A stretch of DNA of 63,669 nucleotides, counting the filler, from Klebsormidium nitens (taxonomy: Eukaryota > Plantae > Klebsormidiophyceae), in NCBI GenBank assembly GCA_000708835.1. It is 6 parts of 6 records of this genome, joined end to end, with 100 filler letters (N's around TTAATTAATTAA, not from the genome) between each part and the next. Parts side by side here need not be neighbours in the genome. Positions count along the whole stretch, not along the records: positions 48,698 to 61,061 come from DF238117.1; 5 more parts are not named here. One strand, written 5' to 3'. Shown one piece after another: positions 1 through 63,669 of the stretch. The notes beneath the pieces were generated by a model. The model searched no databases. It saw nothing but the letters and a program-made list of their open reading frames with translations, and had not been told where the DNA came from. The position numbers and the translations under genes were made by a program. Position 1 is the first letter of the stretch, and each line of letters opens with the position of its first letter.

Positions 1-3000
1 AGCCGTCCGTCCCGGGAGAGCCCTAGCCGATCGTGCAGCAGCTCGCGCTCGGCTTGGTTAAGGGCATACTCCTGGGGGCTTGGGGGGCGGAGAGCCTCAA
101 CACCGGGGAGCAGCCGGTTTGCTCTCCCTCGCTAGAAGGTGTAGCTCTCCTCTCGCTCCTCGTTCCAAGACCCTGGATCGATCCGTCTCAACTGCAGCAG
201 CCAAACGCAGGCATCCAACCCCTGGACAGCAGACAGCGCCCAACCGGCTCGACCGACCCCCAGCCCGACCGCCCCGCGCCCGAAAACGGTCAACCGGTAC
301 AAATGATGGAGACTGGGAAGAAAGTAGGCCGGAAACACCCCGTGGTAGTTGTCCAGCAACCGACGAAGGATAGGCGCATGCTCTGCCAGCACGGCCTTCT
401 CCCCCTCGTCTGCTGAACCCCCCAGAAGAATCAACCGAACCACAGCCAGTGCAGCCCCGTGCTGGATCAGGTTGCTGTCGTCGCTGACGGTTTGAGGGGA
501 CCCCAGAGCGTACAGCAGTTCCGCCCACCACTTCCGCGGCGAACGCACTCGACCGGGGTTGGCGCCCGGCGCAGCAAGGCCCGTCTCCCTCCGGATGCCC
601 TCCAACAGGAGCCGTGCAGCTCGGTTCTTCGATCGGATCTGCCCGATCTGCTCTTGCAGAAGGCGCCTCCTCCAGTGGAGCAGGACGGGCTCGGCATCCG
701 CATCGTCGGGGTCGGGGACAAATTCGGAGACGAGCTCCACGTCATCGCGACCAAGCGTAGCCTGGGTAGAAGTCGCAAAGTCAAACGCCCTCGCCCTAAA
801 ACCCAACTCTGTATACGCATATCATTCCGAAAACCTAGACCGATTCAAAAGTCTCACTCGAAGACCTTGTTGCGCTCCCTACAGAAACCGACAGAGAGTT
901 GCAAGTGGGGCTGCTGACACGTGCCTAGAAACTCGCAAAAGCCGTCTAATTTCTCCCGACTCTTTATACGCATATCATTTCGGAAAACGTAGACGGATTA
1001 AAAGGCACTTCAGGTCAAGGACAGAACTCTGATACGGAGCAGACTGGCATCGAACAGCGTGCGCAACTTGCGCTCAATCGCTCCAAAGTCGACGTCAGAT
1101 TCAACTCTATGGTTGCCACAAAGACTGAAAAGCTTTGCAGTTTGAGTTTAGGGTGAATAACTCTGCTTGGAGGAAGTTATGCCGTGCACATTTGCCAGAA
1201 CTCTAGCAGTTTGAGCGAGGATCTTGTCCGTTCAGCGTGGGGGGAAAGAAAAGTCTGGAGCCACCTTCTGGCACCTTTCTTTATTACTTATAAAGTAAGT
1301 ATATATAGGATTTGTACACACTTTACTATGGCCTGGCACCTCGGACACCTTGGCACCTCTTTTTCAATCATGGAACTTTCAAGCAACAAAACCTGAACGA
1401 ATAGAAAACGAGAGGTGGCAGTGCCATGGTGCCATTGGGTGGGAACCTTACAAAGATGTTTCTGGTAACAAGATTTGTTCCACCTACCAGCAGCTCCTGG
1501 AATTCGCTCTCGCTCAGCTGCGCGCCCAGGTCCGGGTCCTTCGGATGATGCTGGCTGTACCGCGCCAGCAGAGCCCGCAGCTCCGGCTGGTGGATCAGGC
1601 GCCTCTTGAGCCCCCGCCCCTCCAGCGCAGTCGCACTGAAGTTGAGACCCGCTTCCATGTGCTTCACGACGGTCTCCCCCGAACTATTCCGGCTCGGAGC
1701 TGTGAAAGGCCGGAGTTCGCTTGCTGCCGTCCCCGCCAACCCGCCTTTCGATTTGCTACCGTCCGCGCACGCTAGCCCAGCGATACCATCGCAGAGCAGG
1801 ACGTCTGGATGTGGCCCGCACAGGCTACAGCACTCGAGGATGCTCCGCCCACACAGCCGGAAGAAGGCCAAGCAGACCTTCCGCCACGACTCCTCGCTGA
1901 GGAGGGGAGGGGCCCCCGGCGAGAAGCGCCCTCGGACCTCCTTATGTGCGCTGATTAGGGCGCTGAAGGCTGATGCGGTCCCTTGAACGGAACGAAGCAG
2001 AAGCTGGCAAGACTCTTGCGTGACGATGATGGCCCTGCTCCACGCGTACAGGCCGAGCGCTTCCCCGTTGAAGTGGACGGTGTGCTTCAACGGGCATCCG
2101 CAGCAGTAGAACCGGACCTTGACCTGCGAGAATGTACGCGCGCTGAGTGACCCAATCCGCGAACCCTCAGCTAGAACTCTCGGTCCCGATGCCTGTGTGG
2201 CTTCAGTAGNNNNNNNNNNNNNNNNNNNNNNNNNNNNNNNNNNNNNNNNNNNNNNNNNNNNNNNNNNNNNNNNNNNNNNNNNNNNNNNNNNNNNNNNNNN
2301 NNNNNNNNNNNNNNNNNNNNNNNNNNNNNNNNNNNNNNNNNNNNNNNNNNNNNNNNNNNNNNNNNNNNNNNNNNNNNNNNNNNNNNNNNNNNNNNNNNNN
2401 NNNNNNNNNNNNNNNNNNNNNNNNNNNNNNNNNNNNNNNNNNNNNNNNNNNNNNNNNNNNNNNNNNNNNNNNNNNNNNNNNNNNNNNNNNNNNNNNNNNN
2501 NNNNNNNNNNNNNNNNNNNNNNNNNNNNNNNNNNNNNNNNNNNNNNNNNNNNNNNNNNNNNNNNNNNNNNNNNNNNNNNNNNNNNNNNNNNNNNNNNNNN
2601 NNNNNNNNNNNNNNNNNNNNNNNNNNNNNNNNNNNNNNNNNNNNNNNNNNNNNNNNNNNNNNNNNNNNNNNNNNNNNNNNNNNNNNNNNNNNNNNNNNNN
2701 NNNNNNNNNNNNNNNNNNNNNNNNNNNNNNNNNNNNNNNNNNNNNNNNNNNNNNNNNNNNNNNNNNNNNNNNNNNNNNNNNNNNNNNNNNNNNNNNNNNN
2801 NNNNNNNTGACGTCACCAGCGGGTCGTGCACCTCGAAGCTGTCAGTCGGCCGGACCAGCTTGGGAACCTCGAGCTGCACACCTTTCGCGTCCAGAGGCAG
2901 CACCGGAGCCCAGAGCGGACAACCGGCAACATGGGGGCAAGCCGAAGCTGGGCAGACGCAGCTTGCGCACACTCTGGTTACGCCGCTCATTGCACCCCTT

Positions 3001-5290
3001 CCGTCCCCTCCACCCAACGCCTGCGGCGCAGCGTGCGCAGGCACAACCTCTTTTCCTTCAGCTTGCAGCGCCCCCGTTTCCGTCAACTGCCCGCCTTCCC
3101 GCTCTGGCTGAGCTGCCCAAAAGGTTTTCGACCGCTTTGGCCCCCGTCCTGAGCAACTCGGGCCTCCCGGCTCCTGTCTTCCTCTCTTCCCCCGACCTCG
3201 CGCGCGCCAGTCCCGACTTGGCAGCACCCGTTCTCGCAAGTCCTCCGCTCGAAATCAGCCCCTCCGAAGAGCTGCTGGTGCTGCTTGCAGAAGCACGAGG
3301 CCCCTTTGCAGCTTGCCTCATGGGGCTCGCCCACGATAAGCTCCATCAGGTACCGTTCGACCGAAGACAGGTCGGANNNNNNNNNNNNNNNNNNNNNNNN
3401 NNNNNNNNNNNNNNNNNNNNNNNNNNNNNNNNNNNNNNNNNNNNNNNNNNNNNNNNNNNNNNNNNNNNNNNNNNNNNNNNNNNNNNNNNNNNNNNNNNNN
3501 NNNNNNNNNNNNNNNNNNNNNNNNNNNNNNNNNNNNNNNNNNNNNNNNNNNNNNNNNNNNNNNNNNNNNNNNNNNNNNNNNNNNNNNNNNNNNNNNNNNN
3601 NNNNNNNNNNNNNNNNNNNNNNNNNNNNNNNNNNNNNNNNNNNNNNNNNNNNNNNNNNNNNNNNNNNNNNNNNNNNNNNNNNNNNNNNNNNNNNNNNNNN
3701 NNNNNNNNNNNNNNNNNNNNNNNNNNNNNNNNNNNNNNNNNNNNNNNNNNNNNNNNNNNNNNNNNNNNNNNNNNNNNNNNNNNNNNNNNNNNNNNNNNNN
3801 NNNNNNNNNNNNNNNNNNNNNNNNNNNNNNNNNNNNNNNNNNNNNNNNNNNNNNNNNNNNNNNNNNNNNNNNNNNNNNNNNNNNNNNNNNNNNNNNNNNN
3901 NNNNNNNNNNNNNNNNNNNNNNNNNNNNNNNNNNNNNNNNNNNNNNNNNNNNNNNNNNNNNNNNNNNNNNNNNNNNNNNNNNGACCCTTCGGCTGAGCCT
4001 CCCTCTTTCGACTCCGGCGCCCGTTCCCTCCCCTCCTTTCTGTCCGTTTCGAGCAGCCAGGCACGTGCCCTTGCAAGTCGATCCTCGGAGAACAAGCGGC
4101 CGCTCAATCGCTCGATGCTTCTGCCCGGATTCCGGAGAGCCTCCTTGACAGCGCGGATGTGGTCGCAGTCTGCAGACGTGCTGCAGCCCGACTGCTTGCC
4201 CTGGCAGTACCACTCCTCACCCGCGCCCTCATGCTTGTGCACCATTGTGCGCTTGGGCGAAGGGGAGGCTGCGTTCCAGTAGACGCCAAAGACCCGCTCA
4301 GCCCCTCTGCTGCACGGAACCTCAATCACCCGGCTGCCCTTCTGGAGCGCAACGTGGCTGGCTAGCTGGCGCGACCCCAAAGCCGCGAGCGCCAACTTGT
4401 GGACGCATGGAGCATCCGGACCCAGGCGCCCGCGGTCGCAGATGCAGCTGGCCTTCCCCAAGGTGTCCCAATGGACCGTTTCGAGCAGGGCGGTGGACTT
4501 GCTCGGTCGTCCAAGTGGTTNNNNNNNNNNNNNNNNNNNNNNNNNNNNNNNNNNNNNNNNNNNNNNNNNNNNNNNNNNNNNNNNNNNNNNNNNNNNNNNN
4601 NNNNNNNNNNNNNNNNNNNNNNNNNNNNNNNNNNNNNNNNNNNNNNNNNNNNNNNNNNNNNNNNNNNNNNNNNNNNNNNNNNNNNNNNNNNNNNNNNNNN
4701 NNNNNNNNNNNNNNNNNNNNNNNNNNNNNNNNNNNNNNNNNNNNNNNNNNNNNNNNNNNNNNNNNNNNNNNNNNNNNNNNNNNNNNNNNNNNNNNNNNNN
4801 NNNNNNNNNNNNNNNNNNNNNNNNNNNNNNNNNNNNNNNNNNNNNNNNNNNNNNNNNNNNNNNNNNNNNNNNNNNNNNNNNNNNNNNNNNNNNNNNNNNN
4901 NNNNNNNNNNNNNNNNNNNNNNNNNNNNNNNNNNNNNNNNNNNNNNNNNNNNNNNNNNNNNNNNNNNNNNNNNNNNNNNNNNNNNNNNNNNNNNNNNNNN
5001 NNNNNNNNNNNNNNNNNNNNNNNNNNNNNNNNNNNNNNNNNNNNNNNNNNNNNNNNNNNNNNNNNNNNNNNNNNNNNNNNNNNNNNNNNNNNNNNNNNNN
5101 NNNNNNNNNNNNNNNNNNNNNNNNNNNNNNNNNNNNNNNNNNNNNNNNNNNNNNNNNNNNNNNNNNNNNNNNNNNNNNNNNNNNNNNNNNNNNNNNNNNN
5201 NNNNTGGCGCGCCATCGGCATGACAGAGCTCCTTGCTGTCTGAAGGCTGGGCGCCTGATGCGGAGGGGTCTTCCTGCACACAAGAGGATT
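1..5290 (-). pseudogene. KDZ (Kyakuja-Dileera-Zisupton)/HMGXB3-like transposase, partial (runs off the window, three N gaps), with an in-frame stop
   Basis: Two SWIM-like fingers at about 4100-4450 (KASCICDRGRLGPDAPCVHKLAL and WYCQGKQSGCSTSADCDHIRAV). Cys clusters at about 2900-3370. CxC-like VRFYCCGCPLKHTVHFNGEALGLYAW at about 2050-2120. KDZ catalytic-start motif ECCSLCGPHPDVLLCDG at about 1790-1845. Phase-0 GT-AG intron 1487..762. The same frame continues past a TAG at 132-134 to the window edge. Confidence 0.75.
1260..1437. repeat. Short MITE-like element, copy 1, in the intron of the KDZ gene
   Basis: TGGCACC...GGTGCCA inverted termini around a core TTTCAATCATGGAACTTTCA...CAACAAAACCTGAACGAA shared with 5635-5815. 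Confidence 0.65.
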
Positions 5291-5634
5291 TGAAGTGAGC
5301 CACTGCAATCAAGCATAAGCTACCCTGGCCAAGGCGACTAGCCGGCAGTGGAACATCAAAAAAGACGCTCACACAAATTGTGTTAGCTTCCACCCGGATT
5401 TCACCAAAACTTGAGCCACTGCCAATCAAGCATAAGCTAACAAGTGGAATTGCCGCACAAGGTACTGACCAAATGGCACAATCCTCATGTGTTTTCGATT
5501 ATATTGGACTTGCTGGCCACAAAACGGTGTAAAAAGCTCTTGATTTAGTAAATTGCAATCAGTTTCTTGTGCATTTGAGAGAAAAGTTGACCAATGAGCT
5601 GCTCTTTTGTACAGTTGTTAGGTGGTGGAAGCTT

Positions 5635-5815
5635 GACACCTCTGGCACCTTTTTATATATACTTGTAAAGTATATTACTACGCAATTGCACTGCACAACT
5701 TTTTGCAGCGTGGCACCTTGGCACCTTGGGCACCTCACTTTCAATCATGGAACTTTCACTCCAACAAAACCTGAACGAAGAAAAAACAAGAGGTGGAGGT
5801 GTCCAGGGTGCCATC
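5635..5815. repeat. Short MITE-like element, copy 2
   Basis: Direct-orientation homologue of 1260-1437, with stacked GGCACCTT motifs and GGTGCCA at the right end. Confidence 0.65.
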
Positions 5816-6255
5816 CAAAATGAGAGCATCATCATCAGGGCGCGTCAGCTTTCTGAGGGGTCAAAGCCAAATCAGAACCTCACTGCACATTTAAGGACTC
5901 ACATGCAACTTGCGCTTGACGTTTGCTCCAGCAGTGTTTCCCCTGTTGAGCGCGCTCTCTGCAGCGGATTTGACTACCTTGCCTGTAACTGACTGTCTGC
6001 TCAATGCATCCTGCACTGCCAAATTCTCTATGTAACCGCCTGTAAGCTCTTTGACCTGCTTCCAGAGAGTCCCCTTCGATTCGCGCTTGAACCACGTTTC
6101 ACTGGTCGCCTGCTTTTGCTGAACTGTAACTGACGTCTCAGTCAGATGAACAATGCCAACCCAGCGTTGTACGCAAGAAAGACACAAAGGCTGCGCGCGC
6201 TGTTTGCTTTTNNNNNNNNNNNNNNNNNNNNNNNNNNNNNNNNNNNNNNNNNNNN

Positions 6256-6267
6256 TTAATTAATTAA
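6256..6267. other. Assembly linker TTAATTAATTAA inside an N run (also near 15978, 27712, 48641 and 61106)
   Basis: An identical 12-mer giving stops in all six frames is embedded in five N runs. It is artificial. Confidence 0.95.
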
Positions 6268-6311
6268 NNNNNNNNNNNNNNNNNNNNNNNNNNNNNNNNN
6301 NNNNNNNNNNN

Positions 6312-6680
6312 GTGAGGTTCGTTTCGGGCCTGCTGTGGGCCTGGTTTTCGGGGCTGGTTTTGGGGCCGCCGCTCAAGTTGGTCTTGGGGAGCGCGGTCAG
6401 GCTGGTTTTGTGCCGCGGTTAGGCTGGTTCTGGGTCTGCTCTGGGCCTGGTTTGGGCCTGGTTTGGGCCTGGTTTGGAGCTGGTTTCGGGGCTGGTTCGG
6501 GGCCGCGGTCAAGCTGGTCTTGAGGGCGCGGTCAGGCTGATTAGTCTTGTGCCGTGCTCAGGCTGGTTCCGGGTTCGTCGTTTGCTCTGGGCCTGGTTTG
6601 GGGGTGGTTTGGGGCCGTGCTCAAGCTGATTTGGAGGCGCAGTCAGGCTTGTCTTGTTCCGTGGTTAGGCTTGGCAGGCA
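6312..6680. repeat. Low-complexity GGGCCTGGTTT/GGGGCTGGTT-type tandem repeats
   Basis: Repeated gggcctggttt, ggggctggtt and gcggtcaggctg units. Related units recur at about 9230-9480 and 9987-10070. Confidence 0.7.
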
Positions 6681-6851
6681 GCCCGGTGTAGCTGGAGCGC
6701 TTTCTTTTGAAGTTACGTTCCAAGTGCTGTCAGACATGTGGCCTTGCTGGCAACAGGGGCGTTGTAGGGTTGCAAGCCTCATCGCTGCATGCCCGACCCC
6801 GCTTACTCTCAAACATGAGTTCTAACCCTTTCTATTGTCTTTTTGGCGCAG

Positions 6852-9800
6852 GCGCTGGTGACGGACGCTCCCATCCCAAAAGTCGGGGCCCTTGTCGACC
6901 GCCTGAGAGCCAAGGGGGACGCCGAAGAGGCGGCCGCACGAGAGAAGCGGCTGAAAAGGTATGGGCGCGTACATCCCCTTGGTGCTCCCCGTCGGACGAG
7001 GGGTGCCATGGCCTACACCATGGACCAGGACCCGAGCCCGTCTTCCCCTCTGCCCTCGGTCGGCCTCCCTTTCCGGGAAGAAGACCCCGCCTTGAGCGCA
7101 GCGCAGCCCCCCACAGCAGCCCCCTCTTCACCGGTCGTGGAAGATGAACGGGCCCCGCCGTCGCCGCCGGCTGACCAGTCCCCCGTAGACGAGGATCCGG
7201 GTTCGGTTTCCCTCTCGCAGCCCCATGAGCCCCCCTCTCCCACCGGGCACCCACCCTCTCCCCCCCTTGCTGACCAGCTCCAGGAGCCCCTGGTCGCAGC
7301 CCCGCCCCCTGTCGGAGATGCACAGCCCGAGGTGGTCCCCGGTCAGCCCCCAGCAGCCGCCCCTTCCCCTTCTCCCACCCACCAGGAGCAGGCGCCCGTC
7401 GACCAGGCGCTTGCGCCCGACCTGCCAAACCAGCCCCCGGCAACGGACACAAGTCAGCCCACTGCAACTGGGCCGTCCGCAGAGCCGTCGTCCGCACCTC
7501 CGCCCATGGAGCCGCCCGCGCGGCTGCTAAGGGAGCCCCCTCAGGCTGCGTTGAATGGAGATAGTGGGCCCGGCTGGTGCAAAAAGCTGGAGGAGGCGCT
7601 ACAGCAACGGCGGGCAAACGGGCGTGCAATCGTGGTAGCGGAGGATGTGCACGAGGGGGGGGCAAAGCGCTACGGCAGCTTGAAGGATGTCGCGGCCTTG
7701 GTCGCGCACCGGAGGTCGCTCGGGCCGTTCGCGCACCTGTACGAGGTCATCCAGGACGATGCATGCTGGCGCATCTACTTCGACCTGGACTTTTCGCTCC
7801 CAACCGAGGACCCGAGCGACTTCGAACGGCGCCTGGAGGCTTTCCACCTGGTCAGAAACCGTTTTCTAACCTCGGTGCTGAACGTTCCCGAGGGTGCGCT
7901 CCGCTTCCAAGCTTGCGAGGCGCACGGTCAGCGCGGCCCCCGAAGCAAGAGTTCAAGTACAGCGTGCACGAGGTGCTGGAGGGGTTCTGCCTGAGGGGGC
8001 TGGAAGCCAGGAGGGCATTCGGGAAAGCTTTTGGGTGCTTCTTGGAGAATCCCCCGGACGACCTAAAGCCGAGCATCGAGCTCTTGCGGAAGGACGGCGG
8101 ATCCGCCTACATCTGGGACGGGTCCGTCTACGGGCAACATCGCTGCTTCCGAATGCTCAGGTCCTCCAAGTTCGGGGACCATCTTCGCGCCCTCGTCCCC
8201 TGCGAGGGCAGCTCCGAGGCGATCGCTGACCAGCTTGTTTGTCTTTACACGGAAGCGGAGCTGGCTGGTTCCACCGAGATCAGCGCCGACCTTCTCAGAG
8301 AGTGGGCGACCGCGCGGCGCGACCCTCCTGCCCCGGCCCGCGTGGGGGCCTTCCGGCAGAGGGCGCTCGCCCTCGACGAGGCGAACACCTCGGAGGGGCC
8401 CGGCGAGGACCTGAGCGCGCAAGAGCGGGCCGTCCTCCTCGCCCAGCTACCAGGAGGACCACGCAGGGGCCGAGGTCGACCGGGTGGTGCAGGAGCGGCC
8501 GGGGCTGTTCTTCGTCCACTTTCGCGCGCCTCAGCCCACGTGTTGCATCGCGGGCAGGCGCCACACGTCCCCAGGCAACCAAAACCCGTACCTGATCTAC
8601 AAGCGAGACGAGCCGCGCATCGCCCGCTACCAGTGCTTTGCCAACAGCTGCAGGTAAGGCGCCCTTGTAGTGAGCCGAAATCTGAAAAGCGCCCAGCATG
8701 GCTCGGTCGACAATCTGCACTGGTCGCTCTTTACATGCGAGTTTAGAAGGTGGTGCAGATTGTCGACTCTTTCAAGGTTGACCGGCTCAGCAAATTGGAG
8801 AAGCATCAAGCATGGCTGTGGGCTGTCAATTTGCACAAGGGTCTAAACACCGAAGCCTCTTAAACCAATGCAGATTGTCAAGCTCTTTGAAAGCTTCTCT
8901 GAAACTGGTCTTAGCAGTTTCAGAGAAGCACCAAGCATGGCTCGGCCGTCAATTTGCACAGGCCATTCTTTACATTCATGCTTGTAAGTCGGTGCAATTT
9001 GTCAAGCTCTTCGAGTTGGATCGGCTCTGGATCGGCTCTGTACTTCAGGAAAGCGCACCGCTTGGTTCGGCCGTCAATCTGCACAGGCCGTTCTTTACAT
9101 TCACTCTTGTAAGTCGGTGCAATTTATCAGGCTCTTTAAGTTGGATCGGCTTTGTACTTCAGGACGGCATGTTTTGGTCGTCGATATGCACAGGTCGTTC
9201 TTCACATTGAAACTTAGATGGTACTATTCTCAAGGCCAGGGTCAGGTTTCAGGCATTTTCAAGGCCACGGTGAGGCTGCTTTTGCTACGCTGTGGGCCTG
9301 GTTGCGGGTCTGCTGTGGGCTTAGGTTCAAGGCTGCGGTCAGGCTGGTTGGGGGGGCGCGGTCGCGCTTTTTTTGAGGCGCGGTGAGGCTGAATCGGGAA
9401 GGCTGTAGTCAGGCTGTAGTCAAGCTTCTGCGGGCCTCGTTCGAAGCCGGAATCCGGCTAGGTTAAGGGCCTTGGTCAAGCTCTCTTGAGGGCGCATCAG
9501 ACTGGATTCGGCCGACTGGTCTGACTGACATTTCGATACCTCGCATGGTGTAAGGTGCTTGGGCTGTTGTTGAGAGCGCCTCTTGTTCCCTCTTTGCAGG
9601 GGCGAGTGCCGCGTGCTACCCCTGGACATCCTCACCACGCTGGGATGGACGGAGGACTACGAGGAGAACCTGGGAATGCGCTCCTACCCCGCGTTCAAGT
9701 TCGCTCACGTGTGCAAGCGAACCATCCTGATTTCGGCCAAGAAGGGGGTCGGAAAGTCGAAGGAGTTCATCGCGTGGCTGGAGGCCAGTTGAACCCCGGC

Positions 9801-12800
9801 CTCTCCTTCGTCCTGATCGGGGCTAACATCTCGCTGTCCCGCAAGTACCATGAGGATCTGGTGGAGGCGGGCGTGGAAGGCGTGGTGCTGTACCTGGAGG
9901 CGCCCCCGGGGCCAATCGCCGCCTCTCGTGCCGTCATCTGCATCAACTCCATTCACCGCGTGCGCGNNNNNNNNNNNNNNNNNNNNCAGTCAGGCTGATT
10001 TTCTGCTGCTTTGGGCCTTGTCGTAGCCATAAACGGGCTCGGTTTAGGGTCGCGATCAAGGTTGCGCTACTGAGCCACGTTACTTTGATTGAAAAGAGTG
10101 GCCGGCGTATTCGACAACCAAACGTGCACCAACTGCTTTGTCTATTGAATCGAGTAGTCCCATGGCGTAGGTGCTTGGTATTTTGCTGAGTAATGCCTTT
10201 CGCCTCCTCTTTGCAGGGGCGAGTGCCGGGTGCTACCGCTGGATGTCCTCAACGCGCTGGGCTGGACGGAGGACTACGTAGAAAACCTGACAATGCGCCC
10301 CTACCCCGTCTTCCGGCCCAGTTCTCTTCTGCGCAAGCGCACCATCTTGGTCTCGGCCAGAAAAGGAGTCGGAAAGTCCAAGGCCTTTTGCCCGTGGCTG
10401 GTGGCCATGGTCGAGCTCAATCCCGGCTTTTCCTTCCTTCTGATTGGGGCCAATATTTCTCTGTCCCTCAAGTACTACGAGGAATTGGTGGACGCAGGCG
10501 TGCAAGATGTCGTGCTTTATCAAGAGGCGCCCCGAGGGCCAATCACCGCCTCTCGCGTCGTCTGCTGCATCAACTCCATTCACCGCGTGCGCGCCAGCAT
10601 GGACCTCGTCTCGATGGACGAGATGGACATGGTGCTCAGCAACCTCAACTCCGAGGTCATGCAACAGCGGGGGCGGGTGTTGTCTTGCCTTGAGGGCCTC
10701 GTGGAGAGGGCAAAGGTCGTGATTGGCATGGACGCCAACATCGACTGCGCACGGGTGATGGAGTACCTCTTCATGGTCCGGCCGGATGGGGGGCTTCACA
10801 CCATCCGGAACACGGGCCTGTATCCGGCCGAGAGGCGGGCGACCATCCGGATCTTCCCGCCAGAGAGCGGGCTGCTCAAATGCATCGGCGCCGCGGTGCA
10901 GGATGTCCTGCACCGTGTTGCTCGAGGCACAAAAGTCGTCGTAAGTTCTTACTTCACCAACCTAAACAGCTCTTTGCACAACGCGCTTGATTCCATTCGT
11001 GTGATCTTCTCAAGCACTGTGAGTGAGGGCCTGTTTGAGGTATAGGGTGAGACATGTGAAGCATCTTCCCTGCGTGTCCGCCTCGTGGATTCAGAGGCAG
11101 GTTTGTCGTTGAGCGGCTCTCTCTGTGAACATTTCGCTATCTATGGAATCTAGGGGGCACTGTCTTGCCAAGCATTTGCATCTTTTGACTTCAGCGAACA
11201 GGTTAGCGAACAGGTTTTCTGTACTTTCTGCAAGGGACCGTCGGGTGCAATTTGTCGGAGGCTCGTCCAATCAATTGTATAGTGTCTAGCAACCACCCGG
11301 CATGGCCCGTGACAATTTGCACCCTTGTTCTATACATCAAAGTTCATAAGCCAGTGCAATTTGTCAAATGTTCAATCAACCAATCACAAAGATCAGGGAC
11401 CACCTCGGCATGGGCGCAGATTGTTTGAAGCTTGTTCGCACCATCTGCTTTTGCCTTGCGGTCTAAAACTTAACAAGGATCGGTGCTCTATGCTTTTTGC
11501 GCAGTGCCCGTCGACCTCCAAGCGCTTCGTGAAATATCTCGAACACGAGTTCAACGTTGAGAACCCACCCGCCGAATCCGATCGACGCGGCATCTTCCTG
11601 CACGCCGACAAGAGGTCGAAAGCCGACGAGGAGTTCTTCCAGAAGGCGATGGCCGAGCCCGACACCTACCTGGAGGCGGACTGCGTGGCTTTCTCTCCGA
11701 AGCTAGGCCCAGGGGTCTCGAAAGAGAAGCCATACGCCGAGCAAACCGTTGCCTTTGCCCTCAACAACCTCAACGGCCCTCCCGTTGAGACGCTACTCCA
11801 GCAGCATGCTCGCTTCCGGACGGTGACTGACTCCACCATCTACTACAAGCAGGTGTTCACGCCAGCAGTGGACCTGCCGCGCTCTACAGAGGCGGTCTTT
11901 CAGGCGATCGAGCGGGACGACAGGCAGATCGTCCATATGCTCGGTGACGCCTCTGGCTTTCACTTTCTGAGAGGTTCGCAGGGCATCTGCGACCGATCCT
12001 CAGCGAGCTGCGTCTTGTACGCGAACAACATCCTCGCCAAGGTGGAAAGCTACTTTGAGTATGTGCCAAAGCTGAAGGCCGACCTGGAAAAGCAGGGCTA
12101 CGAGGTGACGGTTGAGCATGTCGAGCCACGGGTGGGGTTGCAGAGCTGTTGAGTTGCTAGGCTGTTTGTGTTTCAAAGCTGCTCTGTCTTGAAGCAAGGC
12201 GCTTTCTGACTGGTTGCAGTCCATTCATGTGAGTCCCTTGTCACGCGCTGATCAAACTCCGAAGATGACACGTGTTGCTTTGTAAGGGCGAGATTGTGAA
12301 ATGTGTGAGAGTCTGGCCTTGCAAAGCGTCAAGTCTTTTTTGAGTCGAGATCGGATGTTGTTGCTAGCCCTACCAGCATTGCTGAAACGCTTTCCCTTCC
12401 TCGCTTTCCCTTCCTCAGAATGATCAGCGTGTCTCACCATTTTCTTCTAGGGCATCCTGGGGCGCCCGCCCCCAGACGTACCTCTCGGCTTCGATGCGGA
12501 GCCAGAGCTTCTGGCCGACGAAGAATGGCGAGCCAAGTACATCATCGGTCCGGACCAGTACGAGATCCTGTGCGACAGGCATGAGGACCTGAGCCCGAGG
12601 GAGCAGCTCCAGGAATTTCTCTTCGAGATGGTCACGAAGGAGTACAAGGTCGACCCTGGCCGGGTTGATCACGACTTTTACGTCCGCTTTTGCGCTGACA
12701 CGCCCGAAGCAAAGCGGACAAGAGAGGCTCACACAAACTATCTCAGGTGAGTGTCTCCTTCCAGCCGCGCCCCGTTTCAAGCAGAAAGCAAAGTTCTCTG

Positions 12801-13592
12801 GCCGCCAACAACTTCCATCGAAAGTGATCGATCCTCACGTTCTGAAGTTCCGGTTTTGTAGCATCTGTCCAGGGCAACTTTGCAAATCCACTTTTCATTT
12901 CCGAGTTTGAAGCATTTGTCTGAAGCACAAGTGTCTCCCTTCTTCTCTATCCATCTGCATGGACGAGGTACGTGTGATCGTCGGTTTGTTGCCTCTTGAC
13001 ATTTGTTGTGACTCGCAGATTTCGTGAGAACCGCTTCAACACCCTCGCCATGGACCTGGACAGAGCACTCGAGCAGGTCAACAAAGCGGGCGTAGTTCAG
13101 GAGTACGTCCAGGAACAGCACCACCCGCTCAGCCGTGTGCCGTTTGCGGTGCGCGTCCTTGCCTTCCTGGTGGACTGCAAGGAGGAGGAGCTGGACCATG
13201 AGGCAGAGCGGTGGGAGGCTTCGGAGGAGCGCGTGCAGGCTGTCTATGCGGAGCTCATCGGGTCTAGCAAGAGCCGGCTAAAGACCATTTACAACCTGTA
13301 TGGCTTTGTGCAGCAGACCTCAAGGCCCACGCAGGCTGCCGATGGGAGAGAGAAAGAGAGCAAGGCTCAGAAGCGAAATGCAGTGGGGAACGTGCTCAGA
13401 GCGGGCCTTGGAGTTGAGCTACAGAAGGGCTCAAAGAGTGGTGGCAAATTCAAGCAACCCCACTCGTTGACGCCCGCAATTTGCTTAGGATTGCATGAGC
13501 GGTATCGTTCGTTCGAATTGGACATGGACGCAGGGGCTGAGTGCACAATTGAGCCGCTAGAGGTGTTAAGCTCCCAGTTTGAGAGTTTATGA
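6852..13592 (+). CDS. AEP primase (PrimPol/NCLDV-herpes clade) + Zn-binding domain + UL9-like SF2 origin-binding helicase fusion; 5 modelled exons, 2 frameshifts in exon 1
   Basis: Exons 6852-8653, 10217-10940, 11505-12131, 12451-12746, 13019-13592, all GT-AG with matching phases (about 1340 aa; start not located). Primase motifs HLYEVI..RIYFDLD, FKYSVH, WDGSVYGQHRCFRMLRSSK. Zn domain CCIAGRRH...YQCFANSC. Helicase motifs ILVSARKGVGKS, VCCINSIHRV, MDEMDMVLSNLNS, VIGMDANID, FSPKLGPGVS, LLQQHARFR, which parallel UL9 APMGSGKT, VESLHRV, LDEV..TLGQLYS, IIAMDATAN. Frameshifts in C runs at 7937-7941 and about 8442-8444. Confidence 0.85.
8690..9200. repeat. Palindromic minisatellite family 1, about 5 units of about 110-125 bp, in intron 1 of the primase-helicase gene
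   Basis: Each unit has (C)GTCAATYTGCA ... TGCARATTGTC in inverted orientation about 33 bp apart. Confidence 0.8.
9600..9966 (+). pseudogene. Diverged, frameshifted duplicate of helicase exon 2
   Basis: Same acceptor context TTTGCAG|GGGCGAGTGCC as 10217. Encodes GECRVLPLDILTTLGWTEDY...KKGVGKSKEF, then a net 7-nt deletion relative to 10217-10590. Ends at an N gap. Confidence 0.8.
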
Positions 13593-13789
13593 ATATGCAT
13601 TAGACTGAGCTAGGTTTGAATAGCATCTTACGAGACCATATTTATTATTGGCCTTATCAATCAAACTGATTGAAGAGATGCATTGCTTTGAAGGTTCCCA
13701 TTTGCATTGAAAGGTGTTGCAATGAGACAAGTCGCCTAAGCTCGCATGACACACTCGCCAAAGAGGCAGGCCGTGCTCTACTTAGGAAA

Positions 13790-14270
13790 TATGCACTGCT
13801 TTGACGGGTGCGAGCTAAGCCGTCAATTTGCATGGCTATTTGAGGATTGCTTGTATAGAACCGTTGGTGCAAATTGACGGGCCCATGCCGGACACTTTCT
13901 TTGATGAAGATTGTAAGAGACGGCACTAAAAGTTGCCGTCAATCTGCATGGTTATTCGAGGATTGCTTGTATACAACGATGGTGCAAATTGACGAACCCA
14001 TGCCGGACACTTTCTCCAATAAAATGTTACGAAACAGCACTTTAAGGAGCCGTCAATCTGCATGGCTATTTGAGGATTGCTCGTATGGAACGATGGTGCA
14101 AATTGACGGGCCCATACCGGACACTTTCTCCAATGAGATTGTAGGAGACGGCACTTTAAGGAGCCGTCAATCTGCATGGCTATTTGAAGATTGCTTGTAT
14201 AGCACGATGGTGCAAAGTGACGGGCCCATGTCGGACACGTTCTCCAATGATTTCGTAAGAGATGGCACGA
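13790..14270. repeat. Palindromic minisatellite family 1, 4 units downstream of the helicase stop
   Basis: Units start at 13820, 13936, 14050 and 14164 (periods 116, 114, 114). Each has CCGTCAATYTGCA ... TGCAAATTGACG. Confidence 0.9.
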
Positions 14271-14419
14271 AGCGGTGTTGTGAAGGCTTGCATGCTGATG
14301 GATATGTCAATGAGGCCTTTGCACACCACTGAATTAAGGCGTCAACCCTCCTTAAAGCTCGCACTTTGCATACATACTTAAGGGTAGAGTTGGGCTGATT
14401 ACCTACCAACATTCTTTCA

Positions 14420-14824
14420 ATGGAGCAGCTTCCAAGTGGACACATGCTATGTCGAGCGGTTGGGGTCAGCTTTGAAGGCCGTCAGGACCTTGTTCGCAAG
14501 CTTCGACCAGGCCAGGAGCTCGTGCTTCAAAAGCATTTGGGAAATGGTCATGATACATACGGCATAGGTATATTCGACCCCACAGATCGTGTGTTGCCTT
14601 TAGGGTTCATTGGGCGCGACTTCAAGCACCATAGAGTGTTTGATCGAGTCCGCAAAGGGATAGATATGCGAGCACGTGTGCATCGCATAAGTCAAGGCAG
14701 AGGTCGTTACGGACCGTGGGGATTCATGGTGGAGATCGAAGACTCTAGCACAGTCTCTTGCACGTCTCACGATCCCGCTCCAAATGACATTGTTTGCGAG
14801 ATTGTTATCCAGAAGCGATCTTGA
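14420..14824 (+). CDS. Stand-alone HIRAN-domain protein, 134 aa
   Basis: AVGVSFEGRQDLVRKLRPGQELVLQKHLGNGHDTYGIGIF...LGFIGR matches the HIRAN pattern vaGvsf..r...l..L..g..l.L.rep.N.yD..AI.v....lGyvp. Confidence 0.75.
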   Translation: MEQLPSGHMLCRAVGVSFEGRQDLVRKLRPGQELVLQKHLGNGHDTYGIGIFDPTDRVLPLGFIGRDFKHHRVFDRVRKGIDMRARVHRISQGRGRYGPWGFMVEIEDSSTVSCTSHDPAPNDIVCEIVIQKRS

Positions 14825-14949
14825 GGGCATGGTGCAAAGACTCGTTTGTCATTGAGTCGGCACAAGAAAGGTATAAGTCTCAGGTTGAGGAATGGGTTGA
14901 GATGCAAAGACATACGCACTATGTACTAATCGTTCGCGTTTTCTGCTAG

Positions 14950-15516
14950 ATGTTGGTAGATGACATGGATGCTGTTCTTGAATACCAGCCATCGACGAGT
15001 GCAACCATAAAAGAAATGGACAGAAACGTTTTGAACGCAGCCAAAACAATTATAATCCGTTGCTTCAAAGAGTTCAACATGCTCGACACAATTCTGGATG
15101 TGGGTGCCCTTGCAGGAATGCGTGCGCTCGTTGGCCCCTATGATTTGAAGCATATTACTAGAGCTCTTACTCGAGCACTCGTAGCAGACGGCTTTGACGC
15201 CTATTGGGAGAAGTTTGGATTTCACGGCCCATTCTTTATCGTCGTAAGTTGGCGGATGGCGTTAGAAGATGCCAAGCGTGCTCGCCATAATGCTCGCCAC
15301 CCAAAAGCTCAATCAGAGTCTATCTTAAGGCATCGAGGAAGCCGGATAGCTTTGCCTCAACACAAGAACAATGAGGCGTGTTCTCAACTTTCCAGTCGTG
15401 CCCCTAGCTTGATATGGGAAGATCATGATGAGCCGGTTATGGGCCTTGAGCTACTAGCAAACCCAGAAAAGGTTCAAGGATTACACGGCTCTCCCAAATC
15501 CCTCTCATCTGGATAA
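14950..15516 (+). CDS. Hypothetical protein or exon, 188 aa
   Basis: Open frame with globular-looking composition, preceded by a possible acceptor TTTTCTGCTAG. No motif recognised. Confidence 0.35.
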   Translation: MLVDDMDAVLEYQPSTSATIKEMDRNVLNAAKTIIIRCFKEFNMLDTILDVGALAGMRALVGPYDLKHITRALTRALVADGFDAYWEKFGFHGPFFIVVSWRMALEDAKRARHNARHPKAQSESILRHRGSRIALPQHKNNEACSQLSSRAPSLIWEDHDEPVMGLELLANPEKVQGLHGSPKSLSSG

Positions 15517-15780
15517 AATACCAAGCCAAAGGCTTCAGTATTCGAAAAGTGTACGCTGATATTCATAGTATCCAGGACTGGTCAGTTTTCTGCAGAAAAT
15601 CGAGGTTGAGTCTTGGGTCGAAGTCAGCTTATAGGAGCTTTTGTAACCAGATAACCATGAAAAGCCTCTACGTATCTCAAATTCGTCATTTAAATCCTGA
15701 ACGTGTATATTCATATTATCTAAGACGGGCCTTTATTCCCTTGTTAAAATTTTCTCCGCTAGTATCCAGATAAGCTGACA

Positions 15781-16368
15781 ATGCAAGGCTGTGAGAAGAA
15801 CGCACGACTCATAACCATAGTTACCGAAGGTCAACGTCTCTTGCGCCAGGTATTTGATGACGGTACTCGCAAAGAGAACACTCTTCAGCAATACTGCAAC
15901 CATGTGATGAGACTGTTCCGTGGGTTTAAGGGGNNNNNNNNNNNNNNNNNNNNNNNNNNNNNNNNNNNNNNNNNNNNTTAATTAATTAANNNNNNNNNNN
16001 NNNNNNNNNNNNNNNNNNNNNNNNNNNNNNNNNAGACCCTGGAGCAGATCAAAGAGGTCTTTGCTCTCGGCGCCATGATCGATCCAGAGACTCTAAAGGC
16101 AGCAGGGAGCTTCCAGGATGCAGCCGCATGTGCAATCACACGCCTTTACAAGAGGCGCACATGCAACGACCCAACGGATCTATCCTGGCCGTGGCTGTTT
16201 CGATGGTTCATGCGAGCTGGGGGGTTCGAGGCCTGGTCGACCGACGATGTTATTGAATTCTTCGACGAGTTTATGAGCAGTGAAGTGGGCAGATTTGAGG
16301 AGTTCAAAGGCAAGCTTTCCAAGCGCATCTGCCGCGCCGCAATTGAGGATTGTCGCTGTGGGCACTGA
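15781..16368 (+). CDS. Hypothetical protein spanning a gap
   Basis: Protein-like frames on both sides of the linker gap (GTRKENTLQQYCNHVMRLFRGF and MIDPETLKAAG...WPWLFRWF...FFDEF). No family recognised. Confidence 0.3.
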
Positions 16369-16869
16369 CCACTCTACTGACGCTTGGCGCGGTCGGCGGG
16401 GCCTGCCACTGGGGTTGAGCAGGTTGCACTGCAGAGCGGGCCATCACCTCTGCCACCCAGTTCGGGTTCGATTGCTGAATGAGAAAGGAATGCACGAGTC
16501 AACACCAAGTCCATTGACTCTTCCCATATGCCAGCTCTCGAAATGCATGGGTGCAAACGAATGAGCGTGCTCAATGATAGCATCTCACACAAATAGTCGG
16601 ACAGCGACTGAAACTCACGCTTGCTCGCCATGCATCAAATGGCTCGATGCTGACTGGCTTTGACCTGACGCTCTCTTGAACCTCCTGCATGACACGGATT
16701 GCCCAATTATTCGTCAATCGTGAATCACCCGGACTATATCGACGCTTTGTGGATGCCGGTGAGAAGGGGCATGGTGATTCTGGGAAGTGGCACTTGTGGC
16801 CTGGCAATACTTCGTGTCATCGTGGGATGGAGGCATGAGGCAGAAAGTAACTTTGCATGGCGAATAACT

Positions 16870-19800
16870 TACCTCTGCTGTCGGAAGGTGAATCAGGGGC
16901 CGCCTGCGTGAGCTGCTCAGGGCGCCGGGATCGTGTGTGGGCCACCCCGGGTTGCTCTCCACGCCCCCGATCATCAGTTGTGTCGCTGCATCGCACCAAA
17001 GGAATCCCTCAACCAATCGTGCTCAGAATGGCATGCCCTTCAAGCCAGACTCGCGCATTCAAAGTCTAATCGTGTTCAGAATGGCAAGCCTTCAGGTCAA
17101 ACCCATGCACTCGCTGTCCTATCGGCAAAGCCAATTGAGAGCCTCTTCTTGCCAACAAATGCCAGAGATTTGCCACCATACCTATCAGAGCCCTGCTCTT
17201 TGGTGCCGAAGAGTAGAAGACCTTCTCCGACCCATACTCGTAGGCTGACAATCCTGCGCGGGCAGAAGGCTGGGGGGTAAGAGACGAGAGACCTGCCACG
17301 ATTTCAGCGGTCCTGCGAACATTCGGGATCTTACAAAGTAAAGGCTCGCAGCGCGGCAAAGGCTCACACCGTTGCGCAGGGCCCGGCCATACCCTGCAGG
17401 ATGTACCAGGAAACGCCCATTAGATTCTATAGAAAGTAATACAGCGTTTCTTGGTACATGCCCACTGTGCACTGGATTGTCGGATCATGCGCTTGATGGG
17501 CAAGGCCGGCCATACCCTGCAAGATGTACCAAGAAAAGCCCCTTAGATTCTTAAGAAAGTAATACAGCATTTCCTGGTACACGGCCCTTCACTCTGCAAA
17601 GCCTCACACCGTTTTTGGGGGCGGCCATACCCCACAGGATGTTCGAGACCCCCCAGCCATACCCTGCAACTTGAAAGCGTACCAGAAAACGCCCATTTGA
17701 TTCTTAAGAAGTAATACACACTTTCTTGGTACAAATCCCGGCACTCTGCAAAGCCTCACACCGTGTTGGAGTGGCCCCGACCATACCTGCCAAGTTTCTA
17801 TCAGAAAAGGCCAAGCATCTGACCCGGCTTTTGACGTCTGAGAGGGAAGACGTGGCAGTTCCCCAGCACTGCCAAATCCTACCACGAGATGGACACATAC
17901 CAGTACGTCGCTAAAAAGAAGGTTCGTTGCTCACCTTGGAATCCGCTCCTCGCCAGCACGCTCACCGTGGCAGCGGGCTGAACCCCAAACCTGGTGCTCC
18001 CGCTTGAAAGGGCGCACAGGCCCTCTGCGCGACGGAGGACGAGAGGCTGCCCGGGCTGCGCATCGTCACTGGCGGCGTGCGGATGGCAGGCTGCGCCACG
18101 ACCGCAGTCCGACTTGGAGTCGCTGGCGATCGCACGGGGGACGGTTCTGGGGTTGTGGCGGGCGCCGCGGTCAGCGCACACGGACTCTGCAAAAAGGCGA
18201 TCAATGAGTCAGAACAGTGCACTGGGGATGTCGCAATTGACCTGCCAGGTACCCTCGGATTCGTGCGACAGGTCAAGGGCATGCACTCTGCCCTGGCCAT
18301 ACCCTTCAAGATCTGTGTACCAAGAAACACCCAGTAAGATTCTTAAGAAGTAATAGGTTGTTTCTTGGTACATGTCCGTGATGAGCTGCAAAGTCGACGT
18401 ACCACCAAAAACGCTCTTCCTTCCACTGCTTTTGGGGCACGGCTTTAAACAAACCCCTCCACCAATCATCTGTGCCCAACCTCACAATCCAAGATTTGAA
18501 TTTGTGGCGCGATCACTTTCAATCTACAAGCCATGGGTCGCTCGCCGCAGCGCTGGAGTCAGCCTCCCCTTCACAACTTTCGGGCACTCACCTGCTGTTG
18601 CCGTCCATGACTGAGGAGCAGTACGTGACCCGGGGCCCTTCTGATGCCGCTCGCGTTCAGGACAGGCAGGGCTCGCCTTCCTTCGCGCCTTCTCGCGCGC
18701 CTGAACCCATGCTGCAATAAGAAAAGGATACCTTTGATCAGCGCGGGGGTTGCCGGGCCTGCAGCCATGCGAAGACGTGCACGATTCACAGTCGGATTGC
18801 TGGTTGCTGCACCCAATTGAGAGGTGTGTGTCTCAGGACTCTTACCCGCGCGGTCCTGGTCGATCTGGAAACAGCCCTTCGTTGGCCCATGGCTCTTGCA
18901 GTAGTATCTGACGCCCCCTCCCTCCTTGCTCCCGCGTAGCCCATACTCTGCGGGCGTGTCGCACTCGCGGCAATGAAGGGCATGTGGGTCTGAAAAAGAG
19001 ATGAAGGCAAAGAGAATCAGGGCCAATCACGTACCCCACACACCTGTCTCGCAAGACCGGCCATGCCACCAAGTTTGGGTGCTGTACCAAGAAATGGCCT
19101 GTTGATATCTAAAGAAAGAATTGGCCAGAAGTTGGTACACTTCCCAGCCATGCCATCAGTTTTTGGCGCTGTACCAAAAAGTGACCGATATTCATCTCGA
19201 GAAAGAACGGGTCAGATCTGAATCCACTTCCTGCGCACGCCCAGGCATGCCATCAACTCTTGGTGCCATTGTTATGTTTGGAAATAAGTGGTCAAAACCT
19301 GGTACATTCGCAAGTCACGCCCAGCCATGACATCAAGTCTTGGCGCTGTACCAAGAAATGACCCATTGGTATCTTACAAAAGAATTGGTCAATGCTTGGT
19401 ACTGCTCCCTACGCATGCCCAGTCCTGCCTTAAGCTTCTGGCGCCCTTCTTATATGGTCAAACCTGGTACAACTTCAATGCAGACCCAGCCATGCCACCA
19501 ACTTCTGGCGCTGTACGTAGAAATGGCCCATTAGTATCTTTAGAAAGAATTGGCTAAAACTTGGTACACTTCCCAACGCACGCCCAGCCATGCTACTAAA
19601 GATCTGCTGCTCATTTGATGAAGGTTTATTGAACCGCTGTTCTGAAGGTCCAAAGAACACTCTTTTCCTGAAACGATGGTATGTCTAATGGCACAAATGT
19701 CCTGCTGATTACTGGAAATGAAAGTGAGCCTTGATACACCTCCTTGCAGGGGCAGCAATCAAAGATCTCCTGACCTTAAGAGTTGGCATTTGAAGAAGCA

Positions 19801-20146
19801 AACAATCCGCCTTTTGCTCACCGCGTTCCGCGACGCAATTTGAAACTTCTTCGAGAACCCGCGGATCCTGCCGCTTTGCTTTCTGGTCAGCAGCGCGGAA
19901 GCGCCGGCCTCGTGAAACCTTGCAAGCAGGCTGCCCTTCATCTTTCAATTGCTTTGACCTTTGGCACCGCCGGCGGCGAGGGGCAGGTGCGTCATCGCTC
20001 TGCGCATTGACAGCAGCGATCAAAATCTCTTGCCTCTCTGCACTGATTGTGATGCGCTCCCTATACTCTGCAGCACGCGCAAAGCGTGCAGCCTGGCAGA
20101 CCCTGTGGTCAGACTTGGACCTGCCACAAGGCCGGCTTCTTGCCAT
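16870..20146 (-). CDS. Multi-exon hypothetical gene with one EsV-1-7-like Cys/His motif; boundaries approximate
   Basis: AG..GT-bounded exon candidates at about 18989-18846 (HCRECDTPAEYGLRGSKEGGGVRYYCKSH), 18712-18592, 18190-17935, 17330-17175 and an upstream ORF 19709-20146. Repeat arrays fall in the predicted introns. Confidence 0.45.
17340..17800. repeat. Palindromic minisatellite family 2 (GTACCAAGA...TCTTGGTAC)
   Basis: About 4 units of about 110-120 bp, each with inverted GTACCA/TGGTAC ends and a central TTCTTAAGAA palindrome. A single further unit lies at about 18310-18375. Confidence 0.8.
19050..19600. repeat. Palindromic minisatellite family 2, diverged array
   Basis: Repeated GGCGCTGTACCAAGAAATG...AAGAATTGG...TTGGTACACTTCCCAGCCATGCC units. 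Confidence 0.75.
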
Positions 20147-22407
20147 TACTTATCACGCATTAGCTCCGCTGGTCACAGCTGCAAATACACATAAGAGACT
20201 GAATCAATTTGCCCACAGCAACTGAAGCACAAACCAATTCAGAGCAGACCCACAGCTTCGAAATTTCGAAGCAGAGCAAAGCAGATTAGTTGGCCCCAAA
20301 GATTGATTGGCCCAAAAACTCAAGCACCTCCGAAGACATGCTTTTGCTAGATTCAACTCCCGAGTATAGAAAACTGCCATGACGCAATCACTTACCCCAA
20401 GCCTAAACCACTTGGCGCTTGGTGCTTGCAGCACTTTCCTGCGGGCATGCTGGCAGTGTCAAGCTAGAGACTAGAAGGGGCAGCTTCCTCAGGCTCGAGG
20501 GAACAGTCCGGTCCGGAGTAATAATGGTGCCCTTACAACAGGTCCTGCCGCTCGAGGGGCTGATTTCCGGGTGCCCGGTAGGACCTAGACTCACGTACGG
20601 CAGCTGGGGAACTGCGTCACGGTCGGGCTTGAGACCATCNNNNNNNNNNNNNNNNNNNNNNNNNNNNNNNNNNNNNNNNNNNNNNNNNNNNNNNNNNNNN
20701 NNNNNNNNNNNNNNNNNNNNNNNNNNNNNNNNNNNNNNNNNNNNNNNNNNNNNNNNNNNNNNNNNNNNNNNNNNNNNNNNNNNNNNNNNNNNNNNNNNNN
20801 NNNNNNNNNNNNNNNNNNNNNNNNNNNNNNNNNNNNNNNNNNNNNNNNNNNNNNNNNNNNNNNNNNNNNNNNNNNNNNNNNNNNNNNNNNNNNNNNNNNN
20901 NNNNNNNNNNNNNNNNNNNNNNNNNNNNNNNNNNNNNNNNNNNNNNNNNNNNNNNNNNNNNNNNNNNNNNNNNNNNNNNNNNNNNNNNNNNNNNNNNNNN
21001 NNNNNNNNNNNNNNNNNNNNNNNNNNNNNNCCGGGCAGGTACCGGTCGCCGACGGGCGGTCCGACCGGAAAATGCTGGGTTGTTCACACTACCATCTGGG
21101 CGATCACTGGCCGCCAGAGTCGGGCGTCCGCAGCAAATTTCACCGTCGAGGCGGACGGTACGAGGGACCTGCCATCGCCGGCCGGAGTTTCTTGGCGGAA
21201 CGACCTGGCCTGGCCTGCCGGATTCGCGGTTTTCAGGCATTGTGTGAACAGTGTATCACCCAGGCAAGACGCCGGTTCGAGTGTTTACTGCTGAAGTTGG
21301 CCGCTGACGTCATCCAGAGGAGCCTTCCTTCGACCCCATGTCAAATGCTTGGACACCATGTGTGTTGGACGTGTTTGCACTATCAAATTGAACGCGTAAT
21401 GATTGGTACGGTTGATGACGTCATCGATTTGGAGGTCAAGACGACTGTTTCCCAAACCCTCAGATTGCTTGGACACTCTCGTATGCACTATCAAGAGCTC
21501 ATGCAAATCAATAGCAGCACATTATGATAGTATGGGGGATCATGTCATCGGACTGAGGGGCGAGAAGTGTGCTTCCATAAGCTTGGAAAGCTTGACTACC
21601 TTGAAGAGGTTTGTAGCGCATAATGTTTGGTATAGTTGATGTCACTGTCAGTCGAGATGACATGTCCCCATAGAATTGAACAGCTTGGTCACTTTGGACA
21701 GTCTCGCGCTCTCAATCGTAGTGCGAATAATTGGTATGATTGACAACGTCATTGATCTAGGGGTCGAGACGACTTTTTCCGAAACCTTGGACAGCTTGGA
21801 CGGATTTGCGCTGTTAATAGCTCAAACACCCTTGGACATTTGTGCCCTATCAATCATAGCGCATAATGTTCGGTATGTTTGGTGAGATCGTTGACTCGGG
21901 AGTCGAACAGTAGTAACTACAAATAGTCTATACAATCTGACGACTATAGCTGTGAGCAAGGGTATTCTTAAGTATGATATCACTATTTACTTGCATCACT
22001 AGTGTTTGCGATTATATCATTTGAACGGAGTGCATACCTCAAACTAAGTTTTGGGATATGCAGCAACAGGCACTAAAATCACATGCATGACTATCGGAGG
22101 AGCTGCCCAGGGGCAGTCGTACGTTGGCCTTAAACTCTGTCAATAAAGGTTGCCAACCACATTTGACTGCACATATATTCCAAACAAGAAACCGAACCCT
22201 TCGTGTCACTTGCGTACGAAATTCTGACTCGCGGCAAATCTGGAATATATTCCGGCATGTAACGTATATCAGCAGTCAAATCACAAGCTGTCAAAGCGAG
22301 AGCACATGTCAGACCGCTGCACTTGATGTCAATCAGCATTCTCCAAGCGGAACCAGAACCTTTTGAACGACCAGCTTGCCGTCCATCTACTGATTGATTG
22401 TCTTCTT

Positions 22408-25400
22408 TTAAGGGGGCTGGGGAAGAGAGGGCCGTCGGGTGCCGGGAGTAGAGCTGGGAGGGGTCGTGAGCTTCGAAAGAACCATTTTGGCCTCCTTGCG
22501 CAAACCCGCTACAGAAATTTCCCTATCCCTTTCCCTATCCTCGAATGCGATCCGTGCCTTTGCCCCATTTTCTTTGAAGAGAACTTGCACGACGTGCACG
22601 TCCTCAACACCCTCGGGGGGCCCGAAGTAGTCTGTGGCGCCCCTCTTGGCAGCCCAGTACGCTGACACGTGGACGACCACTGTGTGGCACGTCTCGACTC
22701 GTCCGTACACGTCGGCGGCGTGCAACTTCGGGTACCCACGTCTCATGTGCTCCAGGATGTCGGCCCTCCCAGCGAACGCAATCAGCTCGATCGCGAAGGG
22801 CCTGATAGTCCCAAGCCGATGTGGAAGGGGCCAGCAGAGGAAGTCGATCCGTCTCCGCACATTTCCCGAAGTAGTCGTTATGTTCCTGGCCTCGGCGACT
22901 AGGCTGTGGAGAGGCAAAGGACACATGAAACAAACACTGAGAGGATATTTTACATGCTGAATGAGGGATACTACGGAAAATACTAGACACACTGACTTCA
23001 CTTTTCTCTGCTTATGACGTCAAACAGTCTAAGGAAAGATTATCCTTGAGAAAGAATGGCAAGCCCCTGAGCATCTTTTCCCTCTTGGCCTGTCCATTCT
23101 CTTCCTGGGCACTGAAAAGAAGATGCATACCGAAAAGGTCGAAAAGAAGACCTTACACTTCAACAACGGCCGACCAGACAAAGAACACAAGGAGATGGCT
23201 TGGCAGAGATATGCAGGGTCGACATTCCTCACCCACCCTATGAAGTGCAGGCGAAGGAAAGATGAAAGAAGGGGCCAATTCTCATACCTGAAGAATTGGA
23301 CCTTTTCGGTCTTCCGGAGCAGCTGATTCAGTATCAACCAGAATTGGCCTTGCAGTGCGTACTCCGACGGCTCCCCCGACACGTTTGCTGCTTTGTGACA
23401 TGCAATGGTGGCCCAATTCAGGTTGCGCACCGTCTGCAAGGCGTAAACAGGGTTGTAAACACCTGAAGAGTCAACATTCGTGTATGGACGCAAAGGTTTT
23501 CAAATGCACAACCTTTATGCAGCGCACTCAACAATGCTGCCTAGAGTGGAAATTTGCTGGTTGGACAGGTGATATCAGTGTGGTCCAGAAACTGCATCGG
23601 ATTGTGCCAAGAACCAGTGTCGGCTTTATCTTAAATTTCGGTGTACAGTGCGCTTTTACTGGCGATTGTCATGGAAAGAGCCAACTTGAAATCGGCTTGC
23701 TTAAAAATGGTGCCTTGACTGGCCTTGCTGCGAGTCTGGAAAAAAAGTGACATGATTGGGTGCTCATGCTTGAACTGAGTCAACTTCGTAACACCCGCCT
23801 GATTTGTGAAGCTGCACTTTGCATTGTGGCGTTCTAGTCACCGTCCCACAAAACTTGGACCCGCCGGAAGGGCAAATGTACACCAAGGGAGGGTTGGCCG
23901 TATCTAACACTATGACATGTCTGCGAACGAACAAGATCCCAACACATTGAAGCTTCCGACTATTATTCAAAGGAAAAGCTTTTCTAACGAAGCCACGTTA
24001 CCTCAATCACAAGGAAGTCGATGTACTCCAGGTACTCTGCGGGGGCAGGCTCGCACTCAACCACGTCGCGCACCATGTTCGAGAAGATGCAGCTGCTGAT
24101 CAGTGGGGATGCGAGCGCGAGGGTCACCGGGGACTTCGCCTGGGCGACTGCCGCTCTCCGGTAGCCAAACTCGCTCGATTCCCCATGCGGTTCTTCCACA
24201 AGAACTCCTTCTGCTAGCAACGGCTCTGCGATCTCTTGCACCTGGTCAGCTGGCACAGTTGCGGTTCCATTATAGAGGACGGAGCTGAGGAGCTCGAGCT
24301 GGGCTGGAGTGGCTTGGAGAGCACTCTGGACTGTGGCTCGAAAGACAGTAGACTGAGCGATGTAGGCAGGCAGGTCTGTCCTAAGGTATTGCAGCCACTG
24401 CTCTACGACGAGGGGCCCGTCTAGATTCTTTTCTAGAAGCTGCTTGGTCTGCAACGCCATGAGGCACGCGATGGTCTGGCCCTTGTGGCCCCTGGTTTTC
24501 TCGAAGATGGACTCTGCGATCCTCTGCAGGTCCTGCAGCGCAACCGGCCTCTTCGCGAGCTCCTCTCTGCACAGCTCGGCGTATTCTTCCAGCAGCTGGA
24601 CGACGTCTTCAATAGAAAAGCGCCTGAGGCCCCTGATCACTTCAGGACCTGTTGCCAACAGGAACGGCGACGTCCGGAAAATGGCGCTGCAAATGAAGAA
24701 TATAGATTGAAGACCGGCTCAGGTTGGACATTGAGCCACTGAAAACAGACGTACACGGAGGAGAAACCAGGCAGAGTGAAACTCGGCTTCATAAGACACT
24801 ACCCACTTCTGAGCGTCGTTCGAGTCGATAATGAGCACTTCAAGTCTTATCAAAGACCTGGTGACTATCCATTCTCGGCAAAACCGCAAGTAATGACGAC
24901 TTCGACTGACAAGGCACTTTTGACCCTTGAAAGCATCCGCTTCTTCTGCTACATAGCAAAGACCACCTTCTGGAGCAAACCGACTCAACCAGGACAGGAT
25001 GTGCGCACGAAAAGTGTGTTGGTAACTGAGCAGCCAAAGGTCAGGATACCAAGACGTAACCATTTTGAAAGACAAGCTTACACTCTGCCTTTATGACCAA
25101 GCAATGAGCTAGTCAACTATTCAAGAGTGACCAGACGGCATGGTTTCCAGAGCCTTACCCAGCAGGCCCCGGTCTTCCCTCATTGAGCTCGTCAACAATC
25201 CGCAGCACCGTGAAGGTGCCGAAGAAAGCGACTGAAAGTAGCCGGTGCTGCCTGCGCGTGGCGGCCTCGCGCAGGTCCCGGAAGCAGTGCATGAGGCTCG
25301 CACGGTTCATGATGGAGGCCTTCGCCAACTCGGAGGCTTCATCGACGCACAGCACAATCAAGGGATCAGTCGGCCTGACCCACTGGAAGAGGCTCGCAAA

Positions 25401-27338
25401 CCCCGCGGCGGAATCTGTCGTGTCTAGATGTCGCACCAGCAGCCCCTGAGATTTCCGAACGACATCATCAATCACATACTTCCAGAATGCTGTTTCGGAC
25501 TCCTGCAATGACAACAAGCAATCGTTTACCGAGTGCTCTGGCAGCTGTGTCTACACGAGCAAGAACAATCAGCGAAAGCAGGGCAGCAAACACAATGAGG
25601 AGGGGCGAGTGCTCAAGAGATTACAAGAGGATCCCAATCGCTGCACCACCTCTAGATCTTTCTCAGCATTTGACACAAAGTCATGGATGGGGAACCTTGT
25701 TGTAGATGTTCAAGTCTGAATTTGAGATCCTGGTGCCAGAGGATCACCTGTCCGTGCATCTCCAAACCCCACCCAAGCGTGACTGCAATTACCCTGACTT
25801 CGCTTTCGCCCCTGATCGTGTCTACTGAATGTCCGTGGAGCAGGTCCACGACCTCCTGTTTCAGCGTCGTCTTTCCTGCTTTCCTGACATCTGCAATGAG
25901 CGGATACTGCCCCTTCTTGATGATCTCAATGACCTGCGGGGCCTCTTCCGACTCTCTAAAGAACCCCTCCTTATCAATCCCATCTTGGAGACTGAAGACC
26001 TTCATTCTTCTGCAGGCTCTTTTTGGAGGAGGTTGAAAGGCTGCAGAAAGGAAAATTCTTTCATGAGAACAATCCGACTAAGGATTACATAAAAGGCATG
26101 CGCCCTGTCGTTACAATCTCCAACCAACTGCTTCAAATCACACTACAGATTCCCCAAAGCGAAACAGCAGATTCTATGTTGCCCCGAAAATAGGGTTGGA
26201 CAGACACTGGAGTACAGTCCTGCATCAAGGCTTGACTACATGATAGAACAAAATGGGCAACTACCAGCGAAGAAAGCTTCAATGCAGGTGCTTTCTTCAA
26301 TCAAGACGCCGGCAACGCAACTCTAAGCGCTTAGACCCTTCTTGCAACAGAAAAGTGCAGCTACCGGAAACGAGCATGAGCTATAATAAAATGACCCCCT
26401 TGGGCAGGATTGGACGAAAAGCTCTTGCTTGCTGCTCAGCCAAAAAACGTCCCCACTGCAGAAGAAGCCTAGCATCCTCAGAAGAAAGGTTGAATTTGCA
26501 GACGATGTCTTGCAGTGAGGCTCCTCATATCGTCATTATGAATCCTGGCAGAAGGACAGGCTAAGCATTGCCTTCTAGCAACAGGCTGCCTTGGATGCTG
26601 CAACCAGGCAACTTCAGAGCAGACCACCCGGCTCAGGGATCATGTCAACTCATTCTGGATTGACGAGTGAAGCAGCCCTGGAAGAAGAGGGACATACTCC
26701 AAACAGGCACCACTACACTGGAAAAGGGGTGTGGATCGCTGCATCTACCGTCAACCAGAAAGCTCCCGCACTCTGCCCGACCGCAGGCATGCACGAAAGC
26801 AACCGCACAGGTCTGACTTCGGTGAAAATCTCGCTGAATGCTGCTCTATTGCCTCACGCAATCTCTGCTACCTTCGACTCCCAGACTCCAGATACACACA
26901 GCAACTTGAAATGGTTGAAAGAAAAGATTGTCCGATTCTTTTGGTCCAATAATTGAGCCCAAGGAATCATGCTCAACCAGAGCAGAGAAAGATCCTCAGG
27001 CAACTCGTGTCCTAAATTGCTAGCGGGGTCCTCCTTTAAGCCAACCTTCTGGAGACAGCTTAATCATGCAGAAACATCGTCCAGCCTGAAAGAGACTCCA
27101 GACGTGTCTCACCCTGTACCTCCTTGAAGGTATAGCTGCCACCGTGCACCGGGTCGTTGATGAGTATAGATATCACCTCCCCCTCCAGTGTCTCCGTTAG
27201 CTCTCCTCTGCCCCAGCATTTCGTCGTGTCAAGGTGCTCCAAAACATCCTTGCAGAGGCGTGGCGGGTTGAGGAGGGTGCAGGTCTCACCAGTGTTGTGA
27301 TTCCTGATCCTGATCCGGGGGGAGACGTTTGTCTCCAT
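22408..27338 (-). CDS. Crinkler (CR)-like effector: N-terminal header, P-loop ATPase, PD-(D/E)xK REase; 6 exons, 729 aa, apparently intact
   Basis: Exons 27338-27113, 26040-25748, 25502-25159, 24686-24002, 23433-23288, 22903-22408 sum to 2190 nt with consistent phases. Walker A IADVRKAGKTT, Walker B IVLCVDEAS, then TSPFL, FEKTRGHKGQT and PSEYALQGQFW. Nuclease core VAEAR...RRRIDFL...FAIELIA. Confidence 0.75.
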
Positions 27339-28329
27339 GTCCTATATGACAGTGGGCTCCACCAGCTAAGCAATGCGGCAAAGCTATACTGTACTAGATG
27401 CTGCACTGGCATGTAGCAAATGCCGAGTATGTCTGTGCTGCAACCCGGCAGCATTCAGCACCCTCTTGCAGAATCCTGGCTGCCGTTTTGCTTAGGGAGG
27501 GCTCGAGGATAAGGATGGTCCTGGCAAAATGGTGGAACCTGTGATGGTGAACCTCACACCATCACATGGTGAAGCTTTGGATAGGGTTTTCTGGGACCAG
27601 GGTGGGAACGGTTTGCAAAAAAGCGGTAATGGTAAGTGCTAGACCCTCGCAGCAGCCCCGGGCCCTTNNNNNNNNNNNNNNNNNNNNNNNNNNNNNNNNN
27701 NNNNNNNNNNNTTAATTAATTAANNNNNNNNNNNNNNNNNNNNNNNNNNNNNNNNNNNNNNNNNNNNGTTGCGCATGTCAGGCTGACCTCTCGTAGACAC
27801 TACGCTTCCGCTGCCCACTAGTGCTTGCTAGCTTGTCTGTGATCCGGGATCATACCTAGGTCACGTTTGGGGACTGGTTAGCTTGCGTTAGTGTAACTCT
27901 GAACCATTCGGGTACGGGAAACTAGCTCTGGGAGTATTTTGAAAGTTAGTGGTCTCGGTGATCCGGTGGCATTTCTAGTTCAATACACATACCTGATAAC
28001 ATGCAAAACCATACCACCCAAAATCATGCGAATATTGTGATTGATGGTGCGAGTCGACAGCAGGACAGGACGGACAGGAGATCGCCCTGTCCGTCGTCCC
28101 GGCCTATCTTTGACCATCCCACCCAATATGTGTGATTTTTGCGATTGATTGCATACATCGACAGGAGGACAGGAAAGACGGGACGGACAGGTGAGTCTCG
28201 TGTACGGGGCTTATGCTCGCCAGAGCGGGCCATTATCTGCATTATGTGACGGGTGGTGCGTACCTTGGATACATACATATTCGCAAGCTCGGCCGAAATC
28301 CGAAAACTTCATACACTATATCTGTTATA

Positions 28330-28610
28330 ATTTCTTTCTTCTCTGGGGAGGGAAACATAACAGATTAGCAGTATAGAGCTTTTTCTGTGGGATCCATTTG
28401 CAAATATGTATGTATGTAAGACCATACCCCGAAAAGTTGCAATATTGTAACTGACTTTTGGAGAAGAAAATATAACGGATTAGCAGTACGGAGTTCTTCC
28501 CCTCGACTCCAATTGCTAATATGTATGTATGCAAGGGCCGCAAGGCCATACCGAAAAAAGATGCAATATTGTTGTGCACTTTTTGAGAGAAGGGAATTTT
28601 AAGTAGGTAC
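28330..28610. repeat. Degenerate tandem repeat, period about 110 bp, next to a gap
   Basis: ATAACAGATTAGCAGTA / ATAACGGATTAGCAGTA and AATATGTATGTATG / TGCAATATTGT recur. Confidence 0.5.
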
Positions 28611-30199
28611 CATNNNNNNNNNNNNNNNNNNNNNNNNNNNNNNNNNNNNNNNNNNNNNNNNNNNNNNNNNNNNNNNNNNNNNNNNNNNNNNNNNNNNNNN
28701 NNNNNNNNNNNNNNNNNNNNNNNNNNNNNNNNNNNNNNNNNNNNNNNNNNNNNNNNNNNNNNNNNNNNNNNNNNNNNNNNNNNNNNNNNNNNNNNNNNNN
28801 NNNNNNNNNNNNNNNNNNNNNNNNNNNNNNNNNNNNNNNNNNNNNNNNNNNNNNNNNNNNNNNNNNNNNNNNNNNNNNNNNNNNNNNNNNNNNNNNNNNN
28901 NNNNNNNNNNNNNNNNNNNNNNNNNNNNNNNNNNNNNNNNNNNNNNNNNNNNNNNNNNNNNNNNNNNNNNNNNNNNNNNNNNNNNNNNNNNNNNNNNNNN
29001 NNNNNNNNNNNNNNNNNNNNNNNNNNNNNNNNNNNNNNNNNNNNNNNNNNNNNNNNNNNNNNNNNNNNNNNNNNNNNNNNNNNNNNNNNNNNNNNNNNNN
29101 NNNNNNNNNNNNNNNNNNNNNNNNNNNNNNNNNNNNNNNNNNNNNNNNNNNNNNNNNNNNNNNNNNNNNNNNNNNNNNNNNNNNNNNNNNNNNNNNNNNN
29201 NNNNNNNNNNNNNNNNNNNNNNNNNNNNNNNNNNNNNNNNNNNNNNNNNNNNNNNNNNNNNNNNNNNNNNNNNNNNNNNNNNNNNNNNNNNNNNNNNNNN
29301 NNNNNNNNNNNNNNNNNNNNNNNNNNNNNNNNNNNNNNNNNNNNNNGTACCATACTTCGGGAAATTTCTCCGAGTGCCCGGGTTATCGAAATGGTACACC
29401 TGGGTCCGTACCGGCTCCGAGCAAGCTTTCGACCTGCGTTACGACCCTACCGGACAACTTCGCTCTTTTGGATCCCGGGGATATGCCTTGCCGCTCTCTG
29501 ATTGGCTGGAATTTTAATCCGAACTTCATTTGCCTTGCTGGAACTCGTACTCTTTCTCCTTATCCCCGCTCAGGCAGCTCGCTGGGTGAAGTGAACTTGA
29601 ACTGTGCGCTTGTGGTGATCCAAGCTAGGGGTAAAACTCTCTTCAGAGGCTTTGTCACAGGCTTCCACAGTTTGCTGGAGGAGACCGCTCCAAGGGCCTT
29701 TCAAGATGAGTGTCGTCGCTTACGGTGTGGTGAACCCGCTGAAGTTTAGCGGTGAGACCACACAAGACCGGTGGAGAGATTGAACTCCTTGGACTCAGTT
29801 GTTCTGTTTGCTTCTGTTTCGTACTGCTCACGTCTGCAACATGCGCTTTCTGCTTCGTGACTATCACCATTATCATTTGGAATACAATAAAAAGTGAATG
29901 ATGTCATCCTTGCTCAAAGAAGGTTTCCGTTGTCGGTCTATCTTTGCTCTCTGCTCTCTGAGGCTCTCTCTCACTCTCCTCCCTCCCTCTTTCAAACTGA
30001 CTGTAGCGTAGTCATTACAGTCTTCTTTTAATCAAGAAATGACTGCAGCGTACAAGGTTGATCAACTCACGTGTAAGAAAGTGATGGTTCGCAACTCCAT
30101 GCGCTAACACAAAGTTTAGACACATCCAATGTCCAGCGAGCAGGTAACGACCGCCTTCTTGCGTTAAGGCTGTCTACCTGCATGAAGGAGGAAGTGCTT

Positions 30200-33100
30200 A
30201 TCTGGTTGTTTACCTAATTGCAACAGACTCCCTCTGAAACCAGAGACGTGTCATATGGGGGTAGCATGGGAGGTTTGTCCTTACCTGATGCTGCACCATT
30301 GCTGCAGGCGTGGGTGTCCGGGGGAGGCGCTGCACAGACGTTAGCAGGACCGCAAGAGGTAAGCTGTTTAGCAAGTCGCATGCAAGAACTTCATCGACCT
30401 CAGTGGGGTTGCTCATTTGCAGTGTCCACTTCAGACCCCGCACTGACGCAAAAGGAAGTAGCCAGAGGTCAAGCCATGGAGTGTCTTCCACTCTTTCTTG
30501 AGCAGCATTGAGTAGGAGTTCATCGCAGTTGGGATTGCAGTCATATGTCCATGTTGCGTCATTGATGATCGTTTCTGCCAACAGCTTCTGGACTGGCCGC
30601 AAGGGCGGTGGCGCAGCAGAATGGCAGCCCTCCAAGCACGGGTGAGATTGAGCTACTCAGAGCAGGTTGGAAGGACCTATAGAGAAGGGGACTTGGGCGG
30701 AGCAGGCTCCGCACTTCCAGGCGACATATCATCATTGCTGCGCTACGCAAGGAGAGCAGATTCTGAACAGAAGGCTTTCAGGCACTTACGGTTATGCACC
30801 CCACGTCTGTAAGTTGTTACAATTGTCAATGTTTGGTCTCCATGGATCCTTGCTAAGTAGGCTACTTGGGTCTCTGCTTTACAGGCGTTCCTACTACCAG
30901 CGACGGTCCTTCCCCCAGGACGCTGCTTCGACGCCAGAGAGGTGGGCTTGTCTTCTAGCGTCAATTGAGCCAGGCGTCCAGTTGGCCGCCCAATGGAGGT
31001 GTATGTCTTTGTAATCAGCCTTCTACGCCAGCCTTCTAAGCCACGTCTGATTACAGGTCACATGGTAGAACCACTGGCTACTGAGAAACTTGATGTCTTA
31101 CAAGAAGTGGTCAGGATCTTCATGGTCAGCCGTTCTGCTCCACTAGAAGCTTGTCAACCCTGCAGCTGCGGAGCGCGCGGAGAGGCGGCTTCGCGAGGAC
31201 TTGCTCGCTGCCAAACCGATTGGGATCAACGAGCACGGCAGACCCATTTACCGCAGGAGCCAAGTGGGCTTGGTAAGTCAGTTTCAACCTGTGATAGTTT
31301 GTTTGCCCGTTTTCTTAGAACTCTGTAGGCAGCCCCTACTAGGAGGACGATGGCCACTAGGTGGATTGCAGCTCAGCGCTCCACTTAAGAAGACCCGTTG
31401 AGGAACCACAACCTCATCAGTCCTCGTTTCCCTGTCAACCATGTCCGGTTGAACAACATCTATGAAAAAGCATTCAGATTCAATACACTATCTCTTGCAC
31501 ACCTTTGGACTCAAGAGTCTCGCTCGGATGTACTTGAGTAGCTTAGACTCATCAACTTGATTTCAATGTAACATATGCGATGGGAAGCGTCATGTTACTC
31601 TTGACGTTCCTAGTAGGCCTGAGCATTCCCTTATAAAAGACGAGTTGCATATACTATTAGGGTTTGTTGTAGATTGCAGTGAGCGTTGAACCAGTCGGAG
31701 TTCTCATCCCAGCGCCACTCTCCCTTACTATTCTATGTTGGTTGGCAGGCCGTCAACATTCCGGGAGAGGAGTATTGGTCGTCAGGCCGACGGTGCATGG
31801 AGATTGTCGGGGGGCTCGAGAAAGATACAGATACGGGCGCGGAAGAAAGGGGAGAGTCCAAGTCCTCAAACGAACCACCTCACAGGAGCGGACCTCTTCA
31901 ATCAGAGCAATCGATTGGCGTGTGATACAAGTGGCCTGTTGAGGTGAGTTTGCATTTCTAGGTTTTTCTTGAAAGAAGCTCAATTCAAGGATAGGCCTGC
32001 AAGTATGGAAAGGAAAGTGGTCCGACTTTGATTTGTAAGGGAGGCTTCGATGCAATATTCTTCCTTCCAATTCTGCTCGGGAGAGTTTGAAGCTCTTAGT
32101 TGACGGCTTGTTCACAATCTTGTAATATTCTGGTGCTTATGGCAGCCTCTTCTGACTTGTGCCCATTTCAAAGCCGGATGATTTGGTGAGCAAGTGATAT
32201 CTGAATGGTTGCTACGCCGTTTTCTGCGTGGTTCCTTGCAACGTAGAACTTTCTCTTACGTAAATAGCAGACGCTGTGTCCCCTTGTATCTCCTTTGTTG
32301 GCCCAACATCCCTGTGGAGTGTTCTGAAGGTATGGGCCAAACGCATCCGATGGCAAGGAACATGAAGTGCCTTTCTAAAGCCTGCCCTCGCAGTGCTGTG
32401 TTCAATGTCAACTCGGTGCTTGCCATGCCTATCGCAGGTTCTTATTCGCAGCGGTGGAGATTGACCCTCCAAAGGGGTCTAAAGAGCCACCAAAGGCGCT
32501 GCAGAATCCCATGTCTCAGGCCACTAGATCGTTCCTTGAGGAACAGAAGACCTTGTATATAAGTCTGGCGGTGATACTGGAACTTGATTACTTGACTAGG
32601 CTGAAACGGTCAAGTACATTAGTATGCATGCTTTCAGATAGGACTGTCTTGACCGGGGAGAAGATGTTAGAGTTCATCGAATCGTCTGGGAACGTTGAGA
32701 TATTCGAGGAGGTAAGCGCCGAGGAAGTTGTAGCGTATACTACCCTTAGGAAGGCTGAGGAGATGCCGGGCGCTGCTGCAACAGATTGTTTTGATGCGGC
32801 AATCGCAGAGTTTGCCATGAGGAAAAGTTCAGGCTGATCACTAGTGACATAAACTTACAATTGTACCCCAAGCTAATGACGGGGTGGTAGCTTCGCAAGT
32901 TGAGGGACTTATCTAGATCACATACTCAGATTTACGACAATCCATCATCAGAGTTTGCTTGCTTAGCGGTTATTGATCATGCTCGTTGGGGCATGTGCAA
33001 CTTAATGGCCCGGCACTGAATTTCATGTAATGATTGTCTTGTATGTGTAGTAGATATGCAAGTGCAACGCTTATCGAAGTGCCTCTTTGGTAAAGAGCTA

Positions 33101-36100
33101 TTGCAAGCATGCAAGCTACATGGGTCTATAATCTCCACGCAGTCTGACAATTTAGTACATAGAAAGCTACTCGCAAAGCGTCCTCGGCCCATGCTTTAAC
33201 CACATGATGCGCCACGTCGCTCGCACGGAGAATGCATCTTCGCTTTCTTTGGCAGGGTGCCATTCTCAAATTGAGTTCTGATACTATACCCACATAGTGA
33301 CGTTCAAGGATCAATACAATCGGTCACCTGTCAGACCGCCCACTGCACACACCGACGATGGATAGGAAACTCAGCGGGCACGCCAGGCCATCGCTGACTC
33401 ATGTCCATTCACGTTGTTCAGCTGACGAAATTGTGAGAAAGAGATATGCCATCATCGCATACATGGTCAACTGCAATGCCCACAATCGGGCAGATCACCC
33501 AGCCAAGCATCAAGAAAGTCGTTTTCTGATGTGAGGCCCTTGTTCGGTCAGCAGATTCGCTGATCGACCCCTCTTCTTCTTCAGTCTTGAAGTCTCTCTG
33601 CTTTTTCCTTTGGACCGCCCTCGTTTAGAAGAAGCCTTCGACTTGGGATCCTCCGACCTACCCTCTTGCTTGCTTCTCTTTTCAAGCCTAGCAGGAGCTA
33701 CGTCCTCCTCACATCTCTCTTCTTCTACCTCGCTGCCAAATCTGTGCCAGCCCCCCTCTTCATCATCGCTCTCAACTTCCTGTTTCCGCTTTCTATTCGA
33801 AGTTGAGGCTCGCGCTTATCGCCTCTCGTCATCTAGCCCTAACGCGTCTGCCTCTTCTTCAATCATGCTAACACTTTTGCTATCCTTGTCTGTCTTCTCC
33901 TTTATTGTGCCTTTCGTCTTTGAACTTTGCCTAAGACGTGCAGCAGCTTGCTCGTTGTCGCTCTCACGGCTACCTGACGCTTCCTTCCCGTCAACTCCTC
34001 TCGATAGACGGTTGGAAACGTCCGCAGGCTCTTCATCTTCCTCCTCAGCAGGGCCAGCTGCTTCAGGCTGCGGACGGAGAAGCCACAACTTCAGTACAGA
34101 TAATGGCGAGAGAATGTACCATCTTCAGATCTGAGCTGCTTAATTGCTTGGCTTATTATTGAAAGTGATGGGATGAACTAATGGAAAGCGACCAGACATG
34201 CTGTCTGAGTGTGCTCTGCACACGAGAGAGCTGATACAGCCTTCTTCTTGGGAAATCATTGGCACACAGCGAATGCAGAGATTAGCACAATCAACCGCGA
34301 AACTAAAGCTCACAAGCACTGCCTTCACACAAAGTGGAGTGAAGCAAACATAGATCTCAAGGTAGCCAACTTCAAAGCGGACTCACAGGATCCAAACAGA
34401 CAAACAGTTGTGACAATGAGGAAAGAAAGAAACAGAAATTTCGAGCTCACTTGTCAAAAAGGATCGGTGTCGAAGGCACACGCAACCATCTGCTGCTTCA
34501 GGAAGACCTTGGCAAGCAGCTTGCGGGTGTGGATGCTGTGCAGCTGCAGGAAGCGGTCCAGACCAACTGATGCGAGAAGGGGCTTGGAGGGGTCGAGAGC
34601 GATTGAGCGCACGCTGCTGCTGATGCTACCTACGAACCCGCCTGACTTCTTGCCTGTGAAAGAATGGGAGCATATGTATGAAGATATGTGAGAGCATTCT
34701 CTTGAAGAAGAGGGCTGTCCTTCTCTCCTCCACGATGTCAGAGACCTGGAGGAATCTTTGGACCTATATGATGAGGAGGACCTATATGACGTTTAGGAAG
34801 GGGCACTCACTTCTGCATGCGCGCCGGCAGGAGTAGCATGCTCTCCTTGAGGCAGAAGCTCTTTGGGGAGGGCAGGCTCGCATGACTTTGGCTCGTGGCG
34901 CATAGCCTGCAAACACAAGACGGCAGCATGAGAAGTGACTTAGCCGATCTCTCTCGCGCCAACTCGCAAAGGAGGCTGCATAGTTGCGCTCAACACTACC
35001 TTGGTCGGGGGTCGGTGCCAAAGAAACCTCCTGCAGGGAATGCTGCTCCAAATGAATGAACGGCTTAAAGCTCTGCCGCTATGATCGACATGACGTGGAT
35101 TGGCAGCATGCCTGCAGCTGAGCAACATTATTTTGTACCAAGGTTCTCCAATTGTACTTTGAAAGAGAACAGGCTTTTCTTGGTATCGAGCAAGGACCCC
35201 TGGAAGCATGTGATGATGCAGGTACCAGGGCTCTGCAATATTTACTTCCAAAAAAACAGGCTTTTCTTGGTACCGCGCAAAGGACCCTAAAAGCCTGTAG
35301 TCGATGGCGCATGTACCAAGATTCTGCGATTCTACTCTAGAAGAGAACATGCCTTTCTTGGTACCCCGGAAGGAAGCCACCCCAAGACCCTAAAAGCCTG
35401 TAGTTGATGATGCATGTACCAAGATTCTGCAATTTTACTCTAGAAGAGAACAGGCTTTTTTTGGTACCGAGCAAGGGACCCTGGAAGCCTGTAGTTGATG
35501 GCGCATGTACCAGGATTGTGCGGTTTTACTTTTAAAGAGAACAGACCTTTCTTGGTACAGCGCAAGCCCCCCCTGAAAAAAGCTTGTATTGATGGCGCTT
35601 GTATTGATGGCGCATGTACCAAGATTCTGCAGTTTTACTTTAAGAAAGAACAGGCTTATCTTGGTACAGTGGGAGAGCTGTATACAACCTCGTGTGCTGT
35701 GCCCCACGTGTTCTGATCTGACTTTGGAATCCATTGCCATTCCATTTCGGCCGAGCGGATGCACGTCGCAACGAACCTGGCTTTGGATGCTCGAAGGCAC
35801 CCCATCATGCTTCACATCCATGACCAGCCGCTGCCCCACTCCCCTGCCCTCCGTGAAAGCCGCTGCCTGCACAAATCGAAGCCAGACGTCCTTGCATACT
35901 CCTGGCGACTGCCCGCTTCTCGAAATTGCTATACTAATCACAGCGGAATTGGTCGTGTAGGGCAATTGCTAAGTCAGACAAAAAGGGCATGAGCCCTTAC
36001 TTTTCAAGTCCATATGTGGTCTGCGCCTGCTTATCCTGCTGCGCTATCTGACCAATGTCAGCTCTTAAGTGCAAGTCAATTGCATGCCTCAGAAGCTAGA

Positions 36101-36600
36101 AGATGCTGCAGCGCTGAGGAGTCAAGCACATGGACGCTTTCCAAGGGGCTGATCAAGGAACCACAGCCCACAAAACTCTCAGTTGCTATTCAACCTAAGC
36201 ACCTCCTGCAGTACCTTGCTGTTGCACTATGCTATGAGATGTGCAGTAGGTGTGCAAAAAACCCAGCGAAAGGAAGGATTCTTGCCTCGTTGATCAGCGC
36301 AGCGCCCATGCTGCTCTTTTGCAGTTGCTAATTGGTCAGCATGAAGGGTCGAAGCCGACGTCTGGAGAGAAGCACAGCAGCTCACATAGTCCTGGCGCAG
36401 CATGTGTTTGCTCCGCTGCAGCTGGTCACAACTGCCAGGTCCTCTTGCCAATGCTGCCTGAAGATCACAGGCAGCGGTCACCACGTGCTGGCAGTTCAGG
36501 ATGCGCTCACTGCGCTGAGCACAGCCCCCCCCGCCATTGATTAACGCCAACTAGAAGACAACCACTCTTGGCACAAGTCTGTTCATGAGGCCATCCAGCT
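30200..36600. pseudogene. Block of decayed, unidentified coding fragments
   Basis: Protein-like frames interrupted by isolated stops, for example minus 31150-30900 (DHFL*DIKFLSSQWFYHVTCNQTWLRRLA*KADYKDIHLHW) and minus 33560-33330. Short ORFs such as 32454-32837. No family recognised. Confidence 0.35.
35110..35680. repeat. Palindromic minisatellite family 2 array, about 6 units of about 90-105 bp
   Basis: GTACCAAGATTCTGC...CTCTAGAAGAGAACAGGCTTTTCTTGGTAC repeated. Confidence 0.85.
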
Positions 36601-36849
36601 CCGGCTATCCATCATGTTTTCTTGCGCAGGCCTGCAGGCCTGTGCATGGAAACAGGGATCGACCTGATGGACCTTAAGGTCAACTAACCGTACGGTACTG
36701 AGTGGCGGCACAGAGGCGCAATTAGGACATTCTTTCCGACTCCAAAAGTGTGAATACGTGCGTGGATCATCGCGACCGTCGATACGTTAACACGCAATGT
36801 CCGGGCACTAATCCCCGGGCACACAATACTAATACCAAAAGCAACTGGG

Positions 36850-36960
36850 TCGAACCCTAATATATCTACCGGTTGCCTTCAACCCTAACACTTCCTCACC
36901 GGTTGCCTTCAACCCCAAAATACTCACCGGTCGTGGCGAACCCTAACACTTCCTCACCGG
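36850..36960. repeat. Short tandem repeat of about 30 bp containing AACCCTAA
   Basis: CCGGTTGCCTTCAACCCTAACACTTCCTCA-like units, about 3-4 copies. Confidence 0.6.
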
Positions 36961-37588
36961 GCGCCTTCATTCACCGAGCGCCGTCGCACCAAGGAAAGTC
37001 CCAGTCACACTTTCGGAGTCGGAAAGAATGTCCATTTTTCCACAGTGACACCCGGCGCCGCCCGCGCATCCTGATCACATGATGCAATCGACAGTCTTGC
37101 ACGTGTCAGCCAATGATTGTCAGGGTGACTCAAGACTCACCCTGAGCGGAGCAAGCTTTGCGCTCAGCTAAAATGAAAGTCAGAGCTGGCAACTAGGAAT
37201 CTCAAATACTGGCCTGCAGCCTGCCTGAGTGGGAACGGCTCGATAGAGTACGGTAACGGCTGGATCGAGAAGTGCTGGTCCCTTATGGCGCATAGGCTAT
37301 GCCGGAAGGGCCCTGGTCGGGGTGCCCGGTAGACCGGCCGGGCTGGGTTGGGTGGAAATGCAAGGTCGCGCTCGATCCTGCGCCACTGGTAGTCGCGGGC
37401 GCGAGAAACTGGGGTTTGAAAGCGACGGATCGAAAAAAAATGGAAGTTTNNNNNNNNNNNNNNNNNNNNGATACACCATGTGTGACTTATATATTACTCA
37501 AACTTATGATCTCACTTTTTGAACAGGCCCAGATTTTGATACTGAGGAAACCCGCTGCACAGCTTTCCTGGCCCCACTGAGATACGTA

Positions 37589-38146
37589 ATGGCTCCGCTC
37601 TACGCTGTGACCACAGAGGACCACTATGATGATTACAAGCGGGCAGAAACCAGTAGCAAGCTAGTGGGCGTTTTCTCCAGCAGAGAGCGCGCCTTGAAGG
37701 TCGCTATCCTGCGTCTTATCGAGGACATACGAGAGCAACTAATCGACAGAGCTGATAACGAGGGGAAATCACTGACAGAAGCATTGCGCGAGTTCTGTAC
37801 GAGCTGCACGGCGGAATCGTTCGATGTAAGCCAGGGATTTGAGAAAGTGCAAGAGCTGGCAGAGGAGGTGTACGGAGAACCGGAGTTTACGATGGAATCG
37901 TCTGGAGTCAGGTATTTTGTTCAGGAAATCCCAGCTATTGATCAGGTTATTGATGGTGAGATCCTGGCGGAAGACTTTGATGAGGCCTGGGTTGATGACC
38001 TGAATGATCAGGAGGAGTTCAAACCTGACCATTCTGACGTCAGCTCTGATGATTTTGAGCTTGAGGATATGGACGAGGAGGAGCTGACTCTGCTAGCACA
38101 AGAAGCGGCAGAAGTTAATGCAGAGGAAACGGGAAAGGAGTCTTGA
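37589..38146 (+). CDS. Intronless hypothetical protein with acidic tail, paralogue A, 185 aa
   Basis: Clean ATG-TGA ORF, clearly homologous along its length to 39853-40440 (MAPLY.VT.E.H.DDYKRAE.SS..VGVFSS.ERALKVAILRL; YGEPEFTM.SSGVR). Confidence 0.7.
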   Translation: MAPLYAVTTEDHYDDYKRAETSSKLVGVFSSRERALKVAILRLIEDIREQLIDRADNEGKSLTEALREFCTSCTAESFDVSQGFEKVQELAEEVYGEPEFTMESSGVRYFVQEIPAIDQVIDGEILAEDFDEAWVDDLNDQEEFKPDHSDVSSDDFELEDMDEEELTLLAQEAAEVNAEETGKES

Positions 38147-39852
38147 ACAAAGCTGGTAAAGCTCGTTTGGTTGCAACCGAATACTAGCATTACAGACCCT
38201 GCGAAGTCCTGGTTTGACAACCAGGCGTGCTTGGTCTTTAGCAGTCGTCAAGCTATCTGGATTACTTTGGTCGGACTCATGGCGTGCTGTGTATAACCGT
38301 GATCTACGACAAGATACCGAATGTGACTTCAATGACAGGCTTTCTGGTCACGGTCTTAAACAAACACCAAGGAGTGTATTTGCTCCGAAGGTAGAAGTTG
38401 ACGTGAGAGATGAGTAGAGCATTTGCTATAGTAGTGAGAGTGTCCGCTTCTGAGACCTAAATATTAGTTCAAAGTCACGTCTTCAGGAGAGGAAGTTCGA
38501 AAGTGAAACAAGCATGAGAATGGACTGCATCACCTCTGCATCATGTTGTCCTAGTCTTTACGCCCACGGAGTTGATCCACAAGCAAGTCAACCATCATCT
38601 TACGTGGTCACAACGGCTGGAACCCTTTCTTTCTTCGTAAGATAAGTATCCATTTCCGTCACTGCGGAAGCGCCCGCCCCTTGAGGATGGCTCGTTCGGT
38701 TCATTTTATGGATTGCTCAAGGGTATCCGCCCAAGGGCAGCGCGCCAATTTCATGAGCTTTATACGCATCTCAATCCACAATTAGCGCTTCTTAATAAAA
38801 GCTTCTTAGACGTAAGTTTCGTTCAGTATGGAGTATGTTTTATGCGCAAGTTGCAGGTGGCATAATATAGTCGAGGATAGTAAATCCTCGTCAACATTCC
38901 AATTCGCTGATGTTTTCATCAATTGGAGGGGAACTTTTGCTTCAACTGCCCCTATCAGTGTAAAGTAGGCGCAATCTACATCACGTCATGGCGTGCGTTG
39001 GCGACGATGCACTACGTCTGCACTTGCTCAAATACCGCGTTCCATGCGTCCCATGCCTGCTACTTGTAAAGCAGATCTACGCACACGTGTCAAGAGCAAC
39101 GAACGTTGACACATCGACAAGGCTTCAATCTGCAAAATATGAACGATTTTTATCATTGCCAATCAGATCCTTCTGCTTGCGTTTTGACGTCGTTCTTCTC
39201 GCAGGTTATTAGCGAACTTGTCTCTTCAACCGTACGACTTCCACGAGAAGCCCGTGGGCCACGCACAGTACCAATTGGTAACGAAAGCGCGATTCGAAGG
39301 AGCATGTGTGCAGTTAGTGCAGTAATCTGAATCTGTGAAACCTTCGACTGAAGCGGCCGTTGCAGCAAAACCCGAGATAATGAATCATTAATCCGGTCTG
39401 CTAGCGCTAGATGCTCCGGAGTTCGAGTCGTCAACGACCAAGGCGCAGCAACTTAGGCTCGCCCCGGGAACCTCCCGGCAGCCGTCCCCGGGCTTGAAAC
39501 GGCAGGTTTTCACACTGTGACTGTGCCTTTCATGAGCAACCCGGGCCAGCCATCTGAAGGCCCCAGCGCTCTACTCTTGAGCTCATGGTGCGGACGTCCG
39601 TTATGCGTCCGTTGAAAGTTGTACGACGTCCGGTACGTCCAACTTGCGGATCCGGGATGGGTAAAACCCGCTGAACCGCCCGGCCGCGCTGCTTCATGTA
39701 CCCGGCCGCGCGGCTCGGGCCGGTGGCAGGGCGCGGGCAGCCGAGCTCGAAGTTCAATCTTCATTGCAAGGGATCAAGGTCGCTGCATCCACGCACGAGC
39801 CTCAGTGCCTTACAAACCCAGTACACCGCTCTCCTGCCAGTACAAAAGGTTG

Positions 39853-40440
39853 ATGGCTCCGCTCTACGTTGTGACCTTAGAAGAGCACGATGATGACTAC
39901 AAGCGGGCGGAATTCAGCAGCGAGGTGGTCGGCGTCTTCTCCAGCAAAGAGCGCGCCTTGAAGGTCGCCATTCTGCGTCTCCTTGAAGAGCTGAAACATC
40001 ATTTGTTCCGAAATGATGATACGGAGGCGAAGGCCATGAAACAAGAGCTGCAAGAGTTCTGTACGAGCTGCCAGGAGGAATCGTTCAACGTCAGCGAGGG
40101 GTTTGAGAAACTCAAAGGCCTAGCAGAGAAGGCTTACGGGGAACCGGAGTTTACCATGAAATCCTCTGGCGTCAGGTGTTTTAATCAGGAGATCCCAGCC
40201 GTCGGTCAGACTGCCGCCTCCGCTGATCACATCATCGACGGAGAAATGCTAGAACCAGAGGACTTTGATGAGGCCTGGGCTGACGACCTGAGTGACGTCG
40301 AAGAGTCTGAAGCTGACGAGTCTGATTGCAGTTCCGAAGACTTTCGTGAGCTTGAGGAAATGGAAGAGGACGAGGTAACTTTGTTACGGCAAGAAGCGGC
40401 GGAAGCGTGCCCGGAGAAAACGGGAACGGCGGCGTCTTGA
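39853..40440 (+). CDS. Intronless hypothetical protein with acidic tail, paralogue B, 195 aa
   Basis: ATG at 39853. Both paralogues keep an open frame despite many third-position differences. Confidence 0.7.
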   Translation: MAPLYVVTLEEHDDDYKRAEFSSEVVGVFSSKERALKVAILRLLEELKHHLFRNDDTEAKAMKQELQEFCTSCQEESFNVSEGFEKLKGLAEKAYGEPEFTMKSSGVRCFNQEIPAVGQTAASADHIIDGEMLEPEDFDEAWADDLSDVEESEADESDCSSEDFRELEEMEEDEVTLLRQEAAEACPEKTGTAAS

Positions 40441-41797
40441 AGAAGGCTGGCTTTCTAGTTGGTTGCAGCTTTAACGTTGTATCAGTGAAACCCTCTTCAA
40501 AACGAAGATTTATCACCGTGTCCAGGATCTTCAAAGTATTTGGATGCTCGGTCAACTTGCGGACCTACTGCAAGACTCTCACTCTTTTTTTCAGTTTCAA
40601 ATGCCCCGGGCTCTTGAACAAACACGTAGTAGTCCGTTATCCACAGATCAACCCAAGAGGTGAGGGGAGCATGTGAGTTATACGGGACAATGGCCGTTAC
40701 GGAGACCTGGTAAACGTTCGATCGGCACTCTCTTCTTGGAAATGATGGTTGAAACGAATATTTTGTGGAGAAGCACGGCAACAAAAACCTCTTTGCTGTG
40801 CTGCGTCCCTATGTTCAACGCCACAGACTCGCAACCAGACGGGAACCGGCTTATCAATTTGTTCACAGTAGCAGGATTCATTTGCTTGTATGCGTATCCT
40901 TTGATGTCATCAGTGCCAAAGCGAGAGCGAACAGTATCACCGTTCTATCCAGACCTTATTTGGATGTCGGATTCTGCGAACTTTTTGTGGTTGCTGACAC
41001 ATAAATGCTTATGGAACTTTGTACACTCGGACATACCCATCCTCGTCATCATTTTCACTAAGACTGCCAAAACTTGATTGTGTTGCGCAATCGATGCAAA
41101 AACGTCAACGCTTCAGCGCCTCCATAAAAGTGTCCTAATTAAAGGAGAAGTCTGTCTGCAGAAGTTGGGTTTTAAGCATGTTAGGGACGGAATGAAAGCG
41201 CACGCTAATTCATGGCCGCCATCGGAGTAGTTGCAAGCGGTGGCATCATGCATGCGCACCGCGCGCACGTACGCCGTCGATATCTTGTTTACAAGGGCAA
41301 AGTGACGCGGACCACAAGTTTGCACCGTCGACTCTGTCGTTAATGACAGAGCCTAGAGGCCGACGGTTACACGTGCAATGTCGGCGCTGGTACCCAGGCG
41401 CCTAGATATATGATTTAGTAAGCGCCCAATGGGAATACATTCACAGAATGATCACAGATTGCCTCAGATCCCGGTGCCATGCCCTTACACAATGCGTACA
41501 ACCATATTGTCTCACACATTTGCTTCATGGCACTTATTTAAGACGGTGACGAAACAAGGATTGCTTTGCGACAATGGCAGCCATCCGGCATGGACGGGGC
41601 ATCGGACCAGAAAAGCCTCGGGCTCATGTTCCAGCAGCTCAGACGGTAGGTTCGTTGCGTATGGGCAAATCCTTCGTAGCATGGCCGCAACCCAATGGGC
41701 TCGTTTGCTACTTCTCTAGACCTGCTGTTGAAAAATAAGAACCCCTGGAAAACAATTTCAATTCTTTAGGAAAAGGCACACGGGTTTCTCTACTATT

Positions 41798-44700
41798 CTA
41801 GCTACGTTGCTGCGGTTGGCCGTCAACTCCGCCCCCATCCGCCCGGTTCAACAACGACCCAAGCCGCCCTTTTTCCAGGTACTTTCGGCCCCTCTCCCGG
41901 AACGACGCCCCGATCTTCTTCCCGTAGTCCAGCACCAACGCCTTCCGATTCCCCATTGCTCCGTCTGCCACGTCAGCACCGCTGTCAACACTACCTGCGC
42001 TCCGCTCGCTGCCAAACGGACCTTCCCGTTCGTCCAGGCCTCCGTCTGCTCTGCTTTTCGGGGGAACCGGAACTAGACTCAGTTCCGTCCGAGCCTTATG
42101 GGTCGGGGACAAGGCGCCACCGACCAGGGACGAGCTCCGCGGCTGCTCCGGGGGCCCGTTTCTAAAGGCGTGCGGTACTGCTGGCTTAGGGAACGGGGCT
42201 GCCGGTCGGGCGACCAGGTCCCAAGGGTCCGAGGGGTCTGTCGGGGGCGAATGCCCCACGGCTCGGCTCGTCGGCTCTTCCACTACCGGAGGGAACGGAT
42301 CCCGTGCAGGGGGGCCCGTCCCACTGCCTGCAGCACCCCCATCCGAGGTACTGTTCTTCTCTCCTTCGCGCACATTGCCTGCGTCCCCGACTTTGCCCGA
42401 TTGCGCCAGCTCGTCTTCCCCAGTTGGGCTTGCCGCCTCACGCCCTGCTTCGAGGCCGCCGTTTACCGACGTAGCGCTCTCTTCGCCGATTGCCGCAAGC
42501 GGACCCGCGATCGCCGGCGATCGAACCGAGGCGCTACCGATAGAACCGTTCGGCTGGACACCCGCCTCATCCGACCGGCCTTCCAACCCAACGAAACCGT
42601 GCAGGTTCTCTAAACCCGCCATCGACTGCCCCTCCGTTTGCTTCGCAATTCCTCCTCGCTCCATGCCGTCGGTCCCTGCTCTTTTCTCCTGAACGACTTC
42701 CGTCTCCGTTGGCGCAGACCCCGTCTCGCCCAGACCTACTCCAGACGGATGCTCTCTACCCGTCGTTTCCTTTGCTTCATAAGGTCCCGGTTCTCTGGTC
42801 AACCCTTCCCTTCCTGGCGGCTGAGCAGGCGGCGTGATTGACCAAGACGTTGTCCCGGCCAACGGAGTCAGCGGAGCAACGGTCGGCGCCGCTACGGACG
42901 GCTGCCCAGAGGCTGCGGACGTCCGACTCGTAAACTCGTCTCCTTCCCTCTTCTCCGTCAGCGACTGACCGGCCGTCTCTGCCTTTGCGTTAGCCAACAC
43001 TCTACTTGACGCAGCCGGACTCGGCTTCGGACGTGTTGGGCTCGGAACGGCAGGCCCGACATTCGAACTTTCAGCCGTCGCATTTGCAGGTGACTTCGGG
43101 AACCCCCCGAACGGGACGGGTGACAGCAGAGGCGCTGGGCTCATGACGAGGGGGCCAGCAACGCCCGAGCTTCCCGGAGACTGAGCCACTCCCGCTTTCG
43201 GGGGGTTTCCGACTACCCCGCCTGGAGCCCCATTCGTACCCCCAGGGGCGCTGAAAGCACCGGGAGAAGCTGGCTTTGCCAATGAGGCAGCGACAGGTGT
43301 CGCCAAGTCCGAGGCGGAGCGTTTCCAGGCGGGAGGGGGATCCCCTTGGTAGAGTTCGTCGGGGTCGGTCATCATGTACGGGATGGTGATGTCCTCGCTC
43401 TGGGGGAAGACCAGCGAGTCGCGCAGCAGGTTCTGCAGGGATGGGGGCGGTTTGATCTGAAAATCCTCTTCTCTCTCGAATCTTTTTGAAGAGCAAGATT
43501 CAAGCTTTCGGGGATTTGTGCTGATCAACGGATACGACCTTGACATTGACTGAAGCGAGCCACATCTAGTGGACTGCTGGTGAATTCTGAGATCGCGGAA
43601 AAAGGAGAGAAGAAAGAGAAGGAGCTTGCGAGAAAGCTGCAGACGGGCGACATTTGCTCTCTGGGACCCGCAGCAGTTGCGAAAAGCCGTGAAGGTTCAG
43701 CGCAAAGGCGTGCGAAACAGGTAACCTCTGAGCGGAAGGAAAGAGACTTTCTTTCTGCGGTTTCCAGGCTGCAAAATTCCGACGATTATTGCCTCTGTTC
43801 ATCGACAATTCTTTAGCCCCAACTCCTCACCCTCAGCCGTTCCACCATCCAGGCCGCCAGGGGGTTCCTCGTGATATTTAGCTGCCCGACGCTCGGCCGC
43901 GACTCCAACTCCAGATCCGGCATCTCCGAGAATCCGAACCACAGCCGGTCCGTTGGCGGGGGCCCCAACCTCAACCTCGCGGTTCCCTCCAAACCGAGCA
44001 CGGTTACCGTCAAGGTTAGTGGGACCATGGAAACCTGCTCCGTCACGTGCTGCACCACGGGCTTCAACCGGGCGAGTACCCCAGTCATCGCGCTGTGGAA
44101 ATTGCCCTTGAGCCGCCGCCCGGGTGCCTTCCCCGCGCCCCCCAATGCCTCAAGCGCCTCCCCCCCGGTTTCTAAACCCTTGCTCGCTAACCCCGCCGCA
44201 ACTAGTTCTGCGCTTTCCACCAGCTCTTCGGCTTTCTCCGGGATGCTCCCGGGCTTGTCACTCAGGTTCTTAAACAGCCCCGTGTTGGCATATGCCCGCA
44301 TGTCGAGCCGCGTCTCAAACGTCAGCTTGGCGCTCCCCCGGTATTCGAAGTCGACCTCGACGCTGACCCCGGCTAGGGTTTGGCTGGAAGGGAGGACGCG
44401 CATCGCCCGAGCGAGGGGGGGTTTCGTGCCCAGGTCGAAGTGGGTGCACTTGAGAGAGCCCATGAAGGTGGGGGTCTCAACGCGCGCCAGCTTGCGCTGC
44501 GGAAGGGGGGCGACAAAGCTTGAGGGCTTGAAGGGTTACGTATTTTCAAGGGCTTGCGAAAAGGAAGCTTAGAAACATGCATACGCAGTGCCTTTGAAAT
44601 TAGTCGTTCACGAAGCTCACTGCAAAGAGTCCAGGCTTTGCTGACTGCGCTCAGATGCTGAAAGCTCGACAACTCTTTGTTTGCACAAAAAACAATGTTA

Positions 44701-47681
44701 CTAACGGACGGAATCCTGCAATCAAAAGATGAGGGAACATTCGTACCTTCCAGATACAAGCTGACTAATGCGGATTTCAAACAAGCACAAAGAAATATAT
44801 GTCAAAAAGAGAAACCAAGCAGACGGAAGTCGGCAGGCTGTGCACATGCACCTCGTACCTCGATCCTGTTCTTGATCATCTCCGCAACCTGCGTGTTCCG
44901 TGCCATGTCGAAGAAGAAGCGCGAGAACATGACGTTGCAGAAGCGCATGCCCCCATCGTGGCCCCCTGCGTGCTCCTCCGGTCGCCCAGCGCCCGCCTTC
45001 TTCCCGAAGCGGATAATGTTGTCGCCAAGCACCTTCCCATCAATCGCATCTTCACCTGGAAAGAGTACGATTCTAAGAACGCACGCAGACTCTAGTATTG
45101 GTCACGTTTTGGTGCCTGATTCTGTGCGTATACTACGCACACCTCATGATTTTGAGAGGGTCTCGAAACCCTTGAACAAGCTCAAAGACGTATTACGTTG
45201 CGTCAGAAGCTTCTGCAATTGTCTTTGCACAAAGAACGAGCTTGAGATGTGTTAGTCAGTTCGTCATTTAAGAGACCCGACCTGGAATCCTGCAGTACAG
45301 GTGGAATCATCCCGTTGACTCCTTCTCACGAAAGGAGTCTCTTCATCGTTCAAGAGAGACATCAGGCCAATAGGACCTGCTTCAATGACGATGACAGGGC
45401 AAGCACCTCAGAAGATCAGCATCATGACACCAGGTTCCGGAGCAACCATCAATAATTAAGTGATGAGAGGACGCTTATTTTAAAGTTGCTATTTCACCTT
45501 CTTCCCCTCCGCCTGTGCTCAACACATCCCCAACGACGCTTCCCTTCCTTCCGCTGTCCTCCCCTCCGCTGAACTCGTCACCGCTCAGTAAGCCCCCCGT
45601 ATCGCTGACATCATCCTCGCTCAGAACGCTGTCCCCCATGCTCGACCCACGACTTCGTTCTCCCGCATCTGGGGGGGCATCCCTCTTCTTCCTAAAGTTC
45701 AGCTTGCGCCCCCCCAGAAGACTTCGGACCCGGCTGGCCGGTCCCGATTTCGGCCCACTCTCCTGCCCCTCTCTTTTGGGACTGTCCTCTGTGTCGCTTT
45801 CCCCTTTCCGGGGGGGACTCGTTGGCCTCGCCCCAGGGCTTAGAACACCCCCCCCGGCAGCGGCCTCTTCGGCACTCCCCCAGCTTGCAAAACGCCCCTT
45901 GCTTCGCCGCTTCAGTTTCGCGCGCCACTTTCCAATGCTGGATGTGTTCCCAACTTCCTTTCCGTGGGGGTCGGACGCCAGCCACTCCTCACCCCCCTCG
46001 GCCATCTGGCGCACGAGCTCGGTGAACGTGGCGTAGTCGTCCCGCATCTTATGAGTGGACGGCTTCTCAGGGGCGTGTAAGCGAGCAGCGTACCGCAGCG
46101 AACTGCACCAGGACTCTTTCTCGAAGCCGGTCGCACAGTAGAGCAGCAGCTCGCCCGAGTTTGAGAACAGGGTCCGCTCTGGGTGCTTGATGCTGATGGG
46201 GAACTTCTTGGACCTTGCAGATCGAGAGAAATTTCATCAGAGAATAGCCCCAAAAAAGAGTGAAGACTCGTGATTCTCTAAAGGGCAGATTAAGCAAAGT
46301 AGCCAGTGGGCAAATTTGGACAACAGATGCCTGAGTGCCAGTTGATGGATCGGCCAGAGTGGACATGCATTAGGTTGCGCGTCGATCGAAAACCTACTGG
46401 GCCTCCAGTGTTGCCTTTGTAGTACCAACAGCTAGGAGGTACAGTACTGTTCAAGCCATATTACTCCTCTGGTATGTGCCTTGTGCCACCACGTGGCTAT
46501 GAAAAGCCATCCGATTGGCTAAGCAATGTGGGAAGCTTTTTGCTGCTTTTCGGTCGACGCGCACCCTTAAGTCTTGTACGGTCAATCAGGAAAATACATG
46601 ACCTCGATCAGGGTATGCATATCAAAGACCTTGGGCCGTACATTTTCAAGGGTTGAGACTTTCAACAAAAACCTGCTTCAGACTCTGCTACATGAACGCC
46701 TCACCATTTCCTTTCCGGGGCCCCGTTGGCCGATACCGCCCTTACGTCGCACCCGTCCAGTTTAATGATGGTCTTTTTGCCGTCAGGCCCTCCGAGCATC
46801 AGCATGTTGAAGTGCAGCTTCGCCTGACGCTTCTGGGGGGCCCAGCCAGGGGGCGCAAGAGCCCCCTTGCCGCCACGCTGGGAGGTCTTCAGCCATTCAG
46901 ATGGTGATGGCTTTGCCGCAATCCAGACACAACCCTGCTCAAAGGCAAGGAGAGAATGTTCGCCAAGAAATGGCTACACAATCGATCAACATAGCACCTG
47001 AAATCAGGTACTCGAATCAGGTAGCTTTGCGGTCTCTAATCATCACACTCCTCGTACCTCCCCTCAGGCAATCAAGGAAGTGATCAGATCAGGGAATATT
47101 TTAGGATATCCACGCCCATTTTTCAAAGCATAGTCTGCCGCACACTGTTCTTGAGATTCAAAAGTATCAGGCAATTTGGATAAAGGAGCAAAGGCATGCC
47201 ACATACGCTCAAGACTGCTCAAGACTTCTCCTGCATGCATCTCTTTCCAGGTTTGACTACAACTGTTTAGATAAGGACTTACCTCGTTTGAAACACTGGC
47301 CTGCCTCTCCAATGGTGAAGCAGACCCATCTTCCTTTGGTGTCAAAAGTTCCTCGCCAACTTCCTCAATGCTGCCTTCCCTCTTCGCCCGCACCTTCTCC
47401 CAGAAGAACCAGACAGCAGCAACTTGGCCTAAGATAACCAAGGCCAGGCCTGAGATGAGACCTGCTAAAAACCCTGGAGCATTAAACCTCAATCCAAGAA
47501 GACAGGCCAGGATGGCTCCTACTGCAGCCAGGAGCCAGTGCAGATCCCCAGCATTTCTACTCTCATTTGTAGCTGAAGGGGCTTCAGCCAGTGCGCTTGT
47601 TGTTTGATGGCCACTGTCGTAGGCAGGAACTGAATCAGTGTGCACTTCATCTGTCAAAACCTGCTCCGCGGCTCCTTCCAT
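41798..47681 (-). CDS. TEX2: TEX2/Nvj2-like membrane-contact-site protein (TM, PH-like, SMP domain, disordered tail); 6 exons, 1280 aa
   Basis: Exons 47681-47283, 46934-46705, 46213-45498, 45055-44859, 44496-43831, 43432-41798 sum to 3843 nt in phase. N-terminal TM segments. PH-like IKLDGCDVRAVS...RKWSKKFPI...EKESWCSSLRYAA. SMP GMRFCNVMFSRFFFD...TPTFMG...DLGTKPP...PPTDRLWFGFSEMPDL...LRDSLVFP. The symbol is family-level only. Confidence 0.88.
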
Positions 47682-48163
47682 CACTGTAAACAATCTGCTC
47701 AGAATTGTCCTTAGACTCAAGAGCTTTGGACTTCACCTAGTTGCGGGTCCTTCCGAATGTCAACACCACATTCCCAATCCTTGTCACAGGAAGGAAGCGC
47801 TTCAATCACGGACCTCTGTCACATTCCTGCTGCTCAAACGGGATCCTACAGTAGGGAAGACCAATGCTGCCAAATGCCTTCCGGGGCCATCTCCATGCCT
47901 TCTGTAGACACAGTACAGCTAGCTACGCCATGTCCGCTTTGCAGACCTCATGTCAATGAGCTGAGTGAGTCCTCTAGAATTCGAGTCATGCATGGCAGAT
48001 TCCTTTTCTGGTCCAGCACGGCCCGTGGGCTATCGCGCCGCTTATGCTTCTTCCCTATGCCCGCCTATTGTTCAAGGCAGGAGGATTTATAATGGCACGC
48101 CAGATATATGACGCATTGACTTGAGAGGCCCAAGACTCGCCGCAAGAGTGGATGGAGGGATAG

Positions 48164-48289
48164 TGTCAATCCCGGCGGGCCGGGATCCCGGCCGGCCAAT
48201 CAACCGTACTGGGGGACACTCCGAGTCCCAACACCCTTCACCTAAAGGGTTTCATCCTTCAACCGGGCCCTAGTCCCCGGGTAGATTGA
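48164..48289. repeat. Possible tiny inverted-repeat element
   Basis: Begins GTCAATC-CCGG and ends CCGGGTA-GATTGAC. No TSD found. Confidence 0.25.
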
Positions 48290-50607
48290 CTGGAGGCGAA
48301 CCTTGAACCCTACACGCGGTCGCTAGTCTGGCAAATCGTACGAAAATATGCAGGTAATCGAGGTAATACCACAGCATCAAAATTGCACGAGACACATAAA
48401 ATTCTTAACTTACAAAACATCCTGGTCTGAACACGTAACTATAGTAACCGTAACTGTAAGTGTGACTGTAACTGTGACTGTGAATTCAAGCATTCTTTTT
48501 ACATTAATAGGTACATCGGAACTGTCTCTTGGGCGTTTTCTGCTATGCACAAGCACTTTCATACGAGCTGCGGTGCACGGGAGTGCACCGCAGTGAANNN
48601 NNNNNNNNNNNNNNNNNNNNNNNNNNNNNNNNNNNNNNNNNTTAATTAATTAANNNNNNNNNNNNNNNNNNNNNNNNNNNNNNNNNNNNNNNNNNNNTCT
48701 ACTTTGCAGTCAGAAGTATGCTTGCATTGCTGGAAGGACGTTTGGGAAGTAGGGGCACTGCCCTGATCTGCCTCTCCATGATTCTTGACTGACTGAACGC
48801 AGGCAGAAACAAGACTCTGGAATTTTGAAGGACGTCCTGAGGGACTTGTCCAACAAGAGAACAGAAGTTGTCTTGAGCAGAAAGACAGCAATTTTTCTGA
48901 GCTGCGCCATCGCTTGAGAACGCCTGCTTTCATAGTTTCCGCACATGTTAGCTGATCGTGTGTAGTTATCCTGCCAGCTCTCTGCATATAGCTGGCCAAC
49001 CATCACATAACCACTTCCAACCAGCTGGTTTCATCTCATGCATTGAAAGGTGGTCAACAGTGACAACATGTTGAGCTACTGAAACTATGGCACAATTCAA
49101 CTAGCGGCTCGCACGTTACGGATCTCAATGTGGTGTGAAAGAGCTTTTCTAAGATTATCCAACTTTGAAGCTCCTATAAACTCGTTTAAGTTCCAGCCAT
49201 GGTTCCCTTCTGAAAGACTACCCACCTCTGCTCCTTGGGTCGCCATGCTGGTCTGATTGCGGGACCCTCCACAGCAAAAAGGCCCCACGGAGGAGCAGGT
49301 GATCGCGGTCGCCCCAGAAACTGCCCGCAACACAGAGGTAGTCAGCCAATGCTGCGTAGTACCAGTGGGCGAAGCCATAATAGCTCCGGTGATCGAAGAT
49401 GAGTTCAGGGCGCTGATGTGAAGGGGCTTGAACTGAGAACTAAACTTAGAAACTTGGGGAGATTGTCGACCAAGGGCTCCTTTGTGCAACGCAAATGCTG
49501 TGCACACGAAGCGCAAAGCCATGGAACGCCTATGACCGCATTGGGCCGCCAGAATAGGTCTTTTGGAATCCCTCTCCTTTCAATCATTCCAAGAAAGCGG
49601 AAACACCGTTGGCCTCGAAAGAGGCGCAGCTGCGATTCGATCCCCTTCCTCGACTCCCTTGCTAACTTGCAAGAAAGGCGTTCAAACCCTTGCTCGAAGC
49701 GGCTTTCAGCTTGATGAGGAGCTTTCGAGCTGCCAAACCCTGTGCATGTCAGGGCCCAGCTCGATGATTGCCACGCTTGACCATGGCGAAAAGACAGTGG
49801 GGTGACACGTGTGGGTCGAGCTTTCAATAAGGAGCGTCTCGACCGTCCGATACGCGTGGACAGGTGTATGAGACCGTCGATCGTACGTCTGCTTTTTGCA
49901 TGAGAGCGCGCGCCGGATTACAGGNNNNNNNNNNNNNNNNNNNNNNNNNNNNNNNNNNNNNNNNNNNNNNNNNNNNNNNNNNNNNNNNNNNNNNNNNNNN
50001 NNNNNNNNNNNNNNNNNNNNNNNNNNNNNNNNNNNNNNNNNNNNNNNNNNNNNNNNNNNNNNNNNNNNNNNNNNNNNNNNNNNNNNNNNNNNNNNNNNNN
50101 NNNNNNNNNNNNNNNNNNNNNNNNNNNNNNNNNNNNNNNNNNNNNNNNNNNNNNNNNNNNNNNNNNNNNNNNNNNNNNNNNNNNNNNNNNNNNNNNNNNN
50201 NNNNNNNNNNNNNNNNNNNNNNNNNNNNNNNNNNNNNNNNNNNNNNNNNNNNNNNNNNNNNNNNNNNNNNNNNNNNNNNNNNNNNNNNNNNNNNNNNNNN
50301 NNNNNNNNNNNNNNNNNNNNNNNNNNNNNNNNNNNNNNNNNNNNNNNNNNNNNNNNNNNNNNNNNNNNNNNNNNNNNNNNNNNNNNNNNNNNNNNNNNNN
50401 NNNNNNNNNNNNNNNNNNNNNNNNNNNNNNNNNNNNNNNNNNNNNNNNNNNNNNNNNNNNNNNNNNNNNNNNNNNNNNNNNNNNNNNNNNNNNNNNNNNN
50501 NNNNNNNNNNNNNNNNNNNNNNNNNNNNNNNNNNNNNNNNNNNNNNNNNNNNNNNNNNNNNNNNNNNNNNNNNCAATTTGTACATATGATTAGATAAATT
50601 TGCAAAC

Positions 50608-50790
50608 TTGGGCCCGGCGCCCCTCACATTGAAGTATGGGGGCCAAAGGGCCCCTCAACGATCCCCTTTGGGGGCCCGACGGGCCCCCTGGTCTCGGGCA
50701 TTGGGGGCCCGTTGGGCCCCCAAGCCTCTCGACTATTGGGGGACGATATTGGCCATTGGGGGCAATAATGGCTGGTGGCGGGCCCCCAGT
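50608..50790. repeat. GGGCCC/GGGGGCC-rich cluster next to a gap
   Basis: Many GGGCCC or GGCCCC motifs within about 180 bp. Confidence 0.5.
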
Positions 50791-50921
50791 GGAAACACTG
50801 ATACAAGCATAAAACTAACTATTATTTTTTCCCGACCGACCGACCCACCCAAAAGGGGGGTGGACCGGAAACCGGGAGTTAACTTCGACCCGCCTTAGAA
50901 CAGTGACAGTGACGCTGACAG

Positions 50922-51334
50922 AGGGGGGACAAGGAGAATGATTCTTTTAGCAACCCTGAGCCCGGGGGCTGTTGGAAGGTGCCTTTTGTGACTTGGAGTC
51001 AACTTTACCGGGGTCTGGGGGATCGCGTGTGTCAAAGTTCTCGGGTTGGAAAAACCTTCATCTATCTAACACACGGTAAGATGCATTGCCCCAGTAGATC
51101 CTCTCCGACTTCATATTGAAGTGCAGCTAAGACAAACCCGAAGCCTGACCCAAAACCATAAGGGCCGACGAGGAGCCAAGCACCGTTCGATGATAGGCAT
51201 CCCTACATCTGATGGTTACAAACCTGCCATCTGCACACGTGGATCTCTGGTCGAGCTGAAAGCGTCAGGAAAGGCACCTTCCAACAGCCCCCGGGCTCAG
51301 GGTTCCGAAAAGAACCATTCTCCTTGTCCACCCT
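50922..51334. mobile_element. MITE, 413 bp, with TIRs of about 65-70 bp, flanked by CTGACAG direct repeats
   Basis: Left AGGGGGGACAAGGAGAATGATTCTTTTAGCAACCCTGAGCCCGGGGGCTGTTGGAAGGTGCCTT is the near reverse complement of 51271-51334. CTGACAG lies at 50915-50921 and 51335-51341. Confidence 0.85.
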
Positions 51335-52022
51335 CTGACAGAACCCGTGGAAGGAGAACGTGGACTACAGTTTGCAGTCCCGGACCCCACACCGATCGGT
51401 ACTCGGTGCGCGCGCGGCCGACGTTGCGTGACGTCATTTATTGCCGCACTTGAAACCTCGGAAACCCTAGAATACAGTGCCGCCCGCGAATGCCCGCGAG
51501 CTGCATGAAAGTGTGCATGGTGCAGCTGTTCTTCTGGCTGCACACTGCGCACTGCACTGTTGCACAGCTGCAAAGTCCCTGCAAAGCTGCAATTTGCAAC
51601 TCAGAAAGCTTGCATCAGGTTCACAATGGTTCATTCGTAATGAAAGACGCAATCAGTGGAGCTGGCTCATGCGCCACTACTACTGATTGTACAATGGCAA
51701 CCTGCGATTTCTGAGAATGCATCTGCGCATGGAGAGGCAGGCGGCTGTTCAATGGGGTTTTGCAGGCGGAGCTTCTCTGAGCTCATTTGTCGGATGAGAT
51801 TAGCAGTTGCTGGAATATTGAACTGCTCATTGCTGGATACAGAACCGAAACGGACTTCATGTTGGCCTGCCAATGCCAGCCTGGAGGCCTGATCATGAGG
51901 GAATCATGAGAAGATGAGAACAACGTCGGTGATCAGCTCTCGAGTCTAGAACCTGATGCAGATACCAGAAGTTACGAAGGGAACGAATCAAGTTGCAGCT
52001 CAATTGTACTACTGAAGCTCAA

Positions 52023-55000
52023 ATGGAACAATCTGAAGCTCTTGATCGGTCTTCTTCTGATGACGAATTCGCTGAAAGGGCTCAGAACTATGTGGACCGG
52101 GTCAAGCTTTGGGGTGAACATGAAAGGGCAGCGATGGCTGAACGGTTGGAAAGGCACGAGCAGAACGAACCTGTGGTATCTTCGGCAGAGCTCCTTCCAA
52201 GAAATTCAAGCGCTCCTCTCTTTGCGGAGGGTCAGCTGCTGCTCCTACAAGGGCTCAGATCGAAGGGTTCGTCAAGAAAAGAAGCGATTCGAACAGGTGA
52301 CATCGAGAAGTTGAGGCAAATTTGGGAAGTTCTTGGCCGTTGGAGAATTGAGGAGCTCAACGGATCGGGTTGCCATGAGAAAATGGTCCACGAGCGAGCT
52401 GCAGAAACGCCTTCAACGTCTCAAAGTGTCGATCAAAACGGGAAAGCGCAATCGGTGCATCAAGATGGGAGGGCTAAGGTCGAAGAGTGCGACAGCAGAG
52501 TCGGCAGCATAAAATGCTCCCAATTAGTCCACTCTAATTCGGAGACGGAGGAAGAATCCGACGAAGAGGACGAGGACGAACCTGCAGATTGTGCTCGGGT
52601 TGAGGGGAGGTTGCGGCGGCCAACCAACGAGCCCGCCTCCAGTCAAAGACATATCGAACCCCCAGCTCAAGTGCTTAAACCGCTGATGTCATATCTGTTG
52701 CATCATCAGCGGACCTATCCAAACTTAGCTGCTATAGCTTCTAATGTCTGCCGGGACTGGAGGGCAGTGTATGAAGATGCATGCCAGGAGCTCCTCTTCG
52801 AAGACACCGACCTCCCGGCAGAAGGAGAGGACAATGAGGCATTCACCTCTGGCCGCCATGGCACGCCCTTCTCCCTCTATTGTCGGCAAGATTGCTCATG
52901 TCTGGTTTTGGCTGTTTCTCACGGCCAGGCACACCAGATCCACGCAGCTCACGAGCAAGCCCTTCAGCTGCAAAAACGGGAGGGTCCTTCGAAGGCCGAG
53001 GTCTGGCAACGAAAAGGGAACCGGAGAGTTGCCCCAAATGAACGCATCTCGTGCTCATCACCAGCGTTCGAGGACTTCGCAAAGTCCTTTGCTGCTACAC
53101 ACATGAAAGTAGGAGAAAAGATGCACGTACAACGGCCAGTCAAGCAGGAACCCGAGCGGGACGAAGAGCCTGACGTCGAGAGGACTGACGACGGGCCTGG
53201 GCTGTTGCTTTGTGTGCATGGAGGCAAGTTCCGTCTACTGGTTTTCCTAAGGTCGGCAACTGCCTCAACAGTGGCTTTGAGGTGCACATGCTGGCAAATG
53301 ATATTCTCAACAGTCCAAAGATCGAGAAGTAAGTGATTCAAAGCTGCCTCAGCTAAATTGCTTGTGCATTGCATCCTGCAGCCGCTCGCGTCCTCCACGT
53401 CGGCACCAACTTTTTTTACAAGAAGAGCGCCCGGAGCGGAACCTCCAGACTAGAAGACTGGGGGATTAAAGTGGTACCGAGCTTCGAAGAGCTGAGAGAC
53501 TGTTGCCGAGGGGCAAATAGAAAGTGTCGCAAGAAGCTCGATGTGACTGCTTTGAAGGGAGAAACGTGCTGCAAACGGAAAACGTCAAGTCAAAGCGGGG
53601 TGCTTGCGGATTCTCAAAGCTGCTCGAGGATTCCCCCGGCCTCCTTCGGGACTGGAATGAACAGTATCATGTCGAGCACGCCCACGGCCACAAAACGTCG
53701 CAGGTTCAGCTGGGAATCTTATCGGAGATGCGCAGCCGAGGCATGTGCCAAGCTTCAATGAAACTCGTCCTCCAAACTTCATTGAGTGGGAGACGGCTGC
53801 AAGCGGTCCGCGAAAAGACGCGTGCCGCTGGAAACAGCCATCGTACTTTCGCAACGTAAGATTTTCATTGCTCCCAATCCGATTCTAGTCATAGCTGATC
53901 TGATTGCACACAAAACACATAGACATGCCTTACATAGGTTGCGTGCATGCATGTGTAGGCCTGTGTTTTCTCACATATGCTGAATGGTAGCGGCACACTT
54001 TCATCATTTACAAAAAGGACATCCCATAAGTATACATAGGACAACCTTAATATGCAACGCCCTGAAATCTTTGAGAAGTCAATTGTTGCTTTGCAAAATG
54101 GCGCACGGCCACAAGGGACGCGCGCCGAAGAACAAGATTTCTCCCGAGACGAATGCACGTATCGTGCAATACGTCTGCGAAAACACACGAGCCTGTCCGG
54201 AAAAGAAGCGTCTACTCATTATCCAACAGGGATCCACCGGAAAGAAAGTAAGAAAGTAAGTAACATCTGACTCGAGCCATACTCCAACTTTATACTTTTC
54301 TTTTTAAGCCTGCCCTACTTCCATTCGAAGTTGCTGCTTGCAAGCGCCCCAAAGCGTCGAATCAATCGTCTTCGGTCTGCATGTGAATTCCAAAACCACG
54401 TGTTAGTCTTTCGACGATCGTCGTTTCTCGAGCAGGCGCTCCATCGCCGGATGGTTGCGGAACATCCCGAGCTGACCGTGGACTATCGAACGTTTAAGAG
54501 CATCATCAAAAGCAATCTTGATTACAGGTGAGGATTAAATTTGTGCGCAACGTGGTCCCTCCAACGAGCTGGATTTATGTATCAGTCCGATTGATTGAAT
54601 CTCGAGACAATAACCAGTACAGTAGTCAATCGCAGGTTTGTTTTGTTGACTTGCAGGATCGTCAGGAGCCGAAAGGACCACAACTTTTGCCCACACTGTC
54701 TCGACTTTGAGACAACGTTGACCGCAGTTGAGCGGGAGCTGAGAAGGTAAGAAGCACTCCCCTCGACGGCGACAGCTCTAGCTCGGATCAGAAATCGGAA
54801 AAGAATGACTGCATGCTCGAATGGGACATCCGATGACTACGGCAAGCTGCTGACGTCATCAGCAACAATCATAACGTCATTACATTTCCGCTTTTGATAG
54901 CGTTGGTGCGAAGAGCAAACAAGTCGGAACTGCCCCGCCGCATTGGATGACGCAGCGTTTGAGGACTCTCCAAAGCGAGCAAAAACGCTTGGAACAACAA

Positions 55001-58000
55001 TACGGGAAGCACGAAATGTGGTGGCGCTCGAGGCGACTATTCGCTAGAAGTGAGCTCACAAGTGACCAGCTTTGAAAAACTTTCGTCCTCCGGCATGTGT
55101 GTTCGTCCAAAGCCGCGGGTGCTCTGAGGTTTTACTAAGAAAGGGAGGGCACACAAGCAGACTGGATTCATACCTTCTTGTGTCTCCATGCAGCGCTAGA
55201 GGAAGTGGCGAAAGATCAGCTCCGTGCGCTTGGACAGACGTCGACGTCACACCCGTTCGCCAGCAGCGCCAGCAGTATGGTCTGCCAGGAGGATAAAAAA
55301 GGACTACTCAATCTGCCCATCTTCCAACGGGATCCAACAAGTGCACCTCTAGAAAAGACTGTGATCGAGCCACACGGGATCATAGACTGTCGGTCTCTGG
55401 AAGCTTGGTGAGTGTGTCGCGCTGCGCCTCTGCGTTTCTTCCAAAAGCTGCATTAATAATGAAACTACTTGCTATGTAAGCAGATTGCTTATTAAGCGGC
55501 GTTCTCGGTTTCAAAAGAGCGTTCAAATTCAATTTCTGCAATCGGCGCACAAATACTCTGCAGGGAAATCCTTATAAACAAAGGCCAGAACGTTGGGGGC
55601 GAAGCGTTCGTCGCAATCAACGTGCTACTGGCCTGGGCGCTGTCCAATTTGAATGGCGAAAAGGTGTTTGTCAACCTGCTCGACAACGCCTCGGACCTGC
55701 ACAACCGGTTCCGCTTCTGCTTACAGCAATTCCTTGTGGATCTGGGTGGGTCCCGCATTATTGGACGGCATTCAAAAACATCTCAGAACCGGCAGCTAAG
55801 AAAGTATTGAAGAAGGTCTTGTCAAGCATCCTTTGCGATTGCATGAAAGCGTGCAGAACGTTCGGATGGCAGGCGTTTGGCGTCCAGCAGAAGCATACAC
55901 AAGTAGATCGTGAGTAAAAGTTATCATGCAGGTGTTGTCGAGCGAGCGGCGGTCGTTTACCTGCCCGCACACCACGCGAAGCACTTCATGGACGCCGGTA
56001 AGTTGTCCGACCCGTTCTTTTCAAGGACTGCTTGAAACTTCCTCGTCCGCTAAACATACGAAGCATTCCAAACTGCAGAGGCAATAGAATGAATGTGAGG
56101 CTTGTTCAAGACGGTCCAATTCAACATAACGCCGGCTTCGTCTCGGTCCAACCAACATTCACCATCCTGTACAGTACATGGCTACCTGGAGATAGCTTCA
56201 AGGACGACGGACATCTTTTCGCGTGACAACCTCGCCGCCTTGTGCTCAAGCCTTCCCCGGGTCCACGGCACATGCGCAAACCCCGAGCTCTTCGAGAACC
56301 TCAACGACTTTTTCAGGAACCACTACAACTCGGCCAGCATGCCAAACATCAAAGCGCACGCCCTTGTAGTCGCCTCGAAGGAGCTTAACGGGGTTGTCCT
56401 GCTCAAAGAGAATCCGGAGGACAACGCATGGAAGAGTTGGCAGATGCGGCCGATGAATGCGAGTTCCGGACTCAAACGTGAAGACCTGGACTCGATGAAG
56501 ACGGTTGGCCAGCAGACGCCGTTGAGCGCAGTCGTGTCTACTCTCGAGAAGTTGGGTCCGAACTGCGAAAAGATGCGGCACGAAAGCGGGTTCTCCGGGA
56601 TGCAGGTCACGCTTCCCGAGCGCCTGGACCTCACCTCTTTCGAAGCGCGCTCCCCGGGGTCCATTCTCCGCCCAGCAGTGCGAACCGGATGGAGGCCTGG
56701 GAGGTTGCAGCCTTTCATAGGTGCCCCCGCGAGCGCGTTGAAACGGTCCCTGCGGAGAATGCAGAAACCCTGTTGCTCCAGCCGCAAGAGAGTCTGAGGT
56801 TCTCTTCTGCTCGCTTTCACGGCCTATTGGAGCTCCGCAACGATGCGTCCGCCAGCAAATCGCTGAAGTCGGTGTTCGAAAGCGTGTTGGAGATCCCAAA
56901 ATTCAAAGTCGCAGTTGTTGCGAGCGGACAAGAAGCGTTCAGCCCGGAGGCGTTCATCAAGGAAAGCCGCTCTCCGTTTGCAGTTTTCGCTTGCCAGATT
57001 CTTGACGTGAATCAGAGCCTGCTCGAGGGGCACACGGTTATTCCCCTCCAAAAGCGAGCAGCAAAAGAGGCGCCGGCCTTAAGCCCAACTCGCCAGCAAA
57101 CAAAGGAACTTGCTCACATGAAAGTCGTGGGTCTGTTCTCACCGGACGTCGACGAGCTCCGGGAGTGGGCGGCCGCATGGGGCTGCCGAGAGGAAGACGT
57201 TCTGGACTGGTTCCTGGGCCGTCGAGGGAAGGCGGTCGACGAAGAGGGCCCCCCGCCCAAGAAGGCCAGGATGCCAAAGAAGAGTGCGCTTGCAGCGGCG
57301 GCGCCTGCGGTCAAGAGGGAGAGGAGGCTGGAACATGAGCAAAACGGAGTGGAAAGGGCAGGGGAAGGGAGCGGAGGAGGCGACGAAGAGGACAAAGAGG
57401 AAGCGAGGCAAGGAGCGGAACGGAGCGGAACGGCGGACGGAACGGAACGGAACGGAACGGAATGGCGCGGTGATTGGGCCGCAAGCGAGCGGTCTAGGGC
57501 ACATCGCGGAGATGGACGTGCAACAGAAGGGAGCGCCCGGGAGTGAAAGAGAAAACGGAGCAGGATTGGGAGGCGAAGCAGAAGAAAGGTTGAGAAAAGG
57601 AACAGAACCGAGGGGAGAATGGGAAGGCGGGGACAGCGCCGTAAAGATTGAGCAGATTCGTGAGACTAGAGAGGAACCCAAAGACAAGACGGAGGGGCTG
57701 GCGCCGCAGTCAGGGTTGAGGGCGGGACAGGGAAAGGTCCCAAAACCGCTCTGCGCAAACACCTCTCCGCAGGCGTCAAAAACGGAGAGAAAGCGGCCGG
57801 CGGCAGATGCAAAGACGGCTGCCGCGACCAAGCGGATGCGAGCCCAAGCTGCTGCATACAAGGCGAGCATGCAGGCGGACTCGAGCATCCTGGACCCGAC
57901 CTGGTTCTCCGACCAGCAGCGATTGTCGGGTGACCAGTTGTCCAACGTTTTCTCGACTCTGTACATAAACCCCCCGGCAGACCTAGCGCCCATTCCCACG

Positions 58001-59639
58001 TTCACAAACGAGCATCTCGCTATGAAGCTGATTGAAATCTCAAACGGAAGCAGAGCGTGGCCCTCGAAAATCGTTCAGAAAGTGAAGGAGATGAACGGTT
58101 GTGCAGTCTTTGTGGTCGGGGACTGCTCTCATTGGAGGTCGGTTTTTCTAGATGGGCGAAGCAAAACCGTCTTCCTGTTTGACCCCTACTTCGAGAAGGC
58201 GTTTGGAGGCGGCGGCCTCGAAGAGGCTCTAAACAGAGCATTCAGCCAGAGCGAAGGCTGGGGACATGACCGGATCAAGCTACGGTTGCAATCCAACGAC
58301 TTCCAATGCGGTGTGTCGGCAGCCTTTTTCCAGGAGCAGGTCCTCCAATTCGTTTGGAGAGGGGAGGCGGAGGGCTACGTTCAAAGGTTCACTGAGTTCT
58401 TCCTGCGGGAGGTGCAGGCCGAAGGGCTCCGGCCACTTCCTTACGGCAAGGCGCCTTCTAAAAACCAGAGCCTGCCAAACAAAGAATTCATCCAGAAGAA
58501 AAGGACAGCCCTAAGAAGTCTCCTGGAGAACCGCAAGGAGTTTCTACCCCTACAGCCAGGCGGCGCACAGCCGCGCCCGCAACCCGTAGCAGAAAGACCC
58601 GAAAGCTCCGCCCCGGCTGCGCCTCCAACTGCCTCGCAGCCCTTTCCTCGAACAAGTTTGAAGAGCAGCGAACAAAAGGGGAAACTTCCTAAGAGCGCTT
58701 ACCAGGAGCCTGCTCATCCTCGGGATAGTGCCCTCCCCACAACCGAATGCAAACAACAGGGGACTCTTCCAGAACTAGGTGGGGCACAATCCGGATTTGA
58801 CGAGGGGTCTCCTCCGGCGCCAGGTCCAAGTCACGCGACACCTGCGACAGCGAAAGGGAGCTGCAAGGGATCAAAGGAGGACAACAAGGTACTATATGAG
58901 ACTTGGCTTCCGTTTTTCATTCCTGCCTGTAGGTGCCAACCCTAGGGCCGTCGATCTCAGCAAATGCTCGTTCTACACCACCGGAGTGTATCAGATCCCT
59001 GAACCCTCGATCTCAGCAAATGCTTGAACTACACCACCACAGTGTTCAGATATTTGACCCCTCCAGAACCTGATTGTTAAGACGAATTGCAGGGTGCAAA
59101 CGTCTAGACCCACTTGTTGATGCAGTTTGGCAAACCAAAGAAGGCTACCAACGCTGAGTTGAACGTCAAAGGCGCAAAGAACGCCTTCAACTATTTTCAA
59201 CAGCTTCTGAAAGAAGTAAGGACTGAGCAGCATGTCTTTGAGTTTGAAACGGAGCAACTGAACGATGCTCTGTGTTACTGCCGCAGTTCGCTGCTTCGTT
59301 CAAGTTGATCATCAATCTTGTACAATCAGACAATCAATTCAAATTTTCGCTAAATCCAGTATCACCCCTGCAATGCAGACTGCGGAAAGGATGTTATTAG
59401 CCGACATTGCCACAGATCTCCCCATCGGACAAGCAGAGAGGGCAGCCCTGCTGGATGCATCGACCGCCACTACCAAACCCAACACCGCTGTGTGCTCTGT
59501 AGCTTGGCGTCATGCTCCCGCAGAGATAAAACAGAAATGCACAGACCTTGCGCTAGTTGACCGAGAGCGGGCTCAGAAAGACCGGGCAAGTGCACTCGCT
59601 CTGATCAGTGGCGCGCAGGACATTGAACCAGAGACGTAA
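52023..59639 (+). CDS. Multi-exon F-box-like, Sola-type transposase, Ulp1/C48 protease and HMG-box protein; about 3 frameshifts
   Basis: Phase-consistent exons: to 53223 (GC donor), 53382-53855, 54076-54247, 54436-54527, 54657-54746, 54901-55049, 55194-55407, 55564-55745, 55932-55997, 56175-58888, 59126-59215, 59379-59639. Motifs: ASNVCRDWRAV (F-box-like); HGHKGRAPKN, HNFCPHC, QEDKKGLLNLP, LLDNAS, PAHHAKHFMDAVHG (transposase, candidate D-D-D); SHWRSVFLD..FLFDP..QSNDFQCG (Ulp1); KNAFNYF..AWRHAPAEIKQKCTDLALVDRER (HMG). Confidence 0.75.
57408..57465. repeat. (GGAAC)n/(GGAGC)n pentanucleotide microsatellite inside the transposon ORF
   Basis: GGAGCGGAACGGAGCGGAACGGCGGACGGAACGGAACGGAACGGAACGGAATGG, located in the overlap of ORFs 56689-57546 and 57284-58945. 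Confidence 0.9.
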
Positions 59640-60370
59640 CCCCGCTGACTTGGCAGGGACTGTTGCTTTGGCTGATGACCTCACCTTCATGTGATGCCAT
59701 TGTCTTGCACATCCTGTAGCTGACGCCAGAATGCATCCGTTCCGGGACCTCGACAGAACCCCTCATTGAATGCATGTTGAAGGATCACAATGAAGTTGCT
59801 GGAATTGCATCGTGCCTTGCATTTCTACATGCAAGCTGCGGAAAGAGCTGTAGGCATTCTCGACAAGCCTATGCTGTGATGTTCTTGGTCAGGAGCTGCG
59901 CTTTACTACCAACTGCCAGCTGTCCCCTACAGCGTTTGAAAGCGAGCTGGTCATATTTCCTTTCTAAGCAGAGCCCGCTGATAGCCGCAGCGCCGCCGCC
60001 TGCAACTGCCTCAGCCTGCCCACCCGTGCCTTCCTAGAACGTTCATACATCCGTCCTTTCAACTGAAACTTCTCCCTGTACAGAAATGAAGCATCTTCCT
60101 CGATGGCAATGTGGATAACTGGGCTCCATGCTGAGCCCAAAGCAGCTTCAGAAGAGCCGCCAAAGTGTAATGGCGGCTCTGCAGTGTCCTGGCTCCTTCC
60201 CTATGCAGCTTCTCTGGCTTGCAAAGTTGCAGCTGTAGCTGGCAAAGGAGTGCGCACTGCGGAACGCGGCCGCATCGATGAGTCACAGGCGGTGCCGCGC
60301 GCGCACCAAGTACCGATCGGTGTGGGGTCCGGGACTGCAAACTGTAGTCCACGTTCTCCTTCCACGGGTT

Positions 60371-60406
60371 CTGACAGTGACATTGACAGTGACAGTGACA
60401 GTGACC
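60371..60406. repeat. (GACAGT)n hexamer tract, right part of the insertion target
   Basis: CTGACAGTGACATTGACAGTGACAGTGACAGTGAC. The left part, CAGTGACAGTGACG, is at 50901-50914. Confidence 0.9.
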
Positions 60407-63400
60407 GGGGCTCTCAGGTGAGCTTAGGGTTCTGTTGCAAACCTGTAACGGTTTGTGGCAATCGACTAGCGTTGTGTTAGGGTTAAGTAATTTCCCAGTG
60501 ACATTAGGGTTACTCACTGACAGTGACAACCGGGCAGAGTACTTTTGGTTTAGTGTATGTAGCCACTTCCTCTGACCCGGTGCCCATCTGTACCGGAGGC
60601 CGTACCGCAAACTGTACGGTAAATCTGACAACTCTGATCCGGAGTTCTGATCAAAGGACCTGGAGAGGGTTCACATTGGACTTTCGATCAACTTTTGCTT
60701 TGTTTTGAGATGTACCCAGATGACGTGTGGTGACGTTGTAGCAGCGAGAACTGAAGTTGGGTTCACATTGGGAAAACCGCTGTCGAATGCATCATCAGTT
60801 CCGGCGGAGACCACGTGCGATCACGTGGATGTACAGAATGGTACATAACCAACTTACAGCCTTTCGGGTCCGCCGGATCTGAGCCCTCAGATTCGCAAAG
60901 CGACCCAAAAGATGCATCCTGAGCCGTTCATTCTTTTAGAATTTCATTTTTCGATTTACCGGGCCGAAAAAGGAAAGATGGAACTTCGGACACCCTGCGG
61001 ACAGGAAGAAGATGACCAGGATGACTTGCTTCAGAGAGCAACATTTGGGAGCTATTTTGTGNNNNNNNNNNNNNNNNNNNNNNNNNNNNNNNNNNNNNNN
61101 NNNNNTTAATTAATTAANNNNNNNNNNNNNNNNNNNNNNNNNNNNNNNNNNNNNNNNNNNNAGACTCCTTGACTGAATATGGAGCCTCTTCGTGAGTCCT
61201 AACTAATCAGTCTTTGGGAGGGAAGGCAAGAAGACGCAATTTTTCTGAGAGGCGCTCTTGCTGAGGTGATCCCAAGGCGTGCTGAAAAGCTTCGCATGGT
61301 TTCCGCACATGTGAAGTAGACAGGCAGCGTGTAAACCCTGTCCAACCGTCACACCCTCACGAGCTACCTCAAAGGGGGTTCTCAGGCGTTTTTCACCTCA
61401 CGTCTATTAAGCGCCGCCGCCCATACGTCGCACCATTTACACCTGAAAATGTCAACACCAACAGTTGGCAAAGCAGCGAAGGCCTTCCGCCCATCTGCTT
61501 CCGCCGCCGCGGGTGCTTGATCCCCTCCGCGAGCGCGCGCGCGGCCGCCTCCTCGGTTCTCCGAGGAGAATCAATCCTCCTGCCCAGCTACTACTTGTAT
61601 TTGATTGTTCTTTACGTTTTGACTTGAATTGAAATTGGAGTATAACGTACTATAGGCCCCTGTTTCTCTGTGGCGTTGGCAAAGATCCCTGGGCAGCCCT
61701 CGAAGTCGCTCCTGGACCTCAACAGCCGTCGGTGGATTCCTTGCTTGAATCCATTTCTGCTGATGTATCTGGGTATATCGAAGTCATGTTTCGAAGTTCC
61801 TCAAATTAAGCAAGGTTCTTCACTGCCAAGATCTCACGTGAGTCCACTTCGTTCGCGTGACTAAAAGCCGGGGCGGTTGTTTTGCCAAAATGAATCTGAG
61901 TCTGGAAGGAACGATCTCTCTTAGATCCAGATTTGGGGCCAATCAGCGGGGCGAAGCCTACGCGAAGCTGAGTTACGCAGATTCTCTCCCCCAAAAATGC
62001 ACCACATTCATTGTTCTCGCTGGTACTATTCCGGTCGTTCTGAAAGCCGCGCCGCTAGACTAGGTTGCCTCTGATGTGCGCGTGTGCATGCGCCCCGGCT
62101 CGTTTGCCCATTACGAGCGAACGTGCGTCCGCACGAAAAAGCCAAGCCTTCTGCAAGACTAAGGCGGCCTGCTAGGTGCCAGCATTAAGCTGAGGAGCGG
62201 GCAGCTCTGAGCGCGTTGCCGTTGTCTGCTGAGGACTGCGGTAATTGCCACGTGGCCTTGATAGTTATGCCTGTAAGACGTCCGGGACGCCTTATCCCGG
62301 AACGTCCAACTACGGTCCGTGTCTCGCCCGGACGCACCCGCCGAGCCGGCCGCGCAAGCGGCCGCGGAACCGCGACCAAGTACCACGCTCCGAGTCGCGC
62401 GCGGTGCTTTGCGCGGGCGCGCGAGCGGTTCTAGAGCTCGCCGATAAACAAATCTGCCGCTGAAAATTGAAGACCTTCTCAAAAGCGCGCGCGCGGCTTG
62501 GCTAGTGGGTCGCGCGCCCAGCTCGGAAAGCGTAAGGTCTGTGCGAGCTTCTCATTCTGCATGTGTTGATTTTATATTCGTGATATTTAAAGTGAAGCGA
62601 GTGTACTTGAGCGGGCAAGGAGGATACAACCGGTGACATGTAGTGGGGGCGTCCCATCTATCCCTACCGCTCCGCTTGCGCACGGTCCGAAGCCGCATTA
62701 GATACACTGCGCATGACTTTCTTTCCTTGGTTTCGCTTCGTTTCGTCATCTCAAGCGATAAAGTGTCTTCCCAGCTTCTAGTGTACGTTTGTTTAACCAT
62801 AATAAAGGTAGGCGTGTGTGCGGATCGAGCATACGAGTTTGTCGGAACCCTAAGTCAAATCCGGTAAATGTTTAGGCTCGAGCGGCAGCTTGTGATTTGA
62901 AGGCACAGATGATTGCCTACACGTTAACGTTGGAGTGCAGGGATGCCTCTCTATGGCCACAATTAATAACTGGAAGGGTTGAAGAAAGCCTGGGGCTTTT
63001 ATAGTGAAGACTTGGGTCATCGTGGCCAAACTTTTACTGAAGCAAGATGCGTTCGACAACGGCCTTAAAGCCGTGAAGCATCAAAGTTTCGGTTGTCCGC
63101 ATACCTACACGCTCGTTAGGCAATATGATCTCGCACTACTTGCTTCAGTTGCGCTAGCCTGAGGTCGTTATTGGGCGCTCCAACGGAGCGGCCGGCCGAA
63201 AAAAGCCTTTGAATATTTGTTTTAGAACCAAAATGTTGAAGACCTTATGTCGAAGATTGAGATCACTCGTAATTGGAGATCGATTATGAGATTCTGATCA
63301 GCATTGATCCAGTATGGTTGCTCCTCGGTGAGCCTCTGGTGCCGCTCTGAGGTGGATATGGAAGGTTTAAGGTCCTTTTGAGGGAGCCGTCGAGTTACCG

Positions 63401-63669
63401 AGAAGACGTGGCAATGAGGGTAAGAAAGAGAAGCGGACGCTTTGCGGTGACGTCTTTAATGTCGTCGTCACCTGGTGTGTTCTCCTTCCGAAGCCAATGA
63501 CCCATGTGCTTGATCAACCACTCCGGTTCGGAGCTCGGTACCTTGAATTCTGAATACCTTCATAGCAGTGTAAGCGTATATGTCCTGCACCAGTTGGAAA
63601 AGAAAGAAACTGTTTGAAGTGTGACATGTTCGCTTAAGAAAGGCCCCAGCTTTAAAGGTTCTCATGGCA

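Follow-up and report, generated by a model that had tools for sequence, protein, structure and literature searches.

Two adjoining paralogs of a spliced, transcribed primase-helicase gene family in the nuclear genome of Klebsormidium nitens

Primase-helicase fusions in viruses and algae

Proteins that join an AEP primase to a UL9-like helicase are described for large DNA viruses in the available text of three reports (bioRxiv 2024.02.29.582850; 10.64898/2026.08.29.747986; PMC3493329). Mimivirus R8, ASFV pF1055L and mriyavirus SF2_hel have this architecture, and proteins of SmDNAV and ostreid herpesvirus, NCVOG0024, and the origin-binding proteins of Marseillevirus and Pyramimonas orientalis virus are of the same type. 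In an algal nuclear genome, the Ectocarpus OBP likewise carries an AEP domain fused to a UL9-like helicase, and the available part of its description proposes that it serves replication of a resident virus (PMC2373305). The fusion of primase and UL9-type helicase is therefore not new, being known from giant viruses, other large DNA viruses and Ectocarpus, and the initial annotation of the locus studied here, which set the fusion against the separate primase and helicase of herpesviruses, overstated the surprise.

We analyzed a 63.7-kb stretch of Klebsormidium nitens DNA, referred to below as the window, which holds pieces of two adjoining paralogs of one spliced, transcribed nuclear gene. The domains follow the order primase, zinc site, UL9-type helicase and helical C-terminal region. 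In the K. nitens family, the domains are ordered as in R8, pF1055L and SF2_hel, and the AEP and SF2 motifs are likewise intact, i.e., N-terminal AEP motifs I-III and a C-terminal SF2 helicase closest to UL9 in one polypeptide, although window exon 1 and the exon at 10217 do not form one polypeptide together. Unlike viruses of the R8/F1055L type, the family is nuclear, contains spliceosomal introns, comprises many paralogs, and its proteins have an extended proline-rich linker and carry a 2A-like motif in an N-terminal module; it is about 20% identical to environmental virus-type proteins. It also differs from the Ectocarpus OBP, which the available part of PMC2373305 presents as one complete open reading frame beside viral repeats, without a zinc domain and without described introns, expression or family expansion. 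UL9, unlike the K. nitens family, has no active primase, and its sequence likeness is confined to the helicase lobes, whereas cellular PrimPol also has a C-H-C-C zinc site after the primase but no helicase.

Architecture of the two copies

Positions 6852 to 13592 had been read as one polypeptide interrupted by four phase-matched GT-AG introns, and the motifs named for it, i.e., AEP motifs I-III, the C-H-C-C zinc site and UL9-style SF2 motifs, are all present at window coordinates (Table 1). The single polypeptide does not hold, as its "first intron" contains the assembly gap and, at 9600-9966, another copy of the helicase exon with 77% identity to the one at 10217. The 20 N of this gap lie between two paralogs. 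The locus is not a single gene, and the public gene model is chimeric. Three of the four introns stand, all in copy B, whereas the first bridges two paralogs, although its phase and ends fit.

Table 1. Features of the two copies and of the separate 5' module (window coordinates)
Feature	Position	Strand	Remarks
Copy A primase exon	6852..8653	+	Proline-rich linker; AEP (PrimPol-type) motifs I-III (YFDLD 7776-7790, KYSVHE 7955-7972, WDGSVY 8114-8131); C-H-C-C zinc site (CCIAGRRH 8541-8564, YQCFANSC 8628-8651)
Copy A intron	8654..9599	+	GT-AG; 946 nt; phase 2; 125-nt tandem repeats
Copy A helicase exon, first half	9600..9966	+	Walker A 9736-9759; truncated by assembly gap
Assembly gap	9967..9986	.	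20 N; between copy A and copy B
Copy B helicase exon	10217..10940	+	Walker A (10356-10379), Ia, Walker B (10614-10631), III; PF02399 E 1.5e-18
Copy B intron	10941..11504	+	GT-AG
Copy B exon, helicase motifs IV-VI	11505..12131	+	Motifs III-VI run to 11819
Copy B intron	12132..12450	+	GT-AG; weak donor GTGGGG; mostly retained
Copy B exon, start of helical C-terminal region	12451..12746	+	
Copy B intron	12747..13018	+	GT-AG; joint 12743/13016 in 3/3 RNA runs
Copy B last exon, C-terminal region	13019..13592	+	Stop 13590-13592
Exons homologous to the family 5' module	16874..20149	-	tblastn to P0157 and P0206; motif scan; MARSRP exon 20149-19913, Cys/His exon 18990-18844, 2A-like GGVESNPGW ~16968-16942

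The primase exon of copy A is 83-98% identical to the paralogs P0206 and P0005, and its partial helicase exon is 89% identical to P0206. Since an AG acceptor lies at 6850-6851, further 5' exons of copy A lie outside the contig piece. Splicing from 8653 to 9600 was listed as joint 8648/9595 in run X19, in which an 82-letter side on 9600 carries the window's own exon-1 end; the same end was found in loose contig ends of 13 letters on 9600 in runs X1, X8, X11 and X13. The reading frame of the primase exon changes near 7928, where 4/4 runs contain one more base, and at 8445, where RNA contigs of 3/4 runs contain an extra base; the former change is an assembly error, and the latter is real in that strain. 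Within the 9600 exon, the frame is lost after 9786 in the same three runs and open in X19. A DNA contig entering the gap from the right side leads into intron-like repeat, not coding sequence.

The exon at 10217 is spliced to an upstream exon other than that of copy A, and this primase exon of copy B is absent from the window. With the three copy B introns removed, an open frame of 739 codons results, identical to the public model from residue 38 onward. The joint 10940/11505 was detected in 3/3 RNA runs and was absent from the DNA run. The intron at 12132-12450 was crossed unspliced by one contig in two of the three RNA runs, with both forms present in the third, and its retention introduces an in-frame stop at 12150-12152. 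Both window copies are thus damaged, copy A by frameshifts and copy B by a mostly retained intron.

One intact gene spanning 6852-13592, in which intron 1 would enclose the 9600 exon as a duplicate that is either dead or used alternatively, would agree with the matching phase and GT-AG ends and with a gap given as 20 N only. The RNA junction 8653-10217, proposed in the initial annotation as a check, also appears to favor it, as joint 8648/10212 is listed in RNA runs. However, the joining contigs come from another paralog because their upstream letters differ from window exon 1: wherever a run lists letters, about 70 of them contain five differences (two at 8606 and 8624, the other three in the loose end of X5). 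In addition, the window's own exon-1 end runs into 9600, exon 1 contains a real frameshift, and exon 1 together with the 9600 exon is about 90% like P0206 compared to 77% for the corresponding stretch of the exon at 10217. We therefore consider one intact gene highly improbable.

Domain identity, gene family and expression

UL9 was the best sequence match for the helicase (E 5.6e-51 versus 8.1e-6 for the next SF2 family, UvrB), scoring far better than any other SF2 family, and it supplied the top four PDB matches in a fold search. The HMM searches suggested at the outset gave a divided result: PF02399 matched the helicase and scored above the cut-off in 6/6 models, but the Pfam PrimPol and UL52 models did not match the primase part, which was detected only by the family profile and by fold, with a match to human PrimPol (E 5.3e-17; TM 0.64-0.69 by target). 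The predicted structure (pLDDT 82) matched viral primase-helicases over its whole length with E values down to 1e-43, the closest named folds being giant-virus origin-binding proteins. AEP motifs I-III are intact in window exon 1 and in P0002, P0006, P0157, P0164 and P0206. Past position 723 of the UL9 profile, no sequence similarity to the UL9 C-terminal region was detected; Foldseek against UL9 aligned 755-794 columns with an rmsd of 16-19 Å.

The family comprises at least 11 K. nitens gene models on 10 scaffolds, which are 33-87% identical, the best pair among the named models reaching 87% with no near-identical copies. Helicase and primase domains are joined in 9/11 models, and RNA contigs join zinc and helicase exons; models and contigs together bear out the earlier proposal of a virus-type fusion with spliceosomal introns expressed from the nuclear genome. 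Catalytic motifs are intact in several paralogs, KFL_002910190 and KFL_001380210 being examples of intact members, and some models (P0003, P0004 and P0167) are partial or frameshifted. Expression was observed in RNA-type runs from five studies, in which introns and flanks were empty, whereas the available part of PMC12344493 reports the viral fraction of K. nitens as methylation-enriched; the spliced joints occur in RNA-type contigs and are absent from the DNA run, the RNA status of the runs being deduced from splice joints and empty introns.

In a FastTree helicase phylogeny of 165 rows (of 193; 15 near-duplicate rows and matches shorter than 150 residues were left out), the family formed one clade of 21 rows (SH 97) containing a young, fast-growing subclade. 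The nearest outside row was P0019, and deep branches do not resolve; a joining of the family with phage-type rows was treated as long-branch meeting and not used. A primase tree of 41 rows, calculated without cellular PrimPol, placed 8/8 family rows in one clade (SH-aLRT 99). Of 17 exon-sized relatives, 11 share a KVV boundary at which their match stops, even at identities as low as 37%. This pattern indicates that the shared intron position is old, with introns gained before the split into subfamilies. Subfamilies are kept across sources at ≥90% identity, including K. subtile transcripts, and the deep ones appear to be single-copy. No description of the primase-helicase family in Klebsormidium was found in the literature; subscription papers and supplements may mention it.

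Four models have an N-terminal module ending in the 2A-like motif GxExNPG upstream of the primase. The 2A core is GDxExNPGP, and a non-canonical form is GxExNPGP with upstream leucines (PMC13405545 for the latter). GVESNPGP in P0157 and P0167 fits the non-canonical definition, and NPGW replaces NPGP in P0005, P0206 and the window, which places these three outside both definitions. GxExNPG was found in 3/204 proteins scanned, all of them family members. According to the available part of PMC3708506, 2A-like motifs are a feature of viruses and retroelements, and a 2A motif by itself is insufficient for ribosomal skipping. The exons at 16874-20149, homologous to this module, belong to a different scaffold piece, which a 100-base spacer separates from the two copies; they may represent either a 5' end that has been displaced or part of a third copy. 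Assignment of the N-terminal cysteine motif to the EsV-1-7 type found no support in Pfam or the Atlas (best Atlas score, 0.76).

The window also contains host WD40 and SMP/PH genes. Capsid, polymerase, packaging ATPase and integrase gave no Pfam matches in the 224 frames scanned, and the cluster of viral core genes with few introns that defines a giant endogenous viral element is not present in it. The surroundings of the copies are rich in transposon-type genes, including an adjoining KDZ transposase.

Origin and possible roles

At a probability of roughly 0.5, we read the two tandem paralogs as members of a family that goes back to the capture of a single primase-helicase of giant-virus type and that the host retains for a nuclear enzyme with predicted DNA-unwinding and priming activity. 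By analogy with known families, ATP hydrolysis and DNA opening of the UL9 kind would fall to the SF2 part, priming of the strand exposed in this way to the AEP part with its zinc site, and choice of the DNA site to the C-terminal region; a basic KKRRKR-type stretch would direct the protein to the nucleus, and the 2A-like motif would free the enzyme from the N-terminal cysteine-rich module. The viral initiator would have been captured, intronized once and expressed, with copies arising by DNA-level duplication and then decaying, as both window copies do. Rapid turnover of copies is more in keeping with conflict than with housekeeping, so that the most likely putative target would be the DNA of giant viruses repeatedly inserted here, where the enzyme would serve either as a decoy or as a controlled initiator; the second option would be general repriming at host forks that have stalled. 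More tentatively, the giant-virus initiator may have turned into a spliced, polyprotein-style family of a streptophyte alga, freed by 2A skipping, which would either drive a new class of nuclear elements that copy themselves or defend the host by seizing the origins of giant viruses that invade it.

Possible but doubtful is a replicase of an unrecognized nuclear selfish element, which would bind its own origin, unwind and prime, and reinsert via host or borrowed enzymes, a nuclear life style that introns and a 2A-like polyprotein would suit. The dispersal of the models, the young subclade, the frequent broken copies, including those of the window, the 2A-like motif upstream of the primase and the transposon-rich surroundings are in its favor, but region 5300-21600, which is broken by gaps and by spacers such as those at 6212-6311 and 15934-16033, contains no terminal inverted repeat, the deep subfamilies seem single-copy and conserved, and the named models include no near-identical copies. 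Nor did any of 18 KDZ transposase relatives lie on a scaffold with a family member (search of 414-2000 aa proteins, 7995 candidates), and we rejected KDZ transposon cargo on this basis. Alternatively, the copies could be decaying leftovers of inserted giant-virus genomes with read-through transcription and no function. Giant-virus inserts are reported in K. nitens in the available parts of PMC5294986, which lists several distinct ones, and PMC12344493; the damage to both window copies and the giant-virus folds also agree with such leftovers. Against them stand exactly spliced spliceosomal introns common to subfamilies of 37% identity, a dN/dS of 0.25 over 120 codons between the 9600 and 10217 exons, and a window without a viral core gene, so that this explanation is unlikely and already largely refuted.

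For most viral inserts in algal genomes, silencing and methylation are reported. The family, a viral origin-binding primase-helicase that acquired introns early, remained transcribed and split into old subfamilies, makes a clear candidate for the domestication of viral replication genes by an alga closely related to land plants, or alternatively for an unrecognized nuclear replicon. The analysis corrects a chimeric public gene model, and the family offers a tractable, non-pathogen source for testing an enzyme of the R8/F1055L type. The endogenous-virus scan in 10.1101/2025.04.19.649669 ignores introns, and scans of this kind would therefore miss the K. nitens family.

Searches of viral contigs with P0002, P0026, P0019 and the exon alignment gave no close relative, and the metagenome contigs scanned gave no confirmed relative. 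A profile of environmental relatives identified 68 loci in viral contigs: one 234-kb contig carries a full-length relative, several contigs of 346-376 kb carry distant relatives, and most others are phage-type helicase matches.

Two neighboring paralogs across a scaffold gap

The initial annotation had read 6852-13592 as a single gene in five exons; this was not borne out, and the window instead holds two paralogs separated by a 20-N gap. Its intron 1 includes a duplicate of the helicase exon at 9600-9966, which shares 77% identity with the exon at 10217 and precedes the gap. The proposed junction from 8653 to 10217 was listed, as joint 8648/10212, in RNA-type contigs, but the contig that carries it mismatches the window at 8606 and 8624; three further mismatches adjoin this joint in a loose contig end of run X5. 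In runs X1, X8, X11, and X13, contigs over the 9600 exon open with letters from the end of the window's exon 1, and run X19 has 8653 spliced to 9600 (82-letter side). The Klebsormidium nitens paralog P0206 shares ~90% identity with exon 1 and with the 9600 exon, compared to 77% with the corresponding part of the 10217 exon. Given the duplicate exon and gap, the mismatching 10217-joint contigs, the 9600 joints, and the P0206 identities, we assign copy A to 6852-9966, where the gap cuts off the rest of it, and copy B to 10217-13592, with its primase exon outside the window. The public gene model is a chimera: a frame-shifted reading of the 9600 exon supplies its initial 37 residues.

Copy A in the sequenced strain is a broken gene, yet transcribed, because a real frame change at 8445 (contig 8314-8501, zero differences, zero gaps) and loss of frame after 9786 in the 9600 exon both stand in X1, X8, and X13. 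One extra base near 7928 in all four runs marks the exon 1 frame change there as an assembly error, and the 9600 exon is in frame in X19, a run labelled as a different organism. Copy B has 739 open codons once all three introns are removed. Its joints 10940/11505 and 12743/13016 were found in three of three RNA runs and in none of one DNA run. In X1 and X5, one contig reads through intron 12132-12450 (donor GTGGGG) without splicing, and X11 contains both the spliced and the unspliced form; the unspliced frame meets a stop at 12150-12152 that would remove the last ~290 residues. Because contig depth cannot rank genes, we claim transcription and splicing but not expression level. The analysis establishes the domains, their fusion in the family, introns, and expression, but not a single intact gene. 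Directly downstream of copy B, 13818-14268 comprises 3.9 copies of a 114-base repeat, an inverted relative of repeats within the gene's introns, with no RNA contig coverage.

Domain architecture and its precedents

Motif scanning recovered the complete set of AEP, zinc, and SF2 motifs previously claimed, and the helicase exon matches Herpes_ori_bp (Pfam PF02399, E = 1.5e-18). A profile of 63 relatives matched human PrimPol (E = 5.3e-17), poxvirus D5 primase (1.6e-10), and HSV UL9 (5.6e-51); the next SF2 family, UvrB, reached 8.1e-6, in agreement with the UL9-like assignment. In a structure model of the paralog P0002 (pLDDT 82), the best four PDB matches are UL9, a dimer that recognizes origins and unwinds DNA (PMC13483431), and the N-terminal domain matches PrimPol. 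The best viral fold matches, over ~1,100 columns, are origin-binding proteins of the giant viruses Dasosvirus, Bodo saltans virus, Marseillevirus, Catovirus, and Pyramimonas orientalis virus.

Features of the window
Feature	Position	Strand	Basis
Artificial 100-base spacers (N44, TTAATTAATTAA, N44), five, between scaffold pieces	6212-6311, 15934-16033, 27668-27767, 48598-48697, 61062-61161		
SWIM/CxC4 KDZ-type transposase, fragmented by gaps	1-5300	-	
AEP motif YFDLD	7776	+	motif scan
AEP motif KYSVHE	7955	+	motif scan
AEP motif WDGSVY	8114	+	motif scan
Zinc ligands	8541-8564 and 8628-8651	+	motif scan
Walker A	10356	+	motif scan
Walker B	10614	+	motif scan
Helicase motifs III to VI	up to 11819	+	motif scan
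Exons homologous to family 5' module (next scaffold piece)	20149-16874	-	homology and motif scan
Multi-exon gene, P-loop ATPase and nuclease-like end	22400-26100	-	
WD40 protein, ordinary host gene	34457-34792	-	Pfam scan of window frames
Tandem pair of acidic proteins, DNA identity 72%, weak DUF7336 matches	37523-38143 and 39616-40437	+	
SMP/PH-domain protein, ordinary host gene	41801-47732	-	Pfam scan of window frames

The K. nitens family comprises at least 11 models, which locus tags place on ten scaffolds (pairwise identity 33-87% among the ten compared), with primase and helicase joined in 9 of the 11; part of KFL_001380250 is identical to the 10217 exon. A primase-profile match precedes the helicase in 97 of 143 relatives of at least 600 residues, by profiles built from 17 of the same proteins, so most relatives carry the two domains fused.

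This design already has precedents: bioRxiv 2024.02.29.582850 reports it from mimivirus R8, ASFV pF1055L, ostreid herpesvirus, and mriyaviruses, 10.64898/2026.08.29.747986 reports it from SmDNAV, and it is catalogued as NCVOG0024 (PMC3493329). Two further papers treat primase-helicase fusions more broadly (PMC4889955, PMC5862659). A complete ORF reported from Ectocarpus nuclear DNA (PMC2373305) is alike in placing it in an algal nucleus. K. nitens has several giant-virus inserts (PMC5294986), and its viral fraction is enriched in methylation (PMC12344493 and preprint). No description seems to exist of the form found here, intronized, expressed, expanded, and bearing a 2A-like module; searches of the main texts of open-access papers yielded no account of a Klebsormidium primase-helicase family.

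In that module, LL(M/I)xGG(V/I)ESNPG precedes the primase in four paralogs (P0157, P0167, P0005, and P0206), ending in P in two and W in two, and a cysteine-rich motif lies ahead of it in P0157 and P0206. The non-canonical 2A core is GxExNPGP with upstream leucines (PMC13405545), and a 2A motif by itself is no proof of skipping (PMC3708506). Pfam and Atlas searches gave no family match for the module. Order and orientation across the five spacers are unreliable, and since these join the pieces, the orientation of the 5'-module exons relative to copies A and B is unsure.

Age, relatives, and proposed retention of the family

The 10217-exon match stops at a common KVV boundary in 11 of 17 exon-sized relatives, to as low as 37% identity, which suggests, from protein ends rather than their DNA, that this intron predates the subfamily split. 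Between the two helicase-exon copies, dN/dS is 0.25 (120 codons); across 60 bases, the intron tails of the two copies have kept 75% similarity, and therefore the copies arose at the DNA level. Subfamilies recur in other sources at 90% identity or more, one represented by K. subtile transcripts.

Klebsormidium-type rows form one clade in both the helicase tree (FastTree, 165 rows; 21 rows, SH 97) and the primase tree (41 rows, built without cellular PrimPol; 8 rows, SH-aLRT 99). The closest helicase row outside this clade, P0019, is an uninterrupted 1090-residue relative on a 3.9-kb contig that resembles the family end to end, C-terminal region included, and is our best lead to a candidate donor lineage. 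One environmental relative is carried by a 234-kb viral contig. In the top Atlas cluster for P0002 (268 members), the taxa, recorded for few members, are chiefly eukaryotic, with Mucoromycota commonest, so nuclear copies may also be common in fungi.

We favor retention of the family by the host, at a probability of about 0.5. That the family is instead a selfish replicon seems less likely, because old subfamilies persist at low copy number and mobile-element anatomy was not found, whether as terminal inverted repeats flanking copies A and B (in 5300-21600, a region interrupted by gaps and spacers) or as KDZ linkage.

Surroundings in the window

Capsid, polymerase, packaging ATPase, and integrase had no Pfam match among 224 window frames. 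The gene at 22400-26100, likewise without a Pfam match, resembles Crinkler-type ATPase-nuclease proteins. An 84-base inverted repeat (97.6%) at 51335-60377 encloses ~9 kb with long frames, possibly a DNA transposon; one frame near 57.7-58.6 kb, with no Pfam match, resembles a Ulp1-type protease. The KDZ-type transposase has 18 K. nitens relatives at 50-93% identity and so represents a KDZ family that is abundant in a streptophyte alga; none of the 18 lies on a scaffold with a primase-helicase family member.

What the first reader, a model, noticed from the sequence alone, without database searches (positions are those of the whole stretch)
50901..60406. Target-site-specific stacking: MITE and autonomous element share one CTGACAG site in a (GACAGT)n microsatellite
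Seen: the order is CAGTGACAGTGACG-CTGACAG-[MITE]-CTGACAG-[9-kb element]-CTGACAG-TGACATTGACAGTGACAGTGACAGTGAC. Removing both elements restores one hexamer tract. Because the site is nearly palindromic, the TSD could be read as 7 bp (CTGACAG), 5 bp (TGACA, with G...C termini) or 3 bp. None of these matches the 4-bp Sola norm. Known: microsatellite targeting occurs in Dada transposons and some non-LTR elements. Inference: a safe-harbour-targeting cut-and-paste family.
Basis: partly seen in the sequence, partly recalled or inferred. Interest (0 to 1): 0.75.

Follow-up and report, generated by a model that had tools for sequence, protein, structure and literature searches.

The report
Two transposons stacked in one heptamer
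In a small scaffold of the green alga Klebsormidium nitens, a 9-kb Sola-like cut-and-paste transposon and an unrelated 413-bp miniature element sit side by side in exactly the same 7-base palindrome, CTGACAG. This points to sequence-specific insertion with a duplication length that does not fit the 4 bases known for Sola, but it rests on a single locus.

Summary
The order is CTGACAG (50915-21), a 413-bp MITE, CTGACAG (51335-41), a 9,029-bp TIR element, CTGACAG (60371-77). Removing both elements restores a 63-nt, phase-perfect GACAGT tract.

The piece is a whole 12,364-bp scaffold of Klebsormidium nitens. The large element encodes:
- a multi-exon DDD transposase (D268/D346/D387 of public model GAQ92852.1). 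Its only clear full-length relative is a Coccomyxa protein (31% over 348 aa, E 8e-43). Its three catalytic blocks resemble published Sola1/Sola3 blocks, and it gives sub-threshold DUF7869 hits.
- a Ulp1-like cysteine protease motif.

The MITE shares no internal sequence with it. All four ends carry AAGGAGAA at positions 10-17, and that octamer occurs nowhere else in the window. The two elements are probably moved by the same or a related transposase.

Both elements hit the only NTGACAG unit of the tract that forms the palindrome CTG-N-CAG. I read this as specificity for the heptamer, not for the microsatellite. "Safe harbour" is unsupported.

With symmetric ends the duplication must be 7, 5, 3 or 1 bp, so the 4-bp Sola rule fails. 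No other copy could be fetched, so family-wide specificity is untested.

The parts
50899..50914 (.). Left part of the GACAGT hexamer tract (AACAGTGACAGTGACG)
50915..50921 (.). CTGACAG copy 1, left flank of the MITE
50922..51334 (.). 413-bp non-autonomous element (MITE). TIRs are 50922-50986 and 51270-51334 (65 nt, 4 mismatches). No coding capacity and no internal similarity to the 9-kb element.
51335..51341 (.). CTGACAG copy 2, shared by the MITE's right end and the large element's left end
51342..60370 (+). 9,029-bp TIR DNA transposon; all coding is on the + strand
51342..51418 (.). Left TIR of the large element, 77 nt
60294..60370 (.). Right TIR of the large element, 77 nt, one mismatch at position 63
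50931..50938 (+). AAGGAGAA at positions 10-17 of the MITE's left end. The same octamer lies at 51318-51325 (-), 51351-51358 (+) and 60354-60361 (-), always at positions 10-17 from an element end. Candidate transposase-binding motif.
   Evidence: 4 matches, expected 0.67, 0 of 100 shuffles reach 4
51957..53333 (+). ORF1 (459 codons between stops), acidic, no family match; function unknown
54098..54247 (+). My exon A, MAHGHKGRAPKNKISPETNARIVQYV..., a candidate N-terminal helix-turn-helix. It is not part of the public gene model.
   Evidence: read by eye; HTH_32, E 0.097, weak
54658..56479 (+). Transposase core exons (GT-AG introns). CxxC at 54688-54699, D268 codon 55292-55294, D346 codon 55682-55684 (LLDNASDLHN), D387 codon 55991-55993 (PAHHAKHFMDA).
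57857..58489 (+). Ulp1-like (CE-clan) cysteine protease motif region. H981 codon 58130-58132, D998 codon 58181-58183, C1040 codon 58307-58309.
   Evidence: ChlaDub2, E 0.2; UniRef name 'Ubiquitin-like protease family profile domain-containing protein'. No Pfam hit; structure model too poor to use.
60371..60377 (.). CTGACAG copy 3, right flank of the large element
60378..60405 (.). Right part of the hexamer tract (TGACATTGACAGTGACAGTGACAGTGAC)
60517..60523 (.). Fourth CTGACAG, unoccupied, inside a short second GACAGT patch

Best explanation
A 9-kb autonomous-looking cut-and-paste DNA transposon of Klebsormidium nitens and a 413-bp non-autonomous element have each integrated into the same palindromic heptamer, CTG-A-CAG. 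The large element has 77-nt TIRs. It encodes a DDD RNase-H-like transposase with Sola-type catalytic blocks, preceded by a CxxC motif and probably a helix-turn-helix. The public gene model joins this transposase to a Ulp1-like protease. [quoted passage not shown] It is therefore probably bound and moved by the same or a closely related transposase. Inferred mechanism: a two-fold symmetric transpososome recognises CTG-N-CAG and makes a staggered cut of odd length centred on the middle base. Each insertion regenerates the heptamer on both sides, so a later insertion can land in one copy. That produces n+1 heptamers for n stacked elements. The GACAGT tract is involved only because one variant unit (ACGCTG) happens to create the palindrome. 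Shown here: the anatomy, the shared octamer, the homology to the Coccomyxa protein, and the conserved D/D/D positions. Inferred: Sola affiliation (motif level only), cross-mobilisation, symmetric recognition, and family-wide specificity.
For: - Anatomy and restoration of the tract in phase.
- Only 4 CTGACAG in the window, three of them at the junctions.
- Of five NTGACAG units in the restored tract, only the occupied one is palindromic.
- AAGGAGAA occurs 4 times, all at positions 10-17 of the four ends, with 0 of 100 shuffles reaching 4.
- The MITE has no other similarity to the large element.
- The transposase is real and conserved. Exon F gives P0002 (the locus's own model, 97%), P0001 (84%, with similarity ending at my predicted exon border), Coccomyxa P0003 and P0005.
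- P0002 versus P0003 is 31% over 348 aa, E 8e-43, with D-78/79-D-41-D/N spacing conserved.
- DUF7869 is the only Pfam hit of P0002, P0003 and P0005 (E 0.047, 0.0011 and 0.025), always over the same core. The protein atlas gave the same lead.
- The three blocks match published Sola blocks (PMC3985635, supplementary file 5). QEDKKGLLNLP resembles Sola1 FDLEKVLTTP. LLDNASDLHNRF resembles Sola3 SDNASSYHGNF and Sola1 SDNCGGQNRNRF. YLPAHHAKH resembles Sola1 FLERGHTQS.
- Size and TIR length lie within the reported Sola range of 2-9 kb and 11-1124 bp.
Against: - This is one locus only, so there is no logo of flanking sequence and no empty allele.
- The Sola assignment is by eye against a published alignment plus sub-threshold Pfam hits. 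There is no statistical alignment to a Sola protein.
- Known Sola1 and Sola2 elements make 4-bp AT-rich AWWT duplications. This site is neither 4 bp nor AT-rich.
- Read with a 7-bp duplication, the two elements share almost nothing at their extreme tips (AACCCGTGG versus AGGGGGGAC). That is unusual for elements cut by one enzyme. It suggests the true tips may include G, AG or CAG of the heptamer, giving a duplication of 5, 3 or 1 bp.
- The Coccomyxa homologue has N at the third acidic position.
- No second full-length copy was found among annotated proteins, so recent activity of a 'family' is not shown.
Confidence: 0.55

Rival explanations
1. One reading: the family targets the (GACAGT)n microsatellite as a safe harbour, as MuTAnT, Micron and TAFT do with (TA)n.
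For: Both insertions lie inside a hexamer tract, and the tract is restored in phase. Microsatellite targeting by DNA transposons is documented for (TA)n.
Against: Both elements used the single palindromic variant unit and none of the four ordinary units. A second GACAGT patch containing CTGACAG at 60517-60523 is empty. The tract is only about 50 bp. The restored site looks exon-like, so it is not obviously 'safe'. No second locus was available.
Confidence: 0.15
2. End-directed or local insertion. The second element was drawn to the junction of the resident element, for example by transposase bound to the resident TIR or by local hopping. On this view there is no real DNA-sequence specificity for the heptamer.
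For: Both elements carry the same putative binding octamer, so a transposase bound at one end could recruit the other. Only one locus is available.
Against: This would need precision to the base, duplicating exactly the same 7-mer. It does not explain why the first insertion chose the only palindromic unit, although that alone has a chance of about 1 in 5.
Confidence: 0.15
3. The heptamer, or part of it, belongs to the element ends, and the true duplication is short: 3 bp GAC with AG...CT tips, or 5 bp TGACA with G...C tips. On this view the target requirement is much looser.
For: The heptamer is palindromic and extends both TIRs (I1 84 nt, I2 78 nt). With shorter duplications the two elements gain shared tips (GA, AGA or CAGA), which one enzyme cutting both would be expected to need.
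Against: This concerns where the cut lies and does not exclude the main explanation. The leftmost C (50915) and rightmost G (60377) are host bases in every reading, so the host site already held the full palindrome.
Confidence: 0.1
4. The hexamer tract is a product of the elements, not a target. Repeated insertion and excision at one site left footprints (duplication plus one terminal base, TGACA+G) that built up (TGACAG)n.
For: With a 5-bp duplication and G...C tips, a footprint unit would be exactly TGACAG. This is arithmetic only.
Against: No evidence of excision. A separate GACAGT patch lies 120 bp away with no element. Ordinary replication slippage explains hexamer tracts more simply.
Confidence: 0.04

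Closest known systems
Sola superfamily (Sola1, Sola2, Sola3; Bao et al. 2009, as summarised in PMC10741241, PMC3845634 and PMC3627910; core alignments in PMC3985635)
   Same: A DDD-type RNase-H-like transposase whose three blocks resemble published Sola1 and Sola3 blocks. TIR element of 9 kb with 77-nt TIRs, inside the reported ranges. Multi-exon gene. Sola occurs in the green lineage (Physcomitrella reported).
   Different: Sola is defined by 4-bp duplications, AT-rich AWWT in Sola1 and Sola2. Here the site is CTGACAG, and symmetric ends allow only 7, 5, 3 or 1 bp. The transposase mixes Sola1-like and Sola3-like features, and its only significant full-length relative is a Coccomyxa protein. 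The gene model is fused to a Ulp1-like protease.
Dada superfamily (PMC3706591)
   Same: Duplications of 6-7 bp, strict re-use of one site, and different families inserted in tandem separated by a single copy of the duplication (Dada-U1A/U1B, Fig. S3). Elements of 4.7-11 kb with many introns.
   Different: Dada has no TIRs, only short subterminal repeats. It targets U6, U1 and tRNA genes; Rfam finds none here. It has a DDE triad with a DxxH motif and CCCC/CCHC fingers. None of this element's core motif strings occurs in the Dada protein dataset.
MuTAnT, Micron and TAFT: microsatellite-targeting DNA transposons (PMC4486113)
   Same: DNA transposons and MITEs found inside a microsatellite, with the 'safe haven' argument.
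   Different: Those families target (TA)n, are supported by hundreds of copies, and make 9-bp duplications (MULE). Here there is one locus, one variant unit of a hexamer tract, and a different transposase.
Transposons carrying Ulp1-like proteases (for example KI-MULEs and Ginger1; from my own knowledge, not checked here)
   Same: A CE-clan cysteine protease motif (H...D...Q..C) encoded inside a DNA transposon.
   Different: The transposase type differs. Here the protease is supported only by motif, a weak PDB match and the UniRef name.

Membership tests
Sola superfamily | DDD transposase with Sola-type RNase-H-like core blocks | tested here: inconclusive
   D268/D346/D387 with spacing 78 and 41. 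The blocks resemble Sola1 and Sola3 blocks from PMC3985635 supplementary file 5, but only by eye. Pfam DUF7869 hits are below the cut-off. No statistical alignment to a Sola protein was possible without typing sequences in.
Sola superfamily | 4-bp target site duplication | tested here: not met
   The flanks are CTGACAG. With symmetric ends only 7, 5, 3 or 1 bp are possible. A 4-bp reading needs ends offset by 3 nt in both elements plus a coincidental host C at 50915.
Sola superfamily | AT-rich AWWT target (Sola1, Sola2) | tested here: not met
   The site is CTGACAG. AWWT is reported in PMC3845634 and PMC3627910.
Sola superfamily | TIRs of 11-1124 bp and length of about 2-9 kb | tested here: met
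   77-nt TIRs and 9,029 bp. Ranges are from PMC10741241.
Dada superfamily | No TIRs; short subterminal inverted repeats | tested here: not met
   77-nt and 65-nt TIRs.
Dada superfamily | Insertion into multicopy small RNA genes | tested here: not met
   Rfam at gathering threshold finds nothing in 48698-61061.
Dada superfamily | 6-7-bp duplication | tested here: inconclusive
   7 bp is one of four admissible readings.
Dada superfamily | Dada-type DDE transposase with a DxxH motif | tested here: inconclusive
   Only a string search of Dada Dataset S1 for this element's motifs, which was negative. No alignment was made.
Microsatellite-targeting DNA transposons (MuTAnT type) | Most copies of the family lie in the same microsatellite | not testable with these tools
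No eukaryotic genome collection was on hand.
MITE (non-autonomous TIR element) | Short, with TIRs, flanked by a duplication, no coding capacity | tested here: met
   413 bp, 65-nt TIRs, CTGACAG on both sides, and no ORF confined to the element.
MITE (non-autonomous TIR element) | Multiple copies, mobilised by a cognate transposase | not testable with these tools
   Only the shared AAGGAGAA octamer at the same offset hints at a cognate enzyme.
Peptidase C48 / Ulp1 (CE clan) | His-Asp-Cys triad in order, with an oxyanion Gln before the Cys | tested here: inconclusive
   The motifs HWRSV, LFDPY and QSNDFQCG are present. PDB ChlaDub2 match at E 0.2. UniRef names a ULP profile domain. Pfam is silent. 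The AF2 model has pLDDT 42 and was not searched.

The most novel reading that the evidence does not exclude
This is the first glimpse of a separate green-algal branch of the Sola superfamily (Klebsormidium and Coccomyxa). Its transpososome would recognise the GC-containing palindrome CTG-N-CAG and make an odd-length, possibly 7-bp, staggered cut instead of the 4-bp AWWT cut that defines Sola. It would be specific enough that unrelated elements sharing only an 8-bp binding motif pile up in one heptamer. It would also carry a Ulp1-like protease.
Probability: 0.3. Interest if true: 0.6.

Novelty: new variant of a known kind. Interest (0 to 1): 0.45.

Why it matters
Duplication length and target preference are treated as fixed, diagnostic characters of DNA-transposon superfamilies. 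A Sola-type enzyme that cuts with a different stagger at a GC-containing palindrome would show that this character can shift within a superfamily. It would also offer a natural pair for studying how a DDD transposase selects its target: an autonomous element and a MITE that share only an 8-bp motif. Strict 7-bp specificity in a cut-and-paste element is rare; Dada is the main precedent. The lineage is also very sparsely sampled: a search of 1.84 billion representative proteins with the exon holding the second catalytic Asp (exon F) returned 5 matches. The value is limited for now, because everything about targeting rests on one locus in a 12-kb unplaced scaffold.

Tried and rejected
- **Pfam on all long ORFs and on six-frame pieces of the multi-exon region** gave nothing usable.
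- **Word-index protein search with the protease ORF** gave no hits. With P0002 residues 155-520 it returned only the protein itself.
- **TIR scans.** Viral contigs gave none. Metagenome contigs gave 7 matches, all chance 20-mers in unrelated sequence (L001-L007).
- **Viral contigs with the protein alignment** gave no relatives.
- **Other protein libraries.** NCBIfam and PDB sequence searches with single proteins and with a profile found no transposase match. The protein atlas gave only low-score leads.
- **Structure.** The AF2 model of the protease region had pLDDT 42 and was not passed to a fold search.
- **Dinoflagellate host** was considered and rejected: no spliced-leader relic, and the organism was then identified.
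- **MITE as a deletion derivative of the 9-kb element** was rejected.
- **Degraded TIR remnants in the flanks** were not found above shuffle level.
- **Literature searches** for DUF7869/PF25273 and for Klebsormidium transposons found nothing relevant. Bao et al. 2009 is not held.
- **Joining exons.** Searches used single exons by reference, or the public model P0002 returned by a tool.
Full report
**Observation.**

The finding is accurate to the base. From left to right the piece reads:
- AACAGTGACAGTGACG
- CTGACAG (50915-50921)
- a 413-bp element (50922-51334)
- CTGACAG (51335-51341)
- a 9,029-bp element (51342-60370)
- CTGACAG (60371-60377)
- TGACATTGACAGTGACAGTGACAGTGAC (60378-60405)

The repeat finder recovers both inverted-repeat pairs. 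Without the heptamer, the large element has 77-nt TIRs with one mismatch. The small element has 65-nt TIRs with four mismatches.

Removing both elements and two of the three heptamers restores a hexamer tract in unbroken phase. CTGACAG occurs only four times in the window: the three junction copies and one unoccupied copy at 60517-60523. Three copies for two elements is what a second insertion into the duplication left by the first would produce.

**Where it comes from.**

The 104-residue reading frame around one exon (55496-55807) was searched against 1.84 billion representative proteins. It returned five proteins. The best, P0002, is GAQ92852.1 / KFL_011680010 of Klebsormidium nitens. It sits on a single contig of 12,364 bases, which is the exact length of this piece. 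The piece is therefore a whole small scaffold of this charophyte alga. tblastn maps P0002 back onto 52090-59636 in about eleven blocks, so it is the public gene model of this locus.

**What the large element encodes.**

All long frames are on the + strand. Between 54.1 and 56.5 kb I read a series of short exons with GT-AG borders. Searches used single exons by reference, or the public model P0002.

Three results support the exon structure:
- P0002 uses the same exons C to F and H.
- A fragment from a Logan assembly, P0001, is 84% identical across exon F. Similarity stops exactly at my predicted donor site.
- A Coccomyxa subellipsoidea protein, P0003 (XP_005642587.1), aligns with P0002 over 348 residues at 31% identity, E 8e-43.

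The conserved core runs: RxDHN[FY]CxxC ... D(KK)x5LP ... KGQN ... LNGExVxVxxLDNAxDxHN ... VDxGVVER ... LPAxHAKH. The candidate catalytic residues are D268, D346 and D387, with spacing 78 and 41. Coccomyxa has spacing 79 and 41, with N at the third position.

An upstream exon that the public model omits (54098-54247) looks like a helix-turn-helix. The support is weak: HTH_32 at E 0.097.

**Which superfamily.**

- No Pfam family passes its cut-off. DUF7869 is the only hit of P0002, P0003 and P0005 (E 0.047, 0.0011 and 0.025), always over the same core. The protein atlas gave the same lead.
- The published RNase-H-like alignment of Majorek et al. (PMC3985635, supplementary file 5) gives the Sola core blocks:
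  - Sola1-1_AP: FDLEKVLTTP / YSDNCGGQNRNRF / FLERGHTQS
  - Sola3-1_HM: KDYCQKVLP / SDNASSYHGNF / YDYNEPCRGKD
  - Sola2-1_HM: GDFAENYT / FTDGCAGQYKN / FFATSHG
  - This protein: QEDKKGLLNLP / LLDNASDLHNRF / YLPAHHAKHFMD
- The first and third blocks look like Sola1. The second looks like Sola3.
- Size and TIR length fit the Sola ranges.
- This is a motif-level match read by eye, not a statistical test. I rate Sola affiliation as likely, at about 0.7, possibly as a separate branch.
- Dada is a poor fit. Dada has no TIRs, inserts in small RNA genes and has a DDE-DxxH transposase. Here Rfam finds no RNA gene. None of this protein's motif strings occurs in the Dada dataset.

**The protease.**

Downstream in the same gene model lies HWRSV...LFDPY...QSNDFQCG, which has the order and spacing of a Ulp1-like (CE-clan) protease.
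- For it: a weak PDB match to ChlaDub2 at E 0.2 and the UniRef name [quoted passage not shown].
- Against it: Pfam is silent. A single-sequence AF2 model had pLDDT 42 and was not used further.

**The small element.**

It has no similarity to the inside of the large element and no coding capacity. Its TIRs differ from the large element's except for one feature. AAGGAGAA lies at positions 10-17 from all four ends, and those four are the only occurrences in the window. The expected count is 0.67, and 0 of 100 shuffles reach 4. This is best read as a shared transposase-binding site. The two elements then probably answer to the same or closely related enzymes.

**Target.**

The restored tract holds five NTGACAG units, with N = G, C, T, G, G. 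Both insertions used the only unit that completes the palindrome CTG-N-CAG. That unit exists because of the variant repeat ACGCTG. I therefore read the specificity as being for the heptamer palindrome, not for the microsatellite.

A symmetric transpososome on an odd palindrome implies an odd stagger of 7, 5, 3 or 1 bp. A 4-bp duplication would need ends offset by 3 nt in both elements, plus a coincidental host C at 50915.

The length cannot be settled from this locus, because every reading gives the same sequence. One argument against 7 bp is that the two elements would then share almost nothing at their tips (AACCCGTGG versus AGGGGGGAC). Shorter duplications give them common tips (GA, AGA or CAGA).

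Known Sola1 and Sola2 duplications are 4-bp AWWT. On any symmetric reading this element departs from the rule.

**What is not supported.**

- The safe-harbour idea is inference only. A 7-mer recurs thousands of times in a genome of about 100 Mb.
- The restored site reads as a 63-nt in-frame segment, NSDSDADSDIDSDSDSDRGSQ. It is bounded by an AG at 50897-50898 and CAG|GTGAGC at 60415-60423. It could be a disrupted exon, although no gene is annotated there.
The real precedents for microsatellite targeting by DNA transposons are MuTAnT, Micron and TAFT in (TA)n.
- The Dada paper does describe the same stacking pattern: two families in tandem separated by one duplication copy.

**Limits.**

- No other copy of either element could be fetched. 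TIR scans of viral contigs found nothing, and the metagenome scan found only chance 20-mers.
- No second full-length copy appears among annotated proteins.
- The claim of family-wide specificity therefore rests on two insertions at one site. The alternative that the resident element's end attracted the second insertion cannot be excluded.

**Verdict.**

The anatomy, the non-4-bp duplication and the Sola likeness hold. Microsatellite targeting and a safe harbour are not supported. This is most likely a new variant of a known kind: a Sola-like green-algal lineage with a GC-containing palindromic target and an odd-length duplication. Interest is moderate.

Noticed in passing
window 50899-50921 + 60378-60417 (restored empty site): Without the two elements, the tract is a 63-nt in-frame segment encoding NSDSDADSDIDSDSDSDRGSQ. 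It is preceded by an AG at 50897-50898 and followed by CAG|GTGAGC at 60415-60423. It may be a small Asp/Ser-rich exon split by the insertions. No gene is annotated there.
   Followed up: partly
window 60425-60510: Three copies of TTAGGGTT (telomere-like) lie within about 90 bp, between the hexamer tract and a second short GACAGT patch at 60515-60528. The two patches end alike: GACAGTGACCGGGGC and GACAGTGACAACCGGGC.
   Followed up: no
window 50668-50772: GGGGCCC-rich palindromic tandem repeats (33-nt unit, 2.2 copies; then a 19-nt unit) lie just after the assembly gap at 49925-50573. Their nature is unknown.
   Followed up: no
window 52090-59636 (P0002 = GAQ92852.1): The public gene model looks chimeric. 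Its N-terminus comes from an alternative frame inside ORF1. It skips the HTH-like exon at 54098-54247. It runs the transposase, a low-complexity linker, the Ulp1-like region and a C-terminal piece at 59376-59636 into one 1,319-aa protein.
   Followed up: partly
window 57412-57462: A (GGAAC)n pentamer repeat of about 11 copies lies inside the coding region between the transposase and the protease. It is translated as ERNG-type repeats in the gene model.
   Followed up: no
P0003 (Coccomyxa subellipsoidea XP_005642587.1), residue 824: The Coccomyxa homologue has Asn where K. nitens has the third candidate catalytic Asp (HMANA versus HFMDA). Either that copy is inactive or the third acidic residue lies elsewhere.
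   Followed up: partly
P0001 (Logan, 77 aa) and P0005/P0008/P0009 (ENA, JGI, Logan; 85 aa): Short fragments of the same transposase family turn up in environmental and raw-read assemblies, at 84% and about 40% identity over exon F. The lineage exists outside the K. nitens reference, but it is very rare in public data.
   Followed up: partly
window 51362-51385 and mirror in the right TIR: The large element's TIR contains an internal near-palindrome, GGACTACAGTTTGCAGTCC. It includes ACAGT, which is reminiscent of the target unit. No significance was tested.
   Followed up: no

Follow-up and report, generated by a model that had tools for sequence, protein, structure and literature searches.

A probable 9-kb cut-and-paste transposon of Klebsormidium nitens with a candidate D-D-D core and a C-terminal CE-clan protease

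The locus considered here raises the question of what kind of mobile element is present in the Klebsormidium nitens contig DF238117.1, which is included as an entire 12,364-bp contig in the window (the whole 63,669-nucleotide stretch of joined DNA that was analysed), and of what its protein is made of. The original prediction described a complete Sola-like transposon whose single transposase carries F-box-like, SUMO-protease and HMG-box modules. Our analysis suggests that the locus probably harbors an autonomous-looking 9,029-bp class II cut-and-paste transposon of this charophyte, with a candidate D-77-D-40-D core and a C-terminal CE-clan protease. The element is described from a single copy, so that its mobility, TSD length and autonomy are putative. 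Its boundaries are as follows:

51342 to 60370: transposon, length 9,029 bp
51342 to 51418, plus strand: left TIR, 77 bp, first bases AACCCGTGGAAGGAG, pairs with the right end
60294 to 60370, minus strand: right TIR, 77 bp
51335 to 51341: left flank CTGACAG, putative TSD, doubling as the right flank of a MITE-like neighbour
60371 to 60377: right flank CTGACAG, followed by a (TGACAG)n microsatellite

The two TIR arms are complementary at 76 of 77 positions (a single mismatch) and CTGACAG stands on both sides, which bears out both the near-perfect 77-bp TIRs that had been predicted and the reading of the locus as a complete TIR DNA transposon. Matches to a probe made of the terminal 19 nt are confined to the two ends of the element, with 0 expected according to shuffles. 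With a repeat finder the TIRs reach 84 nt (98%), an extension that stems from the near-palindromic nature of the flanking heptamer. For the same near-palindromic CTG-A-CAG the TSD could be 7, 5, 3 or 1 bp, as set by the chosen start of the TIR; only odd lengths are compatible with these flanks, and 4 bp or any even length is impossible. Thus, the predicted direct repeat is present at both ends, but the duplication cannot be fixed at 7 bp, since the heptamer is palindromic and lies inside the (TGACAG)n microsatellite (array at 60372-60405, period 6, according to TRF). Both junctions were examined for the TA characteristic of Tc1/mariner-pogo TSDs, and it is absent from them. A Dada-like reading was set aside, the target being without a tRNA or Rfam gene. 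Neither the TIR nor P0002 found a match in metagenome scans. The high identity of the TIRs had also been taken as a sign of recent insertion; however, TIR identity gives no insertion date, as a TIR pair, unlike LTRs, is not made identical by insertion and its likeness is maintained by selection for transposase binding.

The gene inside the element was predicted from the sequence, with the following exons:

54098 to 54255 and 54309 to 54527, plus strand: exons 1-2, likely the true N-terminus of the transposase, missing from the GenBank model
54657 to 54746 and 54901 to 55049, plus strand: exons 3-4, with a C-x2-C motif at 54688
55194 to 55407, 55564 to 55745, 55932 to 55997 and 56175 to 56477, plus strand: exons 5-8, candidate RNase-H-type catalytic core
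56606 to 57309, plus strand: exon 9, linker, with a homeodomain-like motif at 57103-57231
57362 to 58888, plus strand: exon 10, a Glu/Arg/Gly-rich low-complexity stretch followed by the protease domain
59126 to 59215 and 59379 to 59639 (including the stop), plus strand: exons 11-12, C-terminal tail

The predicted reading frame comprises 12 exons and 11 introns (54098-59639) and about 1,320 codons without an internal stop, open from the ATG at 54098 to the stop at 59637-59639. All 11 introns are of the GT-AG type with consistent phases, in agreement with the predicted multi-intron gene, and 7 of them are identical to those of the GenBank model KFL_011680010 (P0001), with which the predicted exon structure agrees in part. 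The single GC-AG intron proposed earlier is unneeded: position 57310 offers a GT donor, and the GC donor at 57307 is only a second option. Exons 1 and 2 are separated by an in-phase intron of 53 nt (GTAAGT..AG), and their coding score is positive even though training had excluded them. We regard the GenBank gene model as a mis-joined transposon gene. A possible further exon at 55787-55910 was discarded, as it would need introns of 41 and 22 nt. The homeodomain-like motif of exon 9 found no HMM support, and the low-complexity stretch of exon 10 contains a (GGAAC)n tract at 57412-57462.

Exons 1-2 encode an HTH-like stretch, GRAPKNKISPETNARIVQYV, and show weak matches to HTH_32 (E=0.048) and to the N-terminus of an ISNCY transposase (E=0.036). 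In the putative core, a motif read by eye provides three candidate catalytic residues, D1 at 55292-55294 (CQEDKK), D2 at 55682-55684 (LLDNASDLHN) and D3 at 55991-55993 (HFMDAV), corresponding to D268, D346 and D387 of P0001 and spaced as D-77-D-40-D. The leads for this region are weak. In Pfam the lead is DUF7869, whose match (E=0.047; 13.7 bits versus a cut-off of 26) covers residues 324-413 of P0001 and is colinear across the spliced exons 6-8. An independent feature search of the core likewise reported DUF7869 clusters first and DDE_Tnp_ISAZ013 as well (0.84-0.86), and in one DUF7869 cluster 11% of the members bear DDE_Tnp_ISAZ013 too. Pfam searches of 78 plus-strand ORFs (at least 36 aa), the exons and P0001 returned no significant transposase family, and for the 78 ORFs and the exons there was no match at E<0.1 to any transposase, F-box, F-box-like, HMG_box or Peptidase_C48 model. 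Nothing was retrieved from NCBIfam and PHROGs, and nothing usable from Pfam for ORFs in the flanks of the element. P0001 likewise found no match among prokaryote genomes or viruses. When P0001, ORF1 (an open frame upstream, described below), the HTH exons or the last exon was compared by sequence with the PDB, no transposase, F-box or HMG protein was matched. Word searches with the P0001 core, which see only relatives sharing exact 5-residue words, found nothing but the protein itself. Of the predicted DDD core, what stands is a D-77-D-40-D candidate inside a long spliced frame, but it comes without a significant match to a transposase family.

A relationship to Zator/ISAzo13 (ITm) is the most plausible specific placement, although it is less likely than not. 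According to this reading the termini would be AG...CT, the TSD would be the 3-bp GAC within the heptamer, and the C-terminal Ulp1-like protease would have been gained secondarily. It is consistent with the HTH-like N-terminus, the short D-D spacing, the DUF7869 and DDE_Tnp_ISAZ013 leads and the palindromic heptamer, which permits a 3-bp TSD. ITm families show the DNAxxH pattern, which is resembled by the D-N-A-x-x-x-H stretch after the second Asp of the element. The D2-D3 spacing of 40 can be compared with the DD34-DD41 range of ITm families (PMC7386202), and both Zator and ISAzo13 produce 3-bp TSDs (PMC10045372). On the other hand, PF07592 and the NCBIfam ISAzo13 model do not match the core even at E<=10, the third catalytic residue reads D, the 3-bp parse is just one among four, and the nature of DUF7869 is undocumented (we found no literature on this family or on the element). 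The element shows neither a significant HMM match to any ITm, Zator or ISAzo13 model nor a TA duplication, and it differs from the ITm/Zator group in its size of 9 kb, its 11 introns, its 77-bp TIRs and the fusion of a protease to the transposase. To our knowledge, such a fusion has not been described in that group.

The protease is the best supported part of the protein:

57848 to 58561, plus strand: CE-clan (Ulp1-like) cysteine protease, in exon 10
58130 to 58132, 58181 to 58183, 58289 to 58291 and 58307 to 58309, plus strand: protease residues His, Asp, Gln and Cys, respectively

The catalytic His, Asp and Cys and the oxyanion Gln occur in the correct order and align with the catalytic motifs of ChlaDub2. 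An alignment revealed that H95, Q148, C154 and a Gly are invariant across 13 relatives, while the D112 site is occupied by D, or by E in two of them. The family profile compared with the PDB identified ChlaDub2/SnCE1 (E=1e-8) and also ULP proteases and adenain; the solved structure closest in sequence is Simkania SnCE1/ChlaDub2, crystallised with SUMO1. The AlphaFold model of the domain has a pLDDT of 84.7, and the best 50 Foldseek matches to it are all CE-clan enzymes (probability 1.0). The feature search with the domain reported Peptidase_C48 clusters at 0.95, and the UniProt name of the protein derives from this domain. The Ulp1 protease with H-D-Q-C residues, as originally predicted, is thereby confirmed by residue conservation, profile comparison and modeling, and on these grounds we assign the domain as a genuine CE-clan (Ulp1-like) cysteine protease with a complete set of predicted catalytic residues. 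It shares the fold and the His-Asp-Gln-Cys arrangement with Ulp1/SENP, ChlaDub/SnCE1, OtDUB, adenain and poxvirus I7L, but differs from these proteases in falling below the Pfam Peptidase_C48 threshold and in its identity of only 10-18% to solved structures. The Peptidase_C48 model itself does not match the protein of the element at all, and the scores of the relatives are only 15-19 bits versus the cut-off of 20.7. A word search with the protease ORF found nothing, whereas an exhaustive HMMER search with the protease region led to the gene model.

Relatives of the protease occur in quite different proteins, including retroelement-like proteins of other green algae. This would also fit a non-autonomous, gene-carrying element whose transposase is encoded elsewhere; the internal gene would then be a ULP-like gene of the host, either captured or chimeric, and its "core" would not be a transposase. 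Plant transposons often capture and amplify ULP-like genes (PMC2836005), and the absence of a significant transposase match agrees with such an origin. We nevertheless consider it improbable in view of the HTH-like N-terminus, the D-D-D motifs with ITm-like spacing, the DUF7869 lead and the long intact frame with 11 introns; moreover, word searches, dependent on exact 5-residue words, revealed no host paralogue of the core.

The reading of an autonomous-looking transposon with its own fused protease leaves the superfamily to be considered. The element is not demonstrably a Sola, the superfamily that had been proposed for it. A divergent Sola with a DDD transposase and acquired accessory domains would account for the TIRs, the candidate D-D-D triad and the lack of a classical Pfam transposase domain; earlier surveys had no Pfam model for Sola cores (PMC5751038), and silence of the older Pfam families would therefore be expected. 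The termini and the TSD set the element apart, however: Sola elements have 4-bp TSDs and Sola1 an AWWT target (PMC3845634), while the flanks analysed here allow odd lengths only, and the Sola1 target and GGACCG termini (PMC3845634) are absent. As the DUF7869 and ISAzo13/Zator-like leads also point away from it, we judge membership of Sola to be quite improbable.

Fusions of a transposase with Ulp1 are already known (PMC2836005), and Ginger1 offers a parallel in layout: its transposases can bear Ulp1 or OTU at the C-terminus, and some of its genes have introns (PMC2836005). As in the element, a Ulp1-type protease closes the transposase polypeptide, and a link to the SUMO/ubiquitin pathway is a shared idea (PMC2836005). 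The Ginger1 core, however, resembles Gypsy integrases (YPYY, zinc finger, GPY/F) and its TSDs are 4 bp long, and no integrase-type Pfam match was found in the ORFs or P0001. In the Ulp1-bearing MULEs KI-MULE and CUMULE the protease is fused or encoded by a second gene (PMC2836005). These MULEs and Zisupton/KDZ resemble the element as large TIR elements bearing a Ulp1-like protease, but neither a KDZ nor a MULE domain was matched in the 78 ORFs or P0001. Their TSDs are 8 bp in Zisupton/KDZ and 8-10 bp in Mutator-like elements, and the even lengths cannot fit the flanks of the element. Membership of Zisupton/KDZ, for which the multi-exon transposase with a C-terminal Ulp1-like domain speaks (the Zisupton transposase reportedly ends in a Ulp1-like SUMO protease, according to Bohne et al. 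2012), can be dismissed as highly improbable, given the KDZ and 8-bp TSD results and the short D-D spacing, which KDZ cores do not have.

The other two accessory modules of the original prediction fared differently from the protease. The F-box-like motif (52674-52769) lies within an open frame upstream of the transposase exons:

52023 to 53336, plus strand: ORF1, acidic open frame of 437 codons plus stop

The coding score of ORF1 is weakly positive, and the frame has no match in Pfam or the PDB. The F-box and F-box-like HMMs did not match at E<=10 in 52647-52862, nor at E<=1 across ORF1, so the module lacks both HMM and PDB counterparts. An in-frame path joining the F-box-like ORF with the transposase exons was recovered in 61/200 shuffled controls as well; its link to the transposase is thus no better than chance, and the proposed fusion is not supported. 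ORF1 would more probably be an accessory gene in its own right than part of the transposase acting as an F-box module. The HMG-box-like motif in exons 11-12 (KNAFNYFQQ ... VAWRHAPAEIKQK) found no support from HMMs or fold prediction, with the two exons taken separately: neither matched an HMG box in Pfam or the PDB, and exon 12 alone was predicted to form four helices (pLDDT 72) with no HMG match. The coding score of exon 11 is 15.5.

For the autonomous-looking transposon, the HTH-like N-terminal exons may bind the termini of the element, and the candidate RNase-H-type D-77-D-40-D core, of the IS630-Tc1-mariner/Zator kind with DUF7869 as the best lead, would excise the element and insert it by a staggered cut at the palindromic CTGACAG. 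The C-terminal protease could then act on the transposase itself, or on chromatin or repair factors of the host, by removing SUMO or some other ubiquitin-like modifier; this role has also been proposed for the Ulp1 domains found in Ginger1, Mutator-like and Zisupton transposases. Its substrate may be SUMO, ubiquitin or NEDD8, or the protease may process its own polypeptide. The earlier idea that a single protein counters SUMO-dependent silencing, recruits SCF and bends DNA is speculation.

Ulp1/OTU-type proteases have been acquired repeatedly by unrelated transposons (Ginger1, Mutator-like, Zisupton, CACTA), and we know of no demonstration of their role there. The apparently intact fusion in Klebsormidium, a streptophyte alga with a small genome, adds a further independent and possibly testable case. 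It is conceivable, though rather unlikely, that the element represents an undescribed streptophyte-algal lineage at the family or superfamily level, defined by a DD40D core remotely related to ITm/Zator, a 7-bp TSD at CTGACAG and a permanently fused deSUMOylase- or deubiquitinase-like CE-clan protease of a family common to green-algal non-LTR retroelements. Should the core turn out to form a new branch close to ITm/Zator, with a palindromic target of odd length, the catalogue of eukaryotic DDE/D transposons would be broadened. In practical terms this is a finding of transposable-element annotation rather than a novel kind of system.

Analysis of the immediate neighborhood revealed a second, much smaller element:

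50922 to 51334: MITE-like element, 413 bp, with TIRs of about 65 nt (inverted pair 91%)

It is flanked by CTGACAG on both sides (50915-50921 and 51335-51341), and AAGGAGAA is common to its TIRs and those of the 9-kb element, at a similar offset in both, the similarity of the TIRs being weak. The shared heptamer and the partial likeness of the TIRs are in keeping with a transposase that prefers certain targets.

The element at 51342-60370 (9,029 bp) is a real transposon with a real protease fusion, a further variant of an already known kind, the terminal inverted repeat (TIR) transposon with a Ulp1-like domain. It lies in the piece 48698-61061, which is a whole contig (12,364 bp) of Klebsormidium nitens, a charophyte green alga. 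The same contig encodes P0001 (GenBank GAQ92852.1, hypothetical protein KFL_011680010; 1,319 residues), the database protein that an exhaustive HMMER search reported as a 100% match across the protease-like query. Its UniProt name refers to the Ulp1-like protease domain. A search of the contig flanks for genes, tRNAs and Rfam RNAs revealed nothing recognisable. The coordinates in the original prediction were exact, and a 19-nt terminal probe matches the two element ends only (0 matches expected from shuffles).

49925-50573: N gap
50922-51334: MITE-like element, 413 bp, TIRs of ~65 nt with 4 mismatches, directly left of the 9-kb element
51342-51418 and 60294-60370: TIRs of the 9-kb element, 77 bp with 1 mismatch
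52023-53336: ORF1, 437 codons, with an F-box-like motif at 52674-52769

The heptamer CTGACAG adjoins the element at its left and right ends, as predicted for a direct repeat. It occurs three times in succession (50915, 51335 and 60371), because the MITE-like element is also flanked by it (50915-50921 and 51335-51341); this looks like two successive insertions into one palindromic site. The length of the duplication is ambiguous, since the heptamer is palindromic about its central base (CTG-A-CAG) and the insertion site is inside a (TGACAG)n microsatellite (50900-50921 and 60372-60405). Bases shifted from the "duplication" to the "TIR" still pair, hence the target duplication may be of 7 bp (TIR start AACCC), 5 bp, 3 bp (GAC, termini AG...CT) or 1 bp, with one copy per element, while 4, 2 and 8 bp are impossible. 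The sequence AAGGAGAA is common to the TIRs of both elements at about the same offset, which is a weak hint that related transposases may serve both.

The gene model, built by reading three frames and testing the junctions with a script, comprises 12 exons, which start with the ATG at 54098 and end with the stop codon 59637-59639, with consistent phases throughout and 0 internal stops in 1,320 codons. Its 11 introns (52-237 nt) are all GT-AG and include none of the predicted GC-AG type. Seven introns are identical in the GenBank model KFL_011680010, which seems to be mis-joined: it lacks exons 1-2 (54098-54255 and 54309-54527, both HTH-like) and exon 11 (59126-59215), and it starts at the 5' end with two doubtful exons spanning a 1.4-kb intron (window 52090-53252). 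The three missing exons have good splice sites and score positive for coding, although they are outside the training set. Sequence searches covered single exons and, as the only spliced query, P0001.

The predicted Ulp1-like protease with H-D-Q-C residues proved to be real. The region 57848-58561 gave a weak match to the CE-clan protease ChlaDub2/SnCE1 in an alignment that includes the His, Asp, Gln and Cys motifs, and the top clusters in the protein feature search were Peptidase_C48 (score: 0.95). The Pfam Peptidase_C48 model does not match the element's protein, so the protease belongs to a divergent branch. We found 14 relatives, the nearest 41% identical; three are from the prasinophyte Cymbomonas tetramitiformis and the others are mostly metagenome-derived. 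In an alignment of 13 sequences H95, P113, Q148, C154 and G155 are invariant, and the Asp site is D, but E in two sequences. The profile derived from this alignment matches solved CE-clan proteases (ChlaDub2/SnCE1, 1e-8; ULP-domain proteins, adenain, ChlaDub1, Ulp1), and the AlphaFold model (pLDDT 84.7) matches CE-clan folds only (poxvirus I7L, SnCE1, OtDUB, SENP2, Ulp1, adenain; probability 1.0 each). Predicted fold and conserved residues together identify the domain as a CE-clan (Ulp1-like) cysteine protease. Two relatives, P0009 and P0015, exhibit the same divergent domain beside an Exo_endo_phos/endonuclease-reverse-transcriptase domain and look like non-LTR retroelement proteins; thus, in green algae this divergent family seems to accompany mobile elements.

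Profile searches identified no significant transposase family in any ORF, exon or P0001, and the PDB sequence search with P0001 reported no transposase. Word searches with the P0001 core, a method blind to distant relatives, returned only P0001 itself. Two independent weak leads agree on DUF7869: a Pfam match to P0001 residues 324-413 (E=0.047), colinear through three spliced exons, and the protein-language-model search, in which DUF7869 clusters rank first (0.84-0.86) and one also carries DDE_Tnp_ISAZ013. The triad read by eye, CQED(268)KK, LLD(346)NASDLHN and YLPAHHAKHFMD(387)A, corresponds to D-77-D-40-D in the candidate DDD transposase core. The N-terminus is HTH-like (weak matches: HTH_32, E=0.048; ISNCY N-terminus, E=0.036). 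The short D-D spacing and this N-terminus resemble the IS630-Tc1-mariner group, which ranges from DD34 to DD41, Zator included (PMC7386202). Target duplications of Zator and of the related bacterial ISAzo13 measure 3 bp (PMC10045372), a length that the flanks of the element also permit. Sola makes a 4-bp duplication (Sola1: target AWWT, termini GGACCG; PMC3845634), which is incompatible with these flanks; with no link of the core to Sola in these searches either, the predicted "Sola" label is unsupported.

Neither of the other two proposed modules found support. The HMG-like motif is divided over exons 11 and 12, which had no match in Pfam or PDB when searched separately; the predicted fold of exon 12 alone (four helices, pLDDT 72) has no HMG match, and in the motif ~20 additional residues separate the first helix from the Trp. 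The HMG box is a putative one, proposed by resemblance. ORF1, with its F-box-like motif, has no Pfam or PDB match. An in-frame path from ORF1 to the ATG-54098 exon is possible with two introns, but shuffling the DNA between them gave a comparable path in 61 of 200 cases, and at stricter splice-site scores no path remained; ORF1 is therefore better taken as a candidate accessory gene in its own right.

The analysis establishes the termini, the open frame and the fold and residues of the protease; the probable mechanism is modelled on Ginger1, Mutator-like and Zisupton elements (PMC2836005). We infer that the HTH-like N-terminus would bind the 77-bp termini and the acidic triad would excise the element and reinsert it by staggered cutting at palindromes like CTGACAG. 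The transposase polypeptide would also carry an active CE-clan protease, which may take SUMO or a ubiquitin-like modifier off the transposase or off silencing or repair factors of the host; alternatively, it may process the long element protein itself. A recent insertion had been proposed from the TIR identity, which does not date the event; youth is better indicated by the unbroken reading frame and by the identity of the three heptamer copies.

Several minor features were also observed. A (GGAAC)n pentanucleotide array in exon 10 (57412-57462) encodes ERNGT-like peptide repeats, and the stretch 57200-57700 has a strong purine bias (GC skew 0.39, AT skew 0.59). Exon 9 contains a homeodomain-like motif (…DELREWAAAWGCREEDVLDWFLGRRGK; 57103-57231) with no HMM match, and intron 10 an imperfect 42-nt direct duplication (86%, 58948-59045). 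Tandem 33-bp and 19-bp repeats composed of GGGGGCCC-type palindromes (50668-50772) adjoin the N gap.
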